Shown: piece by piece, positions 1 through 64,000 of the stretch
Layout: each line of letters starts with the position of its first letter
How positions within the stretch are numbered: the stretch's first letter is position 1
Sequence record: PZ445517.1
Reading direction: 5' to 3' (one strand)
Length of the DNA: 64,000 bases
Source of the DNA: a phage
Program-made: the position numbers and the translations under genes
The notes under the pieces: model-generated
Seen by the model: only the letters and a program-made list of their open reading frames with translations
Told to the model about the DNA's origin: nothing
The model's database searches: none

Positions 1-1836
<1,836 letters not shown>

Positions 1837-1864
1837 TATTAAAGCATATTAAAGAGGATTAAAA

Positions 1865-3844
1865 ATGACTTTATTATCTCCGGGCATTGAGCTCAAAGAA
1901 ACTACGGTTCAAAGCACCGTTGTTAATAACTCTACTGGTACAGCAGCTTTGGCCGGTAAATTCCAGTGGGGTCCTGCTTTTCAGATTAAACAGGTTACAA
2001 ATGAAGTAGATTTAGTTAATACTTTTGGTCAACCTACAGCTGAAACTGCTGATTATTTTATGTCTGCAATGAATTTCTTACAATATGGAAATGATTTGCG
2101 AGTTGTGCGTGCTGTCGATAGAGATACCGCTAAAAACTCATCTCCGATTGCTGGTAATATTGAATACACTATTTCAGCCCCAGGTAGTAACTACGCGGTT
2201 GGAGATAAAATCACGGTTAAGTATGTTTCAGAAAATGTTGAAACAGAGGGTAAAATTACCGAAGTAGGTGCTGATGGAAAAATTAAGAAAATTAATATTC
2301 CTACTGCAAAAATTATCGCTAAAGCGAAAGAAGTCGGTGAATATCCAGAACTAGGTTCTAACTGGACCGCGGAAATTTCTTCGTCTTCATCTGGTTTAGC
2401 TGCAGTAATAACTCTTGGAAAAATTATTACTGATTCCGGTATTTTATTAGCTGAGATTGAAAATGCCGAAGCTGCTATGACAGCGGTTGAATTTCAAACA
2501 AATCTCGAAAAATATGGAATTCCAGGAGTAGTAGCTCTTTATCCAGGCGAGTTGGGCGATAAAATCGAAATTGAAATCGTATCTAAAGCTGACTACGCAA
2601 AAGGTGCTTCTGCATTACTTCCAATTTATCCAGGTGGCGGAACACGTGCATCTACTGCCAAAGCGGTGTTTGGATATGGACCACAAACTGATTCGCAATA
2701 CGCTATTATAGTTCGTCGTAATGATGCTATTGTTCAAAGTATTGTTCTTTCAACAAAGCGTGGTGAAAAAGATATTTACGATAGTAACATCTACATTGAT
2801 GACTTTTTCGCAAAAGGCGGTTCAGAATATATTTTCGCAACTGCACAAAACTGGCCAGAAGGATTCTCTGGAATTTTAACTCTGTCTGGTGGATTATCAT
2901 CAAATGCTGAAGTAACAGCAGGAGATTTAATGGAAGCCTGGGACTTCTTTGCTGACCGTGAATCTGTTGACGTTCAGTTGTTTATTGCGGGTTCTTGTGC
3001 CGGTGAATCTTTAGAAACAGCATCTACTGTCCAAAAACACGTCGTTTCAATTGGGGATGCTCGCCAGGATTGCTTAGTATTGTGCTCACCACCGCGCGAA
3101 ACTGTAGTTGGAATTCCTGTAACTCGCGCTGTTGATAACTTAGTCAATTGGAGAACCGCAACAGGTTCATACACTGATAATAACTTTAATATCAGTTCAA
3201 CCTATGCAGCAATTGATGGTAACTACAAATATCAGTATGACAAATATAATGATGTCAATCGCTGGGTTCCATTAGCAGCTGATATTGCCGGTTTATGTGC
3301 AAGAACCGATAACGTTTCTCAGACTTGGATGTCTCCAGCTGGTTATAATCGCGGCCAGATTCTTAACGTTATTAAACTTGCTATTGAAACTCGCCAAGCT
3401 CAGCGCGACCGTTTATATCAAGAAGCTATCAACCCAGTAACTGGTACAGGTGGTGATGGTTACGTATTATATGGTGATAAAACAGCTACTTCTGTTCCTT
3501 CTCCATTCGATCGTATTAACGTTCGTCGTCTGTTTAATATGTTGAAAACGAATATCGGACGTAGTTCAAAATATCGTTTGTTCGAATTAAACAACGCGTT
3601 TACTCGTTCATCATTCCGCACAGAAACTGCCCAATACTTACAGGGAATTAAAGCTCTCGGTGGAATTTATGAATATCGTGTAGTTTGCGATACAACAAAT
3701 AACACTCCGTCAGTAATTGATAGAAATGAGTTTGTTGCAACATTCTACATCCAACCGGCTAGAAGCATTAACTACATTACCTTGAACTTCGTAGCAACTG
3801 CTACTGGTGCAGATTTCGATGAGTTAACTGGTCTTGCAGGTTAA
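1865..3844 (+). CDS. 18: tail sheath protein, gp18 type
   Basis: 659-aa ORF, same length as T4 gp18; position between terminase and tail tube; TATAAATA late promoter upstream. Confidence 0.93.
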   Translation: MTLLSPGIELKETTVQSTVVNNSTGTAALAGKFQWGPAFQIKQVTNEVDLVNTFGQPTAETADYFMSAMNFLQYGNDLRVVRAVDRDTAKNSSPIAGNIEYTISAPGSNYAVGDKITVKYVSENVETEGKITEVGADGKIKKINIPTAKIIAKAKEVGEYPELGSNWTAEISSSSSGLAAVITLGKIITDSGILLAEIENAEAAMTAVEFQTNLEKYGIPGVVALYPGELGDKIEIEIVSKADYAKGASALLPIYPGGGTRASTAKAVFGYGPQTDSQYAIIVRRNDAIVQSIVLSTKRGEKDIYDSNIYIDDFFAKGGSEYIFATAQNWPEGFSGILTLSGGLSSNAEVTAGDLMEAWDFFADRESVDVQLFIAGSCAGESLETASTVQKHVVSIGDARQDCLVLCSPPRETVVGIPVTRAVDNLVNWRTATGSYTDNNFNISSTYAAIDGNYKYQYDKYNDVNRWVPLAADIAGLCARTDNVSQTWMSPAGYNRGQILNVIKLAIETRQAQRDRLYQEAINPVTGTGGDGYVLYGDKTATSVPSPFDRINVRRLFNMLKTNIGRSSKYRLFELNNAFTRSSFRTETAQYLQGIKALGGIYEYRVVCDTTNNTPSVIDRNEFVATFYIQPARSINYITLNFVATATGADFDELTGLAG

Positions 3845-3860
3845 TACGGTGCATTCTAAA

Positions 3861-3878
3861 GGCCTGTTTCGGCAGGCC
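3861..3878 (+). terminator. hairpin after gene 18 (GGCCTG-tttcgg-CAGGCC)
   Basis: Perfect 6-bp GC-rich stem 17 nt after the gene 18 stop; no clean U-tract, so possibly an attenuator or RNA-stability element. Confidence 0.4.
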
Positions 3879-3879
3879 A

Positions 3880-3887
3880 TATAAATA
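3880..3887 (+). promoter_or_regulatory. late promoter (TATAAATA), upstream copy before gene 19
   Basis: Exact TATAAATA immediately after the post-gene-18 hairpin. Confidence 0.5.
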
Positions 3888-3938
3888 CACTATATCCTTA
3901 ATTCTTTAATTCTATATGCCCTAGGTTAAACATAGGGA

Positions 3939-3946
3939 TATAAATA
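3939..3946 (+). promoter_or_regulatory. late promoter (TATAAATA) for gene 19
   Basis: Exact TATAAATA about 15 nt upstream of the ATG, followed by GAGG. Confidence 0.6.
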
Positions 3947-3960
3947 CTACAGAGGCTAAT

Positions 3961-4452
3961 ATGTTTGTAGATGATGTAACACGAGCGTTTGAATCTGGTG
4001 ATTTTGCTCGACCTAACTTATTCCAAGTAGAAATTTCTTATCTTGGACAAAATTTTACGTTTCAATGTAAAGCCACTGCTTTACCAGCTGGTATTGTAGA
4101 AAAAATTCCAGTCGGATTTATGAACCGTAAAATTAACGTAGCAGGCGATCGTACATTCGATGACTGGACTATTACAGTAATGAATGATGAGGCGCATGAT
4201 GCACGCCAGAAGTTTGTTGACTGGCAAAGCATTGCCGCTGGGCAAGGAAACGAAATTACTGGTGGAAAACCGGCAGAGTATAAAAAGAGTGCTATTGTAC
4301 GCCAATACGCTCGTGACGCTAAAACTGTAACAAAAGAAGTCGAAATTAAAGGCCTGTGGCCTACTAACGTGGGTGAACTTCAGTTAGATTGGGATTCAAA
4401 CAATGAAATCCAAACCTTTGAAGTAACTCTCGCTCTCGATTATTGGGAATAA
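3961..4452 (+). CDS. 19: tail tube protein, gp19 type
   Basis: 163-aa ORF; late promoter and GAGG ribosome-binding site upstream; synteny. Confidence 0.92.
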   Translation: MFVDDVTRAFESGDFARPNLFQVEISYLGQNFTFQCKATALPAGIVEKIPVGFMNRKINVAGDRTFDDWTITVMNDEAHDARQKFVDWQSIAAGQGNEITGGKPAEYKKSAIVRQYARDAKTVTKEVEIKGLWPTNVGELQLDWDSNNEIQTFEVTLALDYWE

Positions 4453-4459
4453 AATGAAT

Positions 4460-4473
4460 GGGGAGAAATCCCC
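4460..4473 (+). terminator. hairpin after gene 19 (GGGGA-gaaa-TCCCC)
   Basis: 5-bp GC stem with GAAA tetraloop 8 nt after the gene 19 stop. Confidence 0.4.
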
Positions 4474-4484
4474 ATCCTGCTTAA

Positions 4485-6109
<1,625 letters not shown>

Positions 6110-6110
<1 letters not shown>

Positions 6111-6358
6111 TGGAAGGTTTAATTGAAGCTATTAAATCAAACGACCTCGTAGCCGCTCGTAAATTATTTGCTGAAGCCATGGCTGCAAGAACGATTGATT
6201 TAATTAAAGAAGAAAAAATCGCTATCGCTCGTAATTTCTTAATCGAAGGTGAAGAACCTGAAGACGAGGATGATGACGAAGACGAAGATAGTGATGATAA
6301 AGACGACAAAAAAGACAAAGACTCTGACGAAGATGACGAAGACGAGGATGATGAATAA
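6110..6358 (+). CDS. 67: prohead core protein with polyacidic C-terminal tail, gp67 type
   Basis: 82-aa ORF, N-terminus [21 protein letters not shown]-terminal D/E run; synteny after portal. Confidence 0.88.
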
Positions 6359-6783
6359 TGCTTCTGATCCCTGAAACTCATGAATTAGTTCTCGAGAATG
6401 TCGAAGCACTTATTCCTGAAGCACAGGGTCGCTTTGACGAATTGTCTTCTGCTTTAAATAAAGACGATATAAATACAATTGTCGAGAATATGCTTGATGA
6501 TGAAACTGATTTAGCAGTTGCATTAGCTTCTATTAATGAAAATATGCCGTTAAATGAATTCATTGTTAAGCATGTTTCAGCCCGTGGTGAAATTACACGT
6601 ACTAAAGACCGCAAAACACGCGAACGTAATGCATTTCAAACCACTGGGCTGTCTAAAGCAAAACGTAGACAAATTGCTCGCAAAGCTACCAAAACGAAGA
6701 TTGCCAATCCAGCAGGTCAATCTCGTGCTCAGCGTAAGCGTAAAAAAGCTCTTAAACGCCGTAAAGCATTAGGATTAAGCTAA
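6358..6783 (+). CDS. 68: prohead core protein, gp68 type
   Basis: 141-aa ORF; start overlaps gene 67 stop; basic C-terminus; synteny. Confidence 0.85.
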
Positions 6784-7421
6784 TGAATGAACCCCAATTA
6801 CTAATTGAAACTTGGGGTCAACCTGGCGAAATTATTGATGGTGTGCCAATGCTTGAATCCCACGATGGAAAAGACTTAGGTTTAAAACCGGGTTTATACA
6901 TCGAAGGAATATTCATGCAAGCAGAAGTCGTCAATAGAAATAAACGTCTTTATCCAAAACGCATATTAGAAAAAGCGGTAAAAGACTATATTAATGAGCA
7001 AGTTTTAACTAAACAAGCTCTCGGAGAATTAAATCATCCTCCACGCGCTAATGTTGACCCGATGCAAGCCGCTATCATTATAGAAGATATGTGGTGGAAA
7101 GGAAATGACGTATACGGACGAGCTCGTGTTATTGAAGGTGACCACGGTCCTGGAGATAAATTAGCAGCTAATATTCGTGCCGGATGGATTCCAGGAGTTT
7201 CTTCTCGTGGATTAGGTTCATTGACTGACACAAATAAAGGTTATCGTATCGTAAACGAAGGATTCAAATTAACTGTAGGTGTTGATGCAGTATGGGGTCC
7301 AAGTGCTCCAGATGCATGGGTAACTCCTAAGGAAATTACCGAATCACAGACGGCGGAAGCCGATACAAGTGCCGATGACGCCTATATGGCTCTCGCAGAG
7401 GCCATGAAAAAAGCGTTATAA
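6783..7421 (+). CDS. 21: prohead core protease, gp21 type
   Basis: 212-aa ORF, same length as T4 gp21; position before scaffold and major capsid genes. Confidence 0.9.
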   Translation: MNEPQLLIETWGQPGEIIDGVPMLESHDGKDLGLKPGLYIEGIFMQAEVVNRNKRLYPKRILEKAVKDYINEQVLTKQALGELNHPPRANVDPMQAAIIIEDMWWKGNDVYGRARVIEGDHGPGDKLAANIRAGWIPGVSSRGLGSLTDTNKGYRIVNEGFKLTVGVDAVWGPSAPDAWVTPKEITESQTAEADTSADDAYMALAEAMKKAL

Positions 7422-7424
7422 ATA
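7417..7424 (+). promoter_or_regulatory. late promoter (TATAAATA) for gene 22
   Basis: Exact TATAAATA overlapping the gene 21 stop codon. Confidence 0.55.
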
Positions 7425-7451
7425 TTATTATCTAAACAACAGGACTACAAA

Positions 7452-8261
7452 ATGCTTAAAGAACAACTGATTGCTGAAGCGCAAAAAATTGATGCTTCCG
7501 TTGCTCTTGATAGTATTTTCGAATCAGTTAATATTTCTCCGGAAGCAAAAGAAACTTTCGGCACTGTATTCGAAGCTACCGTCAAGCAGCACGCCGTTAA
7601 ATTAGCTGAATCTCATATCGCTAAAATTGCTGAAAAAGCAGAAGAAGAAGTAGAAAAAAATAAAGAAGAAGCCGAAGAAAAAGCTGAGAAGAAAATCGCT
7701 GAGCAAGCTTCTAAATTCATCGACCATCTTGCGAAAGAATGGCTCGCTGAAAATAAATTAGCAGTTGATAAAGGCATCAAAGCCGAACTGTTTGAATCCA
7801 TGCTTGGTGGATTAAAAGAGCTCTTTGTTGAACACAACGTTGTTGTTCCAGAAGAATCAGTTGATGTTGTGGCTGAAATGGAAGAAGAGCTGCAAGAACA
7901 TAAAGAAGAATCAGCTCGTCTGTTCGAAGAACTCAATATGCGCGACGCATATATTAATTATGTGCAGCGTGAAGTGGCATTGAGCGAAAGTACTAAAGAT
8001 CTGACTGAGTCTCAAAAAGAAAAAGTCTCTGCTCTGGTCGAAGGTATGGATTATTCAGATGAATTCTCAAATAAATTGAGTGCCATCGTAGAAATGGTGA
8101 AGAAGTCTAATAAAGATGAAAGCACTATTACTGAGGGTATAAATACTCCTGATACTGAAGCAGCCGGACTGAATTTCGTCACTGAAGCTGTAGAAGATAA
8201 AGCTGCACCTGGTGCAGAAGATATTGTAAGTGTATATGCGAAAGTCGCATCTCGTTTCTAA
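7452..8261 (+). CDS. 22: prohead scaffolding core protein, gp22 type
   Basis: 269-aa ORF, highly charged and coiled-coil-like (E/K rich); synteny. Confidence 0.9.
   Translation: MLKEQLIAEAQKIDASVALDSIFESVNISPEAKETFGTVFEATVKQHAVKLAESHIAKIAEKAEEEVEKNKEEAEEKAEKKIAEQASKFIDHLAKEWLAENKLAVDKGIKAELFESMLGGLKELFVEHNVVVPEESVDVVAEMEEELQEHKEESARLFEELNMRDAYINYVQREVALSESTKDLTESQKEKVSALVEGMDYSDEFSNKLSAIVEMVKKSNKDESTITEGINTPDTEAAGLNFVTEAVEDKAAPGAEDIVSVYAKVASRF
8138..8145 (+). promoter_or_regulatory. late promoter (TATAAATA) inside the 3' end of gene 22, for gene 23
   Basis: Exact TATAAATA (codons GGT ATA AAT A) about 135 nt upstream of the gene 23 ATG. Confidence 0.55.
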
Positions 8262-8279
8262 TTTTAAAGGTTAACACAA

Positions 8280-9845
8280 ATGACTATCAAAACTAAAGCT
8301 GAACTTTTGAACAAATGGAAGCCATTACTGGAAGGTGAAGGTTTACCGGAAATTGCTAATAGCAAACAAGCGATTATCGCTAAAATCTTTGAAAACCAGG
8401 AAAAAGATTTCCAGACAGCTCCAGAGTACAAAGACGAAAAAATCGCTCAGGCGTTCGGTTCTTTCTTAACAGAAGCTGAAATCGGTGGTGACCACGGTTA
8501 CAACGCTACTAACATCGCTGCTGGTCAGACTTCTGGCGCAGTAACTCAGATTGGCCCAGCTGTTATGGGTATGGTACGTCGTGCTATTCCTAACCTGATT
8601 GCTTTTGATATTTGCGGTGTTCAGCCGATGAATAGCCCGACCGGTCAGGTATTCGCACTGCGCGCAGTATATGGTAAAGACCCAATCGCTTCCGGTGCTA
8701 AAGAAGCATTCCACCCAATGTATGGTCCAGATGCAATGTTCTCTGGTCAGGGTGCTGCTAAGAAATTCCCGGCGCTGGCTGCTAGCACAGAAACCACAGT
8801 AGGTGATATCTATACTCACTTCTTCCAGGACACTGGTACTGTGTATCTGCAGGCTTCTGCTCAAGTAACAATTAGTGCAAGCGCAACTGATGCAGCTAAA
8901 TTAGATGCTGAAATTAAGAAACAAATGGAAGCTGGTGTACTAGTAGAAATCGCTGAAGGTATGGCTACTTCTATCGCTGAACTTCAGGAAGGTTTCAACG
9001 GTTCTACCGATAACCCATGGAATGAAATGGGCTTCCGTATCGATAAACAAGTTATCGAAGCTAAATCTCGCCAGCTGAAAGCTGCTTACTCTATCGAATT
9101 AGCACAAGACCTCCGCGCTGTTCACGGTATGGATGCTGATGCTGAACTGTCTGGTATTCTGGCTACCGAAATCATGCTGGAAATCAACCGCGAAGTTGTT
9201 GATTGGATTAACTACTCAGCTCAGGTTGGTAAATCTGGTATGACCCTGACTCCAGGTTCTAAAGCTGGTGTATTTGACTTCCAGGATCCGATTGATATTC
9301 GTGGTGCTCGCTGGGCGGGTGAATCCTTTAAAGCTCTGTTGTTCCAGATTGACAAAGAAGCAGTTGAAATTGCTCGTCAGACCGGTCGTGGTGAAGGTAA
9401 CTTCATTATCGCTTCCCGTAACGTAGTTAACGTTCTGGCTTCAGTTGATACCGGCATTTCTTATGCTGCACAGGGTCTGGCTACCGGCTTTAACACTGAT
9501 ACTACCAAGTCAGTATTTGCTGGTGTTCTGGGTGGTAAATACCGTGTATATATCGACCAGTATGCTAAACAGGATTATTTCACTGTAGGTTATAAAGGTC
9601 CGAACGAAATGGATGCTGGTATTTACTATGCTCCATATGTAGCTCTGACTCCGTTGCGTGGTTCCGATCCGAAGAACTTCCAACCAGTAATGGGATTCAA
9701 AACTCGTTACGGTATCGGTATCAACCCATTTGCAGAATCCGCTGCTCAAGCTCCGGCTTCTCGCATCCAGAGCGGTATGCCTTCTATTCTGAATAGCCTT
9801 GGTAAAAACGCTTACTTCCGCCGTGTATATGTTAAAGGTATCTAA
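8280..9845 (+). CDS. 23: major capsid protein, gp23 type
   Basis: 521-aa ORF, same length as T4 gp23; sequence recognised; strong terminator hairpin downstream. Confidence 0.95.
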   Translation: MTIKTKAELLNKWKPLLEGEGLPEIANSKQAIIAKIFENQEKDFQTAPEYKDEKIAQAFGSFLTEAEIGGDHGYNATNIAAGQTSGAVTQIGPAVMGMVRRAIPNLIAFDICGVQPMNSPTGQVFALRAVYGKDPIASGAKEAFHPMYGPDAMFSGQGAAKKFPALAASTETTVGDIYTHFFQDTGTVYLQASAQVTISASATDAAKLDAEIKKQMEAGVLVEIAEGMATSIAELQEGFNGSTDNPWNEMGFRIDKQVIEAKSRQLKAAYSIELAQDLRAVHGMDADAELSGILATEIMLEINREVVDWINYSAQVGKSGMTLTPGSKAGVFDFQDPIDIRGARWAGESFKALLFQIDKEAVEIARQTGRGEGNFIIASRNVVNVLASVDTGISYAAQGLATGFNTDTTKSVFAGVLGGKYRVYIDQYAKQDYFTVGYKGPNEMDAGIYYAPYVALTPLRGSDPKNFQPVMGFKTRYGIGINPFAESAAQAPASRIQSGMPSILNSLGKNAYFRRVYVKGI

Positions 9846-9860
9846 TCTTTGACGATTTAA

Positions 9861-9876
9861 GGGACCTTCGGGTCCC
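9861..9876 (+). terminator. rho-independent terminator after gene 23
   Basis: GGGACC-ttcg-GGTCCC followed by a T-rich run (TTTAGTTGTTTTTA). Confidence 0.65.
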
Positions 9877-9893
9877 TTTAGTTGTTTTTATGG

Positions 9894-9901
9894 TATAAAT
9901 A
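9894..9901 (+). promoter_or_regulatory. late promoter (TATAAATA) for gene 24
   Basis: Exact TATAAATA between the gene 23 terminator and the gene 24 ATG. Confidence 0.6.
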
Positions 9902-9928
9902 AATCATATAAACCAAAAGGAAAGCGCA

Positions 9929-11212
9929 ATGGCTAAAATCAACGAACTTCTGCGCGAATCAACCACAACGAATAGCAACTCAATCGGTCGCCCAAATCTC
10001 GTTGCTTTGACTCGCGCTACCACTAAATTAATATATTCTGACATTGTAGCAACGCAAAGAACTAATCAACCTGTTGCTGCTTTTTATGGTATTAAATACC
10101 TTAACCCAGATAACGAATTTACGTTTAAAACTGGTGCTACTTACGCTGGCGAAGCTGGATATGTAGACCGAGAACAAATCACAGAATTAACAGAAGAGTC
10201 TAAATTAACTCTCAATAAAGGCGATTTATTCAAATACAATAATATCGTTTATAAAGTATTAGAAGATACACCATTTGCTACCATTGAAGAAAGCGATTTA
10301 GAATTAGCTCTTCAGATTGCAATTGTTCTTTTAAAGGTTCGTCTATTTTCTGATGCAGCGTCAACGAGCAAATTTGAAAGCTCTGATAGCGAAATTGCGG
10401 ATGCTAGATTCCAGATTAATAAATGGCAAACTGCAGTTAAATCTCGTAAACTTAAAACTGGCATCACAGTTGAATTGGCACAAGATTTAGAAGCAAATGG
10501 ATTCGATGCTCCTAATTTCTTGGAAGATTTGCTTGCAACTGAAATGGCAGATGAAATTAATAAAGATATTCTACAGTCTTTGATTACAGTATCAAAACGC
10601 TATAAAGTTACAGGAATTACTGATACCGGATTCATTGATTTGAGTTATGCATCTGCACCTGAAGCTGGTCGTTCATTATACCGAATGGTGTGTGAAATGG
10701 TTTCACATATCCAGAAAGAATCAACTTATACAGCAACGTTCTGTGTTGCTTCAGCTCGTGCCGCTGCGATTCTTGCTGCATCAGGTTGGTTAAAACATAA
10801 ACCAGAAGATGATAAATATCTTTCACAAAATGCCTACGGGTTCTTAGCTAATGGTTTACCGCTTTATTGCGATACTAACAGCCCATTAGATTATGTAATC
10901 GTTGGTGTGGTAGAAAATATTGGCGAAAAAGAAATTGTTGGATCAATTTTCTATGCTCCGTATACAGAAGGTCTTGACTTAGATGACCCTGAACATGTAG
11001 GTGCATTTAAAGTTGTAGTTGATCCAGAAAGTTTGCAGCCATCTATCGGTTTATTAGTTAGATATGCTTTATCTGCAAATCCTTATACTGTAGCAAAAGA
11101 TGAAAAAGAAGCAAGAATAATTGATGGTGGAGACATGGATAAAATGGCGGGTCGTTCAGATTTGTCTGTTTTATTAGGTGTTAAGCTACCAAAAATTATC
11201 GTTGATGAATAA
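9929..11212 (+). CDS. 24: capsid vertex protein, gp24 type
   Basis: 427-aa ORF, gp23 paralogue in length and position; late promoter upstream. Confidence 0.92.
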   Translation: MAKINELLRESTTTNSNSIGRPNLVALTRATTKLIYSDIVATQRTNQPVAAFYGIKYLNPDNEFTFKTGATYAGEAGYVDREQITELTEESKLTLNKGDLFKYNNIVYKVLEDTPFATIEESDLELALQIAIVLLKVRLFSDAASTSKFESSDSEIADARFQINKWQTAVKSRKLKTGITVELAQDLEANGFDAPNFLEDLLATEMADEINKDILQSLITVSKRYKVTGITDTGFIDLSYASAPEAGRSLYRMVCEMVSHIQKESTYTATFCVASARAAAILAASGWLKHKPEDDKYLSQNAYGFLANGLPLYCDTNSPLDYVIVGVVENIGEKEIVGSIFYAPYTEGLDLDDPEHVGAFKVVVDPESLQPSIGLLVRYALSANPYTVAKDEKEARIIDGGDMDKMAGRSDLSVLLGVKLPKIIVDE

Positions 11213-11218
11213 AACAAA

Positions 11219-11234
11219 GGGACCGAAAGGTCCC
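11219..11234. terminator. bidirectional terminator between gene 24 and rnlB
   Basis: GGGACC-gaaa-GGTCCC with T-runs on both sides, between convergent genes. Confidence 0.65.
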
Positions 11235-11241
11235 TTTTTAT

Positions 11242-12246
11242 TTAACTTACCAATTCAATCCAAGCCGGACGAAGTACATCTTGTACCATTTTAACTAATT
11301 CCTTCTTAACCAAAGAAGGATTATCCGCTTGAGTTAGAGTAATACCTTCACGAGAAGTTTCTTCCAAAATATCTTGAACAGTTAGTCCCATCACCTTTCC
11401 AAAATCCTTTGGACCAATTTCGCCAATTTTAGAAATAACGTTATTTACTCGGTTCAGTGTAACGTAACAAGCTAAAATTCCCACCAATTTGTTATCAGCT
11501 TCTGACAGTTCAACTTTAGCTTTAATAGGCTTATCAGACTTTTTCTTTTCGCTAAATTTAGAGTTCTTGCATTTAATAGCTACACGATTGCCATTAGGCA
11601 TCCAAGAAGGATAACAAGGTTTCAATACATATCCTTCAGCAGTAAATACTTCGCCTTTTGCTTCGGCATTCCAAACACATTTATTTGCATCAACTAATCC
11701 AGCATGGTCTACTGTAAAATTATAATCTTGGACGACAGAATCTAAATCATTTGGCAATTTAATAAGCTCTTCAAATTTACCGCGACCTAAAAGTGGAGCC
11801 ATTTTAAATTTAAATGTATTACAGAATGATTCCATCATATAATCGTCGACATAAGTCACATCACCACTTTCGGTAGTAACAATAATGTCAAATACATAAA
11901 AATCTTTATCACCATAATCGACATTCTTCTGAATGCCAGGTCCAGCGAATTCGCCGAAGACTTGATAAGATACAACTGCTGAAGTTTCCATAATATCTTG
12001 TACTGCTTTAATGGAATCAGCATAATTCTTTAAAATAATTTCATACCCAAAGAAATCTTCAGCAGGAAGAATCGGTCCAGTACGTTTAGCACAAGTTGCT
12101 TTATCGCGCTCAATAATCAACGAGAAATTTGTACCATGAATCTTTTCACGAGCTACCCATTCGCCGCCAGTCAATCCTAAACTATAAAGTTTTTCAATGA
12201 ATTTAGAATTGTAATGATTTTCAAGACTGCTATACTTTTTAAACAT
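11242..12246 (-). CDS. rnlB: RNA ligase 2 (Rnl2)
   Basis: 334-aa ORF, N-terminus [16 protein letters not shown]; nucleotidyltransferase lysine motif (EKIHGTN); matches T4 Rnl2 in length and sequence as recalled. Confidence 0.92.
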
Positions 12247-12255
12247 AATTAATCC

Positions 12256-12534
12256 TCAAAATGTAATTTCTAACCAATCACCATCACGCTGGTCACTATT
12301 GACTTTAAAGCTAAATCCTTCTTTTCTCAGCCAATCACCAATTTCTTCAGTAATCAATTTATCGCGAGCAGTGCAATAATAACTAAAATATGTTTTACCT
12401 TGTTCAGCTGCTTTATTAGCAAGTTCCGAAAAATCTTTAATAAAACACTCTAGCTTAAACTGTTTGCTTTTAAGTGCTTTTTCGCGTAATTGATTAGCAA
12501 AAGATTCATTTTCATAAAGATCATACTGTTCCAT
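12256..12534 (-). CDS. hypothetical small protein (position of T4 24.2)
   Basis: 92-aa ORF tightly packed between rnlB and hoc on the same strand. Confidence 0.6.
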   Translation of the reverse strand: MEQYDLYENESFANQLREKALKSKQFKLECFIKDFSELANKAAEQGKTYFSYYCTARDKLITEEIGDWLRKEGFSFKVNSDQRDGDWLEITF

Positions 12535-12736
12535 TTTTCACCTTCTTATTAATATGTCTTTTTCTATAGACAACTTTTTCTCGAGTCTCAAATTTATTCT
12601 TAGCAGTCATAGCTCGAGCCCATAATACAGCCACTTCCTTTGCCTGTAAGTTCAATTCACGAGCAATTTCAATGAATGACTTTCCAGACTCATGGAGTGT
12701 AAACACCACAACCTCAGTTCTCATAATCAATCTCAT
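12521..12736 (-). CDS. hypothetical small protein (position of T4 24.3)
   Basis: 71-aa ORF; may start at an internal Met; synteny. Confidence 0.55.
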   Translation of the reverse strand: MRLIMRTEVVVFTLHESGKSFIEIARELNLQAKEVAVLWARAMTAKNKFETREKVVYRKRHINKKVKNGTV

Positions 12737-12805
12737 GTTATCGAGTTGGTGCCATTATATACATCGTTTTCTGATTGTGTTTTGTGTGCTTTCAAAATGA
12801 AGAAA

Positions 12806-12819
12806 GGGGCCGAAGCCCC
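12806..12819 (-). terminator. hairpin after hoc (GGGGC-cgaag-CCCC)
   Basis: GC stem 5 nt downstream of the hoc stop on the minus strand. Confidence 0.45.
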
Positions 12820-12824
12820 TGAGA

Positions 12825-13955
12825 TTATGGATAGGTATAGATGATACCAGTTTCTAAAGCAGTTTTATGAATGATGTATCCATTACGCGATTCTTGAACA
12901 TCAACTTCTGGATAGTCTTTCATCATCTTCTGAAGAGTGTAACGATGCAAGTAGTACTTACTATCTGGATCGTCAGTTTTCCAATCTTTACCTTCTTCAG
13001 TCATTTTTTGGATTTCATCCATAACCCACCAACCGCACCAGATATAAGCTGAAGTACGATGTGGAAGAGGATGAACATAAGGCAATTCACCTTCTGGTTC
13101 CGGAGCAACTTTATCAGTCACTTGAACTTGACCTGTGGCTTTAACTGTTTTACTATCATAGTCAGTTGCTGTAACGACAGCAGTAACTTCAATAGTTTGA
13201 CTTCCAATAGATGAGGTATCAACAGTATATACGTTAGTTGACCCTTCCACAGGAGAAGAATCTTTCTTCCATGAGTAAGTAATTTGTGCTGCTTCAGGTG
13301 CGCCAGTAACATTAGCAGTAAATGTAGCCGAAGCATCTTGCTGAACATTAATAGAAGGAGGAGTCAATGTAACCTGTGGATTCATTGTCTTCTTATTAAC
13401 TGTCAATGATACTTCATTGGAAGTAACTTCCTTTTCATTATAATTTTCTGCAGTTACTTGAGCTACACACTTAATTTTTTTAACTCCGCTTGTAGTAGGA
13501 GTATAATTGAATGTAGCAGAAGTTGCTTCGCCCACAGGAGAACCGTCAACGTACCATTGATACGTAGCGGATGCGCCCGATGGCTGTGAAGCTAAGGCAG
13601 CAGTAAATTCAACGGCTGTTCCGATTACTCCTTCTGGAGGACTATTAGGAGTTACAGCTAAGGTAGTTGTCTGTGTCTTATTTTGAACTGTGATAGTTGT
13701 ACTAATTTCAGCTGTTTCAGCATCAGTATCTGGAACTGGGTTTGTTGCAACTACTTTAATAGTTTTTTGACCGGCAGGTCCTTTTAGTACATAACTAAAA
13801 GTTGCAGATGTTTCTTCCTGTGGAACATCATCTACAGTCCAAGCATATGTAATAGGTCCATCTCCAGTTTGACCACTGGGTGTAGCAGTAAACTGCTGAG
13901 TCTGATCTATAACTCCAGTAGGTGTTTTAGGAGTTATATCAACTGTAAAAGCCAT
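12825..13955 (-). CDS. hoc: highly immunogenic outer capsid protein Hoc (Ig-like domains)
   Basis: 376-aa ORF, T/S/V-rich repeated beta-strand modules, same length as T4 Hoc; upstream of inh. Confidence 0.9.
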   Translation of the reverse strand: MAFTVDITPKTPTGVIDQTQQFTATPSGQTGDGPITYAWTVDDVPQEETSATFSYVLKGPAGQKTIKVVATNPVPDTDAETAEISTTITVQNKTQTTTLAVTPNSPPEGVIGTAVEFTAALASQPSGASATYQWYVDGSPVGEATSATFNYTPTTSGVKKIKCVAQVTAENYNEKEVTSNEVSLTVNKKTMNPQVTLTPPSINVQQDASATFTANVTGAPEAAQITYSWKKDSSPVEGSTNVYTVDTSSIGSQTIEVTAVVTATDYDSKTVKATGQVQVTDKVAPEPEGELPYVHPLPHRTSAYIWCGWWVMDEIQKMTEEGKDWKTDDPDSKYYLHRYTLQKMMKDYPEVDVQESRNGYIIHKTALETGIIYTYP

Positions 13956-13964
13956 AAGTTATCC

Positions 13965-14645
13965 TTATTTTAATGTTACGAAAGAAGAATTACGTGTTTC
14001 ACGAATTAGAACTGATCCGTCACGATTAATGTAGTAAATTAAGCTAAATAAAGTTTGGTGTGCCGACGCGTGTTCAAAACTAGTTGGGTGAGATTTCCAA
14101 TCCGGAGTTTCAGCAATCCACTGGTAAATCCACCAAGGAACCGTGCAAAATCCTGGATTTTTTCCAATCAGCTGAAGATTCGGACTAAAGTTTTCCGGAA
14201 GAGTAAATACAGACGGCTTTTCAGATTCAATAATCTCAGCTACAGCCTGTTCGAATTTTTCTTCAACAAACGGAGTATCTTCAATTAAAACATCGGTATT
14301 TTCAGGAATTTTATCCGTTTCTACTACTTCAATTTTAATGTCAGATTTAACCGGAGAATCAATCAGAAGTGCTGCTTCTGGATTGACTTCTTCATCGTCA
14401 TATTTTAACCCTTCTGCAGCATCAGCAGCATCAATTAAGTCTTTAATAGATAACCCATCAGTCTCTGGCATAGGTTCACTAGCGAGCTTCTGGAGGGCTT
14501 CTTCAATATCAATAACGATATTATCAAAAGATTTATTCTTTTTGACCTTTATACCAAACTGTTCAGCATATTCAGCTAATTTAGCTTTAGCTTCTTTATT
14601 ATCATCAAGAGCCTTCAGCTCTGCAATATAATCTTTATCTATCAT
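13965..14645 (-). CDS. inh: inhibitor of prohead protease, Inh type
   Basis: 226-aa ORF in the position and with the length of T4 inh. Confidence 0.8.
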   Translation of the reverse strand: MIDKDYIAELKALDDNKEAKAKLAEYAEQFGIKVKKNKSFDNIVIDIEEALQKLASEPMPETDGLSIKDLIDAADAAEGLKYDDEEVNPEAALLIDSPVKSDIKIEVVETDKIPENTDVLIEDTPFVEEKFEQAVAEIIESEKPSVFTLPENFSPNLQLIGKNPGFCTVPWWIYQWIAETPDWKSHPTSFEHASAHQTLFSLIYYINRDGSVLIRETRNSSFVTLK

Positions 14646-14658
14646 AATATTTCCTCAG

Positions 14659-14666
14659 TATAAATA
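14659..14666 (+). promoter_or_regulatory. late promoter (TATAAATA) for uvsW
   Basis: Exact TATAAATA in the 50-nt inh/uvsW divergent spacer. Confidence 0.55.
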
Positions 14667-14695
14667 TAGATATATTTATTACATGGTATTTAGAC

Positions 14696-16207
14696 ATGAC
14701 TGACATTAAAGTACATTTTTATGATTTTAGTCACGTGAGAATTGATTGTGAAGAAAGTACATTTCATGAACTCCGTGATTTCTTTAGCTTTGAAGCTGAT
14801 GGGTATCGTTTTAATCCGAAATACAAATATGGTCACTGGGATGGACGAATCCGTCTTTTAGATTATAATCGCCTTCTTCCATTCGGCTTAGTCGGGCAAA
14901 TTAAAAAGTTCTGCGATAACTTTGGCTATAAAGCCTGGATTGACCCGCAAATTAACGAAAAAGAAGAATTATCAAGAAAAGATTTTGATGAATGGCTTTC
15001 TAAATTAGAAATCTATTCAGGAAATAAAAGAATTGAACCGCATTGGTATCAAAAAGATGCAGTGTTCGAAGGATTAGTTAATCGTCGCAGAATTCTTAAT
15101 CTTCCAACATCCGCAGGTAAATCTTTAATTCAAGCTTTGCTTGCACGTTATTATTTGGAAAATTATGAAGGTAAAATTCTTATCATTGTTCCAACAACTG
15201 CTCTGACAACTCAGATGGCTGATGACTTCGTTGACTATCGTTTATTCAGTCATGCAATGATAAAGAAAATCGGCGGCGGAGCATCAAAAGATGATAAATA
15301 TAAAAATGATGCACCGGTAATTGTTGGTACATGGCAAACTGTAGTAAAACAACCAAAAGAATGGTTTTCCCAATTTGGTATGATGATGAATGATGAATGC
15401 CATCTTGCTACAGGAAAAAGTATTTCATCTATCATATCAGGATTAAATAACTGTATGTTTAAATTTGGTCTATCAGGTTCATTACGTGATGGCAAAGCTA
15501 ATATCATGCAGTATGTTGGAATGTTTGGTGAAATATTTAAGCCAGTAACGACTTCTAAATTAATGGAAGATGGACAAGTAACTGAGCTAAAAATTAATAG
15601 TATTTTTCTTCGCTATCCAGATGAGTTCACTACTAAATTAAAGGGAAAAACTTATCAAGAAGAAATAAAAATTATTACTGGGCTTAGTAAAAGAAATAAA
15701 TGGATCGCTAAATTAGCTATTAAGCTTGCGCAAAAAGATGAAAACGCTTTTGTCATGTTTAAACATGTATCACATGGTAAAGCTATTTTCGATTTAATTA
15801 AAAATGAATACGATAAAGTTTATTACGTATCAGGGGAAGTTGATACCGAAACCCGCAATATAATGAAAACCTTAGCTGAAAATGGTAAAGGAATAATTAT
15901 AGTAGCTAGTTATGGTGTATTTTCTACTGGTATTTCAGTTAAAAATCTGCATCACGTTGTTTTAGCGCACGGTGTTAAATCAAAAATCATTGTATTACAA
16001 ACAATCGGTCGTGTATTACGTAAGCATGGTTCTAAGACAATAGCAACAGTCTGGGACCTCATAGATGATTGTGGTGTTAAGCCAAAATCTGCTAATACTA
16101 AAAAGAAATATGTTCATTTGAACTATCTTTTAAAACACGGCATTGATCGTATTCAGCGCTACGCAGATGAAAAATTTAATTACGTAATGAAAACAGTTAA
16201 TTTATAA
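14696..16207 (+). CDS. uvsW: UvsW SF2 helicase (recombination/repair)
   Basis: 503-aa ORF with Walker A (PTSAGKS) and DECH box (MMNDECHLA); late promoter upstream. Confidence 0.92.
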   Translation: MTDIKVHFYDFSHVRIDCEESTFHELRDFFSFEADGYRFNPKYKYGHWDGRIRLLDYNRLLPFGLVGQIKKFCDNFGYKAWIDPQINEKEELSRKDFDEWLSKLEIYSGNKRIEPHWYQKDAVFEGLVNRRRILNLPTSAGKSLIQALLARYYLENYEGKILIIVPTTALTTQMADDFVDYRLFSHAMIKKIGGGASKDDKYKNDAPVIVGTWQTVVKQPKEWFSQFGMMMNDECHLATGKSISSIISGLNNCMFKFGLSGSLRDGKANIMQYVGMFGEIFKPVTTSKLMEDGQVTELKINSIFLRYPDEFTTKLKGKTYQEEIKIITGLSKRNKWIAKLAIKLAQKDENAFVMFKHVSHGKAIFDLIKNEYDKVYYVSGEVDTETRNIMKTLAENGKGIIIVASYGVFSTGISVKNLHHVVLAHGVKSKIIVLQTIGRVLRKHGSKTIATVWDLIDDCGVKPKSANTKKKYVHLNYLLKHGIDRIQRYADEKFNYVMKTVNL

Positions 16208-16232
16208 GGGCTTCGGCCCTTTGGAGAAAAAG

Positions 16233-16463
16233 ATGTTACTAGAATTTAAACAATTTCTTTATGAAGCTTCTATTGATGAATTTATGGGTAAAATTGCCTC
16301 TTGTCAAACATTAGAAGGTTTAGAAGAACTTGAAGCTTATTATAAGAAAAGAGTTAAAGAAACTGAATTAAAAGATACTGATGACATCTCAGTCAGAGAT
16401 GCTTTGGCAGGAAAAAGAGCTGAATTAGAAGATTCAGACGATGAAGTAGAAGAAAGCTTTTAA
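16233..16463 (+). CDS. uvsW.1: UvsW.1 small acidic protein
   Basis: ORF track starts at a TTG (16221); the ATG at 16233 after a GGAGA site gives 76 aa, the length of T4 UvsW.1. Confidence 0.8.
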   Translation: MLLEFKQFLYEASIDEFMGKIASCQTLEGLEELEAYYKKRVKETELKDTDDISVRDALAGKRAELEDSDDEVEESF

Positions 16464-16518
16464 ATTAAAAAAGGCCCAACCAAAAAGGAAGGGCCAAAAC
16501 TATAGACTAAAGGTCACA

Positions 16519-16686
16519 CTATAGCAAAAGTTGTGTTTCATTTAATTGTTCTTCAGAACTTTCTGAAACTGGTAGTTCTTTAATGTAATTATAGCAAGGC
16601 CCAGGATGTACAGGACCTTTGTCTGTTTCAACAACCAATGCAGAATCGATTGGAGTTTTACAGACAACACAAATCTTATCTGACAT
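16519..16686 (-). CDS. hypothetical 55-aa cysteine-containing small protein (below ORF-track cutoff)
   Basis: Read by hand: MSDKICVVCKTPIDSALVVETDKGPVHPGPCYNYIKELPVSESSEEQLNETQLLL; ATG preceded by GAGGAG about 6 nt upstream; lies between uvsW.1 and the uvsY-proximal ORFs. Confidence 0.55.
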   Translation of the reverse strand: MSDKICVVCKTPIDSALVVETDKGPVHPGPCYNYIKELPVSESSEEQLNETQLLL

Positions 16687-16714
16687 GATTGTCTCCTCTA
16701 AATTATATATCTAT

Positions 16715-16939
16715 TTATATAACTCTCATATGCATATCAATACCCATATCTTTAGAATAAAAATATTCATCAAGATATCCGGCAAATTTTCCTTTAATAT
16801 AAAGTACATCTTCACCGCATGGGTGGTCGGCCAGGATACGAATATCCTGACGCTTGAGATTATACTTTTTCATTAAGAATTGAATTTCCGTTTCGAATTC
16901 TTCTTCATAATTAAAAGCATCATCAATGCTATATTTCAT
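16715..16939 (-). CDS. hypothetical small protein downstream of uvsY
   Basis: 74-aa ORF directly after uvsY, start/stop coupled to it. Confidence 0.65.
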   Translation of the reverse strand: MKYSIDDAFNYEEEFETEIQFLMKKYNLKRQDIRILADHPCGEDVLYIKGKFAGYLDEYFYSKDMGIDMHMRVI

Positions 16940-17352
16940 TATTTTCCAGCCTCAAATGCTCGCATGTCTTGAATGTGCTTAATAGCAAATCCACGTGATT
17001 TAATAGCATCAAGAGCTCCGCTACAGAAATCCAATAAAATCCCCCAATACTGTAACGAGGTATCAACCTTTAAAACATCCTTATCAGCTGATAGAACTGT
17101 TTTCATTTCTGATTTCTCGTAACGATCCATACTAAATTCATCACCATCTCCTCGTCCCGAGTAGTAGTCTAATCTAGCTTTAAGAGCAACTTTTTTCTGT
17201 GCATCAATTCTAAGCATTTCCTTTTTAATACTTGAATGCTTATTAAGCCATTTACTATATAACATCACATTATTAGCTGCTTCATACTGCAATTTAGTCG
17301 AATCTATAAACACATCTTTCTTCAATTCTTCTTGAAGATCTTCTAATCTCAT
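16939..17352 (-). CDS. uvsY: UvsY recombination mediator
   Basis: 137-aa ORF, same length as T4 UvsY; synteny between uvsW and gene 25. Confidence 0.9.
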   Translation of the reverse strand: MRLEDLQEELKKDVFIDSTKLQYEAANNVMLYSKWLNKHSSIKKEMLRIDAQKKVALKARLDYYSGRGDGDEFSMDRYEKSEMKTVLSADKDVLKVDTSLQYWGILLDFCSGALDAIKSRGFAIKHIQDMRAFEAGK

Positions 17353-17418
17353 ATTGTTCTCTATTCAATTGTTATTGGATGGACTTAGATTCATTATACC
17401 ACGTTTATACGTGAAGCA

Positions 17419-17817
17419 TTATACTCTATTACTGGAAGCCAGTTGCAGTTTTATCTGCTCAATATCATCAGGATTATCGATGACCGAAAAGCGTATTTCT
17501 ACTATCAGAGTATAATCATCATAAACCGGTATTACATTAACTGCTAATTTATCAATACGTGGCTCATAGTTTCTTACTGCGCTTTCGATGTTACGCTCAA
17601 CCGTATCAGCAGTAAGAGGAGTCATATTTTCAAAAAGCTGATCTGATAAATCACATCCAAATTCAGGGTCAAACGGTCTTGAACCTTTTCTTGTTGTAAT
17701 AATTCCCAAAAGACTGTTTTTAATTGACCTTAATCCAAGTGATCTGGAAACGTCTTTGTTCCAATCCATTTTCATTTCCGGGTCAATGTCAGAATAAAGC
17801 TTATTAATATTTGACAT
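17419..17817 (-). CDS. 25: baseplate wedge protein gp25 (lysozyme-like fold)
   Basis: 132-aa ORF; length and synteny with gene 26. Confidence 0.9.
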   Translation of the reverse strand: MSNINKLYSDIDPEMKMDWNKDVSRSLGLRSIKNSLLGIITTRKGSRPFDPEFGCDLSDQLFENMTPLTADTVERNIESAVRNYEPRIDKLAVNVIPVYDDYTLIVEIRFSVIDNPDDIEQIKLQLASSNRV

Positions 17818-18443
17818 TATAGTAACTCAAAGAACTCTTTGAGGCCTCTTATTACGTGAGCATGGGTTTTTCCACACTCTGGACACTTAATTGGAACAGC
17901 CAAATAAACAGTAGGCTTTAAAAGCATATCTTTTATAGCTACAATATCTGACTCTGTGATGATAGAATATAAATCTTCCAGTTCTTTTTCATTTAAGTCT
18001 TCAACTGGAATGCTTTCCCCGTTAGCATGAATCGTTTCTATACATGATACTATCATGTGGGCTATATTTTTATCATCAAAAATTTTAGGGTATCGGAATT
18101 TAATTTTAATGTCACCCAGTGTATACCAGAGGTCTTCTGGTGCATCTATTTGTGTATGTAATAGATTTATATGGGTTGGTATTTCAGTTCCACAGGTGCA
18201 CTTCCAGGAGTTTTCGTGATTAACTTCACCGAGAGAATGTGCCCATAAATGAATCAACAATAGTTCTGATTCTTGGCGGTTTAAATCTTTTGCATTTGTG
18301 CAGTCTTTGATTAGCTTTTTAACAATTACTTCTACGGAACCATTATTTTTGGCAGTAATAAGTTCTAGATATTCTTTAAGCGTGAATGCGCGACAATTGA
18401 TTATTTTAGAACCAACTCTCACATCAAATTTGTATTCATACAT
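17817..18443 (-). CDS. 26: baseplate hub protein gp26
   Basis: 208-aa ORF; divergent late promoter pair shared with gene 51. Confidence 0.88.
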
Positions 18444-18464
18444 ATTTAGCTCCTTTATTTATCA

Positions 18465-18472
18465 TATTTATA
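18465..18472 (-). promoter_or_regulatory. late promoter (TATAAATA on minus strand) for genes 26-25
   Basis: Minus-strand TATAAATA overlapping the plus-strand one by 4 nt. Confidence 0.6.
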
Positions 18473-18476
18473 AATA
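18469..18476 (+). promoter_or_regulatory. late promoter (TATAAATA) for gene 51
   Basis: Part of the palindrome ATATTTATAAATAG in the 26/51 divergent spacer. Confidence 0.6.
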
Positions 18477-18493
18477 GAATAAAAGGAGCATCT

Positions 18494-19243
18494 ATGGCAA
18501 ACATTATTCGTTGTAAATTACCAGATGGTGTTCATCGTTTTAAACCATTTACGGTAGAAGATTATCGAGATTTTTTGTTAGTTCGAAACGATATAGAACA
18601 TCGGTCACCGCAAGAACAAAAAGAAATAATTACTGATTTAATTGATGATTATTTTGGAGACTATCCGAAGACTTGGCAACCATTTATATTTTTGCAGGTA
18701 TTTGTAGGGTCGATAGGTAAAACTAAAGTACCGGTCACATTTGTATGTCCAAAATGTAAAAAAGAAAAGACAGTTCCATTTGAAATATACCAAAAAGAAT
18801 TAAAGGAACCTGTTTTTGATGTAGCTAATGTTAAAATTAAATTAAAGTTTCCTTCTGAGTTTTATGAAAATAAAGCAAAGATGATTACTGAAAATATTCA
18901 TTCTGTCCAAGTAGATGAAATATGGTATGATTGGAAGGAAATTAGTGAATCAAGCCAAATAGAACTTGTTGATGCCATCGAGATAGAAACATTAGAAAAA
19001 ATTCTCGATGCAATGAATCCTATTAATTTAACTCTACATATGTCATGCTGTAATAAGTACATTAAAAAATACACTGATATAGTAGACGTGTTTAAGCTAT
19101 TAGTTAACCCAGATGAGATATTTACTTTTTATCAAATTAATCACACACTCATAAAAAGTAATTATAGCTTAAATTCAATAATGAAAATGATTCCTGCCGA
19201 GCGCGGATTCGTATTAAAACTGATTGAGAAGGATAAACAATAA
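18494..19243 (+). CDS. 51: baseplate hub assembly catalyst gp51
   Basis: 249-aa ORF; late promoter upstream; synteny. Confidence 0.88.
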
Positions 19244-20415
19244 TGAGTATGTTGCAACGCCCCGGATATCCAAATCTCAGCGTTAAATTATTTGATAGCT
19301 ACGACGCTTGGAGTAATAATAGATTTGTTGAATTAGCTGCTACTATTACCACATTAACTATGCGGGATTCTCTTTATGGCCGAAATGAAGGAATGTTGCA
19401 GTTTTATGATTCTAAAAACATCCATACAAAAATGGATGGAAATGAAATAATTCAGATTTCTGTAGCTAATGCAAATGATATTAATAATGTTAAAACACGA
19501 ATTTATGGATGTAAGCATTTTTCCGTGTCAGTAGATTCAAAAGGTGATAACATCATTGCTATTGAATTGGGAACTATTCATTCTATAGAAAATCTTAAAT
19601 TTGGTAGACCATTTTTCCCTGATGCGGGTGAATCAATAAAAGAAATGCTTGGTGTCATTTATCAAGACCGTACACTATTAACTCCAGCAATAAATGCTAT
19701 AAATGCTTATGTTCCTGATATTCCATGGACTAGCACATTTGAAAACTATTTGTCATATGTAAGAGAAGTTGCTCTAGCTGTAGGAAGTGACAAATTTGTA
19801 TTTGTGTGGCAAGACATCATGGGAGTTAACATGATGGACTATGATATGATGATAAACCAAGAACCATATCCAATGATTGTCGGCGAGCCATCTTTAATAG
19901 GTCAATTCATCCAAGAATTAAAATACCCATTAGCATATGATTTCGTTTGGTTGACTAAATCGAATCCTCACAAACGTGACCCAATGAAAAATGCTACTAT
20001 CTATGCTCATTCATTTTTAGATTCTTCATTGCCAATGATTACTACGGGAAAGGGCGAAAACTCTATTGTAGTGTCAAGGTCAGGTGCTTATTCTGAAATG
20101 ACTTATAGGAATGGTTATGAAGAAGCTATTCGTCTTCAAACTATGGCACAATATGACGGCTATGCTAAATGTTCTACTGTTGGTAATTTTAACTTGACTC
20201 CTGGTGTTAAAATTATTTTTAATGATAGTAAAAACCAATTTAAAACAGAATTTTACGTTGATGAAGTTATCCATGAATTATCCAATAATAACTCAGTAAC
20301 TCATCTATATATGTTCACTAATGCAACGAAACTGGAAACAATAGACCCAGTTAAGGTTAAAAATGAATTTAAATCTGATACTACCACTGAAGAAAGTAGT
20401 TCTTCCAATAAGTAA
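19243..20415 (+). CDS. 27: baseplate hub protein gp27
   Basis: 390-aa ORF; synteny 51-27-28-29. Confidence 0.9.
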
Positions 20416-20896
20416 TAAAGAAGTTTCTATTCCTAAAATGGGTCTTAAACATTATAACATTTTAAAAGATGTTAAAGGCCCTGATGAAAATTTAAAACTT
20501 CTTATTGATTCTATTTGTCCGAATTTGTCACCAGCAGAAGTTGATTTCGTTTCTATTCATTTATTGGAATTTAATGGAAAGATTAAATCTCGTAAAGAAA
20601 TAGATGGTTATACTTATGACATTAATGATGTTTATGTGTGCCAAAGATTAGAATTTCAATACCAAGGAAATACATTTTATTTTAGACCTCCTGGAAAATT
20701 TGAACAATTTTTAACGGTGAGCGATATGTTATCTAAATGCTTACTTAAGGTCAACGATGAAGTTAAAGAAATTAATTTTCTTGAGATGCCAGCATTCGTT
20801 TTAAAATGGGCAAATGATATTTTTACAACTTTAGCAATTCCTGGCCCTAATGGTCCAATAACTGGAATTGGCAATATTATTGGATTATTTGAATGA
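20363..20896 (+). CDS. 28: baseplate hub distal subunit gp28
   Basis: 177-aa ORF overlapping the end of gene 27 in another frame, as in T4. Confidence 0.85.
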
Positions 20897-22665
20897 AAAA
20901 GCCACAAGAAATGCAAACGATGCGTAGAAAAGTTATTTCAGATAATAAACCAACACAGGAAGCGGCTAAATCCGCTTCTAACACTTTATCTGGACTTAAT
21001 GATATATCTACGAAATTGGATGATGCTCAAGCTGCTTCTGAATTAATAGCTCAAACTGTCGAAGAAAAATCGAATGAAATAGTTGGAGCAATTGGTAACG
21101 TAGAAAGCGCAGTGAGTGATACTACTGCCGGTTCTGAGTTAATTGCTGAAACTGTCGAAATTGGCAACAATATTAATAAAGAAATCGGTGAATCACTCGG
21201 GAGCAAATTAGATAAATTAACAAGTTTACTAGAGCAAAAAATTCAGACAGCCGGAATTCAACAAACAGGAACTAGTTTAGCTACGGTTGAAAGCGCTATT
21301 CCTGTTAAAGTTGTTGAGGACGATACAGCTGAATCTGTGGGTCCTTTATTACCGGCTCCTGAAGCAGTTAATAATGATCCTGATGCTGATTTTTTCCCTA
21401 CCCCTCAGCCAGTTGAACCCAAACAAGAATCGCCAGAAGAAAAACAGAAAAAAGACGCATTTAACTTAAAATTATCTCAAGCTTTAGATAAATTAACAAA
21501 GACTGTTGATTTTGGATTTAAGAAATCCATTTCAATTACTGATAAAATATCAAGCATGTTATTTAAGTACACCGTCAGTGCTGCTATTGAAGCTGCTAAA
21601 ATGACTGCAATGATATTGGCTGTTGTTGTTGGAATAGATCTGCTGATGGTTCACTTTAAATATTGGTCAGATAAATTTTCAAAAGCCTGGGATTTATTTA
21701 ATACTGACTTTACTAAATTCTCTAGCGAAACCGGAACTTGGGGTCCTTTATTACAGAGCATCTTTGATTCTATTGATAGAATTAAACAACTTTGGGAAGC
21801 GGGAGATTGGGGTGGATTGACAGCAGCTATCGTAGAAGGACTCGGAAGTGTTCTTTTTAATTTAGGTGAACTTATTCAATTAGGTATGGCTAAATTATCT
21901 GCAGCAATTCTTCGAGTCATTCCTGGTATGAAGGATACTGCTGATGAAGTAGAAGGAAGAGCATTAGAAAATTTCCAAAATTCTACTGGAGCATCTCTCA
22001 ATAAAGAAGACCAGGAAAAAGTTGCAAATTATCAAGATAAACGAATGAATGGAGACCTTGGTCCGATAGCAAAAGGATTAGATAAAATTGCTAATTGGAA
22101 AACTCGTGCATCTAATTGGATTCGTGGGGTTGATAATAAAGAAGCACTAACTACCGACGAAGAACGTGCAGCAGAAGAAGAAAAATTAAAGCAACTTTCA
22201 CCTGAAGAAAGAAAAAATGCTTTAATGAAGGCTAATGAAGCCCGTGCCGCAATAATTCGCTTTGAAAAATATGCTGATACAGCTGATATGAGTAAAGACT
22301 CAACGGTTAAATCAGTTGAAGCTGCCTATGAAGACCTTAAAAAACGGATGGATGACCCGGATTTAAATAATTCACCGGCAGTTAAAAAAGAACTTGCTGC
22401 TAGATTTTCTAAAATTGATGCTACTTATCAAGAGCTCAAGAAAAATCAGCCTAATGCCAAACCTGAAACTTCTGCTAAATCACCAGAAGCAAAACAAGTC
22501 CAGGTAATAGAAAAGAATAAAGCACAGCAAGCTCCTGTTCAACAAGCATCTCCTTCGATCAATAATACTAATAATGTTATTAAGAAAAATACTGTCGTTC
22601 ATAATATGACACCCGTAACGAGCACGACTGCTCCTGGTGTATTTGATGCGACTGGAGTTAATTAA
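20893..22665 (+). CDS. 29: tail length tape-measure / baseplate hub protein gp29
   Basis: 590-aa ORF; extended helical low-complexity protein with a hydrophobic segment; synteny. Confidence 0.9.
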   Translation: MKKPQEMQTMRRKVISDNKPTQEAAKSASNTLSGLNDISTKLDDAQAASELIAQTVEEKSNEIVGAIGNVESAVSDTTAGSELIAETVEIGNNINKEIGESLGSKLDKLTSLLEQKIQTAGIQQTGTSLATVESAIPVKVVEDDTAESVGPLLPAPEAVNNDPDADFFPTPQPVEPKQESPEEKQKKDAFNLKLSQALDKLTKTVDFGFKKSISITDKISSMLFKYTVSAAIEAAKMTAMILAVVVGIDLLMVHFKYWSDKFSKAWDLFNTDFTKFSSETGTWGPLLQSIFDSIDRIKQLWEAGDWGGLTAAIVEGLGSVLFNLGELIQLGMAKLSAAILRVIPGMKDTADEVEGRALENFQNSTGASLNKEDQEKVANYQDKRMNGDLGPIAKGLDKIANWKTRASNWIRGVDNKEALTTDEERAAEEEKLKQLSPEERKNALMKANEARAAIIRFEKYADTADMSKDSTVKSVEAAYEDLKKRMDDPDLNNSPAVKKELAARFSKIDATYQELKKNQPNAKPETSAKSPEAKQVQVIEKNKAQQAPVQQASPSINNTNNVIKKNTVVHNMTPVTSTTAPGVFDATGVN

Positions 22666-22673
22666 GGAATAAT

Positions 22674-23768
22674 ATGGCAATTGTTAAAGAAATAACTGCT
22701 GATTTAATTAAAAAGTCCGGTGAGAAAATTTCAGCCGGACAGAGTACTAAATCAGAAGTAGGAACTAAAACATACACAGCCCAGTTTCCAACTGGGCGTG
22801 CTAGTGGTAATGACACTACAGGGGACTTCCAGGTAACAGATCTGTATAAGAATGGATTATTATTTACTGCATACAATATGTCATCTAGGGATTCTGGAAG
22901 TCTTAGATCGATGAGATCTAACTACTCTTCTTCATCTTCGAGTATTTTACGTACAGCCAGAAACACTATTAGTAGTACAGTATCAAAACTATCAAATGGA
23001 TTAATATCAAATAATAATTCAGGAACAATAAGTAAAGCTCCTATCGCAAACATTCTTTTACCGAGATCTAAATCTGATGTTGATACATCATCACATAGAT
23101 TTAATGATGTTCAAGAAAGCCTTATCAGTAGAGGCGGAGGTACTGCTACTGGAGTGCTAAGTAATATTGCTTCAACCGCAGTATTTGGGGCACTGGAAAG
23201 TATAACACAAGGTATAATGGCTGATAATAATGAACAGATTTATACGACAGCCAGAAGTATGTATGGTGGTGCTGAAAATAGAACTAAAGTGTTTACATGG
23301 GATTTGACTCCACGTTCAACAGAAGATTTAATGGCTATTATTAATATCTATCAATATTTTAACTATTTTTCTTACGGTGAAACGGGTAAATCTCAATATG
23401 CTGCTGAAATAAAGGGGTATTTAGATGATTGGTATCGTTCTACGTTAATTGAACCTTTATCTCCGGAAGACGCAGCTAAAAATAAAACACTATTTGAGAA
23501 AATGACATCGAGTTTAACTAACGTTCTAGTAGTTTCAAACCCGACAATTTGGATGGTGAAAAACTTTGGTGCAACATCTAAGTTTGATGGAAAAACGGAA
23601 ATATTTGGCCCATGTCAAATCCAGAGTATCAGATTTGACAAAACACCTAATGGTAACTTTAACGGATTAGCTATTGCTCCAAACCTCCCTAGTACATTTA
23701 CTCTCGAGATTACTATGAGAGAAATTATCACGTTAAACCGTGCTTCTTTATATGCGGGGACTTTTTAA
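22674..23768 (+). CDS. 48: baseplate-tail tube junction protein gp48
   Basis: 364-aa ORF; synteny. Confidence 0.9.
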   Translation: MAIVKEITADLIKKSGEKISAGQSTKSEVGTKTYTAQFPTGRASGNDTTGDFQVTDLYKNGLLFTAYNMSSRDSGSLRSMRSNYSSSSSSILRTARNTISSTVSKLSNGLISNNNSGTISKAPIANILLPRSKSDVDTSSHRFNDVQESLISRGGGTATGVLSNIASTAVFGALESITQGIMADNNEQIYTTARSMYGGAENRTKVFTWDLTPRSTEDLMAIINIYQYFNYFSYGETGKSQYAAEIKGYLDDWYRSTLIEPLSPEDAAKNKTLFEKMTSSLTNVLVVSNPTIWMVKNFGATSKFDGKTEIFGPCQIQSIRFDKTPNGNFNGLAIAPNLPSTFTLEITMREIITLNRASLYAGTF

Positions 23769-24733
23769 TGTATTCTTTAGAGGAATTTAATAATCAAGCA
23801 ATAAACGCAGATTTCCAACGTAATAATATGTTTAGCTGCGTTTTTGCAACAACTCCATCAACTAAAAGCTCTTCGTTGATAAGTTCAATTAGCAACTTTT
23901 CTTATAATAACTTGGGCCTAAATTCAGATTGGCTAGGATTAACTCAAGGTGATATTAATCAGGGAATTACCACGCTAATTACAGCTGGCACACAAAAACT
24001 GATAAGAAAATCAGGGGTTAGTAAATATCTTATTGGTGCCATGAGTCAACGTACAGTTCAAAGTTTATTAGGCTCATTTACAGTTGGTACATATTTAATT
24101 GACTTCTTTAACATGGCATATAACTCATCTGGATTGATGATATATTCTGTAAAAATGCCAGAGAATAGATTATCCTATGAAACTGACTGGAACTATAATT
24201 CTCCTAATATTCGTATAACTGGAAGAGAATTAGACCCTTTGGTTATTTCATTTAGAATGGATTCAGAAGCTTGTAACTATCGTGCATTGCAAGACTGGGT
24301 TAACTCCGTTCAAGACCCAGTAACTGGACTGCGTGCTTTGCCACAAGATGTCGAGGCAGATATTCAGGTTAATCTTCATTCTCGTAATGGATTGCCTCAT
24401 ACTGCGGTGATGTTCACCGGATGCATTCCAGTGTCAGTGAGCGCTCCTGAGCTATCATATGATGGAGATAACCAAATAACTACATTTGATGTTACTTTTG
24501 CGTACAGAGTGATGCAGGCTGGAGCAGTTGATAGGCAAGCTGCACTTGAATGGCTTGAATCTGCTGCTATAAATGGTATTCAAAGCGTTCTCGGAAATAG
24601 TGGAGGTGTTACTGGACTATCTAATTCGCTTTCACGACTCAGTAGATTAGGGGGAACTGCAGGAAGCATTTCAAACATTAATACTATGACAGGAATTGTC
24701 AATTCGCAAAGTAAAATATTAGGAGCAATATAA
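23768..24733 (+). CDS. 54: baseplate-tail tube initiator gp54
   Basis: 321-aa ORF; start coupled to gene 48 stop; terminator hairpin downstream. Confidence 0.9.
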   Translation: MYSLEEFNNQAINADFQRNNMFSCVFATTPSTKSSSLISSISNFSYNNLGLNSDWLGLTQGDINQGITTLITAGTQKLIRKSGVSKYLIGAMSQRTVQSLLGSFTVGTYLIDFFNMAYNSSGLMIYSVKMPENRLSYETDWNYNSPNIRITGRELDPLVISFRMDSEACNYRALQDWVNSVQDPVTGLRALPQDVEADIQVNLHSRNGLPHTAVMFTGCIPVSVSAPELSYDGDNQITTFDVTFAYRVMQAGAVDRQAALEWLESAAINGIQSVLGNSGGVTGLSNSLSRLSRLGGTAGSISNINTMTGIVNSQSKILGAI

Positions 24734-24737
24734 CAAC

Positions 24738-24755
24738 GGGGACCGAAAGGTCCCC
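24738..24755. terminator. bidirectional terminator between gene 54 and the alt-side operon
   Basis: GGGGACC-gaaa-GGTCCCC followed by ATATTTTTATTT; between convergent genes; same core as 11219..11234. Confidence 0.65.
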
Positions 24756-24761
24756 ATATTT

Positions 24762-25052
24762 TTATTTGCGGAATGAAATGAAAGCAGCAACTGAAGCAAC
24801 TAAACTGTCTTCAATATAAACTTCAATTTTTACCGGAGCTTCTGACTCAAATTTACCTGTTACTACACCCTGAAAAATACTTTCAGTCTGTTCTGGCTTT
24901 GAAAAATTTTCAGAAGGAAAAATTCCGAACTTTTTATCTGTTCCAAAAATTTTGATAAATTCATCATAAACTGCTTCATTAAAAGCATTATCAGCAGGAA
25001 TAACGCCTTCAACTACAAGTTCTTGACCCAAAAAGCGCAAAGAAGATTTCAT
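24762..25052 (-). CDS. hypothetical protein downstream of the alt genes
   Basis: 96-aa ORF with GAGG ribosome-binding site and an early-promoter-like element upstream. Confidence 0.7.
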   Translation of the reverse strand: MKSSLRFLGQELVVEGVIPADNAFNEAVYDEFIKIFGTDKKFGIFPSENFSKPEQTESIFQGVVTGKFESEAPVKIEVYIEDSLVASVAAFISFRK

Positions 25053-25057
25053 TTTGT

Positions 25058-25105
25058 GTTCCTCATGTTATGTCAGTAAGACTACTATAACACAACATGA
25101 GGAAC
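25058..25105. repeat. 48-nt unit with 12-bp inverted repeat arms (GTTCCTCATGTT ... AACATGAGGAAC), copy 1
   Basis: Near-identical unit recurs at 40930..40976; arms flank the -10 region of the early-promoter-like element. Confidence 0.7.
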
Positions 25106-25113
25106 TTGTAAAC
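25084..25113 (-). promoter_or_regulatory. early-promoter-like element (GTTTAC, ~18-nt spacer, TATAGT) upstream of the 96-aa ORF
   Basis: Minus strand reads GTTTAC aagttcctcatgttgtg TTATAGT, then leader with GAGG and ATG; nearly identical copy at 40955..40984. Confidence 0.5.
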
Positions 25114-27170
25114 TACATTTTGAACTTTTTAGACATTCCGTTAATGTTAACCAAAGAAGCTAAGATTTGAGAAACTTCGTTTTCCTCTTCTTTTGATTCT
25201 TCTACAAGGAATTGATTAAATCCAGCCATTGGACGAACTTCACCAGTTTCCATTAAATGGTCGCCATCATATACTGATTCTTCTAATTGTTCAGAAGGAG
25301 GAACGATTGTACCTTCGATTAGATACTTGTTATAAGCAGTTTCTTTCATAAAGTACGTACTTACTTTATTAATCTTCAGTAAAATTCCACGCGGTAGAAT
25401 AACTTCAGCTTCTGATGGAAATCCTGTTAAATGACCTGGAACGATAACTTTGATTCGCTCAGCTCCTTTAATTACCATACCCACGCTAGTTTCAGCATTT
25501 TCATTAGCGTATGTAGAATGACTACCCATATGCATCAAATCTTCTGCATCAACAGAACCTTCTCCTTCGCCAGAAAATACTGCGCCGGAATCATCTAGAG
25601 CCATATAGTTTTTACCATGCTCACCGAAGATATTTGGTTTAAGCGATGTGGATACGAAGTTCTTGAAATAAAACATTTTATTTTCAATGTTATGACGCAA
25701 AGTTTTAAAGGTAACTTCTTGTCCACGGTAAAGCGTAGTTCCTGGAGGAAGAACTGAACCTTTAGCGAATGCAGAATCCAACGTCTCGATGTGCTTAATA
25801 GCACGTTCCATATATTCTTCACGGGTAGAATCTGGTTTACCCAAAAGGAACGAGTTCATTTCAACATATGAATCTGCACAATAATCTTCAATTACATCAG
25901 ATTCAGCTTGAGTTAATCCTTTTGGAGTTACTTCAGTACTTGCATATTCATATGCCTGGGCAGCAGATTCATTAATCAATTTATAAATGCCATTCATGAC
26001 AAATTGAATAATAGCTGTCTTTTCATCTGGCGTGGCTTTAGAACCTTTAACCAAATCATTGATAATTTTCTTAATAACATCAAAGCTATTAGAAATATTA
26101 ATATCAGCAAGATCACTTAAAATTTTATCAGTTTTATAATCAAAGAATTCTTTATTCTTTAAATATTCTTGAGAACCTTGATATGTTATATCGCTCTGCA
26201 ACTTGATGGATGGATCACGTAAACGTGCATGGGCTAATGCAATATGATTTCGGAAGTTTTCTAGTTCATAATCGCTAGATTTAAAACGAGAAGCACTCCT
26301 CATACCACCGATAGCTCCTTTGCTGAAGTTTGAACCAATCTGAATAACGCCAGAGTTCATTGGTCCTTCTGCTTTATATACCGGAACTTTAGATTCAAAC
26401 TCTTGATATTTCTTGGCAGCGAAGCTATCACCCTGAAGTGAAGCATCAACAGTAGAATATTGAGCTTGTGCTGCTAATCGACGACTAATTTTAGTTTTCT
26501 GAATAACAGCTTGGTCAGTACGTTTATCATTTTCTAAAGCAATAGAAGCAGCAACAGCGACAGCTTTAGGAACAGCATTACCTGTTTTAACGTCTACATA
26601 AACATCACCAACCTTTGATTCAACTTTTGTGAATAACTCAGTTGAAATAGGAGGTACGCCTGGAATGTCTTCTAAATTGGCATTTTTACGGTAAACCATA
26701 ATATATGCATACTTTTTATCATAGTCCCAGATTTCCTTTAAAAGAACATATCGACCTGCTCCTTTAGTACGTACTAAACGGTCAGCAATAACTTGCATTT
26801 GACGAGCAGCGCCATTTGTTTTACTTTTTAGTACGCGGAATAGGCATGCATCAATTTTATACTGTTTCATTGTTTGAAGAGCAGTATCAAAAACAGCATT
26901 AATGACGCCAATTGGATTTCCACCCAAGTTTCTAAGCTTAACCAGCGATAATTTCTCGTTGACACCTATCATTACGATATGCATCATTTTATCGCCTAGT
27001 TTAACGTTTTTATTTGTATCACCACCAGAGGTGTATGTACAAAATCTAAATCCAGGAAGCACGCTTTCTTCGCCGGCTTGGATAGCAAAAATTTGAGGTA
27101 TTTTATGCTTAGGATTTAAGTTAACAACCGGCGCCGAAGCGCCGTCAAATAATTCTGTAATAAGTTCCAT
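25113..27170 (-). CDS. Alt-like ADP-ribosyltransferase, second tandem paralogue
   Basis: 685-aa ORF; N-terminal ~250 aa closely parallel to the adjacent Alt ORF; C-terminal R-S-E ART signature (YRGQ ... FVSTSL ... EAEVILPRG). Confidence 0.85.
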   Translation of the reverse strand: MELITELFDGASAPVVNLNPKHKIPQIFAIQAGEESVLPGFRFCTYTSGGDTNKNVKLGDKMMHIVMIGVNEKLSLVKLRNLGGNPIGVINAVFDTALQTMKQYKIDACLFRVLKSKTNGAARQMQVIADRLVRTKGAGRYVLLKEIWDYDKKYAYIMVYRKNANLEDIPGVPPISTELFTKVESKVGDVYVDVKTGNAVPKAVAVAASIALENDKRTDQAVIQKTKISRRLAAQAQYSTVDASLQGDSFAAKKYQEFESKVPVYKAEGPMNSGVIQIGSNFSKGAIGGMRSASRFKSSDYELENFRNHIALAHARLRDPSIKLQSDITYQGSQEYLKNKEFFDYKTDKILSDLADINISNSFDVIKKIINDLVKGSKATPDEKTAIIQFVMNGIYKLINESAAQAYEYASTEVTPKGLTQAESDVIEDYCADSYVEMNSFLLGKPDSTREEYMERAIKHIETLDSAFAKGSVLPPGTTLYRGQEVTFKTLRHNIENKMFYFKNFVSTSLKPNIFGEHGKNYMALDDSGAVFSGEGEGSVDAEDLMHMGSHSTYANENAETSVGMVIKGAERIKVIVPGHLTGFPSEAEVILPRGILLKINKVSTYFMKETAYNKYLIEGTIVPPSEQLEESVYDGDHLMETGEVRPMAGFNQFLVEESKEEENEVSQILASLVNINGMSKKFKM

Positions 27171-27173
27171 GAT

Positions 27174-29270
27174 TTATCCTTGAACGAACTTGTAAGGCAT
27201 GTTTGTAATATCTATGCAAGACGCAATAATTCCAAGAGATGATTCTACTTTCTGTTTAACATTTGATGAAACAAATGATGCAAAGTCAACTTTGTCTTCT
27301 ATTTCAATATCACCTGTCATTGCAACTACTTCGCCGGTTTCCATTAAACGGTCACCGTCATAAATTACCGATTCGGTGAGTTCTTCTGTGGTCATAACTT
27401 CAGCTTGAATGAGTTTTGTATTATTAGACGTGATTCCGTCATTATTAGAAGCATCAGTTATTTTATTAACTTTGACCATCAATCCACGCGGTAGAATAAC
27501 TTCAGCTTCTGTTGCTATTCCGAGACTTCCTGGATATACAACATTGACTTTATGAGCTCCATCAATTGCCCATCCTATTTGAACTTTAACGTATTCAGGA
27601 TTTTCTTTATACGCTCTTATTTCGTTTGGATTAATAGTTATTCCTTCTTCATTTTTATCAACTGTTAATTCATTGCGAGCTTCTGGTTCTAAAAGACCAA
27701 TACCAGCATGTGTAATTCCAAAACGTCCAAAAATGATAGGAGTTAAAGAAGTAGATACAAAATTTCTGAAATAGAACACTTTATTTTTAACTAGTGCTTC
27801 GTATATAGGAGCAGTCATACTTTGAGCACGATAAACTGTAATGCCTTCTGGTATACGGTCACCATTTTCAAAAGCTGAATCTAAATTATTTATAGCAGAT
27901 TCAATTTCTTTTTCACTCATTATATCATATCGTTCTGGATTGTAACGACCTAAAAGAAGATTATTGATGTCTGTATATCCTGAACCACAATACTCTCTAA
28001 TGCCGCGCTTTTGTGATGGAGTATATTTAGAACTATCACGGGCAATAGTAATATCAATCATTGGACCTGCACCAATTCCGGAAAAGCTATAAATCATTCG
28101 TTTGAGGAATTTAGTTTTTGCTGCATTCCAGGCATTTTTAGTTATTTCTCCCCAGACTTCATCTGGCTGCCCTTTACGAGTTTTATTATGTTTATCAAGC
28201 CAATTATCTTTATATTCTTCAAATAATTGATTAACAGCTGCTGCGTATTTCTCTAAACATTTTATTGAAGTAGTTGGTTCATTTTTAATCGCATTAAGAA
28301 TTACATCTTTAATTTTTTCTGAAACTTCACCGACTTGACTCATTGGAAAGAATTTATAATCATAGTGAAGTTCATCTGCCGTTCCTTCAGCAATAATTTT
28401 TGCTGCCTTAGTTTTAGAAGCTAATGAATTAATTCCAAGCTTCATTTCTTCTGCTTCGGGAATTAAAGGTGCAGTAGCAGGTTTATTGAAATTAGCTGCG
28501 GTAGATTCATACTTCTGGAATAATTCACTTTCAAATCTAGAAGATTCCAATGACTGACTTTGTGCAATTGCTCTACGGGAAATTTTAACTTTAACGATTA
28601 CGGCTTGGTCAGAACGTTTATCGTTTTCTTGTGCAATAGATGCAGCAATTGCCTCATTTTTGGTTACTTGAGCTCCAGTATCTTTATTAATATAAACATC
28701 ACCGACCTTCGATTCAACTTTAGTAAAGAGCTCGGTACTAATTTCCGGAACTCCTGGAATGTCTTCTAGTGATACATTTTTGCGATGTATAAGAATATAT
28801 GCATACTTTTTATCATAATCCCAGAGTTCCTTAAGAAGGACGTATCTGCCACCTGAACGACTACGGATAAGTCTATCAGCAATAACTTGAATTTGTCGAG
28901 CTTGGCCAGCAGTTTTAGACTTAAGAATACGAAGCATACAAGCATCAATTTTATACTGACGCATTGTTTGCATTGCAACAGTAAAAACTGAATTGATATA
29001 ATTAATTGGGCTTGGACCAAGACCTTTTAATTTAGCAATTGAACCTTTAGCAGTTAATGTAAAAGGAACAATATGCATCATTTTGTCGCCCATTTTTAAA
29101 TCGCGATTAGTATCACCTCCAGATGTATAGGTACATAAACGAAAGCCTGGTTGTTCAATTGCATCATCAACATGAACTGAAAAAATTTGTGGTATTTTCT
29201 TCTTTGGATTTAAGTTTGTAATCGGAAGAGTAGTATCTTCGTCAAATAATTCTGTAATGAGTTCCATCAT
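27174..29270 (-). CDS. alt: Alt ADP-ribosyltransferase (virion-packaged RNA polymerase modifier)
   Basis: 698-aa ORF; R-S-E ART signature (YRAQ ... FVSTSL ... EAEVILPRG); minus-strand TATAAATA late promoter just upstream. Confidence 0.85.
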   Translation of the reverse strand: MMELITELFDEDTTLPITNLNPKKKIPQIFSVHVDDAIEQPGFRLCTYTSGGDTNRDLKMGDKMMHIVPFTLTAKGSIAKLKGLGPSPINYINSVFTVAMQTMRQYKIDACMLRILKSKTAGQARQIQVIADRLIRSRSGGRYVLLKELWDYDKKYAYILIHRKNVSLEDIPGVPEISTELFTKVESKVGDVYINKDTGAQVTKNEAIAASIAQENDKRSDQAVIVKVKISRRAIAQSQSLESSRFESELFQKYESTAANFNKPATAPLIPEAEEMKLGINSLASKTKAAKIIAEGTADELHYDYKFFPMSQVGEVSEKIKDVILNAIKNEPTTSIKCLEKYAAAVNQLFEEYKDNWLDKHNKTRKGQPDEVWGEITKNAWNAAKTKFLKRMIYSFSGIGAGPMIDITIARDSSKYTPSQKRGIREYCGSGYTDINNLLLGRYNPERYDIMSEKEIESAINNLDSAFENGDRIPEGITVYRAQSMTAPIYEALVKNKVFYFRNFVSTSLTPIIFGRFGITHAGIGLLEPEARNELTVDKNEEGITINPNEIRAYKENPEYVKVQIGWAIDGAHKVNVVYPGSLGIATEAEVILPRGLMVKVNKITDASNNDGITSNNTKLIQAEVMTTEELTESVIYDGDRLMETGEVVAMTGDIEIEDKVDFASFVSSNVKQKVESSLGIIASCIDITNMPYKFVQG

Positions 29271-29290
29271 ATCCTCTCTAGTGTTTATTC

Positions 29291-29298
29291 TATTTATA
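29291..29298 (-). promoter_or_regulatory. late promoter (TATAAATA on minus strand) for alt
   Basis: Exact match about 20 nt upstream of the alt start; Alt is a virion-packaged late protein. Confidence 0.55.
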
Positions 29299-29303
29299 AA
29301 ATT

Positions 29304-29321
29304 AAAGGCCCGAAGGCCTTT
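29304..29321 (-). terminator. hairpin between ligase-side ORF and alt (AAAGGCC-cgaa-GGCCTTT)
   Basis: Stem-loop overlapping the stop of the 62-aa ORF, immediately upstream of the alt late promoter. Confidence 0.45.
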
Positions 29322-29508
29322 AATAATCTATTGGTAAGAGAGTACGATATATTTCAAACTTTGGACCTTTTTCATAGGCATCAAAAGTTTCTGTGAATTT
29401 ATTATAAGCATATGCATCTATAAATTCAATCATGATTTGTGATACAGAAGTAGAAACATCTCCACCTTCTTTTTGAGCCACGACAATTGTTTCTAAGTAA
29501 GCTTTCAT
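29320..29508 (-). CDS. hypothetical small protein
   Basis: 62-aa ORF between ligase and alt; stop overlaps a hairpin. Confidence 0.55.
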   Translation of the reverse strand: MKAYLETIVVAQKEGGDVSTSVSQIMIEFIDAYAYNKFTETFDAYEKGPKFEIYRTLLPIDY

Positions 29509-30968
29509 AAACCAGTTACCTCATGAAAATCACCAAATACATCTTCGAATGTATTAGCTTTAGTTTTATCTTCACGTAAACGAATCGCAATCGGAAGAAA
29601 TAATTTAACGTAATCAGTGCGGCCATCAGATTTTAACCAACCGTTGCATTCGCACTCTAGAATTTTTCCAATATAATAATTTTGGTTTTCCATAATGCGA
29701 GTACGGTCAAGTTCATGCGATTTTACACCGGCTTTATCTTTTAAGCCTGAACCAGCATTTACTTTAATTTTTCCACACTCTGATTCAAGAATAAATCCAC
29801 CCGCTTTAGTAGGGTCTTTACGGTGAGGATAAATTCCTACAATTTTTAAATCAACATCAATTACTTCTTTAAATTTATAGAGATTTTTTGAACGAGCATT
29901 TTCCCATAATCCATCGATATTTTTGAGAATAATACCTTCAAGACCTTGGTCAATATATTTTTTATAAATTACCTTAGCTTCATTTAGGTTATTTACTACC
30001 TGGTTTTCAATTAAAATTACTTTATCATAGCCTGATGTCATTTGTTCTAGTTTAGAAAAACGTACATCATACTTTAAACGAAATGCAGGAAGACCATATA
30101 TTTCTACTAATGGAACATAGTCCCAGACCTGAAACTTCATGCATTGAGCTTCTTTTTCGGAAATGGTTCCCTTTAAAGATTTATTAGCGATTCCATTAGA
30201 AGCAGTACGTGATTCAGCTACTTCGGCGAATTCTTTAGCTTTACTAATTTCAGGATAAGCATCAAAAAGAAAATCTAGGCCTTCTGGTTCCTTTTCAACT
30301 TGCTCATGGTATACCAATTCGCCATCAATTAACACACCTTCTGGATGAATCTGGCGGGCTTCAGCGGTCATTTTGATTAACTCTTCCTTAAGAAGGTCTA
30401 ATCCTAGATATTCATTACCAGCTCGTGATAAAAGACGAACATCATCTAATTCATCACCTCTAACTTCAGCAAAACACCGAGCTCCATCAGCTTTTAACTG
30501 GGCAAAGGCTGGAAATTTAATATTCTTATTAATGCCTTTTTCATCATAAGAACTTGCCAGCATTTGAGGTTGTTCAGGAATTAAACCTGGCCAAACTTTG
30601 TTTGCAATAGATACTGAAGCACCACATTCAAGGTCTCGCATCATCACTCGACGCAAAACTTCAACATCATCTTTTTTACCATCGGTGATGTATCCAGTTA
30701 ATTCCTCAATTGCCGCATTTCCAGTCAATTTCCGAGTAGCTAACGTGAATTCAATGAAGTCAAGCATATCGGTAAGAGTCAACATTCCAAAACTCTGGGT
30801 AGCAATACCAGGTTTAGGCCATTTCTTGATATAATACTGTAACCCACGAGAATAAGTCAGACGATATACTCGTTTAAGCAATTCATTATCTTTATTCTTT
30901 TCAAGAATTGCTTGCTTCTGTTTAGTTGAACCAATAGATGCTATTTCGTTCAGAATTTTAAGAATCAT
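29505..30968 (-). CDS. 30: ATP-dependent DNA ligase
   Basis: 487-aa ORF, N-terminus MILKILNEIASIGSTKQKQAILEKNKDNELLKRVYRLTYSRGLQYYI and KxDG adenylation motif (AQLKADGARCF); matches T4 DNA ligase. Confidence 0.95.
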   Translation of the reverse strand: MILKILNEIASIGSTKQKQAILEKNKDNELLKRVYRLTYSRGLQYYIKKWPKPGIATQSFGMLTLTDMLDFIEFTLATRKLTGNAAIEELTGYITDGKKDDVEVLRRVMMRDLECGASVSIANKVWPGLIPEQPQMLASSYDEKGINKNIKFPAFAQLKADGARCFAEVRGDELDDVRLLSRAGNEYLGLDLLKEELIKMTAEARQIHPEGVLIDGELVYHEQVEKEPEGLDFLFDAYPEISKAKEFAEVAESRTASNGIANKSLKGTISEKEAQCMKFQVWDYVPLVEIYGLPAFRLKYDVRFSKLEQMTSGYDKVILIENQVVNNLNEAKVIYKKYIDQGLEGIILKNIDGLWENARSKNLYKFKEVIDVDLKIVGIYPHRKDPTKAGGFILESECGKIKVNAGSGLKDKAGVKSHELDRTRIMENQNYYIGKILECECNGWLKSDGRTDYVKLFLPIAIRLREDKTKANTFEDVFGDFHEVTGL

Positions 30969-31234
30969 TGTTCATCCTTTAGAGTTTGGTTTACAGCTCT
31001 ATTATAAATCAATTCATCATTAAGCTCAGTCAAAGACCTGTGGTACGTGGTTCTAACTTTATTTCCTTGCATCCAGTGCTTGACGTAAATGAAACCTTGC
31101 TCTACACATTTTTTAAAAATTCGTTCGTCTTTTTGAGCTCGGAATTCTGGATTGCATCTAAAAAATTGATTTACGTGACCGTAATCACGTGTAGTATTAC
31201 CTTCATTTTCATAAATAGTGTGAACAACAAACAT
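30965..31234 (-). CDS. hypothetical protein (position of T4 30.1)
   Basis: 89-aa ORF translationally coupled to ligase. Confidence 0.65.
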   Translation of the reverse strand: MFVVHTIYENEGNTTRDYGHVNQFFRCNPEFRAQKDERIFKKCVEQGFIYVKHWMQGNKVRTTYHRSLTELNDELIYNRAVNQTLKDEQ

Positions 31235-32073
31235 TAGAATGCTCCTTGGAAAATATTATCACCACTAGTAGGTCTATTATACAAATACTCTATGCCACCA
31301 GGTTTAATATAGTTCCATGTCTGAAACGGATGTGTCTGATATGGATGATATAGATGATTATAAGGATTAAATCCAGGAGTTCTCCAGGTAGTGTTCCAAG
31401 GAAAAGAATCGTTTTTGATCATCTTCTCGATTGCATCTTTTATAGCTTTTTCACTATCAAAGCTTTCTTTATTTTCCTTTGGTGAAAAAAGCTTATTCTC
31501 TACATCGTTCCATGTATAAACTCGCTGAGCAGTTTTTGGAATATTGTCACGCTCTCCTCGAGCCATCCAATAAACAGGAACATTTAATATTTCACTCGCG
31601 TGATCGCAGTGGTGAGCGAGATCGTCAATATAACAAATTACGTTATATTTCTCTTTTGCCTTTTTGAACAACTCTTCTTTTGAAGAATCATGACCACACA
31701 TCATTACTTCTGAGAAGGCACCAGGAAAAAGAGCATTCAAATTAAATTGACGATTCAGCAGAGCGTCAATAGAATCACCCAGTGCTGTAACAGCTACAAA
31801 ATTATAATCTTCTTTTAATTTGTTAATTACACACAGAGCATCTTTATATGGAGACAAGTAACGAATAAAATCCGAACGATTGTATTTTTCAATTAACTTG
31901 ACGCCAAGTTCTTCATCACAATTAAAAAGTTTACCTGGAGAAATAAATTTCTCATCTTGGATCATTTTTAAAATATGTTCCAACGGAAGGTTATATTTCT
32001 GGGCAAAATAAGGAAGGCCTGATTGCCAGCTTAAACATACTCCATCAATATCAGTTAAAATAGTAGGCTTCAT
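31234..32073 (-). CDS. HAD-superfamily hydrolase-like protein (position of T4 30.2)
   Basis: 279-aa ORF with N-terminal HAD motif I (TDIDGV) and later acidic motifs. Confidence 0.75.
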   Translation of the reverse strand: MKPTILTDIDGVCLSWQSGLPYFAQKYNLPLEHILKMIQDEKFISPGKLFNCDEELGVKLIEKYNRSDFIRYLSPYKDALCVINKLKEDYNFVAVTALGDSIDALLNRQFNLNALFPGAFSEVMMCGHDSSKEELFKKAKEKYNVICYIDDLAHHCDHASEILNVPVYWMARGERDNIPKTAQRVYTWNDVENKLFSPKENKESFDSEKAIKDAIEKMIKNDSFPWNTTWRTPGFNPYNHLYHPYQTHPFQTWNYIKPGGIEYLYNRPTSGDNIFQGAF

Positions 32074-32534
32074 AAAGAGTCTCTTAATAGGTTTAACACA
32101 TCAATAAATTCAGCTTCGGTTAGTATTGTATCATCTTTTGTTAGACCACTAGCCATGCTGTGCTTCAAAACTTTTCCTTTCGAGGCTTGTAATGCATCGC
32201 GAAAGCCCCTATTTTGGATCGCTGCTTCAAAATATGCATTTGTGTATAATTCTTTCCACGCTGGGGAGTATCTTGAAAATGGAACTCCAAGCCAGAAGAG
32301 GGTCCCACGGTCCTGAGCTCTAGCATAAGACCTTCCAGCTTGTTGGGCGGCAAGCCCAGATAACCCAAATATACGACGTTGTTGTTCAACGTTTTTCACC
32401 TTGCATCCTTGGAGGAATCCTTCAAGACCTCCAAATTGAATACCATCCATAACGAAAGGCCAATGGGCGAAATTACTTAATGCGCATGATGGCCACCTAA
32501 AATTGCTTCTAATCTCTAACTCAGACATTTTCAA
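32070..32534 (-). CDS. NADAR (YbiA-like) domain protein (position of T4 30.3)
   Basis: 154-aa ORF; LSNFAHWPF..DGIQF...EGFLQGCK resembles the NADAR/DUF1768 core (FSNF..WP...DG.....E..FQ..K). Confidence 0.7.
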   Translation of the reverse strand: MKMSELEIRSNFRWPSCALSNFAHWPFVMDGIQFGGLEGFLQGCKVKNVEQQRRIFGLSGLAAQQAGRSYARAQDRGTLFWLGVPFSRYSPAWKELYTNAYFEAAIQNRGFRDALQASKGKVLKHSMASGLTKDDTILTEAEFIDVLNLLRDSL

Positions 32535-32727
32535 TGCTTATAATTTCAACATCAGCCCAATGACCATAGCAAGGAAGACGAAATTCAACTGGCCAGTTAG
32601 GGTCCTTTTCTAATATAATAGACTCAACTTGTGGTTCTTCGTGTTCATCAGTATACGGATTTTTATCTGTTACTTTATATGTGACCTTAATGTACTGAAT
32701 TCCAAAAATCTTATTAATTATATTCAT
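32521..32727 (-). CDS. hypothetical small protein
   Basis: 68-aa ORF, overlapping start/stop with neighbours. Confidence 0.55.
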   Translation of the reverse strand: MNIINKIFGIQYIKVTYKVTDKNPYTDEHEEPQVESIILEKDPNWPVEFRLPCYGHWADVEIISIENV

Positions 32728-32921
32728 ACTAATTCCTTTAATCCGTAGATAGGAGATAATTCATCGCCCATATGAAGGTCTTCATTTCCATCTACCCAAG
32801 AAACAATATAAGCCTCTTTTATTTGAATACCACTCCATTTAAACGGAGGTAGAACCTTAGAAATTAATCCAGGTATACCAACTCCCTTTAATTCAACGGT
32901 TTGACCTAAAAAGAATTTCAT
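32724..32921 (-). CDS. hypothetical small protein
   Basis: 65-aa ORF, coupled to neighbours. Confidence 0.55.
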   Translation of the reverse strand: MKFFLGQTVELKGVGIPGLISKVLPPFKWSGIQIKEAYIVSWVDGNEDLHMGDELSPIYGLKELV

Positions 32922-33208
32922 TAGAACCTCATCTGAAAACCGTGCGATTTAACATTACCGCCATTAATATCAGAACTATTAATTTCGCGTGCAATTGAGG
33001 GATCAATGTCAATTTCACGATTGAGTTTAGCGATAGCTAGAGTATCACGCCCATTTACAGTACGAAACTCTAAAGGGCAGACTGCATTAACATAGTTTTT
33101 AATCGATTCACTGGTAGGTTGCAAATGAGCAGGAAGGTCTTTAGGCGCCTTAGAGAAAACCACTTCACAGAAATTTTTGCGGGTATCAAAATAAGTAGTC
33201 ATAAACAT
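32921..33208 (-). CDS. hypothetical protein
   Basis: ORF-track ORF 32921..33259 trimmed to the internal ATG (MFMTTYFDTR...) because the longer reading runs through an intergenic GC hairpin; GAGG ribosome-binding site upstream. Confidence 0.6.
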   Translation of the reverse strand: MFMTTYFDTRKNFCEVVFSKAPKDLPAHLQPTSESIKNYVNAVCPLEFRTVNGRDTLAIAKLNREIDIDPSIAREINSSDINGGNVKSHGFQMRF

Positions 33209-33225
33209 AGTATTTTCCTCAGTAA

Positions 33226-33239
33226 GGGGCCGAAGCCCC
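33226..33239 (-). terminator. intergenic hairpin GGGGC-cgaag-CCCC (same sequence as 12806..12819)
   Basis: Identical 14-nt hairpin between two minus-strand ORFs, followed on the minus strand by the next gene's ribosome-binding site. Confidence 0.4.
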
Positions 33240-33248
33240 TGTTTTATT

Positions 33249-33605
33249 TTAAATATCAAATTCGTTAAGAACTACATCAAAGATTGCTTCAAGATGCTCA
33301 GGTTTAGCTCTGTTACTCAAAATATGACGAATCCAAGTTTTAACCAGAAGCTTACGATTGACGCCATTCCAGCAAGGATGAGTCCCTAAATCACGTTGAC
33401 GAAAATCATCATCTAATGCGATTTTAAAAGAAGAACCTTCTTTCGTGATTGAAACCGTGATGCCATTTTCAAATCGCATATAAACGTAGTTAGGAGTCAT
33501 ATACTGTTCAATTTCGCATTTCGCATACTGATCCATTTTGATGTTTCCAAAGGCAGATAGTATCAATAGAACCTGCAATACCGTTAGAAACATATTTACG
33601 TTCAA
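33249..33605 (-). CDS. hypothetical protein with N-terminal hydrophobic segment
   Basis: 118-aa ORF; N-terminus MNVNMFLTVLQVLLILSAFG suggests signal or membrane anchor. Confidence 0.6.
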   Translation of the reverse strand: MNVNMFLTVLQVLLILSAFGNIKMDQYAKCEIEQYMTPNYVYMRFENGITVSITKEGSSFKIALDDDFRQRDLGTHPCWNGVNRKLLVKTWIRHILSNRAKPEHLEAIFDVVLNEFDI

Positions 33606-33689
33606 AGTTGATGTAGTTCATTTTTATTCTCCGAGATGTTTAATTGCGGTACAGATATATAATATCATATCCTGTACCAAAGTAAACAA

Positions 33690-34022
33690 TTATTTTACTA
33701 CTTTCCAATGCTTCATGTCAAGTTTACCAACTTTTTTCATCTTCTCAATTAAGCGTTCGGCACGTTGGCGAGCTGTAACATAATACCATTCACCTAATTC
33801 ATTTTGTTCAATTTTTCCAACGATTACTGTATTCAATTCATAAATCCAACCAGTAAAGAAATTATGAACTTGGATTGTAAAGGTGAAATCTGTTCCCATA
33901 CCTTCTGTTGTTTCTACTTCAATAATATCACCTTCAACTGCCATTAAGAACCACATAGTTTCATCATATTTACCATTGAAGCATTTAGTTTTAACTGTAG
34001 CGTTCAGATTAATCGTTTTCAT
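33690..34022 (-). CDS. hypothetical protein
   Basis: 110-aa ORF with GGAG ribosome-binding site and early-promoter-like element upstream. Confidence 0.65.
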   Translation of the reverse strand: MKTINLNATVKTKCFNGKYDETMWFLMAVEGDIIEVETTEGMGTDFTFTIQVHNFFTGWIYELNTVIVGKIEQNELGEWYYVTARQRAERLIEKMKKVGKLDMKHWKVVK

Positions 34023-34049
34023 TTTATTCTCCTTTGTTTGTGTAAGATA

Positions 34050-34079
34050 ATACTATCACAAAGGAACCGTACTGTAAAC
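34050..34079 (-). promoter_or_regulatory. early-promoter-like element upstream of the 110-aa ORF
   Basis: Minus strand GTTTAC, 18-nt spacer, TAGTAT, then GGAG and ATG. Confidence 0.4.
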
Positions 34080-34109
34080 AACTTTGTGCAATCTTTGGAA
34101 AATAAAAAA

Positions 34110-34127
34110 GGACTCCCGAAGGAGTCC
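34110..34127 (-). terminator. rho-independent terminator after the small basic ORF
   Basis: GGACTCC-cgaa-GGAGTCC 5 nt after the stop, followed on the minus strand by a T-run. Confidence 0.6.
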
Positions 34128-34132
34128 TCAAC

Positions 34133-34309
34133 TTATGCTTTCTGCTTACCAAAACGAGAAGCATCATCTCGAAGAACCGCACGTGCTCGGCGCATGATCT
34201 TCTCAACAGTTTGATTGATACGAGAGTTCGACCCACGCTTGTAACCAGCGCGTTTAGAATCACCAACTTTCTTTTCAACTGCTTTCTTTGCTTTAGCTTG
34301 TTTTGCCAT
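34133..34309 (-). CDS. hypothetical small basic protein
   Basis: ORF-track ORF 34133..34351 trimmed to internal Met (MAKQAKAKKAVEKK...); K/R rich; terminator hairpin immediately downstream. Confidence 0.55.
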   Translation of the reverse strand: MAKQAKAKKAVEKKVGDSKRAGYKRGSNSRINQTVEKIMRRARAVLRDDASRFGKQKA

Positions 34310-34596
34310 TATAAATTCTCTTTTAAATGAAAATGCAGGACTTATTGGCATTGCCTGCGCAAGCCCTCAAGGGGAACATAGGTTTTGAATATTTACCGAC
34401 AGGATAACCATAAACCTCGTCAACATACCACCAAGACTTACACAGATAACACTTTTCTGACGCATGATAGTAACATTCAAGAGGTACACCATAAAACTGC
34501 CGGGGTCTTAAAACTATAATGATTCGCAAATCATTAATCAGACAGTTCGATGGCTCCTCGATTTAGCTCACACTAAGGCAGTGAATCTCCAATAAA

Positions 34597-34845
34597 TTAC
34601 TTCAGTGTTACCACAAAGTGACGAACTGCTTTTCGTGCAGCAGAAGCCAAAGGCTTAGCATATTTAAGTTCATCTTTTTCCTGAAGCTCAGCAGCTAATG
34701 CAGTTTGAGCAGGATTCAGATGTTTGAAATAACGCAGGATTTCAAGAGCTTCGGCTTCAACATCAATAGATGCGCCATAGTTTTCGTGACCATTATTCCA
34801 TGCGTTTCGTTGCAGTTCAAGAGCGTGTTGTAATTGTTTAATCAT
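34597..34845 (-). CDS. rIII: rIII lysis-inhibition accessory protein
   Basis: 82-aa ORF, same length as T4 rIII, located just downstream of gene 31. Confidence 0.85.
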   Translation of the reverse strand: MIKQLQHALELQRNAWNNGHENYGASIDVEAEALEILRYFKHLNPAQTALAAELQEKDELKYAKPLASAARKAVRHFVVTLK

Positions 34846-34992
34846 TTAAAAATTCTCGTTAGAGATTAAAACTCGGTAGTCACGTTCTTCTGAATTTCAT
34901 CTTCTTTCGACAGATCTCTCAGTTGTAGACTACCACATAGAATTGTTCGGTTAACTTATTATTCCGACATCCAATTCATATTATTATTTATA

Positions 34993-35328
34993 TCACTTAT
35001 AAAGACACGGAATAGCTTTATAGTGACAGGTAACGAATTTTTGTTTAATTTCTTTTGGCTGCTTAAGACCCAGAGCTACAAAAGGATGCGGAACATTTCG
35101 AATTTGACCAACTGGAAGAGAAGTCAAATCACCAACTTCGCAGAAACCTTCAGGAACATCAGGACCGACAGAGTGAACTACACACAGTTCAGGAACTTCA
35201 CCTTGGACACGTTTACCGATAATAAGTCCTGATTCTGTAACTTCTTCATCACCCGCCTGTGCGGGTTCAGAAACTAAAATAACATATTCACCGACAGCAC
35301 GAATTGGTAGCTGTTGTACTTCAGACAT
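34993..35328 (-). CDS. 31: co-chaperonin gp31 (GroES analogue for capsid folding)
   Basis: 111-aa ORF, same length as T4 gp31; synteny between cd region and rIII. Confidence 0.9.
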
Positions 35329-35384
35329 TGTTTTTCCTTTTTGTTAACAGATGAATTAATAATAACAAATAATTCTTAAAGCAT

Positions 35385-35693
35385 TTATTTACCAATAAAT
35401 TGAAGCAAATGCTCAACTTTCATACCATTAACGGAAATCAATTTGTCAATAGAAAAACCTCGCCATGCACCAAGCTCAACATCAAATACTGGAATCATAT
35501 CAGTAGATTCTTTCCGAGTAGATTCAGTTAATTTACCAGTTTGCATGGTTGGCATAAAGTCTGCGTCACGAGTACCTTTCATAGTACGAATAGTACCATC
35601 AGACTTTTCAAAAACTACGTTTGAAACACCCATGGACAATTTAGTTTTCAAAATTTCACGAATTGCTACTTTCTGCTCAGTTGTCAGTTTCAT
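35385..35693 (-). CDS. hypothetical protein (position of T4 31.1)
   Basis: 102-aa ORF; synteny. Confidence 0.65.
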   Translation of the reverse strand: MKLTTEQKVAIREILKTKLSMGVSNVVFEKSDGTIRTMKGTRDADFMPTMQTGKLTESTRKESTDMIPVFDVELGAWRGFSIDKLISVNGMKVEHLLQFIGK

Positions 35694-35930
35694 TTATTTA
35701 CCTATCACAGTTTTAATATGAGTTGTTCCACGTTCTTTAAGGGTGGAAAGTAATTTTTGGCATTTTTCTAAATCAGATTTCCAACTATATGGTCTATCAA
35801 TACTAGTCCAATCAGTTTTATAATACTGTTTCCATTTAGAGAAAAAATATTTCTTATACTCTACAGCAAATGAGATGTTCTCATTAGAATAAGAACTAAT
35901 TGCTGTGAGCTTTACCAAACGAAATTTCAT
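35694..35930 (-). CDS. hypothetical protein (position of T4 31.2)
   Basis: 78-aa ORF coupled to cd. Confidence 0.6.
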   Translation of the reverse strand: MKFRLVKLTAISSYSNENISFAVEYKKYFFSKWKQYYKTDWTSIDRPYSWKSDLEKCQKLLSTLKERGTTHIKTVIGK

Positions 35931-36511
35931 TATTCACCACAGAATTCGTTGATATTTTCCCAGTTTAACTTATTCAAGTTTTTCTTAGGAACATTAAACA
36001 CTTCAATACCTGCATTTCGCAGAATATCATCCCAGCCAGGTTTATTTTTATCGTATGTTTCGCAATAAACCAGCTTTTTAATACCAGATTGAGCTATCGC
36101 TTTTGCACAATCTGGACAAGGAGAAAGTGTTACATACATAGTAGCACCTTCAATAGAAGAACCATTTCGTGCAGCAAACAAAATTGCATTTAGTTCAGCA
36201 TGAATTTCATTTTTAGACGACCATTCAGAGTGAGCGCTGCGATGTTCTTTCGCCAAGACAAAACGATCAGTTGAACAAAATGATACGCATTCAGGCTTAT
36301 GGCCTTGAATGATAGTGTGTTTAGGCTTATTCAACAACCAACCTTGCTCAGCGGCATAATCACAACAGTTCACACCACCAGCAGGTGAACCATTATATCC
36401 GGTAGAAATAATACGTCCATTCTTTTCAATTACTGCTCCTACCTTCCAGGAGCAGCATTTTGATTCTTGTGATACTAAATATGCAATTTGAAGTACTGTA
36501 CTCGCTTTCAT
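35930..36511 (-). CDS. cd: dCMP deaminase
   Basis: 193-aa ORF with zinc-dependent deaminase motifs (HAELNAI, SPCPDCAKAI). Confidence 0.93.
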   Translation of the reverse strand: MKASTVLQIAYLVSQESKCCSWKVGAVIEKNGRIISTGYNGSPAGGVNCCDYAAEQGWLLNKPKHTIIQGHKPECVSFCSTDRFVLAKEHRSAHSEWSSKNEIHAELNAILFAARNGSSIEGATMYVTLSPCPDCAKAIAQSGIKKLVYCETYDKNKPGWDDILRNAGIEVFNVPKKNLNKLNWENINEFCGE

Positions 36512-36846
36512 TTCATAATCACCAGATAAGCAGATTTAGCAGTTTCAACACGATAAATTTCATGACGAAGTTTAGTTATACTTTTAATAACAGAACTAAT
36601 TATATTCTGCCCATCTTTAAAGCGGTTTTTCTTATCAATAAAAATTGCGCCAGCCATCTTTTTGTGAAGCTCAACTGGATACTTCGTCACAATAATAGCA
36701 TCATACACAGAAGGATGAATACTGTTCACCAGAGTATCATTCATTAAAGTTATTCTAATGAACTGTGCTGTTTCAGAATCAAGCGCTCTATGATCGCCAG
36801 TATCATTTTCAAGACAATTATCAATTATATCAGTTAAATTCATCAT
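36508..36846 (-). CDS. hypothetical protein (cd-downstream cluster)
   Basis: 112-aa ORF, coupled. Confidence 0.6.
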   Translation of the reverse strand: MMNLTDIIDNCLENDTGDHRALDSETAQFIRITLMNDTLVNSIHPSVYDAIIVTKYPVELHKKMAGAIFIDKKNRFKDGQNIISSVIKSITKLRHEIYRVETAKSAYLVIMK

Positions 36847-37079
36847 AGTACGCCATACACCCTTTGTGCTTCAACTAATCCATCAAAATCCAATTTGAGA
36901 TGTGTTATTTGGTCACCATCACCTGGATTCACAATTACTAATACTGAACGAGGAGTCTCGGTAATAACACGAACCGATGTTTCAGGAAATCGTTCAGAAA
37001 CCTTATTTACCAATTCTTGAGCAAATAGTTTAACTTTTTCTTGGAATTCTTTAACAGTAATTGGTTTTTCGCTTAGCAT
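36843..37079 (-). CDS. hypothetical protein (cd-downstream cluster)
   Basis: 78-aa ORF, coupled. Confidence 0.6.
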   Translation of the reverse strand: MLSEKPITVKEFQEKVKLFAQELVNKVSERFPETSVRVITETPRSVLVIVNPGDGDQITHLKLDFDGLVEAQRVYGVL

Positions 37080-37600
37080 GTTGATCCCAGCTCCTTACTT
37101 TCAACGTTTTTAACTAATTTGACAGAAACTAATTCGGCATCTTGGGTAATCATTACCGGGCCTTCTTCATACTCTTCAAGATATTCTAGAGCTTTCTTTT
37201 TAGCTTCTTCCTTCGTATCAGTTTGAGCATAGATATAGAACATACAACCAGTAATACCTACTACTTTCCACTTAATTTCTTTATCAGCTTTAATTTCAAA
37301 TTTACTGACAGAATCATCTTTTTGAACTTCTTCGAAAAAAGAATATTCTAACATATAAGCAATTGAAAATAACGGGCTAACTTTATAGGATTCGCCCATT
37401 ACATCAACAGCTTTATACCAGCAATCGTCAATTTCGCGTTTAATGCTAATAACATTTTTCGCAGGATCTATTTTTACTTTAAATGAATTTTCCCCAATAA
37501 ACTGGGCAATTCGTTTATTAGCCCCACAAGTTTCATTAAAAATATCTTTATATCCAGCTTTAAAGCGATAAACCTTACCTTCTTCAAACCATTCGCTCAT
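37073..37600 (-). CDS. hypothetical protein (cd-downstream cluster)
   Basis: 175-aa ORF with GAGG ribosome-binding site and early-promoter-like element upstream. Confidence 0.65.
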   Translation of the reverse strand: MSEWFEEGKVYRFKAGYKDIFNETCGANKRIAQFIGENSFKVKIDPAKNVISIKREIDDCWYKAVDVMGESYKVSPLFSIAYMLEYSFFEEVQKDDSVSKFEIKADKEIKWKVVGITGCMFYIYAQTDTKEEAKKKALEYLEEYEEGPVMITQDAELVSVKLVKNVESKELGSTC

Positions 37601-37630
37601 TTCAATTTCCTCATTTGTTTTGGTAGAGCT

Positions 37631-37660
37631 ATAATATCACAACTCTACCGTAAAGTAAAC
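37631..37660 (-). promoter_or_regulatory. early-promoter-like element upstream of the 175-aa ORF
   Basis: Minus strand GTTTAC, 18-nt spacer, TATTAT, then GAGG and ATG. Confidence 0.4.
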
Positions 37661-37662
37661 TA

Positions 37663-37938
37663 TTAAATTGCTTTGAATTCTGATGTCTGTGATTCAAAAC
37701 GAATATCGCCTTTGATAACTAACTCAGCATCAAGACCAAATACGACAATGATATGCGCAGAACCTGAATACAGCGTAATGGCGATAGAATCCACCTGGTC
37801 TGGAAGCAAAGTGTTCAATACATGAGTCACTTGAGCATGAATTCGAAGCTCAGCTGCGTTATCAAGCTTTTCAAACATATTATTAGCGATAATTTGGCTA
37901 AACACTACTTCTACGATTTTAGAATAAGTCGGAAACAT
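37663..37938 (-). CDS. hypothetical protein
   Basis: 91-aa ORF. Confidence 0.55.
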   Translation of the reverse strand: MFPTYSKIVEVVFSQIIANNMFEKLDNAAELRIHAQVTHVLNTLLPDQVDSIAITLYSGSAHIIVVFGLDAELVIKGDIRFESQTSEFKAI

Positions 37939-37940
37939 AT

Positions 37941-38141
37941 TTACCTCACATAATTTTCTTCAAGCCAATCAATAACATCCAACGCATTATCAAAAGTTGA
38001 ACCATCTACTTTGTCTTCTGTTTCATAATCAAGAACATCTAAACCTACTCTTCCATCAACAATAGGCCATAAACAAAATAGATATTTCTTTTCTTTTTCA
38101 ATCTTATCACAAAGACGATAAATCTTTTCTATGTTATTCAT
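37941..38141 (-). CDS. hypothetical small protein
   Basis: 66-aa ORF. Confidence 0.5.
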   Translation of the reverse strand: MNNIEKIYRLCDKIEKEKKYLFCLWPIVDGRVGLDVLDYETEDKVDGSTFDNALDVIDWLEENYVR

Positions 38142-38330
38142 AAGTTTTCCATGGTAAAGGCAGTTTAGTTTTCTTTACTGTTAGTTCAGCATCAGGATTC
38201 TTTTCTCTTAATTTAAGGCATTCCTCCCAAGCTCTGATTTCACTAGTGAATATACAAAATTGCCCATTACTAGTACCAACTAAACCACTATTTACAATAA
38301 CAATAGCCCAAGTTTCATGATGCCAAGCCA

Positions 38331-38331
<1 letters not shown>
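38134..38331 (-). CDS. hypothetical small protein
   Basis: 65-aa ORF coupled to pseT. Confidence 0.5.
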
Positions 38332-39552
<1,221 letters not shown>

Positions 39553-39556
<4 letters not shown>

Positions 39557-39783
39557 TTATTTTTCTCAACCAATGATTGAATATAATCATGCAGGTCTTT
39601 AGATGCTTTGCCCCACTTATTTTGATATTCATTTTTGAGATTAGCACGTGATTGAGCTAATAAAACATCATTAGTTGGAGGTAAAGATTCTAATCGTTGA
39701 ATCTGGCGTCCATAAATCATTGCAGCCATCTCAGATTCATAAATCAATCCTTTGAGATGTTCAAATTGATGCCATGAAATCAT
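39553..39783 (-). CDS. hypothetical small protein
   Basis: 76-aa ORF. Confidence 0.55.
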
Positions 39784-40079
39784 TTACATTTATCCTCTTT
39801 TAGCTCTTGACGATAATAACATATCATAGTTTTTTGGTCATGTACATATCGTTTTACATCATTAAGCCAAATGCGAAATTCCTGGGAATCTTCAAATGGC
39901 ATACCGACCCAAGCTTTGCCATCAATAACTTTAACTTGCCAAGATAGTTTAGCTTCGTCATATGACTTTATTTGCACAGGCCAATTAGGATGAACTGTTT
40001 CTTTCTTTACTTCTAGAGGCTTTGTCGAACAACCAACTAGAAGACCAATAGATAATATTACTGCTGATAGTTTAATCAT
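39780..40079 (-). CDS. outer-membrane spanin (lipoprotein, Rz1 equivalent)
   Basis: 99-aa ORF; signal peptide with lipobox (MIKLSAVILSIGLLVGCS); directly downstream of and overlapping an Rz-like ORF. Confidence 0.75.
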   Translation of the reverse strand: MIKLSAVILSIGLLVGCSTKPLEVKKETVHPNWPVQIKSYDEAKLSWQVKVIDGKAWVGMPFEDSQEFRIWLNDVKRYVHDQKTMICYYRQELKEDKCK

Positions 40080-40429
40080 TTAGAAAGGTCCTGGATGTCT
40101 TCTGCGAACTTGTTGAAGGAGTTGTTGATTTGTTTTTCAACCAATCCTGGCTTATGAGCCACCACATCCGCCTTCTTTGCATCTTTGCGCAGTTTTTCAT
40201 TTTCACGCTCAATAGCAGCAATTGCCTCACGATTTTTATTATTCATCGCATCAATATAATTATACTGAATTCGCAAATTATCTAATGCTAAAGCGTTTTC
40301 ATTGGCCGTTTTTGTAATTTCAGTAACCGATGTTTCTAATCTTTCTACCTTATTTTTTAAAATAATAGATGTTCCGCCAAATGCTATTACAAGTAATAGC
40401 AATCCAGCTGTAAAATTACTTACATGCAT
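40076..40429 (-). CDS. inner-membrane spanin (Rz equivalent)
   Basis: 117-aa ORF; N-terminal TM segment (AGLLLLVIAFGGTSIIL) followed by coiled-coil-like periplasmic domain. Confidence 0.75.
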   Translation of the reverse strand: MHVSNFTAGLLLLVIAFGGTSIILKNKVERLETSVTEITKTANENALALDNLRIQYNYIDAMNNKNREAIAAIERENEKLRKDAKKADVVAHKPGLVEKQINNSFNKFAEDIQDLSK

Positions 40430-40923
40430 AAAGTTTTAATAACCTCTACAATATCGTCTTGAGAAAGACCGTTAATTAAAATATGATGTTCAGCTGGAGA
40501 TTTAGAAATTTTAAAGCATGCCTCAACATCTTCTGCCATATCTGATGCACTACGATTTGGATTACTAATTCCAAGACGATGTTTTCCCGTCAAAGGATTA
40601 ACGATGATGTAGCATTTACAGCTATTAATGTGAACATTAGGTTGAGTCTGATTAATGAATACTTCACAATCGTATTTCGCAAGCTGATTTTCTAAAAAGA
40701 CTTTCATCTCCTCAACCGCATCAGGAAGCATATCACGGGCTTGCTCAAGACGACGATTTCGATATTCTTTAATGGTCGTTTTCCGCTTGACTTGCTTAGC
40801 TAAATCTTTCTTAAGATCGGTGATATATCCAACTCGACGATTTCCTTTAAATACAGAAATCCCATCTGTAGTATCACCGTATGCTTCAACGACCATTTCA
40901 GTAGTAATAAGCTGTAAATCCAT
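40420..40923 (-). CDS. alc: Alc, inhibitor of host transcription on cytosine DNA
   Basis: About 167 aa from the second Met; position between spanins and rnlA; early-promoter-like element upstream. Confidence 0.8.
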   Translation of the reverse strand: MDLQLITTEMVVEAYGDTTDGISVFKGNRRVGYITDLKKDLAKQVKRKTTIKEYRNRRLEQARDMLPDAVEEMKVFLENQLAKYDCEVFINQTQPNVHINSCKCYIIVNPLTGKHRLGISNPNRSASDMAEDVEACFKISKSPAEHHILINGLSQDDIVEVIKTLCM

Positions 40924-40929
40924 CATAAA

Positions 40930-40976
40930 GTCCTCATGTTATGTCAGTAAGTCTACTATAACACAACATGAGGGAC
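40930..40976. repeat. inverted-repeat unit (GTCCTCATGTT ... AACATGAGGGAC), copy 2
   Basis: Same internal sequence atgtcagtaag(a/t)ctactataacac as copy 1. Confidence 0.7.
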
Positions 40977-40984
40977 TTGTAAAC
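40955..40984 (-). promoter_or_regulatory. early-promoter-like element upstream of alc
   Basis: Minus strand reads GTTTAC aagtccctcatgttgtg TTATAGT; second copy of the 25084..25113 element. Confidence 0.5.
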
Positions 40985-40987
40985 AGC

Positions 40988-42575
<1,588 letters not shown>

Positions 42576-42583
42576 AATAAAAT

Positions 42584-42597
42584 GGGCCTTGCGGCCC
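42584..42597 (-). terminator. hairpin between nrdB and denA (GGGCC-ttgc-GGCCC)
   Basis: GC stem in the 27-nt nrdB-denA spacer. Confidence 0.4.
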
Positions 42598-42602
42598 ACT
42601 CC

Positions 42603-43781
42603 TTAAAAATATTTTTTAAAACTCATCATAACTTTATCATCAACATCATTATCAATCTGTGCTACAAGGTAAGATGACAGTTCTACTTCTTGCGGCGCGG
42701 ATTGAACATTATCAGAATTAAGGTATTCACGAATCCAAGGATATGGATGTTTAACCGGAGCATCGGTAATTGGGCATGGAAGACCGCACTGTTTCATACG
42801 AGATACAGTTAAGTAATCAATAAAGCTCCACATGCTATTTGTATTTAATCCAGGAACATCACCATCTTTAAATAAATGAACTGCCCAATCTTTTTCTTGG
42901 CGGTTAACTTCCATGAAAATATCAACTGCTTCTTGTTCACACTCTTGGGCAATTTTAACCCATTCATCACCATCAATGCCAAGTTGAAGTTGACGAATAA
43001 TATATTGTGTACCTTTAAGATGAAGTTGCTCATCACGCGCAATGAACTTCATAATCTTGGCATTACCTTCCATAATTTCCATGTTCTTATGGAAGTTAAA
43101 GGTACAGGCGAAAGATACGTAAAAACGAATAGCTTCCAATGCATTGATTACATGAAGGCAAAGATAAAGAGATTTCATTAGTGCTCGTTTAGCTTCGGCT
43201 TCTTGTTTAATAGCTCGATTTAAACGAAAATCAGCATCAGGAGATTCTTTAGCTAGTTCTACAAATTCTTTAGCATTTTCCCATTCACGGGTCTTCTTAA
43301 GAACATCATCGTAATAGCGACCAATGGACTCAGCGCGTTTCATAATATCTTCATCTAATACAATCTCATCAAATACCTTTGACGGATCAGTATAAAGATT
43401 TCGCATGATATGGGTATATGAACGGCTGTGAATAGTTTCACTAAAAGTCCATGTAGCAACCCATGTATCAAGACTTGGGTCTGAAATTAACGACATAAGT
43501 ACAGCAGACGGTGCACGACCCTGAATGCTATCTAGAAGTGATTGATACTTCAGGTTATTAGTAAAAATATCTTGCTGATACTGAGGAAGCTTGTTAAATT
43601 GTGCAGCATCCATCATTAAGTTTACTTCTTCAGGACGCCAGAAAAATGATAATTGCTTTTCGGTTAAATCTTCAAAAACTTTATGGCGTTGAATATCATA
43701 ACGCGCAATACCAAGACCTGAACCGAAGAACATAGGTTCTTTTAAAACATCAACTGGATTTGTATTAAAAACTGTAGACAT
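42603..43781 (-). CDS. nrdB: aerobic ribonucleotide reductase small subunit (R2), uninterrupted
   Basis: 392-aa continuous ORF with di-iron/tyrosyl radical R2 features; no intron interruption. Confidence 0.92.
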   Translation of the reverse strand: MSTVFNTNPVDVLKEPMFFGSGLGIARYDIQRHKVFEDLTEKQLSFFWRPEEVNLMMDAAQFNKLPQYQQDIFTNNLKYQSLLDSIQGRAPSAVLMSLISDPSLDTWVATWTFSETIHSRSYTHIMRNLYTDPSKVFDEIVLDEDIMKRAESIGRYYDDVLKKTREWENAKEFVELAKESPDADFRLNRAIKQEAEAKRALMKSLYLCLHVINALEAIRFYVSFACTFNFHKNMEIMEGNAKIMKFIARDEQLHLKGTQYIIRQLQLGIDGDEWVKIAQECEQEAVDIFMEVNRQEKDWAVHLFKDGDVPGLNTNSMWSFIDYLTVSRMKQCGLPCPITDAPVKHPYPWIREYLNSDNVQSAPQEVELSSYLVAQIDNDVDDKVMMSFKKYF

Positions 43782-43816
43782 ATTATTCTCGCTTATTATA
43801 GGTTTAAATTATTTAA

Positions 43817-44608
43817 TCACATATTGTGTATAAGCACTTCAGTCTGAAATGATGCACCTTTCTTTTGCTTCCTATACATGGTTTCAAAATATTCAATTTT
43901 GAAATTATTAGAAAGGGCCCAATCTTTTAAAATATAATTATTAATATCGTCTGATAGATTATTAGTGATAATAAATTTAGACTTCGATTGTTTAATTTTG
44001 TCTAATAATTCTAATTCATCCTTTTCTTCCCAGCCTGAATATTTAAATTTAGTAGAAAGATACGGCGGGTCAATGAATAAATTTTTGTTTTCAAAATCCA
44101 AATCTCTGAATGATTTATTACTAAATGTAAATCTGTGCTGTCTATTTTTAAATTCAGAAAATTTATCCTGTTGAGACTTATTAAAAGAAGTTCTGGAATA
44201 CTTGGCTCTATTGGCGAAAGCCGCGTTATAATTCCCATTACTAGAAAATCGGATTAACGAACTGAATGAAAATAAATGTAGAACATAAAGATATAGTCCG
44301 TTTTTGGTTTTATCGTATTCTTTTGACAGATTATAAAAAGGTGCTGAATCTTTGTCATTCAAATTAAAGTCTTCAATAATTTGAACTATATCATTAATTG
44401 AAGATGATTTCATCTTGTTATACATATCTATAAGAGGAGTATTAATATCATTACATATAACATCTCTCTGACAATTCATAGAAAATCCAAGACCACCACA
44501 AAAAGCGTCCAAAACAGGCTTATCGTCAAAGCGGTTTGAAAATTGTCTAATAAATGGCATATACTTATGTTTTGCACCTGGATATGTTATGGCAGGTAGG
44601 TCTTTCAT
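43817..44608 (-). CDS. Dam-family N6-adenine DNA methyltransferase-like protein
   Basis: 263-aa ORF; AdoMet motif (DAFCGGLGFSMN), DPPY catalytic motif (FIDPPYLST), N-terminal YPGAK and DINTPLIDMYN segments parallel to E. coli Dam; own ribosome-binding site and hairpin upstream. Confidence 0.8.
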   Translation of the reverse strand: MKDLPAITYPGAKHKYMPFIRQFSNRFDDKPVLDAFCGGLGFSMNCQRDVICNDINTPLIDMYNKMKSSSINDIVQIIEDFNLNDKDSAPFYNLSKEYDKTKNGLYLYVLHLFSFSSLIRFSSNGNYNAAFANRAKYSRTSFNKSQQDKFSEFKNRQHRFTFSNKSFRDLDFENKNLFIDPPYLSTKFKYSGWEEKDELELLDKIKQSKSKFIITNNLSDDINNYILKDWALSNNFKIEYFETMYRKQKKGASFQTEVLIHNM

Positions 44609-44626
44609 TTTATTTCTCGTTGTTAG

Positions 44627-44644
44627 TGACTCGTCCGTGAGTCA
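44627..44644 (-). terminator. hairpin between nrdA and the methyltransferase gene (TGACTC-gtccgt-GAGTCA)
   Basis: 6-bp stem 7 nt after the nrdA stop. Confidence 0.4.
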
Positions 44645-44651
44645 AATTATA

Positions 44652-46916
44652 TCATAATTTACAGGATGAACAATCTTCAGCTTTTGGAGTTTCTATTTCA
44701 TAATCATCAGTACCAGAACCATCGCGGGTATTATGATAATAGAAATTTTTTCCGCCAAAATACCAAAAATACAAAAGGTCATCAATCATTACAGACATTG
44801 GAACCTTTCCTTTTGGAAAAATCTGCGGGTCATAATATGTATTCGCTGAAGCTGATTGACATACCCATTTAAGCATAATAGCTACCTGCGTAAGATAAGG
44901 TTTATTACCTTTCTTAGCTAATTTCCATGTATAATCATAGAGGTCTATGTTATGTTCAATATTGGGCACGACTTGATTAAAGGAACCCTCTTTTGATTCT
45001 TTAACCGAGACTGGTCCACGTGGAGGCTCGATACCGTTTGTACTGTTAGAAACTTGGGAAGATGACTCACATGGCATAAGTGCTGATAATGTGCTATTAC
45101 GGATGCCAAAGAGCTTAAGGTCTTCCCGCAGCGCCGACCAGTCACAAACGTATTTTGGAGCTGCGATTTGGTCAATCTTTTTATTGTACCAGTCGATAGG
45201 TAATTCGCCTCGAGACCAACGAGTGTCTGAATAATATTCGCAAGGTCCTTTTTCTTTGGCGAGCTTAATGGATGCTTTAATGAGTCCATACTGTAATCTC
45301 TCAAATAGTTCATGTGTTAAATCGTTAGCATCTTCATAAGAAGCAAAGTTACTTGCCAGCCAAGCTGCATAGTTAGTAACACCTACGCCAAGGTTTCGAC
45401 GCTTTTTAGCTTTTTCTGCTTCAGGAACTGGATATCCTTGGTAATCCAAAAGATTATCAAGAGCGCGAACTTGAACTTCTGCTAATTCATTAATTTTATC
45501 TTGGTCTTGCCAATCGAAGTTATCCAACACAAATGCAGATAACGTGCACAATCCAATTTCAGCATCAGGACTATTCACATCATTTGTTGGAATAGCAATT
45601 TCACAACACAAGTTACTCTGACGAATAGGTGCCTTTTCACGAATAAACGGAGTATAGTTATTCGTATTATCAATGAACTGTACATAAATCCTTGCTGTTC
45701 CTGATCGTTCAGTCATGAGCAATTCAAACAGTTCACGGGCTTTAATACGCTTTTTACGAATATTAGGGTCTTTTTCTGCAGCTTCGTACAATTCACGGAA
45801 TCGGTCTTGGTCTTTAAAATAAGAATAATAAAGTTCGCCACCCATTTCATGCGGACTAAACAAAGTAATGTAGTCGTTCTTTCCAAAACGTTCCATCATT
45901 AGGTCATTCAGCTGAACACCATAATCCATATGACGGATACGGTTTTCTTCTACACCTTTGTTATTTTTCAAAACGAGAAGATTTTCAACTTCCAAATGCC
46001 AAATAGGATAATAAGCAGTAGCAGCGCCGCCACGAATTCCGCCCTGTGAACATGATTTAACAGCAGTCTGAAAATGTTTCCAAAAAGGAATAACACCAGT
46101 ATGACGCACTTCACCTGTGCCAATCTTAGAACCTTCAGCACGAATCATACCAACGTTAATGCCGATTCCAGCTCGTTTAGAAATATACTCAACAATTGAA
46201 GCAGAAGCCTTATTGATAGACTTCAGCGAATCGCCTGCCTCAATAACAACGCATGAACTAAACTGCCGAGTTGGAGTACGACAACCAGCCATAATAGGAG
46301 TTGGCAATGAAATCTGTCGAGTAGATACTGCTTCATAAAAACGAATAACATGTTTTAATCTGTCAACAGGTTCATCTTGATGCAATGCCATTCCAATAGT
46401 CATAAATGCAAACTGTGGAGTTTCATAAATTTGACCAGTGGTTTTATCTTTAACTAGATATTTTTCTTTTAATTGCATCGCTCCGGAATAAGTAAATTCC
46501 ATATCCCGCTCATGCTTAATTTTTGATTCTAAAAATGTAATTTCTTCTGCTGAATATTTTGACAACAGTTCAGGGTCGTATTTACCTTCATTTACACAGT
46601 AAGAAATATGGTCAATAAATGAACGGGGCTCATACTGCCCGTAAACATGCTTACGAAGAGCAAACATTAAACAGCGTGCAGCTACATATTGATAATCAGG
46701 CTCTTCAACTGAAATAGAATTCGCAGCAGCCTTAATGACAATAGTCTGAATGTCATCAGTTGTCATTCCATCACGGAGATATGATTTAATATTTTCATAT
46801 AATTCATAAGGATCTACAGATGTTCCTTCAGCTGCCCAAGATAAAACTTTAATAATTTTTTGCGGGTCAAAGCTTTGAGAAACACCACTACTTTTGATAA
46901 CATTAATTAATTGCAT
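44652..46916 (-). CDS. nrdA: aerobic ribonucleotide reductase large subunit (R1)
   Basis: 754-aa ORF; catalytic NLCCEIA segment, C-terminal Cys pair (CSSCKL); same length as T4 NrdA. Confidence 0.95.
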   Translation of the reverse strand: MQLINVIKSSGVSQSFDPQKIIKVLSWAAEGTSVDPYELYENIKSYLRDGMTTDDIQTIVIKAAANSISVEEPDYQYVAARCLMFALRKHVYGQYEPRSFIDHISYCVNEGKYDPELLSKYSAEEITFLESKIKHERDMEFTYSGAMQLKEKYLVKDKTTGQIYETPQFAFMTIGMALHQDEPVDRLKHVIRFYEAVSTRQISLPTPIMAGCRTPTRQFSSCVVIEAGDSLKSINKASASIVEYISKRAGIGINVGMIRAEGSKIGTGEVRHTGVIPFWKHFQTAVKSCSQGGIRGGAATAYYPIWHLEVENLLVLKNNKGVEENRIRHMDYGVQLNDLMMERFGKNDYITLFSPHEMGGELYYSYFKDQDRFRELYEAAEKDPNIRKKRIKARELFELLMTERSGTARIYVQFIDNTNNYTPFIREKAPIRQSNLCCEIAIPTNDVNSPDAEIGLCTLSAFVLDNFDWQDQDKINELAEVQVRALDNLLDYQGYPVPEAEKAKKRRNLGVGVTNYAAWLASNFASYEDANDLTHELFERLQYGLIKASIKLAKEKGPCEYYSDTRWSRGELPIDWYNKKIDQIAAPKYVCDWSALREDLKLFGIRNSTLSALMPCESSSQVSNSTNGIEPPRGPVSVKESKEGSFNQVVPNIEHNIDLYDYTWKLAKKGNKPYLTQVAIMLKWVCQSASANTYYDPQIFPKGKVPMSVMIDDLLYFWYFGGKNFYYHNTRDGSGTDDYEIETPKAEDCSSCKL

Positions 46917-47233
46917 AAGTCCTCAACTTGAAAATCGTCTTTAAACAATCGGTTAACTATATGAGCTATTATATCACCATGACACGGCTTTGGTTTACAT
47001 GTGCATCCTAGCCTCATTCCACGTAAAGGCTCTAAATGTGCTTTAGTTATTTCTCCGGATTTAATTCGACGTATAAAATCTTTTTTGAATAATTCAATGG
47101 CAGCCTCCCGGCTGCCAGCATCTTTACCGACGTAATTTCCCCAAAATGTACCACGGTGAATATTAACATCAAAGTCGGATTTATATTTATTCATTACCTG
47201 GCATAGACGGCCCGCGCGGTGATAATTCGTCAT
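46907..47233 (-). CDS. DUF4326-like small protein
   Basis: 108-aa ORF with WGN and C-x-C-x-P-x-P-C-H-x-D signature ([12 protein letters not shown]). Confidence 0.65.
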
Positions 47234-47462
47234 ATTGTTTTTCCGTTAAAACAGTAATATCATAGTAACAATCTGAAGAAGTTTTAACTGTAGAAATTTT
47301 ATTATCAAAATACTCACGAGTCATTTTATGAGTATAATATTTTTTGCCATAAATGATAATAGGCTGATTTGGTCCTGGAACTTCTAACTCACTTGGGTTA
47401 GGAAGTGTAAAAAGAACTACACCAGAAGTATCTTTAAATCGTAAAATCATATATCCTCGCAA
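47187..47462 (-). CDS. hypothetical protein
   Basis: 91-aa ORF between td and nrdA. Confidence 0.55.
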
Positions 47463-47468
47463 TTAAAA

Positions 47469-48329
47469 TTACACCGCCATTTTTCCTTTCAAGACACCAT
47501 GGGACTGATAATCTTTAAGAACGAAATCTCGCGATGTCATATATTCAGTTAACCAATACATTTGAGTTTCAGTATCGCATTGGCTGAATCCATTAGGCCA
47601 ATTAATACTGAGTTTGCACAGGTCCATAGGAGTTCTATTTAATATCTCTTTGCATTGCTCAATATGGTTAGAATAAATGTGTGTATTGCCACCCGAAAAT
47701 ACCAAATCGCCTGGAACTAGTTCACACATGTCAGCAACAATATGTAAGAGAGCAGCATAGCTCGCGATGTTAAATGGAAGACCGAGGAAAACATCTACCG
47801 AGCGTTGATACCATTGGAGGTCAAGGTATCCGTTACGAACATTAAACTGATAGAACATGTGACAAGGCGGTAATGCCATTTGCTTGAGTTCAGCTGGATT
47901 CCACGCCGACACAATTTGTCGCCTATCGTTTGGAAATGTTTTAATACGATTAACAACTTCTACAATTTGGTCTACACCGCCAAAATCACGCCATTGTTTT
48001 CCGTAAATTGGACCAAGTTCACCACTATGATAACCTAGGTCTTTGGCCTGATTTTCGTAGTTTTCATCCCAAATCGTTTTTCCAGCAATTAAGGATCCAT
48101 GAGTACGTTTACGTAGATCATTTACGTTAGTACTTCCTGATAAGAACCACAATAACTCAGAAATACACGCATTCCAGGCGAGCTTCTTAGTTGTTACTGC
48201 AGGAAAACCTTTACTTAAATCCCAGCGTAATTTAGTACCGAACAAAGCAATTGTTCCTGTGCCCGTTCGGTCATCGGTTTCATAGCCATTTTCAAAAATG
48301 TCTTTAATTAAATCTTGGTATTGTTTCAT
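47469..48329 (-). CDS. td: thymidylate synthase, uninterrupted (no group I intron)
   Basis: 286-aa continuous ORF, N-terminus MKQYQDLIKDIFENGYETDDRTGTGT, active-site region ALPPCHMFYQF. Confidence 0.95.
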   Translation of the reverse strand: MKQYQDLIKDIFENGYETDDRTGTGTIALFGTKLRWDLSKGFPAVTTKKLAWNACISELLWFLSGSTNVNDLRKRTHGSLIAGKTIWDENYENQAKDLGYHSGELGPIYGKQWRDFGGVDQIVEVVNRIKTFPNDRRQIVSAWNPAELKQMALPPCHMFYQFNVRNGYLDLQWYQRSVDVFLGLPFNIASYAALLHIVADMCELVPGDLVFSGGNTHIYSNHIEQCKEILNRTPMDLCKLSINWPNGFSQCDTETQMYWLTEYMTSRDFVLKDYQSHGVLKGKMAV

Positions 48330-48374
48330 TTAGTACCTTATATAAATTATAATACATTTTATGAAGCTAAATAA

Positions 48375-48722
48375 TCAATACGGTTTAGCATCAAATTTTC
48401 TCTCAATTTCAGGCGTGAAATATAATTCTTTACCGCGTTTGGAAAAGCGACCAATAATATGATAATTATTCTCATCAAACGTGATATTACCAATATCCAT
48501 AGCTTTCAACCAAATATCGATATTTCTATCCAACTTTATGTCAAAATTCCAATACGGAGAACTATTACCGAAAATACTGCAAGCGGATTCAGTAAAACAA
48601 CTACTATAAATCTTATCTTTAGGAACTACTAATTGATAGACACCTTTAATAAACTGAGGACCCTGCCATTTTGGTTGTTTCGTGTCTTTTTCTAATAGAA
48701 TAGGGTAATAATTAAAATTCAT
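48375..48722 (-). CDS. hypothetical protein inserted between frd and td
   Basis: 115-aa ORF occupying a ~410-bp spacer where, as I recall, T4 frd and td overlap. Confidence 0.6.
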   Translation of the reverse strand: MNFNYYPILLEKDTKQPKWQGPQFIKGVYQLVVPKDKIYSSCFTESACSIFGNSSPYWNFDIKLDRNIDIWLKAMDIGNITFDENNYHIIGRFSKRGKELYFTPEIERKFDAKPY

Positions 48723-48741
48723 ATTTCCGCCACGCGTTATT

Positions 48742-49568
<827 letters not shown>

Positions 49569-49579
49569 ATTATCTCCTA

Positions 49580-49912
49580 TTAAAAAGGATCAGGAACATA
49601 TCCGCTAGCTTTAATCATTTTAATTAACGTTAACATTCCTTTGTTAACTGCTCGTGAGATTTCATCAAAAACTTCATCACTAAAAAGTTCTAACACGCCC
49701 TTCTGAACTTTTAATTTACAGCCAACAATTTCTTCATCGCCTATAGTAAATTCATTACCACCAATTCCACCGAAAAACTTAATTACACCAGTTAACTGTC
49801 TTCCACGAGAATATGGGTCGTGTGATAAAGTAATATGAGTCACCCCGGGTACAGTTTTAAATTGGCAGCGAATATTTACTTGTGAAATTCCAGTTACATG
49901 AATGTCAGACAT
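49580..49912 (-). CDS. hypothetical protein (frd-32 interval)
   Basis: 110-aa ORF. Confidence 0.6.
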   Translation of the reverse strand: MSDIHVTGISQVNIRCQFKTVPGVTHITLSHDPYSRGRQLTGVIKFFGGIGGNEFTIGDEEIVGCKLKVQKGVLELFSDEVFDEISRAVNKGMLTLIKMIKASGYVPDPF

Positions 49913-49922
49913 AATATTTTCC

Positions 49923-50165
49923 TCAGATAGACTTTTTCACAATTTTCCAATCAGCTTTAAACTGATCGACGTCAGAGTGATAAATCCAAAATCCTGCGCT
50001 TTCACCGTCTTCATAAAGCGGACACCCATCACATTCATCTTCCCATCCCATGCCACGTAAAAGGTGTTCAGCTTTTTCAACAAGTTCAGAATCTTTACCG
50101 ATGATATTAAAATACCATTTACCTCTAACTTCCGAATCTTTGATGCTCTGACGTTGTAATCTCAT
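49923..50165 (-). CDS. hypothetical protein (frd-32 interval)
   Basis: 80-aa ORF. Confidence 0.55.
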   Translation of the reverse strand: MRLQRQSIKDSEVRGKWYFNIIGKDSELVEKAEHLLRGMGWEDECDGCPLYEDGESAGFWIYHSDVDQFKADWKIVKKSI

Positions 50166-50220
50166 TTTATTCTCCTCAAGTTGATAAGGCTATAGTATCA
50201 TTACCATAGCCCGTTGTAAA

Positions 50221-50586
50221 CTACTTTTTGAAAGTTTTTCGCAAAAGTTCAATAATTTCATCTACATTGTTTTCGTCAACAATGCAGTGAATTTTCGTTA
50301 CGCCGGAAACCTTGTCTTCGACTTCATCTTCTTCAGAAGTCGGTTCTTTATACTCACGAAAACAATGAAATTCGTCTTCACAAACGTTAAAGTAAAAATG
50401 CTTTCCATTTGCGCATTCAATGTGTTTTATTACTCTAAATCCATCAGCAGAGAAAGCTTCTTTAACTTCAAACCATCCGCCATTTTCTTGAATAATTTTA
50501 ACTATTGCTGAATTAGAACGTGGGCGATAATTAATAAATGTATCAATAAGTCTTGGAACAAGTTCATACTTTTTACCGATATACAT
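50221..50586 (-). CDS. hypothetical protein (frd-32 interval)
   Basis: 121-aa ORF. Confidence 0.55.
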   Translation of the reverse strand: MYIGKKYELVPRLIDTFINYRPRSNSAIVKIIQENGGWFEVKEAFSADGFRVIKHIECANGKHFYFNVCEDEFHCFREYKEPTSEEDEVEDKVSGVTKIHCIVDENNVDEIIELLRKTFKK

Positions 50587-50607
50587 TTTCTTTTCTTCAT
50601 TTTAATA

Positions 50608-50623
50608 GGGGCTTGATAGCCCC
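50608..50623 (-). terminator. hairpin in the frd-32 interval (GGGGCT-tgat-AGCCCC)
   Basis: 6-bp GC stem between two small minus-strand ORFs. Confidence 0.4.
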
Positions 50624-50630
50624 TTGATAA

Positions 50631-50858
50631 TTACTGTTCAATAAATCCTGTGTAAAATTCTACATCTTCAGCATCCATACCGTCGCAGTATTCATTAACC
50701 ATAAACTGTTTAAGACGATCTAAAGGACCTTCAATAACAACTGAAACATTACAATTAGGATCATCTAATGCGCTTATGATACTAAGTTCAGGATAACGAT
50801 TACGAATAATTTCTTCAATATATTCAAAATCAACAACATCAATATCAATTTTAGCCAT
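50631..50858 (-). CDS. hypothetical small acidic protein (frd-32 interval)
   Basis: 75-aa ORF. Confidence 0.55.
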
Positions 50859-50962
50859 ATTATTTTCCTCTTTAATTATCAGCAGTATTGCCGATAGTTG
50901 TATAGTACCACAGTATGCTTTGGTTGTAAACCGTTTTGTGAAAAAAATTTTGAAATAAAAAA

Positions 50963-50981
50963 GGGGACCCTAGAGGTCCCC
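50963..50981 (-). terminator. rho-independent terminator after gene 32
   Basis: GGGGACC-ctaga-GGTCCCC about 22 nt after the gene 32 stop, followed on the minus strand by a long T-run. Confidence 0.7.
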
Positions 50982-51003
50982 AATTAATTAGTAATATAAT
51001 CTG

Positions 51004-51912
51004 TTAAAGGTCATTCAAAAGGTCATCCAGGTCCGTGTCATCAGCACTAGATGAACTGCCAGAGCTTGAGCTCATAAAATCATCTTCAGTTTTTGTATTG
51101 AAGTCATCAACATTGAATGCATCCAAATCATCAGCAACTTTATCAGCTTTCTTAGCAGCAGTCGCTGCGGCACCGCCCATCACAGCAGTTCCCATAACTT
51201 GACCGAATTTAGTATTCAGTTCTTCAAATGATTTGAATTTATCTTTAGAAGTCATTTCAGAAAGGTCAACCATTTGTTCGAACAGTTCTTTCTGGAAAGA
51301 TTCATCATCAATGTTTGGAATCGCAGATTGATTCAGGAATTTAGATTCGTCGTAGTTACTAAATCCAGAAACCTGTTTAACTTTCAGTACAAAGTTAGCA
51401 CCTTCCCACGGACAAGTTACATCAACCGGGGTTTCACCCATTTCAACATCAACCGCAATCATCGCGTTGATTTTATCCCAGATTTTCTTACCGAAACGAT
51501 ATTTAAATACTTTACCTTCATTTTCTGGAGCAGCTGGGTCTTTTACAACAAGAATGTTAGCCCAGTAAGAAGTTTTACGTTTAACAAGACTGTACTCTTT
51601 ATTGTCAGTGTTGTACAGATCATTTTTACTAATGTATTGACATACTGGGCAAGAATCGTAATCACCGTGGGTAGATGAACAATTTTCGATATACCATTTA
51701 CCATTTTTCTTGAAACCGTGATTTACAAGAATTGCGAATGGTGCTTGTTCATCATTTTTAGACGGAAGAAAACGAATTACTGCTTGACCGTTACCCGCAT
51801 TGTCGAGTTTCAGTTTCCACTCGCCTTTATCTTCAGAAGAAAAACCACCTTTATTTCCAGCCAGTTTAGCCATTTGTGCAGCGAGTTCAGCAGTAGATTT
51901 ACGTTTAAACAT
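51004..51912 (-). CDS. 32: single-stranded DNA-binding protein gp32
   Basis: 302-aa ORF; zinc-binding segment ([13 protein letters not shown]), acidic Ser/Asp-rich C-terminus; recognised leader/operator upstream. Confidence 0.96.
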
Positions 51913-51985
51913 TTTTATTTCCTTTTTAATTTAATTAACAGTTGGTGCTATGACGATGTATGACCTCATAGCTGGTCAGTGAGAT
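51913..51985 (-). promoter_or_regulatory. gene 32 translational operator (AU-rich leader plus upstream pseudoknot)
   Basis: Minus-strand leader GTTAATTAAATTAAAAAGGAAATAAAA-ATG and upstream CTCACTGACCAGCTATGAGGTCATACATCGTCATAGCAC match the T4 gene 32 autoregulatory operator as I recall it. Confidence 0.7.
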
Positions 51986-51995
51986 AATTATAATC

Positions 51996-52003
51996 TATTT
52001 ATA
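51996..52003 (-). promoter_or_regulatory. late promoter (TATAAATA on minus strand) upstream of the gene 32 operator
   Basis: Exact match between gene 59 stop and the gene 32 leader. Confidence 0.5.
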
Positions 52004-52011
52004 ATAAGCAA

Positions 52012-52665
52012 TTAATACTTGCAAGATTTCACAGTTTCAATGAAAACATTTTTAGCTTTCTGCGAATCAATATTTAAAATTTTTCTATAAGCCTTTAACT
52101 TTATAGAATAATTATTCCAGACTAAATTATCAGTCTGTTCATCATGTTTATCAATTATATTTAAAAATGAATCAAGCAAGATAAACGTCTCAAACGAAAT
52201 TATATTCGATTGAAGTAGTTTAAAAATATAGCTTGATTGAACCTTTGGATTATACTCAAAGATTTCTTTAAAAGCAGAAACTTCAACTTTTTTACTAAAA
52301 TAATAAATGTTGCGAATATCTTCTTCAAACTTAAATTTAATTTGTTTTAAGCGTCCGATATATTCACGATAAAACACAAGTGCATCAGCGTCAGAGATGT
52401 CACCAATCCAAGCATCTTGGTTAGCAACAAGATTGCTTATAAAGATTAAAGCAAGTTCCTTTAATTTATATTTTTCTGATAACTTCTGGAAAAAATACTT
52501 ATCCCTTCGCTTTTGATAAGCGGCATCAGACACCCGCATGCACCAATTATACTTAATTACATCATACTTTCCATTCATATGTTGTTTTATCATTAAGTAT
52601 AATTTATAAACTGATTTACCATCAATATATCTTTCACCACCAGCAGGCATGCGGAGTTTAATCAT
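52012..52665 (-). CDS. 59: helicase loader gp59
   Basis: 217-aa ORF, same length as T4 gp59; directly upstream of gene 32 with no intervening ORF. Confidence 0.9.
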   Translation of the reverse strand: MIKLRMPAGGERYIDGKSVYKLYLMIKQHMNGKYDVIKYNWCMRVSDAAYQKRRDKYFFQKLSEKYKLKELALIFISNLVANQDAWIGDISDADALVFYREYIGRLKQIKFKFEEDIRNIYYFSKKVEVSAFKEIFEYNPKVQSSYIFKLLQSNIISFETFILLDSFLNIIDKHDEQTDNLVWNNYSIKLKAYRKILNIDSQKAKNVFIETVKSCKY

Positions 52666-53000
52666 AGTAGAAAATCTAATGTATTAGTTTTTTCACAACG
52701 AACAACAGAAGGACGTAAAAGATTTTCGTCAATAGCTTCTGACTGAATTTTTTCAATTATACCCGAAGGAATAAATTTAGCAAATTGAGTTTCAGGAATA
52801 GAATTTTCTTCTAAGAATGCTGTTGTAGCTTCAAGATAACTCATTCCAAACTCTTCTACCATTTTTTCAATGATAAATCCATTTTCTTGACGATCAAGAA
52901 GCTTTGCAATTTCATCCTTTTCTTTCTTAATTGAAAGTTCTTTTTCTGAAAGACCGGTCTCATCGACCGGACGAATATCATTTAGAGAAAACTGTGTCAT
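52662..53000 (-). CDS. 33: late transcription co-activator gp33
   Basis: About 112 aa from MTQFSLNDIRPV...; synteny. Confidence 0.85.
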   Translation of the reverse strand: MTQFSLNDIRPVDETGLSEKELSIKKEKDEIAKLLDRQENGFIIEKMVEEFGMSYLEATTAFLEENSIPETQFAKFIPSGIIEKIQSEAIDENLLRPSVVRCEKTNTLDFLL

Positions 53001-53247
53001 AAAGTTCAACTACCTCTTCGGTTTCAGCTTCAAACACATCACGGTTATCTTTATGATACAAAGCTAAAAGACGATTAAACATCTTACCATCAACGCCAAG
53101 TTCATCTTTGGCGCGAATTCGAATATCTTTAATCAATTCATTATAACCAGAAATTTTCAGTTTATGATCAGATGCTTCTTTGATAAATTTAGCCAAGTCT
53201 TCGCCATGGATAGCTTCATCAAATTCAACCATTTCTTTTTTAGCCAT
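52978..53247 (-). CDS. dsbA: double-stranded DNA-binding protein DsbA
   Basis: 89-aa ORF overlapping the gene 33 start; synteny. Confidence 0.8.
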   Translation of the reverse strand: MAKKEMVEFDEAIHGEDLAKFIKEASDHKLKISGYNELIKDIRIRAKDELGVDGKMFNRLLALYHKDNRDVFEAETEEVVELYDTVFSK

Positions 53248-53255
53248 TATTCACC

Positions 53256-54173
53256 TCAAAATTCATTAATGCTATTAGTTAATTTAGAAAGACCCGCTTT
53301 TACAAAATATGAATAAATTTTGCCACGCGGTGGTAATTTATATGAATTATAGTAATTCACAATGTTTGAAGCAATATTATCAGGAATATAATCAAAGTCA
53401 ATTAGAACTAAATTTTCTTTATATCGATTATATTCAGATTCAGTGAGAAGCACCTTAGCTTGCTCACGGTCATTAGCAATAGCTTCAACAATAGATGTTT
53501 TCATTGAGGGAGTTCGTTCACCTTCAACTCTGGTAAACCAAAAGTCAGATCGTACTTTAACTGAAGCAACGTTATCCTTTTTATCACCCTTAAGAATTTT
53601 AGTCATACAGTCAATTTCAGCAGAACCGCTTTTAATTTTAACCCATTTCTTATGCATCGGTGACCATTGCTTAACATTTGGATACTTGTGAAGTTGAGTA
53701 AAGTCACCATCCGATGAAATGATTAAAATCTTGTGTCCTTCTAAAGAGAACTTTTTAACAAGAACAGCAATGTGGTCATCTGCTTCATACTTATCAATAT
53801 CCATAACAATGTATGGCATATAAGCTTTCAATTCATCTATGACTTTATGGCTGGATTCAAAATAACCTTCCCAGTCCCAAGTAGATTCTTCTCGTGCTTT
53901 TCCGCGGTTTTTCTTATAATAATAAGCAAAATCACGACGCCAGTATCCGGATTTTGCGTTATCGATACACAGTACAATTTTAGTGTATCCAAGAGTTTTT
54001 GCTTTTTTGACATTAAACTTAATTGAGTTCAATATCAAATGACGAACCATTGATAAGTTAATTTTTTCTTTATCTGGAAAGTTTACTAGAGCAGTTGAAA
54101 GCGCAATTTGACTAAAGTCAATTAAGCAAATTCCTTCTTTGTAATCTTCATCCAGCATCATTTCTAAATCCAT
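53256..54173 (-). CDS. rnh: RNase H / 5'-3' flap exonuclease
   Basis: About 305 aa from MDLEMMLDEDYKEG...; FEN-family acidic clusters; early-promoter-like element upstream. Confidence 0.9.
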   Translation of the reverse strand: MDLEMMLDEDYKEGICLIDFSQIALSTALVNFPDKEKINLSMVRHLILNSIKFNVKKAKTLGYTKIVLCIDNAKSGYWRRDFAYYYKKNRGKAREESTWDWEGYFESSHKVIDELKAYMPYIVMDIDKYEADDHIAVLVKKFSLEGHKILIISSDGDFTQLHKYPNVKQWSPMHKKWVKIKSGSAEIDCMTKILKGDKKDNVASVKVRSDFWFTRVEGERTPSMKTSIVEAIANDREQAKVLLTESEYNRYKENLVLIDFDYIPDNIASNIVNYYNSYKLPPRGKIYSYFVKAGLSKLTNSINEF

Positions 54174-54202
54174 ATGAACCTCGTTCAATTAGTGAGATTT
54201 CT

Positions 54203-54232
54203 ATTATATACTATCCAAATCTTAAAGTAAAC
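54203..54232 (-). promoter_or_regulatory. early-promoter-like element upstream of rnh
   Basis: Minus strand GTTTAC, 18-nt spacer, TATAAT in the rnh/gene 34 divergent spacer. Confidence 0.45.
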
Positions 54233-54235
54233 AAG

Positions 54236-54243
54236 TATAAATA
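54236..54243 (+). promoter_or_regulatory. late promoter (TATAAATA) for gene 34
   Basis: Exact TATAAATA about 35 nt upstream of the gene 34 ATG. Confidence 0.6.
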
Positions 54244-54277
54244 CTTATTATTGAAAACACAATAGGAGCCCGGGAGA

Positions 54278-57200
54278 ATGGCCGAGACTAAAAGAAAGTT
54301 CAGAGCAGAAGATGGTCTGGACGCAGGTGGCGATAAAATAATCAACGTAGCTTTAGCTGATCGTACCGTAGGAACTGACGGTGTTAACGTTGATTACTTA
54401 ATTCAAGAAAACACAGTTCAACAATATGATCCAACTCGTGGATATTTAAAAGATTTTGTAATCATTTATAATAATCGTTTTTGGGCAGCAACGGATAATA
54501 TTCCAAAACCTGCTGGAAGTTTTAATAGAATTCGTTGGAAAGCATTACGTACTGATGCCGTATATACAACCGTATCATCTGGACCATATCAATTAAAATC
54601 CGGAGAAGCAATTTCAGTAGATACATCAGTTGGTAATGACATTGAGTTTAATTTACCGCCTTCTCCGCTTGATGGAGAAACCGTAATAATTCAAGATATT
54701 GGTGGAAAACCTGGTATAAATCAGGTTAAAATAAATTCTTCAAATCAGAGTATTGTTAATTTTAGAGGTGAACAAGTACGTTCAGTTCTAATGACTCATC
54801 CAAAGTCACAGATGATATTCATTTTTAATAATCGTTTGTGGCAAATGTATGTTGCTGATTATAGCAGAGAAGCTGCGATTGTTACTCCATCGACTGCATA
54901 TCAAGCACAATCTAATGATTTTATCGTGCGTAGATTTACTTCCGCTGCGCCGATTAATATTAAACTTCCGAGATTTGCTAATCATGGCGATATTATTAAT
55001 TTCGTTGATTTAGATAAATTAAATCCACTTTATCATACAATTGTCACGACATATGATGAAACAACTTCAGTACAAGAAGTTGGAACTCATTCTATTGAAG
55101 GCCGTACATTGATTGACGGTTTCTTGATGTTTGATGATAATGAAAAATTATGGAGATTGTTTGACGGGGATAGTAAAGCACGTTTACGCATTATAACAAC
55201 TAATTCTAATATTCGTCCAAATGAAGAAGTTATGGTATTTGGTGCGAATAACGGAACACCCCAAACAATTGAACTTCAGCTTCCAACCGATATTTCCATT
55301 GGTGATACTGTTAAAATTTCCATGAATTACATGAGAAAAGGACAAACAGTTAAAATCAAAGCTGCCGGTGAAGATAAAATTGCTTCTTCAGTTCAATTGC
55401 TGCAATTCCCAAAACGTTCAGAATATCCACCTGAAGCTGAATGGGTGACTGTTCAAGAATTAGTTTTTAACGGCGAAACCAATTATGTTCCAGTTTTACA
55501 GCTTGCTTATATAGAAGATTCTGATGGAAAATACTGGGTGGTGCAGCAAAACGTGCCAACAGTTGAAAGAGTTGATTCTTTAAATGATTCTACTAGAGCA
55601 AGATTAGGCGTAATTGCTTTAGCTACACAAGCTCAAGCAAATGCTGATTTAGAAAATTCTCCACAAAAAGAATTAGCAATTACACCAGAAACATTAGCTA
55701 ACCGTACTGCCACAGAAACTCGTAGAGGTATCGCAAGAATAGCAACTACTGCTCAAGTAAATCAGAACACCACATTCTCTTTTGCTGATGATATTATCAT
55801 CACTCCTAAAAAGCTGAATGAAAGAACTGCTACAGAAACTCGTAGAGGTGTCGCTGAAATTGCTACGCAGCAGGAAACTAATACAGGTACTGATGATACT
55901 ACAATCATCACTCCTAAAAAGCTTCAAGCTCGACAAGGTTCTGAGTCATTATCTGGTATTGTAACCTTTGTATCTACTGCAGGAGCTACTCCAGCTTCTA
56001 GTCGTGAATTAAATGGTACAAACGTTTATAATAAAAACACTAATAATTTAGTTGTTTCGCCTAAAGCTTTGGATCAGTATAAAGCTACTCCAACGCAACA
56101 AGGTGCAGTAATTTTAGCAGTTGAAAGTGAAGTAATTGCTGGACAAAGCCAAGAAGGATGGGCAAATGCGGTTGTAACGCCAGAAACGTTACATAAAAAG
56201 ACATCAACTGATGCAAGAATTGGTTTAATTGAAATTGCTACGCAAAGTGAAGTTAATACAGGAACTGATTATACTCGTGCAGTCACTCCTAAAACTTTAA
56301 ATGACCGTAAAGCAACTGAAAGTTTAACTGGTATAGCTGAAATTGCTACGCAAGTTGAATTCGACGCAGGCGTCGACGATACTCGTATCTCTACACCATT
56401 AAAAATTAAAACCAGATTTAATAGTACTGATCGTACTTCTGTTGTTGCTCTATCTGGATTAGTTGAATCAGGAACTCTCTGGGACCATTATACCCTTAAT
56501 ATTCTTGAAGCAAATGAGACACAGCGTGGTACACTTCGTGTAGCTACACAAGTTGAAGCTGCTGCAGGAACATTGGATAATGTTCTAATAACTCCTAAAA
56601 AGCTTTTAGGTACTAAATCTACTGAAGCACAGGAAGGCGTTATTAAAGTTGCAACTCGGTCTGAAACTGTGGCTGGAACGTCAGCAAATACTGCTGTATC
56701 TCCAAAAAATTTAAAATGGATTGTGCAGAGTGAACCTACATGGGCAGCTACTACTGCGATAAGAGGTTTTGTTAAAACCTCATCTGGTTCAATTACGTTC
56801 GTTGGTAATGATACAGCTGGTTCTACGCAGGACTTAGAACTATATGAGAAAAATAACTATGCAGTATCACCATATGAATTAAACCGCGTATTAGCAAATT
56901 ATTTGCCGTTAAAAGCAAAAGCTGTAGATAGTAATTTATTAGATGGTTTAGATTCACTCCAGTTCATTCGTAGGGATATTGCGCAGACGGTTAATGGTTC
57001 ACTAACCTTAACACAACAAACGAATCTGAGTGCCCCTCTTGTATCATCTAGTACTGCTACGTTTGGTGGATCAGTTTCGGCAAATAGTACATTAACTATT
57101 TCTAATACTGGAACAGCAACTCGTCTGATTTTTGAGAAAGGACCTCAAACTGGGACGAACCCAGCTCAAACGATGACAGTCAGAGTGTGGGGAAATCAAT

Positions 57201-58147
57201 TCAGCGGTGAATCGGACACAACACGTTCTACTGTATTTGAAGTTAGTGATGAAACGTCTAGTCACTTTTATTCTCAGCGCAATAAAGCTGGTAATATAAC
57301 ATTTAATATCAATGGTACAGTAACACCAATAAATGTGAATGCTTCAGGCACATTGAATGTGAATGGCGTAGCAACATTCGGCAGTTCGGTGACCGCACAG
57401 GGTGAATTTATAACCTATAGTGCAAACGCATTTAGAGCTATTAGTGGTAATTACGGATTCTTTATCAGGAATGGTGGCAGCATCACACATTTTATGCTCA
57501 CTGAATCTGGCGACCAGACCGGTGGATTTAATGGATTACGTCCTTTATCTATTAATAATGCATCTGGTCAAGTAACGATTGGTGAAAGCTTAATCATTGC
57601 CAAAGGTGCTACTATAAGTTCAGGTGGTTTAACTGTCAACTCGAGAATTCGTTCTCAGGGTACTAAAACCTCTGATTTATATACTCGTGCGCCAACATCT
57701 GATACTGTAGGATTCTGGTCAATCGATATTAATGATTCAGCCACTTATAACCAGTTCCCGGGTTATTTTAAGATGGTTGAAAAAACTAATGAAGTGACTG
57801 GGCTTCCATACTTAGAACGTGGCGAAGAAGTTAAATCTCCTGGTACATTGACTCAGTTTGGTAACACACTTGATTCGCTTTACCAAGATTGGATTACTTA
57901 TCCAACTACCCCAGAAGCGCGCACCACTCGCTGGACACGCACATGGCAGAAAACCAAAAACTCTTGGTCAAGTTTTGTTCAGGTATTTGATGGGGGTAAC
58001 CCTCCTCAGCCGTCTGATATCGGTGCTTTACCATCTGATAATGCTATAATGGGGAATCTTACTATTCGTGATTTCTTACGAATTGGTAATGTTCGCATTA
58101 TTCCTGACCCAGTGAATAAAACGGTTAAATTTGAATGGGTTGAATAA
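54278..58147 (+). CDS. 34: long tail fibre proximal subunit gp34
   Basis: 1289-aa ORF, same length as T4 gp34; internal tandem sequence repeats; late promoter upstream. Confidence 0.93.
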   Translation: MAETKRKFRAEDGLDAGGDKIINVALADRTVGTDGVNVDYLIQENTVQQYDPTRGYLKDFVIIYNNRFWAATDNIPKPAGSFNRIRWKALRTDAVYTTVSSGPYQLKSGEAISVDTSVGNDIEFNLPPSPLDGETVIIQDIGGKPGINQVKINSSNQSIVNFRGEQVRSVLMTHPKSQMIFIFNNRLWQMYVADYSREAAIVTPSTAYQAQSNDFIVRRFTSAAPINIKLPRFANHGDIINFVDLDKLNPLYHTIVTTYDETTSVQEVGTHSIEGRTLIDGFLMFDDNEKLWRLFDGDSKARLRIITTNSNIRPNEEVMVFGANNGTPQTIELQLPTDISIGDTVKISMNYMRKGQTVKIKAAGEDKIASSVQLLQFPKRSEYPPEAEWVTVQELVFNGETNYVPVLQLAYIEDSDGKYWVVQQNVPTVERVDSLNDSTRARLGVIALATQAQANADLENSPQKELAITPETLANRTATETRRGIARIATTAQVNQNTTFSFADDIIITPKKLNERTATETRRGVAEIATQQETNTGTDDTTIITPKKLQARQGSESLSGIVTFVSTAGATPASSRELNGTNVYNKNTNNLVVSPKALDQYKATPTQQGAVILAVESEVIAGQSQEGWANAVVTPETLHKKTSTDARIGLIEIATQSEVNTGTDYTRAVTPKTLNDRKATESLTGIAEIATQVEFDAGVDDTRISTPLKIKTRFNSTDRTSVVALSGLVESGTLWDHYTLNILEANETQRGTLRVATQVEAAAGTLDNVLITPKKLLGTKSTEAQEGVIKVATRSETVAGTSANTAVSPKNLKWIVQSEPTWAATTAIRGFVKTSSGSITFVGNDTAGSTQDLELYEKNNYAVSPYELNRVLANYLPLKAKAVDSNLLDGLDSLQFIRRDIAQTVNGSLTLTQQTNLSAPLVSSSTATFGGSVSANSTLTISNTGTATRLIFEKGPQTGTNPAQTMTVRVWGNQFSGESDTTRSTVFEVSDETSSHFYSQRNKAGNITFNINGTVTPINVNASGTLNVNGVATFGSSVTAQGEFITYSANAFRAISGNYGFFIRNGGSITHFMLTESGDQTGGFNGLRPLSINNASGQVTIGESLIIAKGATISSGGLTVNSRIRSQGTKTSDLYTRAPTSDTVGFWSIDINDSATYNQFPGYFKMVEKTNEVTGLPYLERGEEVKSPGTLTQFGNTLDSLYQDWITYPTTPEARTTRWTRTWQKTKNSWSSFVQVFDGGNPPQPSDIGALPSDNAIMGNLTIRDFLRIGNVRIIPDPVNKTVKFEWVE
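55650..56720 (+). repeat. in-frame tandem repeats within gene 34
   Basis: DNA motif actgc(c/t)acagaaactcgtagaggt recurs about 130 nt apart; protein motif ITPKKL...TETRRG.AEIATQ repeated about seven times. Confidence 0.7.
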
Positions 58148-58155
58148 GAGGTATT

Positions 58156-59271
58156 ATGGAAAAATTTATGGCAGAGTTTGGACAAGGATATGTCCAAACG
58201 CCATTTTTATCGGAAAGTAATTCAGTAAGATATAAAATAAGCATAGCGGGTTCTTGTCCGCTTTCTACAGCAGGACCATATGTTAAATTTCAGGATAATC
58301 CTATCGGAAGCCAAACGTTCGACGCAGGTCTTCATTTAAGAGTTTTTGACCCTTCCACAGGAGCATTAGTTGATAGTAAGTCATATGCTTTTTCTACTTC
58401 AAATAATACTACATCAGCTGCTTTTGTTAGTTTCATGAATTCTTTGTTAAACAATAGACTTGTTGCTATATTAACTAGCGGAAAGGTTAATTTTCCTCCT
58501 GAAGTGGTATCTTGGTTAAGGGGAGCAGGAACTTCAGTTTTTCCATCAGATTCCGTATTGTCAAGATTTGACGTATCATATGCTGCTTTTTATACTTCTT
58601 CTAAAAGAGCTATTGCATTAGAGCATGTTAAACTAAGTAATAGAAAAAGCACAGATGATTATCAAACTATTTTAGATGTTGTATTTGATAGTTTAGAAGA
58701 CGTTGGAGCTACGGGATTTCCTAAAAGAACATATGAAAGTGTCGAGCAATTCATGTCAGCGGTTGGTGGAACTAATAACGAAATTGCGCGATTGCCAACT
58801 TCAGCTGCTATAAGTAAACTTTCTGACTATAATTTAATTCCTGGTGATGTTCTTTATCTTAAAGCACAGTTATATGCTGATGCTGATTTACTTGATCTTG
58901 GAACTACAAATATATCCATTCGTTTTTATGATGCATCAAATGGATATATTTCTTCAACACAGGCTGAGTTTACTGGACAAGCTGGATCTTGGGAATTAAA
59001 GGAAGATTATGTAGTTGTTCCTGAAAATGCAGTCGGATTTACTATATATGCGCAGAGAACTGCTCAAGCTGGTCAAGGCGGAATGAGGAATTTAAGCTTT
59101 TCTGAAGTATCAAGAAATGGCGGCATTTCAAAACCTGCCGAATTTGGCGTCAACGGTATTCGCGTTAATTATGTCTGTGAATCGGCTTCACCTCCAGATA
59201 TAATGGTACTTCCTACACAAGCCTCTTCTAAAACTGGCAAAGTGTTTGGGCAAGAATTTAGAGAAGTTTAA
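58156..59271 (+). CDS. 35: long tail fibre hinge protein gp35
   Basis: 371-aa ORF; synteny. Confidence 0.88.
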   Translation: MEKFMAEFGQGYVQTPFLSESNSVRYKISIAGSCPLSTAGPYVKFQDNPIGSQTFDAGLHLRVFDPSTGALVDSKSYAFSTSNNTTSAAFVSFMNSLLNNRLVAILTSGKVNFPPEVVSWLRGAGTSVFPSDSVLSRFDVSYAAFYTSSKRAIALEHVKLSNRKSTDDYQTILDVVFDSLEDVGATGFPKRTYESVEQFMSAVGGTNNEIARLPTSAAISKLSDYNLIPGDVLYLKAQLYADADLLDLGTTNISIRFYDASNGYISSTQAEFTGQAGSWELKEDYVVVPENAVGFTIYAQRTAQAGQGGMRNLSFSEVSRNGGISKPAEFGVNGIRVNYVCESASPPDIMVLPTQASSKTGKVFGQEFREV

Positions 59272-59276
59272 ACTGA

Positions 59277-59294
59277 GGGAGCCTTTGGGTTCCC
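59277..59294 (+). terminator. hairpin plus T-run after gene 35
   Basis: GGGAGCC-tttg-GGTTCCC (one G-U pair) followed by TTTTTCTTT, immediately before the gene 36 late promoter. Confidence 0.5.
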
Positions 59295-59302
59295 TTTTTC
59301 TT

Positions 59303-59310
59303 TATAAATA
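59303..59310 (+). promoter_or_regulatory. late promoter (TATAAATA) for gene 36
   Basis: Exact TATAAATA about 24 nt upstream of the gene 36 ATG, after a hairpin. Confidence 0.6.
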
Positions 59311-59333
59311 ATATTAAAATAAAGGGGCATATA

Positions 59334-60023
59334 ATGGCTGATTTAAAAGTAGGTTCAACTGTGGGTGGATCTGTCATTTGGCATCAAGGAAATTTTCCAT
59401 TGAATTCAGCCGGTGACGATGTACTCTACAAATCATTTAAAATATATTCAGAATATAATAAACCACAGGCAGCTGATAACGATTTCGTTTCTAAAGCTAA
59501 TGGTGGCACAAAGTCTGGAGGTTTCCAAAAAGAAGTAGAATTTAAAGAAGGCGTTAAAATTTCTGCAACGTTTTCTAATGGTTCAGACCTGAATGGGTTA
59601 TATTCTGGCAATGGAGATGGAGCTTCCAGAGAAAAAGCTAACATGGATTTACATTCATGGTACGGCATTGGTATTTGGAACACATGCACAGGTGATGGGA
59701 TCCAGGGACGCACAATCTGGTTTAATGCCAGGCGTGGTACAATTGAAACAGTTGGCGATATTGTTTCGGGCCGACAAGTTATTTCTAATGCTTCAGTACC
59801 GACCGGCCCAGCACACTTAACTCGCAAAGATTATGTCGATGGAGCAATAAATACTGTTACGACAAATGCAAACTCTAGAGTGTTACGATCTGGTGACACC
59901 ATGACAGGAAATTTAACTGCGCCAAACCTTTTTTCACAGAATCCTGCATCTCAACCTTCACACGTTCCACGATTTGACCAAATCGTGATTAAGGATTCTG
60001 TTCAAGATTTCGGCTATTATTAA
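59334..60023 (+). CDS. 36: long tail fibre distal small subunit gp36
   Basis: 229-aa ORF; late promoter upstream; synteny. Confidence 0.88.
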
Positions 60024-60031
60024 GAGGACTT

Positions 60032-63000
60032 ATGGCTACTTTAAAACAAATACAATTTAAAAGAAGCAAAACTGCAGGTCAACTTCCTGCTGCTTCAGTA
60101 TTAGCCGAAGGTGAATTGGCTATTAATTTAAAAGATAAAACAATTTTCACAAAAGATGACTCAGGCAATGTTATAGAATTAGGTTTAAAATATGGAGGAA
60201 CAATTGATGGTTCTTTAACTGTTAATGGAAATATAACTGGAACTTTAATTGGAAATTCTAGCACAGCTACTAAATTGCAAACACCTAGGAAAATTAATGG
60301 TATATCCTTTGACGGGTCAAAAGATATCACGCTAACTCCATCTGACATAAATGTCAATAGCACAACGTTTATAAAAAATAACGGCGAATTACCTACTAAT
60401 GCTAATTTAGATACGTATGGGCCCATTGAAGAATATCTTGGTGTTTGGTCGAAATCTACTTCAGTAAATGCGCAACCAGCAAATAAATTCCCAGAAGAAA
60501 ATGCCGTAGGTGTATTAGAAGTATTTGTGGCAGGCCAATTTGCTGGCACTCAGCGTTATACTGTTCGGTCTGGTAACGTTTATATTCGTTCCTTATCTGC
60601 TAAATGGAATGGCGTAGATGGTCCGTGGGGTGTATGGCGTAATGTTCAAGCGTCAACTCGTCCACTTTCACAAACGATTGATCTTGATAGCTTGGGAGAA
60701 TTAGAACATTGTGGCTTATGGCGAAACAGTTCAAGCGCAATCGCATCATTTGATCGCCATTATCCAGAAGAAGGATCAGCCGCACAAGGATTTTTAGAAA
60801 TATTTGAAGGTGGTTTATACACGAGAACGCAGCGATATACTACCCGCATGGGTATGGTTTATACTCGTTGTCTCGCTGCCGCATGGGATGCTAGCGCACC
60901 TAAGTGGGAGGAATGGAAGCAGGTTGGTCATGGCACACCAGCGACTTTCTATGACGGAGATCTGAATGATTTTAAAACTCCTGGGTTATATAATATTTTA
61001 GGCACTGATGCCGTTATTAACTGTCCTACCGGCGAAGGTTTGCCGACTGTTATTGTTGGTTTGCTGGAAGTTAAACAACGTGCTTCTGGCGGTGCTATTT
61101 TCCAAAAATTTACTACTGCCGGAACGGGTGCAACTACTCGCGATCGTATTTTTGAGCGTGCATATACTGGTGGTGTGTGGGGTGCATGGAACGAAGTATA
61201 TACGTCCTATTCTATGCCGATCACTCTGGGTATTGGTGGTGTTAAATCTCAATTAGCGGAGCTAGATTGGAACACATTTGATTTTGTTCCTGGCAGTATG
61301 TTTAGCGTTCCCTTGAACAAAATAAAGAATATGCCAGCAAATATGGATTGGGGCACGATTGATGGAAACCTGGTTATGTTTTCCGTTGGACCAAGCGAGA
61401 GTGACGGAACAGGTCGAACAGTTCAATTATGGCGTGGCAGAGCAACACAATCAGACTATCGTTATTTTGTTGTTCGTATTACTGGACCTTTGGCGAATAG
61501 AACTTGTACAGCTCGACGCGTTGTTCTTGAAGATGGTCGCCACACATGGACAGCTCAACAAGATTTTAATGGTGCTGTTAACTTCGGTGCTCCTACCAAT
61601 TTTAACTCTACTGTTAACCTTAATAACACTACCACTTTTAAAACAGAAGTTAAATTCCGCTCATCTAATGCATTCCGTATGTATGCCGGAAAATTTGGTA
61701 CAATTTTCCGTAATGATGGAGAGAGTCTTTATATTCTTTCCACCGACGAAGATGATCAAGCTGGAAACTTTAATACAAATAGACCTTTCCGTTATGAATT
61801 AAGAACTGGTGATGTTACTTTGGGTGGTGCTGTTGGTGCTAACGTTTTAATTTTAAAACGTGATTCTCTCACCGCATTTTTTGGCGGTGATATTAACATG
61901 AAAGGCACGATGACTTTTGACGCCGGGCGTTTAGGATCACGAGATTATTTTAAATTTAACCATTGGGGTGATAGTAATAATGCTCGTGATAACATCATCC
62001 AGTTAGAAGATAGTCAAGGCGCCCATTTTTCCACTGAACGTACTTTAGCGACAGGTGCAATTAAAACTCGTTTCTTTGGCGAAACATTCACTGATGGTAC
62101 ATTATACCTAAATCAGATGAATAATAGCTCTGAACGATTCTCTATTAATAATTGGGGAAATTCAGAAGTTGGTCGCGCGGCAGTGATGGAAGTCAGTGAT
62201 TCCAAAGGTTATCACTTCTATACGGAACGCAGGACAGATAACAGTTTGAATTTTGATGTTGCTGGCAATTTTACTGCGCATGGACCTTCCGGAATAACCA
62301 TCAAAAACTCAACTGGTGCACGACATATCTGGTTTAGAGATGATAGCGATGCAGAAAAGGCTGTTATCTGGGCTACAGATGAGGGTATTTTACATATTCG
62401 CAATAATCATGGGGGTTCATTTAGTCATCACTTCCAGGGTGCAATGATTAAAGCGGGAGAGCGTGTTCCATATAATGGTGAATACGCTCTTATCCGTGGT
62501 GATATTTCAGGTGGTGCATGGGTAGACTGGCGAGAGCGTCCGGCTGGATTGTTGGTAGACTGTCAGGACTCACGAAATCAAGCATATAACATTTGGAAAG
62601 CTACTCATTGGGGCGAACAGCACCTTGCGGCGATGGGTGTTCATGCTGGCGGTGGTAATCCTCATGTTGTATTGCATGTGGCTGGGAATGATTATGCATT
62701 TGCATTTAACGGTGATTTTACTGCTGGTGCTGCTGTATATTGTAACGACGTTTATATTCGTTCTGACCGTCGTCTGAAAATTAATGTTGAAGACTACGAA
62801 GAGAATGCGGTGGATAAGGTAAATAAACTCAAAGTTAAAACCTATGATAAAGTTAAATCTCTTTCTGACCGCGAAGTTATCGGCCATGAGATTGGTATTA
62901 TCGCACAGGATTTGCAAGAAGTATTACCGGAAGCTGTTAGCACTTCTAGTGTCGGATCTCAGGATAACCCAGAAGAAATTTTAACAATTTCTAACTCTGC

Positions 63001-63115
63001 TGTGAACGCGCTTTTAATTAAGGCTATTCAGGAAATGAGTGAAGAAATTAAAGAATTGAAAACGCCTCTCTTTACTAAAATTGCTCGCAAAATTAGTAAA
63101 TATTTTAAATTCTAA
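60032..63115 (+). CDS. 37: long tail fibre distal large subunit gp37 with C-terminal intramolecular chaperone-like domain
   Basis: 1027-aa ORF; last ~117 aa ([31 protein letters not shown] ... [20 protein letters not shown]) resemble the autoproteolytic chaperone domain of tail spikes/fibres. Confidence 0.9.
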
Positions 63116-63121
63116 CAACAA

Positions 63122-63136
63122 GGGGGAAATGCCCCC
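63122..63136 (+). terminator. hairpin after gene 37 (GGGGG-aaatg-CCCCC)
   Basis: 5-bp G/C stem 6 nt after the gene 37 stop, followed by TTTGG. Confidence 0.45.
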
Positions 63137-63151
63137 TTTGGAGTATAAATT

Positions 63152-63931
63152 ATGGCAGTAGTTGGAGTTCCTGGCTGGATTGGAAGTTCAGCCGTAAATG
63201 AAACGGGTCAGCGCTGGATGAGTCAAGCAGCTGGTCAATTAAGATTGGGTGTTCCTTGCTGGATGAGTCAATTTGCAGGTCGCTCAAGAGAAATTATTCA
63301 TACACTTGGAGCAGACCATAACTTCAATGGTCAATGGTTCCGAGATAGATGTTTTGAGGCAGGTAGTACACCTATAGTGTTTAATATCACTGGAGATTTA
63401 GTATCATATTCTAAAGATGTTCCTTTATTCTTCATGTATGGAGATACACCGAATGAATATGTTCAGTTGAATATACACGGCGTAGCGATGTATGGCCGTG
63501 GCGGTAATGGCGGTAGCAATAGTCCTGGTTCAGCTGGCGGTCATTGTATTCAAAACGATATTGGTGGGAGACTAAGAATTAATAATGGCGGAGCTATTGC
63601 TGGAGGTGGCGGCGGCGGAGGCGGCGGCAACAGGGGTAGACTATCCTTTGGCGGCGGAGGCGGTCGTCCATTTGGCGCTGGTGGGTCTTCCTCTCATATG
63701 AGTGCTGGTGCAACCTCCGGCACTATTTACGCTCCGGGTGCAGGATCTGTCGGTGAGGGGTCTCTTAGTGCATATACAGGCGGGAATGGCGGTGAAGTTG
63801 GCTCCGCAGGAGGTAGATGTAATACTCACGGTACCGGTACAGAATATGACGGCGGTGCTGCTGGTTATGCCGTCATAGGGTCTACGCCGACATGGCAAAA
63901 CGTTGGAGCAATATATGGTCCAAGAGTATAA
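63152..63931 (+). CDS. 38: T2-type gp38 receptor-recognising adhesin with glycine-rich motifs
   Basis: 259-aa ORF, N-terminus [30 protein letters not shown]; several poly-Gly islands ([23 protein letters not shown]) separated by variable segments. Confidence 0.88.
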
Positions 63932-63961
63932 TTTGAATAAATATCCTTAAAAGGAGGGTCT

Positions 63962-64000
63962 ATGGCAGCACCTAGAATATCATTTTCGCCCTCTGATATT
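63962..64000 (+). CDS. t: holin t, 5' end only (truncated by window edge)
   Basis: ATG after AAGGAGG site; first codons MAAPRISFSPSDI match the T4 holin N-terminus. Confidence 0.8.
   Translation, partial: MAAPRISFSPSDI

Follow-up and report, generated by a model that had tools for sequence, protein, structure and literature searches.

Two tandem, diverged genes for predicted Alt-like ADP-ribosyltransferases in a Tequatrovirus genome

The window analysed here, a stretch of 64,000 nucleotides of phage DNA (sequence record PZ445517.1), is from a Tequatrovirus and shows 100% identity to record LR597657, 'T4_ev240'. On its minus strand lie two adjacent genes, alt and alt.-2, flanked by DNA ligase and alt.1 on one side and by alt.-3 and gp54 on the other. 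The features of the locus, in the order in which the minus strand is read, are as follows.

29320..29508, minus strand: alt.1 (Pfam Phage_blade), 62 aa, 5' neighbour of alt, overlapping the end of DNA ligase gene 30
29304..29321, minus strand: GC-rich hairpin AAAGGCC-TTCG-GGCCTTT, overlapping the alt.1 stop codon, read from the sequence
29291..29298, minus strand: T4 late-promoter consensus TATAAATA, upstream of alt
29273..29276, minus strand: Shine-Dalgarno GAGG of alt, 5 nt before the ATG at 29267
27174-29267, minus strand: alt, 697 aa, positional orthologue of T4 alt
28554-29267, minus strand: alt N-domain, aa 1-238
28026-28553, minus strand: alt middle helical region, aa 239-414
27372-28025, minus strand: alt ADP-ribosyltransferase (ART) domain, aa ~415-632
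27174-27371, minus strand: alt C-terminal tail, aa 633-697
27177..27181, minus strand: Shine-Dalgarno AAGGA of alt.-2, within the last codons of alt
25113-27170, minus strand: alt.-2, 685 aa, second Alt paralogue
26457-27170, minus strand: alt.-2 N-domain, aa 1-238
25917-26456, minus strand: alt.-2 middle helical region, aa 239-418
25278-25916, minus strand: alt.-2 ART domain, aa 419-631
25113-25277, minus strand: alt.-2 C-terminal tail, aa 632-685
25084..25112, minus strand: sigma-70/T4-early-type promoter TTTACA-17-TATAGT with extended TG, directly after the alt.-2 stop codon and 5' of alt.-3
24762..25052, minus strand: alt.-3 (DUF5498), 96 aa, 3' neighbour of alt.-2 (Pfam PF17602, E 1.4e-64; phrog_1739)
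24736..24757, both strands: terminator-like hairpin, bidirectional, where alt.-3 and gp54 converge

The initial annotation had described two adjacent open reading frames of ~690 aa within 25113-29270, and both are present, on the minus strand at 25113-27170 and 27174-29270. Read from its first ATG, alt is a frame of 698 aa (27174-29270); a second ATG at 29267 gives 697 aa and is favoured because it is better spaced from the GAGG, and it yields the MELITE N-terminus of the RefSeq annotations. A late promoter had also been reported in front of the upstream copy, and TATAAATA does occur at 29291-29298, 21 nt upstream of the first ATG of alt and directly after the GC-rich hairpin. It is conserved in T4, RB32 and PST, and Dhakavirus UP19 has CATAAATA instead; the window contains 18 copies of TATAAATA, against 8.3 expected by chance. 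The hairpin, which is absent from the output of a simple terminator scan, is invariant in T4, RB32, PST and Dhakavirus UP19 and is likely to be a terminator or an RNA-stabilising hairpin separating alt.1 from alt. Between the alt stop codon (27174-27176) and the ATG of alt.-2 there are only 3 nt, and the terminator scan found no minus-strand terminator-like site between the two genes. Because TATAAATA and the ribosome-binding site of alt are conserved, the gap is so short, alt.-2 has a Shine-Dalgarno sequence and no terminator intervenes, alt and alt.-2 would be two functional late genes, probably co-transcribed from this promoter. The early-type promoter behind alt.-2 suggests that alt.-3 may be transcribed separately from them.

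By sequence, alt and alt.-2 encode tandem, diverged Alt-like ADP-ribosyltransferase paralogues, as had been proposed. The two proteins are homologous from end to end (BLASTP, 41% identity, E 2e-163), and the family phrog_802, 'Alt-like RNA polymerase ADP-ribosyltransferase', spans residues 1-696 of Alt (E 8.3e-272) and residues 1-685 of Alt.-2 (E 9.5e-255). Both have the full-length architecture of T-even Alt proteins (N-domain followed by ART domain, ~680-700 aa) and they occupy the locus of that family, from gene 30/alt.1 to alt.-3/gene 54 with a late promoter in front. Their N-terminal ~240 aa (238 aa) are 67.5-68% identical in protein and 68.6% in DNA, so that the earlier description of some 250 near-identical residues was overstated. 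The ART domains are 34-37% identical and the C-terminal tails ~40%, and the least similar part is the middle region (aa ~239-418), with ~11% identity in a 7-sequence alignment and 27 of 167 columns identical in the pairwise one. The catalytic domains have thus diverged, as the initial annotation had it, but the divergence is not confined to them.

The two proteins would share a plan of five parts: a 6-residue N-terminal propeptide that ends at a putative site of the prohead protease gp21, I-T-E; an alpha/beta N-domain of ~230 aa (Pfam PF26846); a predicted helical region of ~180 aa that is unrelated between Alt and Alt.-2; a mono-ADP-ribosyltransferase domain of the C3/VIP2 type, which has Arg, S-T-S and E-x-E; and a presumptive C-terminal propeptide of ~55-65 aa behind an L-x-E gp21 site. 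The combination of PF26846 and PF03496 is the precomputed assignment for the closest homologues, the proteins on which PF26846 was scored. Sequence matches to the PF26846 N-domain occur in only 73 representative clusters, and the five PF26846 frames scanned, each 563 aa or longer, all have an ART domain.

Pfam PF03496 (ADPrib_exo_Tox) scores 129.2 bits in Alt and 70.6 bits in Alt.-2, both above the gathering cut-off of 23.4 bits. YR, FVSTS and EAEVILPRG are present in both proteins, and the R-S-E signature, said earlier to be retained in both, is intact: the R, S-T-S and E-x-E columns do not vary across a family alignment of 19 sequences, and neither copy lacks a catalytic residue. These are R480, S505-T-S507 and E587-A-E589 in Alt, and R482, S507-T-S509 and E587-A-E589 in Alt.-2, where the codons lie as follows.

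25725-25727, minus strand: Alt.-2 R482
25650-25652, minus strand: Alt.-2 S507
25410-25412, minus strand: Alt.-2 E587
25404-25406, minus strand: Alt.-2 E589

In T4 Alt, the exchange E577A (numbering of that paper) abolished ADP-ribosylation (PMC11404850); the single E-x-E of T4 Alt is at 574-576 in 682-aa numbering. An AlphaFold model of Alt.-2 (mean pLDDT 76.6, block means ~67-93 over the ART domain) gives Foldseek matches of this domain to Vis, C3bot, CDTa, VIP2 and the iota-like CPILE-a, with E values of 4e-8 to 4e-5 and probability 1.0. This fold evidence concerns Alt.-2; the ART assignment of the upstream protein is drawn from sequence, and its Arg and E-x-E align with those of CDTa. The phage proteins have in common with the C3, VIP2, iota Ia, CDTa and Vis toxins (PF03496) the predicted catalytic fold, Arg, S-T-S and E-x-E, at a sequence identity of only 12-19%. 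In place of the domains by which toxins are delivered they have an N-domain specific to phages, a helical region and propeptides that a protease would remove; the phage head, and not a pore-forming B component, would deliver them. A Phe or Tyr three residues before the first catalytic Glu, in the turn of the ARTT loop, is conserved in the Alt.-2 clade and shared with these toxins (in CDTa, 'GYAGEYE'); in the Alt clade this position is occupied by Ile, Gln or Pro. The step from this loop to different targets is borrowed from toxin structural biology.

The initial annotation had considered that both copies might be ordinary orthologues of characterised T4 genes with known identical targets; only the upstream copy corresponds to one, as a positional orthologue of T4 alt, the gene of an internal-head NAD+:arginine ADP-ribosyltransferase. 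T4 Alt and the Alt of the window share the position between alt.1 and alt.-3, the hairpin, the late promoter, the ribosome-binding site, the ITE-6 and LTE cleavage motifs and R/STS/ExE. Their overall identity is 70%, made up of an N-domain that is 100% identical, a middle region at 34%, an ART domain at 65-67% and a tail at 92%. In DNA the gene is a mosaic, with 95% identity to T4 alt over the first ~270 codons, no similarity over the following ~430 nt and 80% identity over the remainder. With Alt.-2, T4 Alt shares the whole five-part plan and phrog_802, but the middle regions are unrelated, and the aromatic residue in the ARTT loop of Alt.-2 is absent from Alt. The alt.-2 gene itself matches in T4 only the fragments alt.-1 (61 aa) and alt.-2 (67 aa), which lie at the same position and correspond, at 96% identity, to Alt.-2 residues 1-56 and 62-116. 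What is intact in the window is in T4 a broken stub of 116 aa with a frameshift after residue ~56, followed by a deletion that corresponds to window positions 25133-26822 (~1.69 kb) and removes the gene from residue ~117 almost to the stop codon.

The alt.-2-specific 1.69 kb was found in 402 phage records and the T4-type deletion junction in 91. The same alt/alt.-2 pair is present in about 400 phage records, including T2, T6 and RB32; RefSeq labels it 'Alt-like RNA polymerase ADP-ribosyltransferase (x2)', the full-length RB32 gene has already been named alt.-2, and the paralogy of Alt was mentioned in papers of 2006 and 2026. The tandem arrangement is ordinary: it is the majority state of Tequatrovirus genomes, already annotated and in the literature. 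Our literature search found no paper characterising Alt.-2, and what is new here is the purifying selection on alt.-2, its two cleavage motifs, its ART lineage, the concerted evolution of the N-domains and the hybrid genes of PST and ECML-134.

Compared with RB32, PST, ECML-134 and two metagenomic relatives, alt.-2 has a dN/dS of 0.03-0.08 in its middle region, ART domain and tail, and in the ART domain as many as 33 synonymous changes stand against 7 non-synonymous ones; alt.-2 is a real gene under strong purifying selection. The Alt.-2-type ART domains of Tequatrovirus, Dhakavirus and Moonvirus form one cluster (45-55% identical), the Alt-type domains of Tequatrovirus and Dhakavirus form another (55-65%), and identity between the two is 34-42%. 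Judged by these clusters, the ARTs of Alt and Alt.-2 are old, separate lineages. The N-domains have a different history: the two copies within one genome are 67% identical in Tequatrovirus, 67% in Dhakavirus and 56% in Biquartavirus, orthologues of Tequatrovirus and Dhakavirus are 42-47% identical, and in the N-domain tree the copies cluster by genome, a pattern according to which the N-domains evolve in concert within each genome. Single hybrid alt genes with differing breakpoints occur in PST (~aa 105), in ECML-134 (~aa 160) and in metagenome contigs, and PST and ECML-134 have kept the Alt.-2 ART and not that of Alt. The shared N-domain acts as a recombination site through which ART modules are lost or reshuffled, the product in PST and ECML-134 being a single Alt(N)::Alt.-2(C) hybrid; the loss of alt.-2 from T4, by a deletion of ~1.7 kb, is a separate event.

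T4 Alt is a core protein present in ~40 copies per head and is cut by gp21 at ITE-6 and LTE-619 (PMC5694885, PMC9026906). Both proteins of the window carry prohead-protease motifs at both ends, at ITE 4-6 and LTE 630-632 in Alt and at ITE 4-6 and LEE 629-631 in Alt.-2, in columns aligned with the T4 Alt sites. In the family alignment, E6 and E631 of Alt.-2 are invariant and S632 is nearly so. No virion proteome mentioning a second Alt copy was found in the literature search. By analogy with T4 Alt, both proteins would be incorporated into the core of the prohead and have their two ends trimmed by gp21; they would then stay in the mature head until they are ejected together with the DNA.

The best explanation of the whole is probably that alt and alt.-2 are two functional late genes whose products are packaged, injected ADP-ribosyltransferases, most likely with different substrates. 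Each protein would ADP-ribosylate arginines of host proteins with NAD+ within seconds after infection, the E-x-E form being the one associated with arginine-specific enzymes. T4 Alt modifies the alpha subunit of RNA polymerase ('alteration'); since the two lineages differ in the helical region and in the loops around the active site, Alt and Alt.-2 would most likely favour different substrates in the host. The proposal of two injected effectors with different targets, made in the initial annotation, is plausible, being consistent with gp21 motifs at both ends, purifying selection and the clade-specific difference in the ARTT loop. Since T4 grows normally without alt.-2 and alt itself is non-essential, the role of Alt.-2 is dispensable on laboratory hosts.

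It is also conceivable, if unlikely, that the two are redundant isoenzymes, Alt.-2 being packaged and active on essentially the same targets as Alt (RNA polymerase alpha and others) and serving dosage or robustness, for example as insurance against host variation. The catalytic motifs are the same and the EAEVILPRG block is identical, and phages with the Alt ART alone (T4) or the Alt.-2 ART alone (PST, ECML-134) are viable, which fits the idea that one of the two is enough. Furthermore, T4 Alt is known to be promiscuous and, in a paper citing Depping 2005, is reported to modify many host proteins, so the target sets of Alt and Alt.-2 could overlap strongly. However, the two ART lineages have stayed separate over at least three genera at 34-42% identity, each under strong purifying selection, which would be unusual for pure redundancy; the middle regions are unrelated (~11%), and the ARTT-loop residue tied to substrate recognition differs consistently between the clades.

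We regard it as distinctly improbable that Alt.-2 is not an injected effector and acts late inside the cell or chiefly serves as a structural element in the core of the prohead, any activity after injection being irrelevant. The gene does belong to a late transcription unit, Alt is on record not only as an enzyme but also as a core protein, and the co-evolution of the N-domains within a genome could reflect binding to genome-specific core proteins. Yet both gp21 motifs occur where gp21 cuts T4 Alt, a protein that stays in the mature head and is ejected from it; the invariant catalytic residues and the low dN/dS of the ART domain (0.03-0.08) argue that the enzyme function itself is selected; and T4, PST and ECML-134, each of which has a single one of the two proteins, form heads all the same. 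That alt.-2 is a functionless, decaying duplicate on its way to the T4 state (frameshifted stub and 1.7-kb deletion) is strongly disfavoured, since its frame of 685 aa is intact with every catalytic residue invariant, its changes are predominantly synonymous (33 versus 7 at most in the ART domain, dN/dS 0.03-0.08), 402 records have the gene against 91 with the T4-type junction, orthologues are kept in Dhakavirus and Moonvirus, and PST and ECML-134 retained the Alt.-2 ART in preference to that of Alt. In Moonvirus CF1 the annotation splits the copy into two ORFs, and shorter cluster representatives (415-624 aa) occur, so alt.-2 does decay in some lineages.

Two further groups of phage proteins resemble the packaged transferases proposed here. 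ModA and ModB of T4 likewise belong to the R-S-E ADP-ribosyltransferases, come from the same group of phages and have host proteins as their targets, but according to the literature they are not injected from the head, unlike Alt. They are small (~200 aa) early proteins that are not known to carry the N-domain or the gp21 propeptides, and outside the ART core they have no resemblance to Alt or Alt.-2 of the window. IPI, IPII and IPIII of T4 and the MuF-fused effectors combine, as Alt does, a conserved delivery element with a variable effector, travel inside the head and leave it with the DNA; the delivery element of the IP proteins is only a cleavable capsid-targeting sequence of 10-20 residues, and MuF is a different domain.

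The window matched Tequatrovirus, and the 4.9-kb region around the gene pair is 100% identical to LR597657 ('Escherichia phage T4_ev240') and 97–98% identical to the slur phages, RB32, RB33, T2 and T6. The genes of this locus are as follows:

29505–30968, minus strand: DNA ligase (gene 30)
29320–29508, minus strand: alt.1
27174–29270/29267, minus strand: alt, an ORF of 698/697 aa (697 from the second ATG)
25113–27170, minus strand: alt.-2, an ORF of 685 aa
24762–25052, minus strand: alt.-3 (DUF5498)
beyond alt.-3, plus strand, convergent: baseplate/tail genes 54, 48 and 29

The RefSeq record of RB32 names the two paralogues alt and alt.-2 and labels both 'Alt-like RNA polymerase ADP-ribosyltransferase'. 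DNA specific to alt.-2 (1.69 kb) was found in 402 phage records at at least 90% identity, and the alt middle region of the window type in 319 phage records. The alt/alt.-2 pair is ordinary and RefSeq-annotated, and represents the normal state of T2/T6/RB32-type phages. Record LR597657.1 is named 'T4_ev240', yet its locus is of the T2/T6/RB32 type: alt.-2 is intact, and the middle region of alt differs from that of T4. This phage is a recombinant or else not T4 proper.

Behind alt, T4 has a pair of short ORFs, alt.-1 of 61 aa and alt.-2 of 67 aa, which are 96% identical to residues 1–56 and 62–116, respectively, of Alt.-2 in the window, and the T4 DNA match skips from window position 26823 to 25132. 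Thus, T4 carries a frameshifted stub of alt.-2 plus a deletion of approximately 1.7 kb, and the T4-type deletion junction is present in 91 records. Nolan et al. (2006; PMC1524935) identified the T4 ORFs alt.-1 and alt.-2 as paralogues that arose by duplication of alt, and reported full-length alt duplicates in other T4-like phages, and a 2026 paper (PMC13600099) described two paralogous Alt-like proteins (43% identity) in one Tequatrovirus and suggested functional divergence. In the form in which it was first stated, the gene pair was therefore known from these two papers; it matters little as a discovery and has modest worth as a pointer. In the literature we found no characterization of alt.-2 and no virion proteomics of the second copy, and nearly all 'alteration' biochemistry comes from T4, a lineage without the second enzyme.

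Alt and Alt.-2 are homologous from end to end (41% identity, E 2e-163), and in both the N-domain (residues 1–238) is followed by a helical middle region, the ADP-ribosyltransferase (ART) domain and a C-terminal tail. The initial annotation overstated the likeness of the N-termini in calling them near-identical, since residues 1–238 show 67.5–68% identity (68.6% on DNA). The two copies have indeed diverged, as it proposed, but not mainly in the catalytic domain: the ART domains are 34–37% identical, and the lowest identity, around 11% in a 7-sequence alignment, is that of the helical middle region. Compared with T4 Alt, the Alt of the window is 70% identical overall, with an identical N-domain and an ART domain of 65–67% identity. 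Its middle region has no DNA similarity to T4 at 28032–28460 (34% identity as protein), within flanking DNA that is 95% and 80% identical to T4 alt; the upstream gene is therefore itself mosaic among T-even phages. A third variant of the Alt middle region occurs in the proteins P0016 and P0107.

Both proteins exceed the Pfam threshold for ADPrib_exo_Tox and match phrog_802 end to end, and no NCBIfam model matched either of them. The catalytic motifs quoted for the two copies are intact, namely YR (R480 in Alt, R482 in Alt.-2), FVSTS and EAEVILPRG (E587/E589 in both), and these columns show no variation in a 19-member family alignment. Aligned with CDTa, the upstream Alt has Arg and E-x-E in the columns of the toxin's catalytic Arg and E-x-E. 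Searching the PDB by sequence gave only weak CDTa and iota matches for Alt and no relatives of Alt.-2 at E<=0.01, and Alt.-2 as modelled by AlphaFold (pLDDT 76.6 on average, with block means of about 67–93 in the ART domain) resembles the structures of Vis, C3, CDTa, VIP2 and iota-like toxins. In the 682-aa T4 Alt (1501–3549 of the T4 locus, L003), the E-x-E is E574/E576 and residue 577 is not Glu; the inactivating mutation has been published as E577A (PMC11404850). This numbering fits a start at an upstream in-frame ATG (ATGATGGAA), and is at odds with the ITE-6/LTE-619 numbering of the proteomics paper.

Pairwise comparisons of the window's alt.-2 with RB32, PST, ECML-134 and two metagenomic relatives gave dN/dS values of 0.00–0.12, mostly 0.03–0.08, for the middle region, ART domain and tail; in the ART domain, for example, 33 synonymous changes were counted against 7 non-synonymous ones, and 18 against 2. 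A pseudogene or chance ORF was rejected, given the intact ORF, these mostly low ratios and the invariant catalytic residues, and by every available sequence test alt.-2 is a working gene. In Moonvirus CF1 (3001–5123 of locus L009) the annotation splits the Alt.-2-type copy into two overlapping ORFs of 392 and 315 aa, and three shorter representatives of Alt.-2 clusters (P0007, P0008 and P0010) have 624, 528 and 415 aa; these represent either occasional gene decay or sequencing frameshifts.

T4 Alt belongs to the prohead core, with about 40 copies, and is trimmed by the prohead protease gp21, which takes off six residues at ITE-6 and another 63 at LTE-619 (PMC5694885, PMC9026906); the cleavage motifs lie at 4–6 and 617–619 of the 682-aa protein. 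The Alt of the window has ITE at 4–6 and LTE at 630–632, and Alt.-2 has ITE at 4–6 and LEE at 629–631, in the same alignment columns. Both motif glutamates are invariant across the Alt family, and the Ser after the second site is nearly so. The tail past the second motif is alike in both paralogues (YDGDxLMETGEV ... KF), and in Alt.-2 its pLDDT is below 50, as expected of a propeptide. Mainly because the gp21 motifs are conserved, we infer that Alt.-2 is handled like Alt, that is, packaged into the head and processed by gp21. It is likely injected by about 400 sequenced coliphages, therapeutic candidates included.

The copies from Tequatrovirus (the window), Dhakavirus UP19, Moonvirus CF1 and Biquartavirus avDM5 were compared domain by domain. 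Alt.-2-type ART domains of Tequatrovirus, Dhakavirus and Moonvirus form one clade (45–55% identity) and Alt-type ART domains of Tequatrovirus and Dhakavirus a second (55–65%), with 34–42% identity between the two types; the first copy of CF1 has a third ART type. Since the ART types cluster across genera, the duplication predates the split of these genera. In the N-domain tree the copies cluster by genome: identity between copies is 67% within Tequatrovirus, 67% within Dhakavirus and 56% within Biquartavirus, and that between Tequatrovirus and Dhakavirus orthologues is 42–47%. The N-domain thus bears the signature of concerted evolution, and the alt locus is a clean, small case of this process at the domain level, with the delivery module homogenized and the catalytic modules kept separate. 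Besides two full-length Alt-like genes, avDM5 has a third, 319-aa ORF upstream (558–1517 of locus L010), which matches the ART domain only (22–29% identity) and is without an N-domain.

Hybrid Alt-family proteins encoded on contigs (P0003–P0006) have an Alt-type N-terminus and are of the Alt.-2 type from breakpoints near residues 54, 107, 195 and 222; on each of these contigs a single gene lies between alt.1 and alt.-3. A lone hybrid gene of this kind exists in the isolates Yersinia phage PST (1742–3802 of L007; breakpoint around aa 105), ECML-134 (2042–4102 of L008; around aa 160) and SCS4, and lies at 4001–6061 in contigs L005 and L006. Assembly chimeras are ruled out, because the complete genomes of PST, ECML-134 and SCS4 have this single-gene architecture and because the longest exact DNA word common to alt and alt.-2, in the ART region, is 29 nt. 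The hybrids arose when the two N-domains recombined and the Alt ART domain was thereby removed. The hybrid-gene isolates keep the Alt.-2 ART domain and lack that of Alt, the mirror image of T4, and the natural hybrids (PST, ECML-134) and the natural deletion (T4) could be ready-made genetic controls.

Modelled alone, the N-domain is confidently predicted to adopt an alpha/beta fold (pLDDT 84, pTM 0.82). A Foldseek search of predicted viral structures (BFVD) with this domain found Alt homologues and, at E 1e-8 to 1e-4, large uncharacterized proteins of other myoviruses, some of which bear zeta-toxin, deaminase or ParB domains in their annotation. When 1.84 billion representatives were searched with a sequence profile, only 73 proteins were recovered, most of 598–712 aa; an ART domain was recognized by Pfam in all five scanned N-domain proteins of at least 563 aa, and no Pfam domain in four shorter or atypical matches. 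A widespread N-domain module on non-ART effectors, at which the Foldseek matches hinted, is therefore without sequence support, and a general delivery module with varied effectors is a lead and not a result.

The most likely reading of Alt and Alt.-2, and in our view a reasonably probable one, is that they are two effectors. Three features favor different targets. The two ART lineages have remained apart under purifying selection. The helical region of approximately 180 aa before the ART core is wholly unrelated between Alt and Alt.-2, and in Alt.-2 it is confidently predicted (block-mean pLDDT mostly >80). Thirdly, the residue at the ARTT position differs consistently between the clades: three residues before the first catalytic Glu there is Phe/Tyr in the Alt.-2 clade and Ile, Gln or Pro in the Alt clade. 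This position is that of the ARTT-turn aromatic residue of C3-like and binary toxins, which touches the substrate (CDTa has GYAGEYE here). The loop past the S-T-S motif is hypervariable in sequence and length. E-x-E is the form tied to arginine-specific enzymes, and both copies retain it, so that the difference would concern the choice of proteins rather than the reaction itself. Two points speak against sharply separate targets: many proteins are reported to be modified by T4 Alt, and phages are viable with just one ART, whichever of the two it is. The additions made here (the conserved gp21 motifs of Alt.-2, strong purifying selection on its gene, how old the duplication is, N-domains that evolve in concert, natural hybrid and deletion alleles, and the clade-specific ARTT residue) favor the two-effector reading but do not make the gene pair novel.

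More tentatively, and with the odds somewhat against it, Alt.-2 may be a second arginine ADP-ribosyltransferase that is delivered from the head and acts on other host targets than Alt does, with the N-domain as a reusable head-delivery module, the alt locus as a small effector-shuffling cassette and T4 as a natural alt.-2 knockout. By analogy with the action of Alt on MazF, the target of Alt.-2 is possibly a host defense or stress protein. If so, concerted evolution of the N-domain would let T-even phages swap, lose and recombine ART 'warheads', and this could explain why T4 and T2/T6 differ in some of their sensitivities to host defense systems.

The late promoter claimed for the upstream copy was confirmed: the T4 late-promoter consensus TATAAATA is found at 29291–29298 on the minus strand, preceded by a GC-rich hairpin over the alt.1 stop codon and followed by a GAGG ribosome-binding site, and T4, RB32 and PST share this conserved block. 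The start of alt.-2 is 3 nt past the alt stop codon, with a Shine-Dalgarno AAGGA within the final alt codons. No terminator-like site was found on the coding strand between the two genes, and the simplest reading is therefore that alt.-2 comes second on the late alt transcript. A second TATAAATA at 27887–27894 (minus strand), within alt and about 715 nt upstream of alt.-2, codes for A-I-N-N; it could be taken for a late promoter of alt.-2 itself, but is probably a coding coincidence, because it is confined to T2/RB32-type alt (including RB32) and absent from T4, PST, ECML-134 and UP19. Directly past the alt.-2 stop codon, at 25084–25112 on the minus strand, there is a promoter of the T4 early type (TTTACA-17-TATAGT with extended TG); since it stands in front of alt.-3, this gene seems to be an early gene adjoining the late transcription unit. 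The window contains 18 copies of TATAAATA compared with 8.3 expected, a number reached in none of 100 shuffles. Most of them lie within the first 19 kb (1829–18476), on the plus strand, consistent with a late-gene block.

Follow-up and report, generated by a model that had tools for sequence, protein, structure and literature searches.

The closest described counterpart of the locus analyzed here is gene 30.3 of bacteriophage T4, to which resistance against DarTG1 was mapped by phage crosses and which was renamed adfN (bioRxiv 10.1101/2024.07.11.602962; PMC11825919). T4 AdfN proved to be both necessary and sufficient against DarTG1, its E36A and K43A variants were inactive, and the purified protein stripped ADP-ribose from DarT1-modified DNA; RB69 owes its DarTG1 sensitivity to a frameshift that deprives its AdfN of the final 15 residues and leaves this copy inactive (bioRxiv 10.1101/2024.07.11.602962; PMC11825919). 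In vitro, T4 gp30.3 hydrolysed guanosine-ADP-ribose but not thymidine-ADP-ribose, and the third catalytic residue was described as His in phage NADARs and as Glu or Asp in other NADARs (PMC11125620). In the HIDEN-SEQ genome-wide transposon screen, insertions in 30.3 were lost specifically under DarTG1 (log2FC of -7.25; bioRxiv 10.1101/2025.11.20.689424, Extended Data Table 6, sheet S6), and the gene was dispensable without DarTG1 (bioRxiv 10.1101/2025.11.20.689424). A phage-borne NADAR that erases DarT-type ADP-ribosylation of DNA is a real enzymatic counter-defence, which was already known from bioinformatics (2023), in vitro work (2024), T4 genetics (2024-2025) and the genome-wide screen (2025), and the DNA studied here contributes just one more intact adfN allele.

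During infection, the host DarT1 ADP-ribosylates guanines in single-stranded phage DNA and blocks replication. AdfN then hydrolyses the bond between ADP-ribose and guanine by means of E36, K43 and the phage-specific H123, and restoration of the base allows the phage to replicate, AdfN acting as an orphan antitoxin. This account of the in vivo mechanism is incomplete, since AdfN gives no rescue from DarT1 toxicity in uninfected Escherichia coli and rescues non-T-even phages only partly (PMC11825919). AdfN is still active in T4-GT7, a strain without any DNA modifications, and the authors of the AdfN paper proposed an additional T-even factor (PMC11825919).

Two further groups of NADAR proteins are relevant for comparison. 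From the antitoxins of the DarG1 and DarT1-associated NADAR group (Geobacter lovleyi NADAR, PDB 8BAT; BC4488 family) AdfN differs in being an orphan with no adjoining toxin gene; it also lacks their N-terminal extension, has a His where their third catalytic residue is Asp, and leaves uninfected cells exposed to DarT1. E. coli YbiA (PDB 2B3W) and the Phytophthora NADAR (PDB 8BAU) share about 20% identity with AdfN; in YbiA-type proteins the third catalytic residue is Glu, and these proteins serve housekeeping functions connected with riboflavin metabolism.

The window, by which we mean the whole 64,000-nucleotide stretch of phage DNA that was analyzed (sequence record PZ445517.1), belongs to a Tequatrovirus. 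Over the 4 kb around the genes of interest, identity is 100% with Escherichia phage T4_ev240 and 97% with T4, and the T4 annotation carries over to the locus gene for gene. The features are as follows:

25113-27170, minus strand: alt paralogue, a full-length alt-type ADP-ribosyltransferase gene (685 aa)
27174-29270, minus strand: alt, a full-length alt-type ADP-ribosyltransferase gene (698 aa)
29320-29508, minus strand: alt.1
29505-30968, minus strand: gene 30, ATP-dependent DNA ligase (Pfam DNA_ligase_A_M, E value of 2.4e-32; T4 annotation)
30965-31234, minus strand: gene 30.1, 89-aa DUF3045 protein (Pfam PF11243, E value of 2.9e-64; T4 annotation)
31234-32073, minus strand: gene 30.2, predicted 279-aa HAD-superfamily phosphatase (fold and four motifs)
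32070-32528, minus strand: gene 30.3 (adfN), 152-aa NADAR-superfamily protein, putative ADP-ribosyl-guanine glycohydrolase (PF08010; T4 orthology)
32521-32727, minus strand: gene 30.4, 68 aa (PHROG 2042)
32724-32921, minus strand: gene 30.5

An earlier sequence-only reading of this DNA had described a 154-aa NADAR-like and a 279-aa HAD-like ORF directly downstream of DNA ligase. Both ORFs are real and lie on the minus strand where that reading placed them; because they are transcribed from this strand, in the order 30.4, 30.3, 30.2, 30.1, 30 (ligase) and alt.1, they are located upstream of the ligase gene. Neither adjoins it directly, as gene 30.1 separates the HAD gene from gene 30. The length of 154 aa corresponds to the program-called ORF at 32070-32534, which begins with a TTG two codons before the ATG at 32528; the latter start, used by the T4 annotation and by the published residue numbering, yields 152 aa.

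The suggested co-operonic arrangement with ligase is plausible for the whole string from 30.4 to alt.1. Every junction within it overlaps by 1-8 nt (4 nt between 30.3 and 30.2), which indicates that the string, in which gene 30 is the last large gene, is tightly packed and probably cotranslated. No terminator-like site was found between genes from 30.4 to alt.1, and the one weak match lies inside 30.3. Scans of the region for promoters and terminators returned sites that were not more numerous than in shuffled sequence and were therefore not used to define the operon. Just before gene 30.7 is the region's best sigma-70-like match (TTGACA-18-TAAAAT, 11/12, 33721-33692, minus strand), and a strong terminator-like hairpin (34129-34108, minus strand) follows gene 30.9 and precedes gene 30.8; the two could mark the bounds of a unit running from 30.7 to alt.1, but the scan performed no better than on shuffled sequence.

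The protein encoded by gene 30.3 is the orthologue of T4 AdfN. It is identical to T4 gp30.3 at 149 of 152 positions (98%), has equal length and occupies the same place between 30.4 and 30.2, and the three substitutions (Q22H, K107R and I125M) are conservative and noncatalytic. When searched alone, the window protein matched a single Pfam family, PF08010 (Phage_30_3; E value of 1.7e-69); NCBIfam and PADLOC gave no match, and single-sequence searches of both gp30.3 and gp30.2 against PDB sequences returned only noise. The NADAR assignment made from the letters was nevertheless borne out at the family level. A profile of 51 gp30.3 homologues matched E. coli YbiA (2B3W) with an E value of 0.0026, the SNF..DG..E..Q..K core being aligned. 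Of 50 family members, 7 matched Pfam NADAR PF08719 directly (best E value of 1.5e-7). These matches place the family in the NADAR superfamily, and the YbiA fold was confirmed independently. E36 and K43 align to YbiA. Across the 50 homologues E36 and H123 never vary, whereas K43 is conserved in at least 90%, and all three residues are retained in the window, where their codons occupy 32423-32421 (E36), 32402-32400 (K43) and 32162-32160 (H123). Neither outcome that the earlier reading had named as refuting it, a profile search that fails to place the ORF in the NADAR family or missing catalytic residues, was thus observed.

Because the window copy of AdfN is full length (152 aa) and keeps the terminal helix (residues 138-151) together with all catalytic residues, it is predicted to be functional and the phage to be DarTG1 resistant. 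The role in counter-defence against DarT that the earlier reading had proposed is thus already on record for the T4 protein, through genetics, in vitro hydrolysis and a transposon screen: removal of ADP-ribose was demonstrated experimentally for that 98%-identical protein, and orthology suggests the same activity in the window phage. We hold with high confidence that the locus is the T4-type 30.4-30.3-30.2-30.1-30 arrangement, in which gp30.3 is the anti-DarTG1 protein AdfN and gp30.2 a separate HAD phosphatase that is not required for this activity.

The YbiA fold of gp30.3, along with the two full-length alt ADP-ribosyltransferase genes located 3-7 kb away in the window, could also point to a primary role elsewhere, either as an N-glycosidase that, like YbiA, would act on intermediates of riboflavin, or as an eraser of ADP-ribosylation by the phage's own Alt/Mod enzymes. 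However, the third catalytic residue is the phage-type His and not the YbiA-type Glu, the published phylogeny puts the gp30.3 family nearest to DarT1-associated NADARs (bioRxiv 10.1101/2024.07.11.602962; PMC11825919), and the only known phenotype of a gene that is otherwise dispensable is DarTG1 specific. We therefore consider such a primary role extremely unlikely, although AdfN may have a secondary substrate. As regards the alt genes themselves, the tandem paralogues are both intact in the window phage, while the second T4 copy is decayed to the fragments alt.-1 and alt.-2, as noted in the T4 annotation.

Two observations concern adfN alleles more generally. A 74-aa ORF lies inside adfN in another frame (32165-32389, minus strand) and corresponds to T4-annotated 30.3', described there as 'internal translation in a different reading frame'; mutations of adfN within this interval also alter the 30.3' ORF. 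In addition, many database entries for gp30.3 are truncated, or are short with an unrelated Pfam match to PF06919, PF11097 or PF06019 (P0107, P0113-P0118 and P0137), which suggests that frameshifts and deletions of adfN may be frequent among natural T-even phages, comparable to the inactive RB69 allele.

If AdfN depends on a helper that confers full activity on it in T-even infections only, gene 30.4, which overlaps adfN, is a candidate that could be examined at little cost. The DarTG1 screen returned exactly two significant genes, 30.3 and 30.4; insertions in the latter were depleted (log2FC of -1.79, adjusted p of 0.014), which amounts to an approximately 3.5-fold drop in T4 fitness (bioRxiv 10.1101/2025.11.20.689424). 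The stop codon of 30.4 overlaps the adfN start by 8 nt, and wherever a T4-type adfN occurs among the fetched loci (14/14 distinct contigs), 30.4 lies before it and overlaps it by these 8 nt. The two genes form a cassette in T-even phages, with 30.4 and 30.3 jointly absent from about 20 loci that retain 30.5, the HAD gene and ligase. The 68-aa product has no Pfam match, and beyond T-even gp30.4 we found no conserved small gene upstream of NADAR genes in other phages. That gp30.4 is a T-even-specific factor which AdfN needs for full in vivo activity seems rather unlikely, although we retain it as a candidate. An ordinary explanation fits equally well, namely that insertions in 30.4 are polar on adfN and that 30.4 and adfN are gained or lost as one indel unit.

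The 279-aa protein, gp30.2, has no match in Pfam or NCBIfam, its PHROG carries no functional assignment, and no study of it was found in the searchable literature. T4-like phages with many different hosts commonly encode homologues, an exhaustive profile search yielding 1351 cluster representatives at an E value of 0.001 or below. The HAD-like character that had been read from the DIDGV motif (32052-32038) is upheld by the alignment, which revealed all four HAD motifs (D8-x-D10, T96, K132 and D150-D151); D8, D10 and K132 are invariant, while T96, D150 and D151 are conserved in at least 90% of the homologues. These motifs, together with the family-specific residues W16, R108 and N111, are kept in relatives of only 24-31% identity. 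In the AlphaFold model, residues 1-200 form a Rossmann-like HAD core with pLDDT above 90, and a C1 cap is built by some 78 helical residues inserted between strands 1 and 2 (about residues 13-90); the tail (residues 200-279) is variable and predicted to be disordered. A Foldseek search of BFVD recovered the gp30.2 family itself, followed by phage '5' nucleotidase' HADs as the nearest named viral structures. On the basis of motifs and model, gp30.2 is predicted to be a HAD phosphatase that requires Mg, acts through an aspartyl-phosphate and is closed by its helical C1 cap.

Among characterized enzymes, gp30.2 appears closest to the NT5C-type 5'(3')-deoxyribonucleotidases (cdN/mdN, PDB 2JAO and 6G2N; Staphylococcus 3BWV; PF06941), with which it shares the C1-capped HAD fold and the four motifs. 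The best match of the family profile among PDB sequences was the 5'(3')-deoxyribonucleotidase 2jao, with DGVLxxW/FxSGL aligned, and 3BWV was aligned over its full length with a broader gp30.2 profile. The invariant W16 falls eight positions after the nucleophile, as does the Phe of DGVLADFESGL in 2jao to which it aligns. This Phe stacks on the base in mdN and cdN; gp30.2 thus possesses both a helical C1 cap and an aromatic residue at the position of the stacking Phe. On the other hand, identity to the solved NT5C members is only 16-21%, gp30.2 ends in some 80 residues of disordered tail, and the NT5C family model (PF06941) did not match the window protein, weak NT5C matches being confined to relatives, 8 of the 49 close ones and 10 of the 27 distant ones. 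We therefore refer to gp30.2 as NT5C-like rather than as a member of the family.

The capped architecture suggests a small phosphorylated substrate. By analogy with the NT5C-type nucleotidases this would most likely be a (deoxy)nucleoside monophosphate, a tentative assignment to which we give somewhat less than an even chance. Distinct from this is a function as a 3'-phosphatase of DNA ends, in which gp30.2 would make nicks ready for the ligase, whose gene follows two positions downstream, much as the HAD domains of eukaryotic PNKP and T4 polynucleotide kinase do. The phosphatase domain of T4 PseT (PDB 1LTQ and 5UJ0), which acts on 3' ends of nucleic acids, is capless, whereas gp30.2 has a large helical cap, and we regard the 3'-phosphatase function as improbable. 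A ligase-linked role in DNA-end or nucleotide-pool processing that was not revealed under the screened conditions is a lesser possibility than the helper role of gp30.4. Gene 30.2 is nonessential in T4, where 72/72 sites were hit, in contrast to the essential ligase gene (bioRxiv 10.1101/2025.11.20.689424).

The link between NADAR, HAD and ligase genes was analyzed by scanning viral loci with profiles, 78 of them surrounding homologues of gp30.2 and 80 surrounding homologues of gp30.3. At 70 of 75 assessable viral loci the HAD gene was followed on its own strand by ligase, while a NADAR gene preceded it by no more than 6 kb at only 37 of 76. Conversely, 19 of the 80 loci with a gp30.3-type NADAR contained the HAD gene and 18/80 had ligase within 6 kb. 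In at least eight T4-like contigs the HAD-ligase pair was kept and the NADAR gene was found 55-60 kb away. These counts show that the HAD gene travels with ligase and that the NADAR gene moves independently, the juxtaposition of NADAR and ligase being a feature of one lineage. Proximity to ligase, on which the sequence-only reading had partly based its functional argument for the NADAR protein, consequently fails as support for it. The adjacency of HAD and ligase genes may reflect function or merely the conserved gene order of T4-like genomes; in either case gp30.2 is a widely conserved, ligase-linked HAD phosphatase, as predicted, of the model phage T4.

The same data bear on a two-enzyme pathway in which gp30.2 would process ADP-ribose, the product of AdfN, or would itself be the T-even factor required by AdfN. 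Such a partnership could be read from the overlap between 30.3 and 30.2, from the published proposal of an additional factor (PMC11825919) and from an unrelated 166-kb contig in which a divergent HAD gene is found near a gp30.3-type NADAR gene. However, insertions in 30.2 were neutral under DarTG1 (log2FC of -0.12, p of 0.61, 71 sites; bioRxiv 10.1101/2025.11.20.689424), which settles the question of a NADAR-HAD pairing and speaks against any part of the HAD gene in counter-defence. The low co-occurrence in both directions and the contigs with a distant NADAR gene argue in the same direction, and the NADAR-HAD pair recurs only once among 61 other contexts, which is chance level. On the published transposon data and the co-occurrence we rejected gp30.2 as a partner of AdfN, and we give the two-enzyme pathway almost no credence.

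Two of the other contexts are described here for completeness. In one (L100, 5905-7753), a gp30.3-type NADAR gene runs directly into a DNA ligase gene whose product is 33% identical to gp30, with no HAD gene between them. In the other, which is the 166-kb contig (L115, 4709-6453), the divergent gp30.2-like HAD gene lies about 675 bp upstream of the NADAR gene with no ligase nearby. The flanks of both loci have no other homologue in common with the window, and two cases among 61 other contexts are about what is expected by chance.

Some members of the gp30.2 family depart from the T4-type arrangement. Four proteins (P0245, P0301, P0197 and P0236) are domain fusions whose extra regions have no Pfam match, and the gene context of P0245, the fusion for which it was read, gave no functional hint. 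The distant member P0260 is encoded in a phage replication module without ligase. Within the otherwise unalignable tails, a motif of the form G-[GT]-G-[IVL]-E-Y-L-x-x-x-P-T (residues about 258-272 of gp30.2; 31234-31300, minus strand, in the window) was found 15-20 residues from the C terminus in 14 of 100 cluster representatives; this short conserved motif may serve in docking.

Follow-up and report, generated by a model that had tools for sequence, protein, structure and literature searches.

The methyltransferase gene of the nrdA-nrdB spacer

The spacer between nrdA and nrdB in the analysed stretch of phage DNA (the window, 64,000 nucleotides) is filled, from the nrdB start (43781) to the nrdA stop (44652), by a single methyltransferase open reading frame (ORF). 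Positions 43400-45000 of the window match Escherichia phage T4_ev240 (LR597657.1) at 100%, and the genome-wide results given below refer to that record of 166,954 bp, of which the window corresponds to positions 94291-158290. The features of the locus are the following:

42603..43781, minus strand: nrdB, 392 aa, intron-less, the downstream flank (ORF listing)
43782..43801, minus strand: nrdB translation-initiation region in a carrier-linked variant, GCGAGAAUAAU-AUG-UCU (alignments of carriers versus the empty site)
43802..44623, minus strand: insert proper, a single-gene and apparently promoter-less cassette of ~822 bp (empty-site alignment with teqskov)
43817..44608, minus strand: predicted D12-class (alpha-group) N6-adenine DNA methyltransferase, orphan, 263 aa, ATG start (ORF listing and profile matches)
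44609..44623, minus strand: putative methyltransferase translation-initiation region, in mRNA sense CUAACAACGAGAAAUAAA-AUG, with GAG at 44616-44618 (sequence reading)
44627..44644, minus strand: hairpin UGACUC-ACGGAC-GAGUCA with a 6-bp stem, just 3' of the nrdA stop (empty site and all carriers)
44652..46916, minus strand: nrdA, 754 aa, the upstream flank and probable source of read-through (ORF listing)

An earlier sequence-only reading of this DNA had recognized a 263-aa ORF between nrdB and nrdA, had taken it for a Dam-class N6-adenine methyltransferase on its motifs, and had proposed a MethyltransfD12 profile search as a check. The ORF was located at the position given above, and both motifs were recovered in its product, DAFCGGLGFSMN spanning residues 34-45 and FIDPPY spanning 178-183. 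Motif I, the FxGxG signature of AdoMet binding (F36-C-G-G-L-G), is N-terminal and motif IV (D180-P-P-Y) C-terminal, with a recognition β-hairpin at about residues 115-134 in the middle of the protein, followed by a family-specific insertion, A135-K-Y-S-R-T140. The protein thus displays the order FxGxG, recognition domain, DPPY that is typical of the D12 alpha-group. The profile search returned a full-length match to Pfam PF02086 (MethyltransfD12) that is far beyond chance (E 1.2e-23; 84.6 bits against a gathering cutoff of 22; profile positions 1-251 of 253). The ORF also matches the DNA methyltransferase family PHROG 56 (E 1.1e-35), and among PADLOC models it scores highest with PDLC03722, an orphan MTase (131 bits). 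The gene is adjoined directly by nrdA and nrdB with no cognate restriction endonuclease next door, in agreement with its orphan status. On these sequence criteria the family is one of D12-class N6-adenine DNA methyltransferases, a kind of enzyme that is already familiar: the GenBank entry of T4_ev240 labels the ORF 'hypothetical protein', and near-identical genes in several other GenBank records are called 'DNA adenine methylase' or 'putative methylase'. The protein of phage 236Ecol005PP is 100% identical to the ORF product.

The reading frame is whole in all eight phage copies and in the metagenomic copies, and dN/dS among the eight ranges from 0.03 to 0.18 at dS values of up to 1.3, which indicates that the gene encodes a protein under purifying selection. 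The catalytic and AdoMet motifs are likewise invariant in the family and recur in nearly all of 151 homologues, the D of DPPY being present in 149 of 149 and PPY in about 148. This conservation speaks strongly against a decaying or selfish passenger devoid of enzymatic function, kept only for sitting in a recombination-prone slot or for furnishing nrdB with expression signals. Such a passenger might be suspected from the rarity of the insert (8 carriers among 672 phage records with matches to the nrdB and nrdA flanks), from its AT-richness (29.2% GC versus 36-38% in nrdB, nrdA and the window), from its residence where selfish homing-endonuclease genes are known to settle, and from its linkage to a variant of the nrdB initiation region common to all carriers. 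Weighed against the intact frames and low dN/dS, these points leave it highly improbable.

An AF2 model of the product, built from 21 homologues, has a pLDDT of 87.7 and a pTM of 0.87, its sole segment below 50 being residues 135-137. Foldseek searches with this predicted model recovered T4Dam as the top match (TM 0.83, E 3.5e-21), with E. coli Dam (EcoDam) and DpnM next at TM scores of 0.72-0.76 (EcoDam 0.74, DpnM 0.72); a Dam-type fold is therefore predicted. Sequence searches of the PDB likewise placed T4 Dam far ahead (E 6e-37, residues 4-252 of the ORF against 2-251), with E. coli Dam and DpnM at ~1e-5.

T2/T4 Dam (M.EcoT4Dam; PDB 1Q0S, 1YFJ and 1YFL) is hence both the nearest solved structure and the nearest sequence clade. 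With T4 Dam the ORF product shares the alpha-group motif order, the DPPY active site, the hairpin residues F, S, M/L, R and R, and the condition of an orphan enzyme in a T-even phage with hmC DNA. It departs from T4 Dam in being only 34% identical, in scoring under the TIGR00571 cutoff, in a 6-residue insertion after the hairpin, in having Ala for Pro126, and in its genomic position. E. coli Dam (2G1P) and DpnM (2DPM) have in common with it the D12 fold, the intercalating aromatic residue and the equivalents of Leu122 and Arg124, but their sequence identity to the ORF is ~16-20%; moreover, EcoDam reads the first base pair by K9 and Y138, whereas the ORF has a T4-type Arg (R134) there.

Relationship to the canonical dam gene

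In T4 the nrdA-nrdB slot is occupied by mobE and nrdB.1, and the canonical dam gene (16846-17625) lies elsewhere, in the gene order 56-dam-61. The earlier reading had rightly put mobE in this interval of T4 and the canonical dam gene outside the window, and had concluded that the present gene must be either a second methyltransferase or a relocated one; neither description fits. In T4_ev240 gene 61 begins at 16317, after the end of gene 56 at 16049, and the alignment of this region sets ~900 bp of T4, comprising dam and short flanks, against ~20 bp in T4_ev240, as a clean indel with no dam remnant detectable in the slot by alignment to T4. Across all 166,954 bp of T4_ev240, tblastn with T4 Dam gave one match, the nrdA-nrdB ORF (E 1.6e-37), the next being at E 0.059. 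Together with the vacant 56-61 slot, this single locus implies that the ORF is the sole D12 homologue of T4_ev240. A second methyltransferase was rejected on the same grounds, the T4 Dam and ORF queries both yielding one locus genome-wide.

The ORF might then be the ordinary dam orthologue, shifted to a new position in the T4_ev240 lineage, and it is true that it is the only D12 gene in a genome whose canonical slot is vacant. The divergence of the protein argues otherwise: canonical dam DNA is 93-100% identical to T4 dam over 184 records, whereas the ORF product is 34% identical to T4 Dam and so has neither the 56-61 position nor the high identity expected of a T4 dam orthologue. Under the NCBIfam model TIGR00571 ('dam') it scores 93.6 bits and its homologue from CF-SP2 67.8, both below the curated cutoff of 114.85, which the positive controls pass (T4 Dam 239.5, P0021 153.9 and EcoDam 352.9 bits). 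Furthermore, vB_Eco_BGP (BGP) holds both genes, the history of the cassette is discordant with that of its flanks, and at least 323 records have a contiguous 56-61 junction with no dam, the commonest state, although almost none of them carries the cassette. We accordingly rejected relocation, to which we accord next to no probability, and consider the gene to represent a separate lineage with a horizontal history of its own. The earlier reading had also envisaged that the ORF might prove to be the phage's only and ordinary dam orthologue; the first half of this is borne out by the tblastn search and the empty slot, and the second is contradicted by the 34% identity.

Set against the 184 records with canonical dam, the at least 323 without it make its absence the majority state in the genus, and hence the condition of T4_ev240 is not special. 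Canonical dam is missing in seven of the eight cassette carriers, BGP being the exception. At least ~60% of the relatives lack canonical dam in any case, so that a rough binomial P, for carriers that are not independent of each other, is ~0.26; mutual exclusivity of the cassette and canonical dam is thus unsupported.

The family stands apart from other known proteins. In an exhaustive HMMER search of 1.84 billion cluster representatives, E values of 1e-30 or lower were reached by its own cluster alone. The next match, P0021 (E 2.1e-28), is 34% identical to the ORF and 52% identical to T4 Dam. A set of 5.8 billion proteins contained four clusters at least 75% identical to the ORF, with the next at 33%. 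The low identity, the sub-cutoff Dam score and the lone cluster together point to a lineage that stands isolated as a sister to the T2/T4 Dam clade. Searches of complete E. coli genomes for relatives gave no match, and the best plasmid match was 29% identical to the ORF product; on these results we discarded a bacterial, prophage or plasmid source. The Dam-like genes of other Straboviridae (Klebsiella, Cronobacter, Aeromonas and GEC-3S-type phages) are similarly accessory orphan methyltransferases of the D12 class, but they are 28-38% identical to the ORF and situated at unrelated loci. Searches of the literature yielded no account of the present cassette.

Organization, expression and exchange of the cassette

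The window is homologous to teqskov, which has an empty site, as far as position 43801 towards nrdB and again from 44624 towards nrdA, which defines an insert of ~822 bp, 792 of which are the ORF. The cassette thus has the post-nrdA hairpin on one side and the translation-initiation region of nrdB on the other. The carrier-linked form of the latter reaches into the gene itself, all carriers having TCT as codon 2 of nrdB where the empty site has AGC and T4 has AGT. With mobE and nrdB.1 in T4, no insert in teqskov and a methyltransferase here, the slot is variable, in keeping with its description in the earlier reading as a known insertion hotspot. Direct or inverted repeats of the kind left by transposition were sought at the cassette flanks and none was found, and we accordingly set aside transposon-like ends and a target-site duplication.

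As had been claimed from the sequence alone, the gene appears to have its own ribosome-binding site: a GAG Shine-Dalgarno-like element stands 7 nt 5' of the ATG, from which translation of the methyltransferase would start. EP02SG has the region conserved, and a similar one is present in BGP and CF-SP2. The claim of flanking hairpins was borne out on one side. The upstream stem (44627-44644) exists, is always preceded by TATAAT (44646-44651), and in its Klebsiella-type copies shows a compensatory A-U to G-C change (GGCUC/GAGCC), but it is native to the spacer, lying outside the insert and occurring in the teqskov empty site as well as in every carrier, and its folding energy of -7.5 kcal/mol (z -0.66) is not above that of shuffled sequences. 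On the downstream side the predicted fold does not surpass that of shuffled sequence (z +0.70). Scans of the cassette with promoter consensus sequences gave matches at or near background, and neither a terminator-like site nor an Rfam family match was found there; a promoter, terminator or regulatory hairpins belonging to the cassette are hence unsupported.

We infer that the cassette lacks a promoter and terminator of its own and that its expression hangs on nrd transcription. The methyltransferase would be expressed by read-through from nrdA, from a candidate promoter, or by both, and its cistron would come first on a message shared with nrdB. The same slot offers a precedent: mobE was shown to lack a promoter of its own and to be transcribed together with nrdA (Wilson and Edgell, PMC2790892). 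The cassette resembles those of free-standing homing endonucleases, mobE in T4 and hef in other T4 relatives, in its use of the nrdA-nrdB slot, in being a promoter-less single-gene insert in need of nrd transcription, in its patchy distribution, and in being exchanged together with short flanking tracts. Unlike them it has no HNH or GIY-YIG nuclease, its Pfam and PHROG matches being to methyltransferases only, and unlike mobE, for which an internal terminator is reported, it shows none. As the insert encodes no nuclease, it has no means to promote its own spread.

The slot harbours the cassette in Tequatrovirus and beyond: homologues 75-81% identical to the ORF occupy the same position between nrdA and nrdB in the Gelderlandvirus Salmonella phage CF-SP2, in Escherichia phage fDHCT2 and in a Klebsiella Marfavirus, PhiKpNIH-6, whose copy is cut by the start of the record so that its nrdB side falls outside. 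In metagenomes four contigs carry the protein, and two distinct contig contexts have the cassette in the slot. Comparisons between carriers point to exchange. In EP02SG identity of at least 95% to the window is limited to ~43610-44690, with nrdB and nrdA flanks at 60-88%; in BGP, conversely, the flanks are 95-100% identical, the inside of the ORF falls to 62-90%, and the 3' third of the gene again reaches 88-97%. The discordance of cassette and flanks in both directions implies that the cassette has been exchanged horizontally apart from the flanks, as have segments within the gene. Its spread among T4-like phages would most plausibly have proceeded through recombination, during co-infection, in the conserved flanks that nrdA and nrdB provide.

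A further observation concerns the susceptibility of the carrier to mobE. MobE nicks nrdB at nucleotides 122-126, and codon 42 of nrdB is AAG in all mobE-less phages and either CGG/CGA or AAG/AAA in mobE carriers (PMC2790892). This codon (43656-43658) is AAG in the window, as in teqskov, and CGG in T4, so that by the criterion of that study T4_ev240 should be a target of MobE. The cassette lies ~160 bp from the nick, and co-infection with T4 would be expected to convert it to mobE.

Target specificity and role of the enzyme

T4Dam and DpnM are specific for GATC, and the base contacts of EcoDam were mapped onto the ORF product. For EcoDam, R124 is listed as recognizing guanine in base pair four, Y119 as intercalating and N120 as hydrogen-bonding, with L122 and P134 in contact with base pair three; K9 and Y138 read the first base pair by a contact that is not conserved across the Dam family (PMC4417163). 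These contacts were carried over by alignment, from which the T4Dam residue numbers also derive, as follows:

EcoDam Y119, T4 Dam F111, ORF F115
EcoDam N120, T4 Dam S112, ORF S116
EcoDam L122, T4 Dam M114, ORF L118
EcoDam R124, T4 Dam R116, ORF R120
EcoDam P134, T4 Dam P126, ORF A130
EcoDam Y138, T4 Dam R130, ORF R134

The allele of the window thus agrees with T4 Dam or EcoDam at five of the six mapped base-contact positions. The exception is the Pro that touches the third base pair, which is Ala or Ser in the ORF family. In the specificity alignment of 159 sequences, 151 of them homologues outside the family and the two references, Ser, Ala or Thr occurs at this position in 61 of the 151, including the T4Dam-like P0021; the change from Pro to Ala is therefore not diagnostic. 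As the residues in contact with GATC are mostly conserved, GATC is the best guess, and we regard it as the rather likely target of the window's allele; a relaxed, extended or different site is a distinctly less probable outcome for this allele.

Several features of the family nevertheless lend some substance to an enzyme of the same class whose target is not simply GATC but, say, relaxed to (N)ATC or GATN, or extended via a basic loop; such an enzyme would protect against another set of host nucleases than that countered by T4 Dam. Besides the 34% identity to T4 Dam and the score under a curated Dam cutoff that T4 Dam passes, a six-residue insertion, (A/D)KYSR(T/N), follows directly on R134, the residue at the first-base-pair contact, which is not conserved among Dam enzymes. 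It is invariant in the family, insertions of at least six residues occur there in only 4 of the 151 other homologues, and it overlaps the sole low-confidence part of the AF2 model; lying beside the hairpin, it could alter or extend recognition. In addition, the third-base-pair Pro is replaced throughout the family, and a subgroup B (BGP, CF-SP2, fDHCT2 and P0003) has Lys at the guanine-contacting R124 position and a different hairpin tip, groups A and B being 68% identical in the hairpin segment and 90% in the C-terminal catalytic part. In BGP this Lys variant coexists with canonical dam, and the two would be redundant if both targeted GATC. Against such a departure stand the agreement at five of six contacts in the window's allele, the frequency of the Pro substitution in homologues such as the T4Dam-like P0021, and the fact that the nearest relatives and nearest structures are GATC-specific Dam enzymes; on balance we hold another target to be unlikely. 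The non-GATC specificity that the earlier reading had raised as a plausible anti-restriction function is neither supported nor contradicted by the contact residues and the insertion taken together. Similarly doubtful is a broader proposal that the KYSR loop and the Arg/Lys dimorphism mark a distinct methyltransferase lineage with a relaxed, extended or non-GATC target, forming an exchangeable anti-restriction module that competes with mobE and hef for the slot.

We consider it probable, from the sequence comparisons and the predicted fold, that the gene encodes a functional, orphan, AdoMet-dependent D12 N6-adenine methyltransferase of a lineage sister to T2/T4 Dam, likely directed at GATC, and carried on a promoter-less cassette of ~0.82 kb that recombines through its flanks. 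By homology and the modelled fold, the enzyme would bind AdoMet by its N-terminal FxGxG motif, its β-hairpin would enter the major groove, and the target adenine would be flipped into the DPPY pocket and methylated at N6. T4_ev240 is annotated with gene 42 (dCMP hydroxymethylase) and with α- and β-glucosyltransferases; since it encodes the hydroxymethylase and both glucosyltransferases, the substrate of the enzyme must be modified DNA, as is that of T4 Dam. The most likely target would resemble that of T4 Dam, namely GATC in the glucosyl-hydroxymethylcytosine DNA of the phage itself. Self-methylation against restriction is what is usually inferred for orphan Dam enzymes of phages, and the expected role here would be to block methylation-sensitive host nucleases. 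Being the sole Dam-type enzyme of T4_ev240, it would supply rather than duplicate a Dam-type function.

As a separate observation that says nothing direct on the enzyme, GATC is the most depleted of the 256 tetramers in the T4_ev240 genome (O/E 0.39, 224 sites). The depletion agrees with an avoidance of GATC in enterobacterial phages that was reportedly described by McClelland in 1985.

If the target should prove not to be GATC, the family would enlarge the anti-restriction repertoire of phages by a new specificity; otherwise it is an ordinary accessory methyltransferase of the kind already named DNA adenine methylase in several GenBank records. Were the cassette indeed a module competing for the slot, the MobE-sensitive nrdB allele of its carrier would let mobE-positive co-infecting phages erase it. 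More generally, the nrdA-nrdB spacer, a slot for homing endonucleases, can hold non-nuclease cargo that is swapped between genera. T4-like phages, moreover, appear to have two or more unrelated gene lineages, at two different loci, as sources of Dam-type methylation, predicted here. For phage-therapy genomics this means that the lack of dam at the T4 position does not equal a lack of adenine methylation.

GATC sites and the canonical dam slot

Among all 256 tetramers GATC shows the strongest depletion in the T4_ev240 genome, with an observed to expected ratio of 0.39 under a second-order Markov model of the whole genome and 224 sites in 166,954 bp, while the second most depleted palindrome is TCGA (0.65). 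The window (1-64000) holds 83 GATC sites, whereas its base composition would predict 214. The canonical dam slot of T4, between genes 56 and 61, differs from that of T4_ev240 by a clean indel, measuring ~900 bp in the former and ~20 bp in the latter, and comparison with T4 revealed no remnant of dam in the T4_ev240 slot:

L003:16050-16316 (LR597657.1, outside the window), empty 56-dam-61 slot

An unbroken 56-61 junction lacking dam is present in at least 323 phage records, which implies that T4-type dam is absent from most Tequatrovirus genomes.

Two alleles of the cassette methyltransferase

The methyltransferase family of the nrdA-nrdB cassette comprises two alleles, namely group A, the ev240 type, with Arg at the guanine-contact position, and group B (BGP, CF-SP2, fDHCT2 and P0003), which has Lys at this position and also differs in the hairpin tip. 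Relative to the window's gene (43817-44608) the BGP gene (L008:1017-1808) is a mosaic, with 88-97% identity in the 3' third and 62-85% in the 5' two-thirds. In the deposited T4_ev240 annotation the methyltransferase gene is a "hypothetical protein". The annotation table of LR597657.1 1-50000 contains obvious name-propagation errors, such as the label "Molybdenum ABC transporter ModA" for modA.2-modA.4 and "Thioredoxin" for a series of nrdC.x genes.

The nrdA-nrdB spacer and predicted susceptibility to MobE

The spacer and neighboring genes contain the following features:

Window 44627-44651, minus strand, TATAAT directly followed by a 6-bp hairpin, immediately 3' of the nrdA stop codon
Window 42603-43781, nrdB, 392 aa, single uninterrupted ORF
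Window 43656-43658, nrdB codon 42, AAG
Window 47469-48329, td, 286 aa, single uninterrupted ORF

The TATAAT and hairpin are kept across genera, both in carriers of the cassette and in empty-site phages, and Klebsiella-type copies show a compensatory change in the stem (GACUC/GAGUC to GGCUC/GAGCC). This element may constitute the nrdB promoter and a 5' stem-loop of the nrdB transcript.

Unlike the T4_ev240 copies, nrdB and td of T4 are each annotated as two joined pieces around a group I intron, with I-TevIII annotated within that of nrdB. Interruptions of the flanking reductase genes themselves occur in two other carriers:

L017:2753-4601, 236Ecol005PP nrdA, split by a "putative mobile endonuclease"
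L008:1-982, vB_Eco_BGP nrdB, annotated as a short 678-bp piece adjoining a homing endonuclease gene

Codon 42 of nrdB, at the nick site of the homing endonuclease MobE, is CGG in T4 whereas T4_ev240 has AAG, the codon reported at this site for all mobE-less phages (PMC2790892). This codon predicts that T4_ev240 is susceptible to gene conversion driven by MobE, an event that would replace the methyltransferase cassette.

Follow-up and report, generated by a model that had tools for sequence, protein, structure and literature searches.

By sequence comparison, the g37-g38 gene pair of this phage is an ordinary, well-described receptor-binding tip of a T-even long tail fibre. We put the probability at about 0.93 that it is the distal receptor-recognition module of a T2/T6-type fibre, including self-cleavage of gp37 and docking of gp38. 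By now the architecture is textbook material (Drexler 1986; Trojet 2011; Dunne 2018). The pair carries little weight as a discovery: how such a tip is built, how gp37 is processed and what the gp38 hypervariable loops do has been established knowledge since the 1980s, with structures solved (6F45, 9V85), and GenBank already holds the exact sequence. The practical value lies in annotation: a cleavage site, a T6-type dock and a probable OmpA specificity can be assigned to two genes which the deposited record calls simply “Phage tail fiber protein” and “Phage tail fibers”. Such an annotation is useful for host-range prediction or for choosing cocktail phages. The refinement added to the preliminary description of this DNA is a specificity domain predicted, from its identity to the FL12 and FL20 adhesins, to be of the OmpA type.

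Gene layout and features

A deposited genome, that of Escherichia phage T4_ev240, matches the window (the whole stretch of 64,000 nt that was analysed) at 100% identity. The ORF map places g37 at 60032-63115 (+; product of 1027 aa, 113 kDa as the full precursor) and g38 at 63152-63931 (+; product of 259 aa, 25.9 kDa), with 63931 being the final base of the stop codon. Together with the annotation, it gives the gene order g34-g35-g36-g37-g38-t, such that g38 sits directly downstream of a gp37 ending in an intramolecular chaperone (IMC) and upstream of holin t, on whose side “MAAPRISFSPSDI” begins at 63964. The same g37-g38 arrangement is present in hundreds of sequenced phages. The preliminary description had located the start of the gp37 tail at position 62762, and this is exact to the base: the TCT codon of Ser911 begins there, and residues 911-1027 make up the 117 aa it gave. 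Both peptides that it quoted are found in the translation of the gp37 ORF, and its 259-aa gp38 ending at 63931 matches the ORF. Identity to T4 across g34-g35 is ~91.6%, and hence the phage is simply a different Tequatrovirus; the idea of an evolved T4 with an imported tip module was rejected. Two minus-strand ORFs inside the genes, both with TTG starts (62570..62917, 115 aa; 63641..63898, 85 aa), were set aside as antisense artefacts of the coding sequence.

The spacer between the two genes places a Shine-Dalgarno sequence 8 nt upstream of the g38 ATG. Its GC hairpin (-14.9 kcal/mol) is no more stable than expected from shuffles (z = -1.28, not significant) and was dropped as a terminator or regulator; no + strand terminator was called. 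Counts in a promoter and terminator consensus scan of 62500-64000 were no higher than in shuffles, and scans of the whole window with Rfam (at the gathering threshold) and for tRNAs gave no matches.

Table. Features of the g37-g38 module, with positions in the window
Feature	Position	Strand	Basis or detail
Predicted mature gp37, long tail fibre distal subunit, residues 1-910, ~99.8 kDa	60032..62761	+	ORF, PHROG 1699, computed mass, S16/T2/T6 alignment
Predicted autocleavage site Arg910↓Ser911 and dyad Ser911 (62762-62764)/Lys916 (62777-62779), motif R↓SDRRLK	62759..62779	+	Alignment, cited dyads
C-terminal intramolecular chaperone (IMC, Peptidase_S74), residues 911-1027, 13.2 kDa, plus stop codon; predicted release after trimer folding	62762..63115	+	Pfam, PHROG and PDB matches
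g37-g38 intergenic spacer	63116..63151	+	GC hairpin, 63122-63126 pairing with 63132-63136; Shine-Dalgarno GGAG, 63140-63143
gp38 N-terminal attachment domain, residues 1-42, T6/RB32 subtype, W9/W22/W37	63152..63277	+	Pfam PF21721, alignment
gp38 body, residues 47-259 plus stop codon, predicted beta-helix and polyglycine (PGII) sandwich	63290..63931	+	PF05268, PHROG 2056, PDB 9V85/6F45_D
gp38 specificity domain, residues 113-259, glycine-rich motifs alternating with hypervariable segments; predicted receptor OmpA (“type 2”)	63488..63928	+	Identity to FL12/FL20

The chaperone domain of gp37 and the adhesin gp38

gp37 matches PHROG 1699, “long tail fiber protein distal subunit” (E=7e-177). The resemblance of its tail to the intramolecular chaperone domain of tail spikes, noted earlier from the letters alone, is borne out by a full-length family match: the tail by itself hits Pfam PF13884, Peptidase_S74 (“chaperone of endosialidase”), with E=5.4e-16 and 59.1 bits against a curated cut-off of 22 bits, aligned over profile positions 1-57 of 58 with Ser911 as its first residue. 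Searched with the whole of gp37, the match falls at residues 911-969 (E=1e-14). The 117-aa tail also matches 36 PHROG tail-fibre and tailspike families, always at their extreme C-terminal end. Among solved structures, the gp37 C-terminus matches S16 gp37 (6F45_A, 1e-12) and, weakly, the MYRF ICA domain (7DC3, 0.03).

By alignment, Arg910↓Ser911 (the arrow marks the cleavage position) falls on the cleavage site of S16. The junction reads DVYIR↓SDRRLK in the window, DLNVS↓SDRRIKK in S16, NVYIR↓SDIRLKS in T2 and DVYIR↓SDSRLKI in T6, and the Ser with a Lys five residues downstream is kept in all of these and in NBG2. The catalytic Ser comes first in SDRRLK and the Lys follows at i+5; by motif, Ser911/Lys916 is the i/i+5 catalytic dyad of the Peptidase_S74 family. 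In this family an upstream Arg or Asp from a neighbouring subunit forms the oxyanion hole, and in K1F and T5 an arginine stabilises the oxyanion. In the window gp37, Arg910 occupies P1; the sequence does not single out an equivalent of that arginine, and a single-sequence AlphaFold2 model of residues 851-1027, with a mean pLDDT of 35.8, is too poor to use. The corresponding dyads, and the Ser-Lys mechanism, have been described for T5 pb1 (S1264/K1269; PMC4690869) and MYRF (S578/K583; PMC3742443). The autocleavage site of S16 gp37 has been reported, and cleavage has been predicted at the identical DVYIR↓SD junction of fPS phages (PMC7917993). For the homologues S16 and T2 there are reports of autoproteolytic release, and T2/T6-type gp37 is described as cleaved. 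On this analysis, gp37 very probably sheds its C-terminal domain by self-cleavage of the Arg910-Ser911 bond.

gp38 belongs to the adhesin families. It matches Pfam PF21721, Gp38_N (E=9e-21, 74 bits), and PF05268, GP38 (E=8.9e-70, 235 bits), with cut-offs of 25 bits each, as well as PHROG 2056, “tail fiber protein; host specificity” (E=2e-108). Among solved structures, it hits the adhesins from PP01 (9V85, 1.2e-77) and S16 (6F45_D, 1.7e-53). Its attachment domain is 98-100% identical to those of T6, RB5 and RB32 and 65-67% identical to those of T2 and FL12. W9, W22 and W37 are invariant across the gp38 proteins of the window, T2, T6, S16 and NBG2; the role of the S16 tryptophans has been described (PMC6851490). 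Alignment of both proteins with T2, T6, K3 and Ox2 had been proposed. In those with T2 and T6, the junction, Ser/Lys and gp38 Trp columns are conserved; RB32 (annotated “similar to Ox2, T6, M1”), RB5, FL12, FL20, PP01 and S16 were the characterised comparators used in place of K3 and Ox2.

The poly-glycine islands ascribed to gp38 are real. Glycine makes up 24.7% of the protein, and 34.7% of residues 113-259 versus 11.6% of residues 1-112, with 12 runs of at least two Gly that include G9 (151-159) and G5 (167-171). When the C-terminal part was shuffled 10,000 times, a run of nine arose in only 35 cases; short runs do not exceed the number that composition predicts (5,115 of 10,000 shuffles). 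In the C-terminal half, conserved glycine blocks (including GGAAG) alternate with variable segments, and the differences among homologues lie mostly between the conserved glycine motifs. Hypervariable segments of gp38 have been found by experiment to set host range (PMC3157838, PMC12032242); this and the variation among homologues agree with the earlier suggestion that the segments between the islands are the likely host-range determinants. The polyglycine-II sandwich fold is suggested by sequence homology to 6F45_D and 9V85; the single-sequence AlphaFold2 model of gp38, with a mean pLDDT of 29.9, is too poor to use.

Proposed assembly and its alternatives

How would such a tip be assembled? 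gp37 would be made as the full-length precursor, and the Peptidase_S74 chaperone formed by its last 117 residues would nucleate folding of the trimeric beta-helical tip and act as a check on it. In a correctly folded trimer, Ser911, activated by Lys916, would then attack the bond that precedes it, and the chaperone trimer would depart. Its release is predicted to expose a flat tip of three DVYIR strands, the docking face for gp38. A single gp38 would then dock through its N-terminal helical attachment domain, with Trp9, Trp22 and Trp37, giving a predicted 3:1 stoichiometry. The rest of gp38 would form a short beta-helix carrying the polyglycine-II helix sandwich, and the hypervariable loops between the PGII helices would contact an outer-membrane protein of the host.

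Two other arrangements would dispense with part of this scheme. gp38 could be an assembly chaperone, as in T4, with the gp37 tip itself binding the receptor. The gene does occupy the position of T4 gene 38 and the GenBank record is named “T4_ev240”, but similarity to T4 gp38 is absent (best BLASTP E=1.8 over 22 residues), while the matches to adhesin families and solved adhesin structures are strong, and gp37 has no similarity to the T4 gp37 tip and lacks the C-terminal needle domain of T4. This makes a T4-like chaperone extremely improbable, and the assignment to T2/T6-type rather than T4-type architecture, made in the preliminary description, stands. The label itself can be narrowed: gp38 has a T6-type attachment domain, together with a specificity domain that appears to be a “type 2” OmpA-binding variant, not that of T2 (FadL/OmpF) or T6 (Tsx). 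T4 has the same gene order, and its gp37 is homologous at the N-terminus (79% over residues 1-66) and in the shaft repeats; the difference is that T4 gp37 has its own receptor-binding needle without an IMC, and that T4 gp38 is an unrelated chaperone. Alternatively, the C-terminal domain of gp37 could be a degenerate, non-cleaving relative of the chaperone that is retained on the mature fibre, with gp38 binding elsewhere or only transiently. In favour of this, IMC identity is only ~36% to T2 and ~32% to S16. Against it, the entire SDxRLK motif is conserved, Ser911 and Lys916 included, the Pfam profile is matched over its full length, the junction is the one discussed for cleavage in PMC7917993, T2/T6-type gp37 is cleaved by report, and gp38 has kept intact the three-Trp N-terminal domain by which the S16 adhesin docks on its cleaved tip. 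We consider retention of the domain very unlikely.

Predicted receptor and closest relatives

The receptor of gp38 is most probably OmpA. The specificity domain is 100% identical to that of NBG2, 97% to that of FL12 and 89% to that of FL20, and it has the short HVS2 “NRGRLS” and the GEGS insertion in HVS3 in common with FL12 and FL20; this places it in the “type 2” OmpA-binding cluster of FL12, FL18 and FL20. Infection by FL12 and FL20 depends on OmpA by experiment (Lutz et al. 2025, PMC12032242). The Tsx-binding T6 and RB5 are 78-80% identical over the same domain, and relative to them gp38 lacks 5 aa of HVS2 and has 4 additional aa in HVS3. Closeness to FL12/FL20, at a distance of two indels from T6/RB5, is why OmpA is the predicted receptor. 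Could the module be built as described and yet recognise Tsx, like T6, or another outer-membrane protein? Overall, gp38 is 87% identical to T6, type 2 OmpA binders have been described as recent derivatives of Tsx binders (PMC12032242), and five substitutions separate the specificity domain from that of FL12 (S165V, S189A, N212S, T228A and D233N). One of these concerns residue 189, modelled as an OmpA contact in the FL12/FL20 study (PMC12032242), which is Ser in the window and Ala in FL12. Two or three substitutions in the hypervariable segments can change or extend specificity (T6 versus PST, PMC3157838). Given this and S189, the OmpA call is uncertain. Even so, the identity of the specificity domain and the two FL12/FL20-specific indels argue against Tsx or a further receptor, a possibility that we hold to be appreciable but clearly the less likely one.

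Among known systems, the S16 gp37-gp38 tip (PDB 6F45; Dunne et al. 2018) resembles the predicted module in its two genes, in a gp37 IMC with an S↓SDRRIKK-type junction and in a gp38 with a three-Trp attachment domain, a beta-helix and a polyglycine sandwich. It differs in sequence (52% identity for gp38, ~32% for the gp37 tip), in P1 (Arg here, Ser in S16) and in serving as the OmpC-type reference in the comparison, whereas OmpA is predicted for the window gp38. T6, with RB5 and RB32, is closer, having the DVYIR↓SD junction, the same tail at the end of the IMC and a gp37 shaft 92% identical in DNA, in addition to the attachment domain; T6 differs in the hypervariable segments (the HVS2/HVS3 indels) and in the gp37 tip that precedes the cleavage site. 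The type 2 gp38 proteins of FL12/FL20 (PMC12032242) and of vB_EcoM_NBG2 have a specificity domain of the same length with the same indels, but FL12 carries a T2-type attachment domain (67% identity over residues 1-46). Finally, the IMCs of K1F endosialidase, T5 pb1 and MYRF (PF13884, MEROPS S74) likewise lie at the C-terminus, carry a Ser-x4-Lys dyad and have a tail that is helical and coiled-coil-like. Release here would unmask a dock for a separate adhesin, not a receptor-binding or enzymatic tip.

A bolder reading, which we consider improbable, has two separate parts. The five substitutions relative to FL12, including S189, could have given the adhesin, which vB_EcoM_NBG2 also carries, a receptor range unlike that of the characterised type 2 OmpA binders (for example, dual OmpA/Tsx use or other OmpA loop variants). 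Separately, the gp37 tip and IMC are 40% identical to a T5-like siphophage fibre without a gp38. This likeness may be the trace of a cassette of tip and chaperone that passed between myophages and siphophages, the tip then being turned into a dock for an adhesin.

Gene order and the gp38 adhesin

Gene order, family memberships, motif conservation, and the nearest characterised relatives of the gp37/gp38 module were established in this analysis. The ORF map of the window identifies the region as the 3' end of the T-even phage long-tail-fibre operon. Across g37–g38 (3.9 kb), there is 100% identity with GenBank LR597657.1, Escherichia phage T4_ev240, a Tequatrovirus, where the two genes are labelled only "Phage tail fiber protein" and "Phage tail fibers." Its labelling of g34, g36, and t as "hypothetical protein" is likewise poor.

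Coordinates of the long-tail-fibre genes and of other genes discussed
Feature	Coordinates	Strand	Description
nrdB	42603-43781	-	single uninterrupted ORF, 392 aa
td	47469-48329	-	single uninterrupted ORF, 286 aa
gp34 ORF	54278-58147	+	1289 aa
gp35 ORF	58156-59271	+	371 aa
gp36 ORF	59334-60023	+	229 aa
gp37 ORF	60032-63115	+	1027 aa
gp38 ORF	63152-63931	+	259 aa; the stop codon ends at 63931
holin gene t	start at 63964	+	after gp38; from ORF map/sequence

The g37–g38 spacer (63116–63151) contains a GC hairpin, GGGGG-AAATG-CCCCC (63122–63136), downstream of the g37 stop codon and ahead of the g38 ribosome-binding site. It is followed by just three T, its folding energy is no better than that of shuffled sequence (z = −1.28), and a promoter/terminator consensus scan of 62500–64000 found nothing above chance. 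In the hinge protein gp35, residues 58–112 give a weak but above-threshold match to Pfam ILEI (interleukin-like EMT inducer, PF15711; 31.3 bits, cut-off 27).

The preliminary description of gp38 as an adhesin of the T2/T6 type, with poly-glycine islands separated by variable segments, is borne out. Residues 1–42 match Pfam Gp38_N (9e-21), residues 47–259 match Pfam GP38 (9e-70), and the protein matches PHROG 2056, "tail fiber protein; host specificity" (2e-108), as well as the solved adhesins of PP01 (9V85, the gp38 structure, PMC12892980; 1.2e-77) and S16 (6F45_D; 1.7e-53). It is not of the T4 chaperone type: T4 gp38, used as a negative control, has no similarity (E = 1.8). Glycine makes up 24.7% of gp38 and 34.7% of residues 113–259, in twelve runs that include G9 and G5. 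The nine-glycine run is rare by chance (35 of 10,000 composition-preserving shuffles); short runs are simply as numerous as composition gives in the shuffles. Homologue alignments reveal conserved blocks (GRGG, G7-9, GGGGGRP, GNGG, and GGAAG) with varying segments between them, the pattern of glycine-rich motifs and hypervariable segments (HVS) of Trojet et al. (PMC3157838). Aligning gp38 with its T2, T6, S16, and vB_EcoM_NBG2 (NBG2) counterparts shows W9, W22, and W37 to be invariant; in S16 these tryptophans insert into pockets of the gp37 tip (PMC6851490).

The gp37 chaperone domain and its junction

The gp37 tail was thought to start at 62762 and to resemble an intramolecular chaperone domain of about 117 aa. 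Position 62762 is exactly the first base of the Ser911 codon, the quoted peptides are present, and residues 911–1027 make up 117 aa. This tail matches Pfam PF13884 (Peptidase_S74, "chaperone of endosialidase"; E = 5.4e-16), with profile position 1 falling on Ser911. It also aligns with the very C-terminus in 36 different PHROG families, which comprise fibres, spikes, PblB, and hyaluronidases; a portable C-terminal module would be expected to behave in this way. Compared with solved structures, the C-terminal 217 aa of gp37 match S16 gp37 (6F45_A, 1e-12); the MYRF ICA domain (7DC3) and a further phage fibre (8JOV) are weak matches. Further upstream, shaft residues 522–587 (61595–61792) match Gp34_trimer (PF21446, E = 1.8e-14), a domain common to proximal and distal half-fibres.

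In an alignment of gp37 with the same four phages, the junction DVYIR/SDRRLKI falls on S16 DLNVS/SDRRIKK, T2 NVYIR/SDIRLKS, and T6 DVYIR/SDSRLKI. S16 gp37 loses its final 113 residues by autocleavage between the two junction serines, exposing the gp38 docking surface, and cleavage in fPS phages is predicted after an identical DVYIR (PMC7917993). Cleavage has also been reported for gp37 of the T2/T6 type. Ser911 and Lys916 have the Ser-x4-Lys dyad spacing known from T5 pb1 (S1264/K1269; PMC4690869) and from MYRF and endosialidases (S578/K583; PMC3742443).

How might the module work? By analogy with S16, T2, T5, and K1F, the chaperone domain would aid and proof-read gp37 trimer folding, the R910–S911 bond would be cut by Ser911/Lys916, and the 13.2-kDa domain would depart. 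The DVYIR tip would receive one gp38 via its three tryptophans, and the polyglycine-sandwich loops may bind an outer-membrane protein. The general chaperone gp57A would also be required, as in T4 and S16.

Mosaicism and the predicted receptor

Judged from nucleotide identity, g37 is a recombination mosaic (59820–64000), with a T6-like shaft (59820–62083, ~92% identity to T6 g37) and a tip that, together with g38, is NBG2-like (61883–64000, ~93%). RB32/RB33 are 96% identical throughout g37 and for ~290 nt into g38, diverging from the start of the specificity domain. The last 217 aa of gp37 (pre-cleavage tip plus chaperone domain; 62462–63112) are 40% identical to the fibre C-terminus of the T5-like siphophage PNJ1902 (locus L011, 2800–3639), which has no gp38-like gene downstream, which suggests transfer of tip-plus-chaperone cassettes from one phage family to another.

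Identity of gp38 homologues to the window gp38 (attachment domain, residues 1-46; specificity domain, residues 113-259)
gp38	Attachment	Specificity
NBG2	100%	100%
FL12	67% (T2-type)	97%
FL20	98%	89%
T6	98%	78%
RB5	98%	80%
RB32	100%	49%
T2	65%	48%
S16	54%	51%

Relative to T6 and RB5, HVS2 has lost 5 aa and HVS3 carries an inserted GEGS in the window, FL12, and FL20 alike. Deletion mutants show that FL12 and FL20, "type 2" phages with a narrow host range, need OmpA (PMC12032242). Because the specificity domain and these indels match those of OmpA-dependent phages, we predict with moderate confidence that the gp38 receptor is OmpA. Five differences separate the specificity domains of the window and FL12 (S165V, S189A, N212S, T228A, and D233N); position 189 is one modelled OmpA contact (PMC12032242), and shifts in specificity caused by two or three HVS substitutions are on record (PMC3157838).

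Spread of the module and relation to T4

Matches occur in 818 phage records for gp38 and in 1,539 for the gp37 tail, and this arrangement has been described as predominant among T-even phages (PMC3157838, PMC6851490). We rate the module as already known, since nothing departs from the known system; the exact sequence is already public.

The similarity of T4 gp37 to the window gp37 is confined to the N-terminal 66 residues and some repeats of the shaft; the tip is not shared. The td and nrdB genes of T4 contain introns. These group I introns seem to be absent here, because both genes are uninterrupted and no Rfam family, group I introns included, was found anywhere in the window; a tRNA scan of the window found no tRNA genes. 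The rnh-g34-g35 region (53000–59509) is ~91.6% identical to T4 and 94.3% to T6, and the source phage bears a T2/T6 fibre tip rather than a T4 tip, making the name "T4_ev240" misleading.
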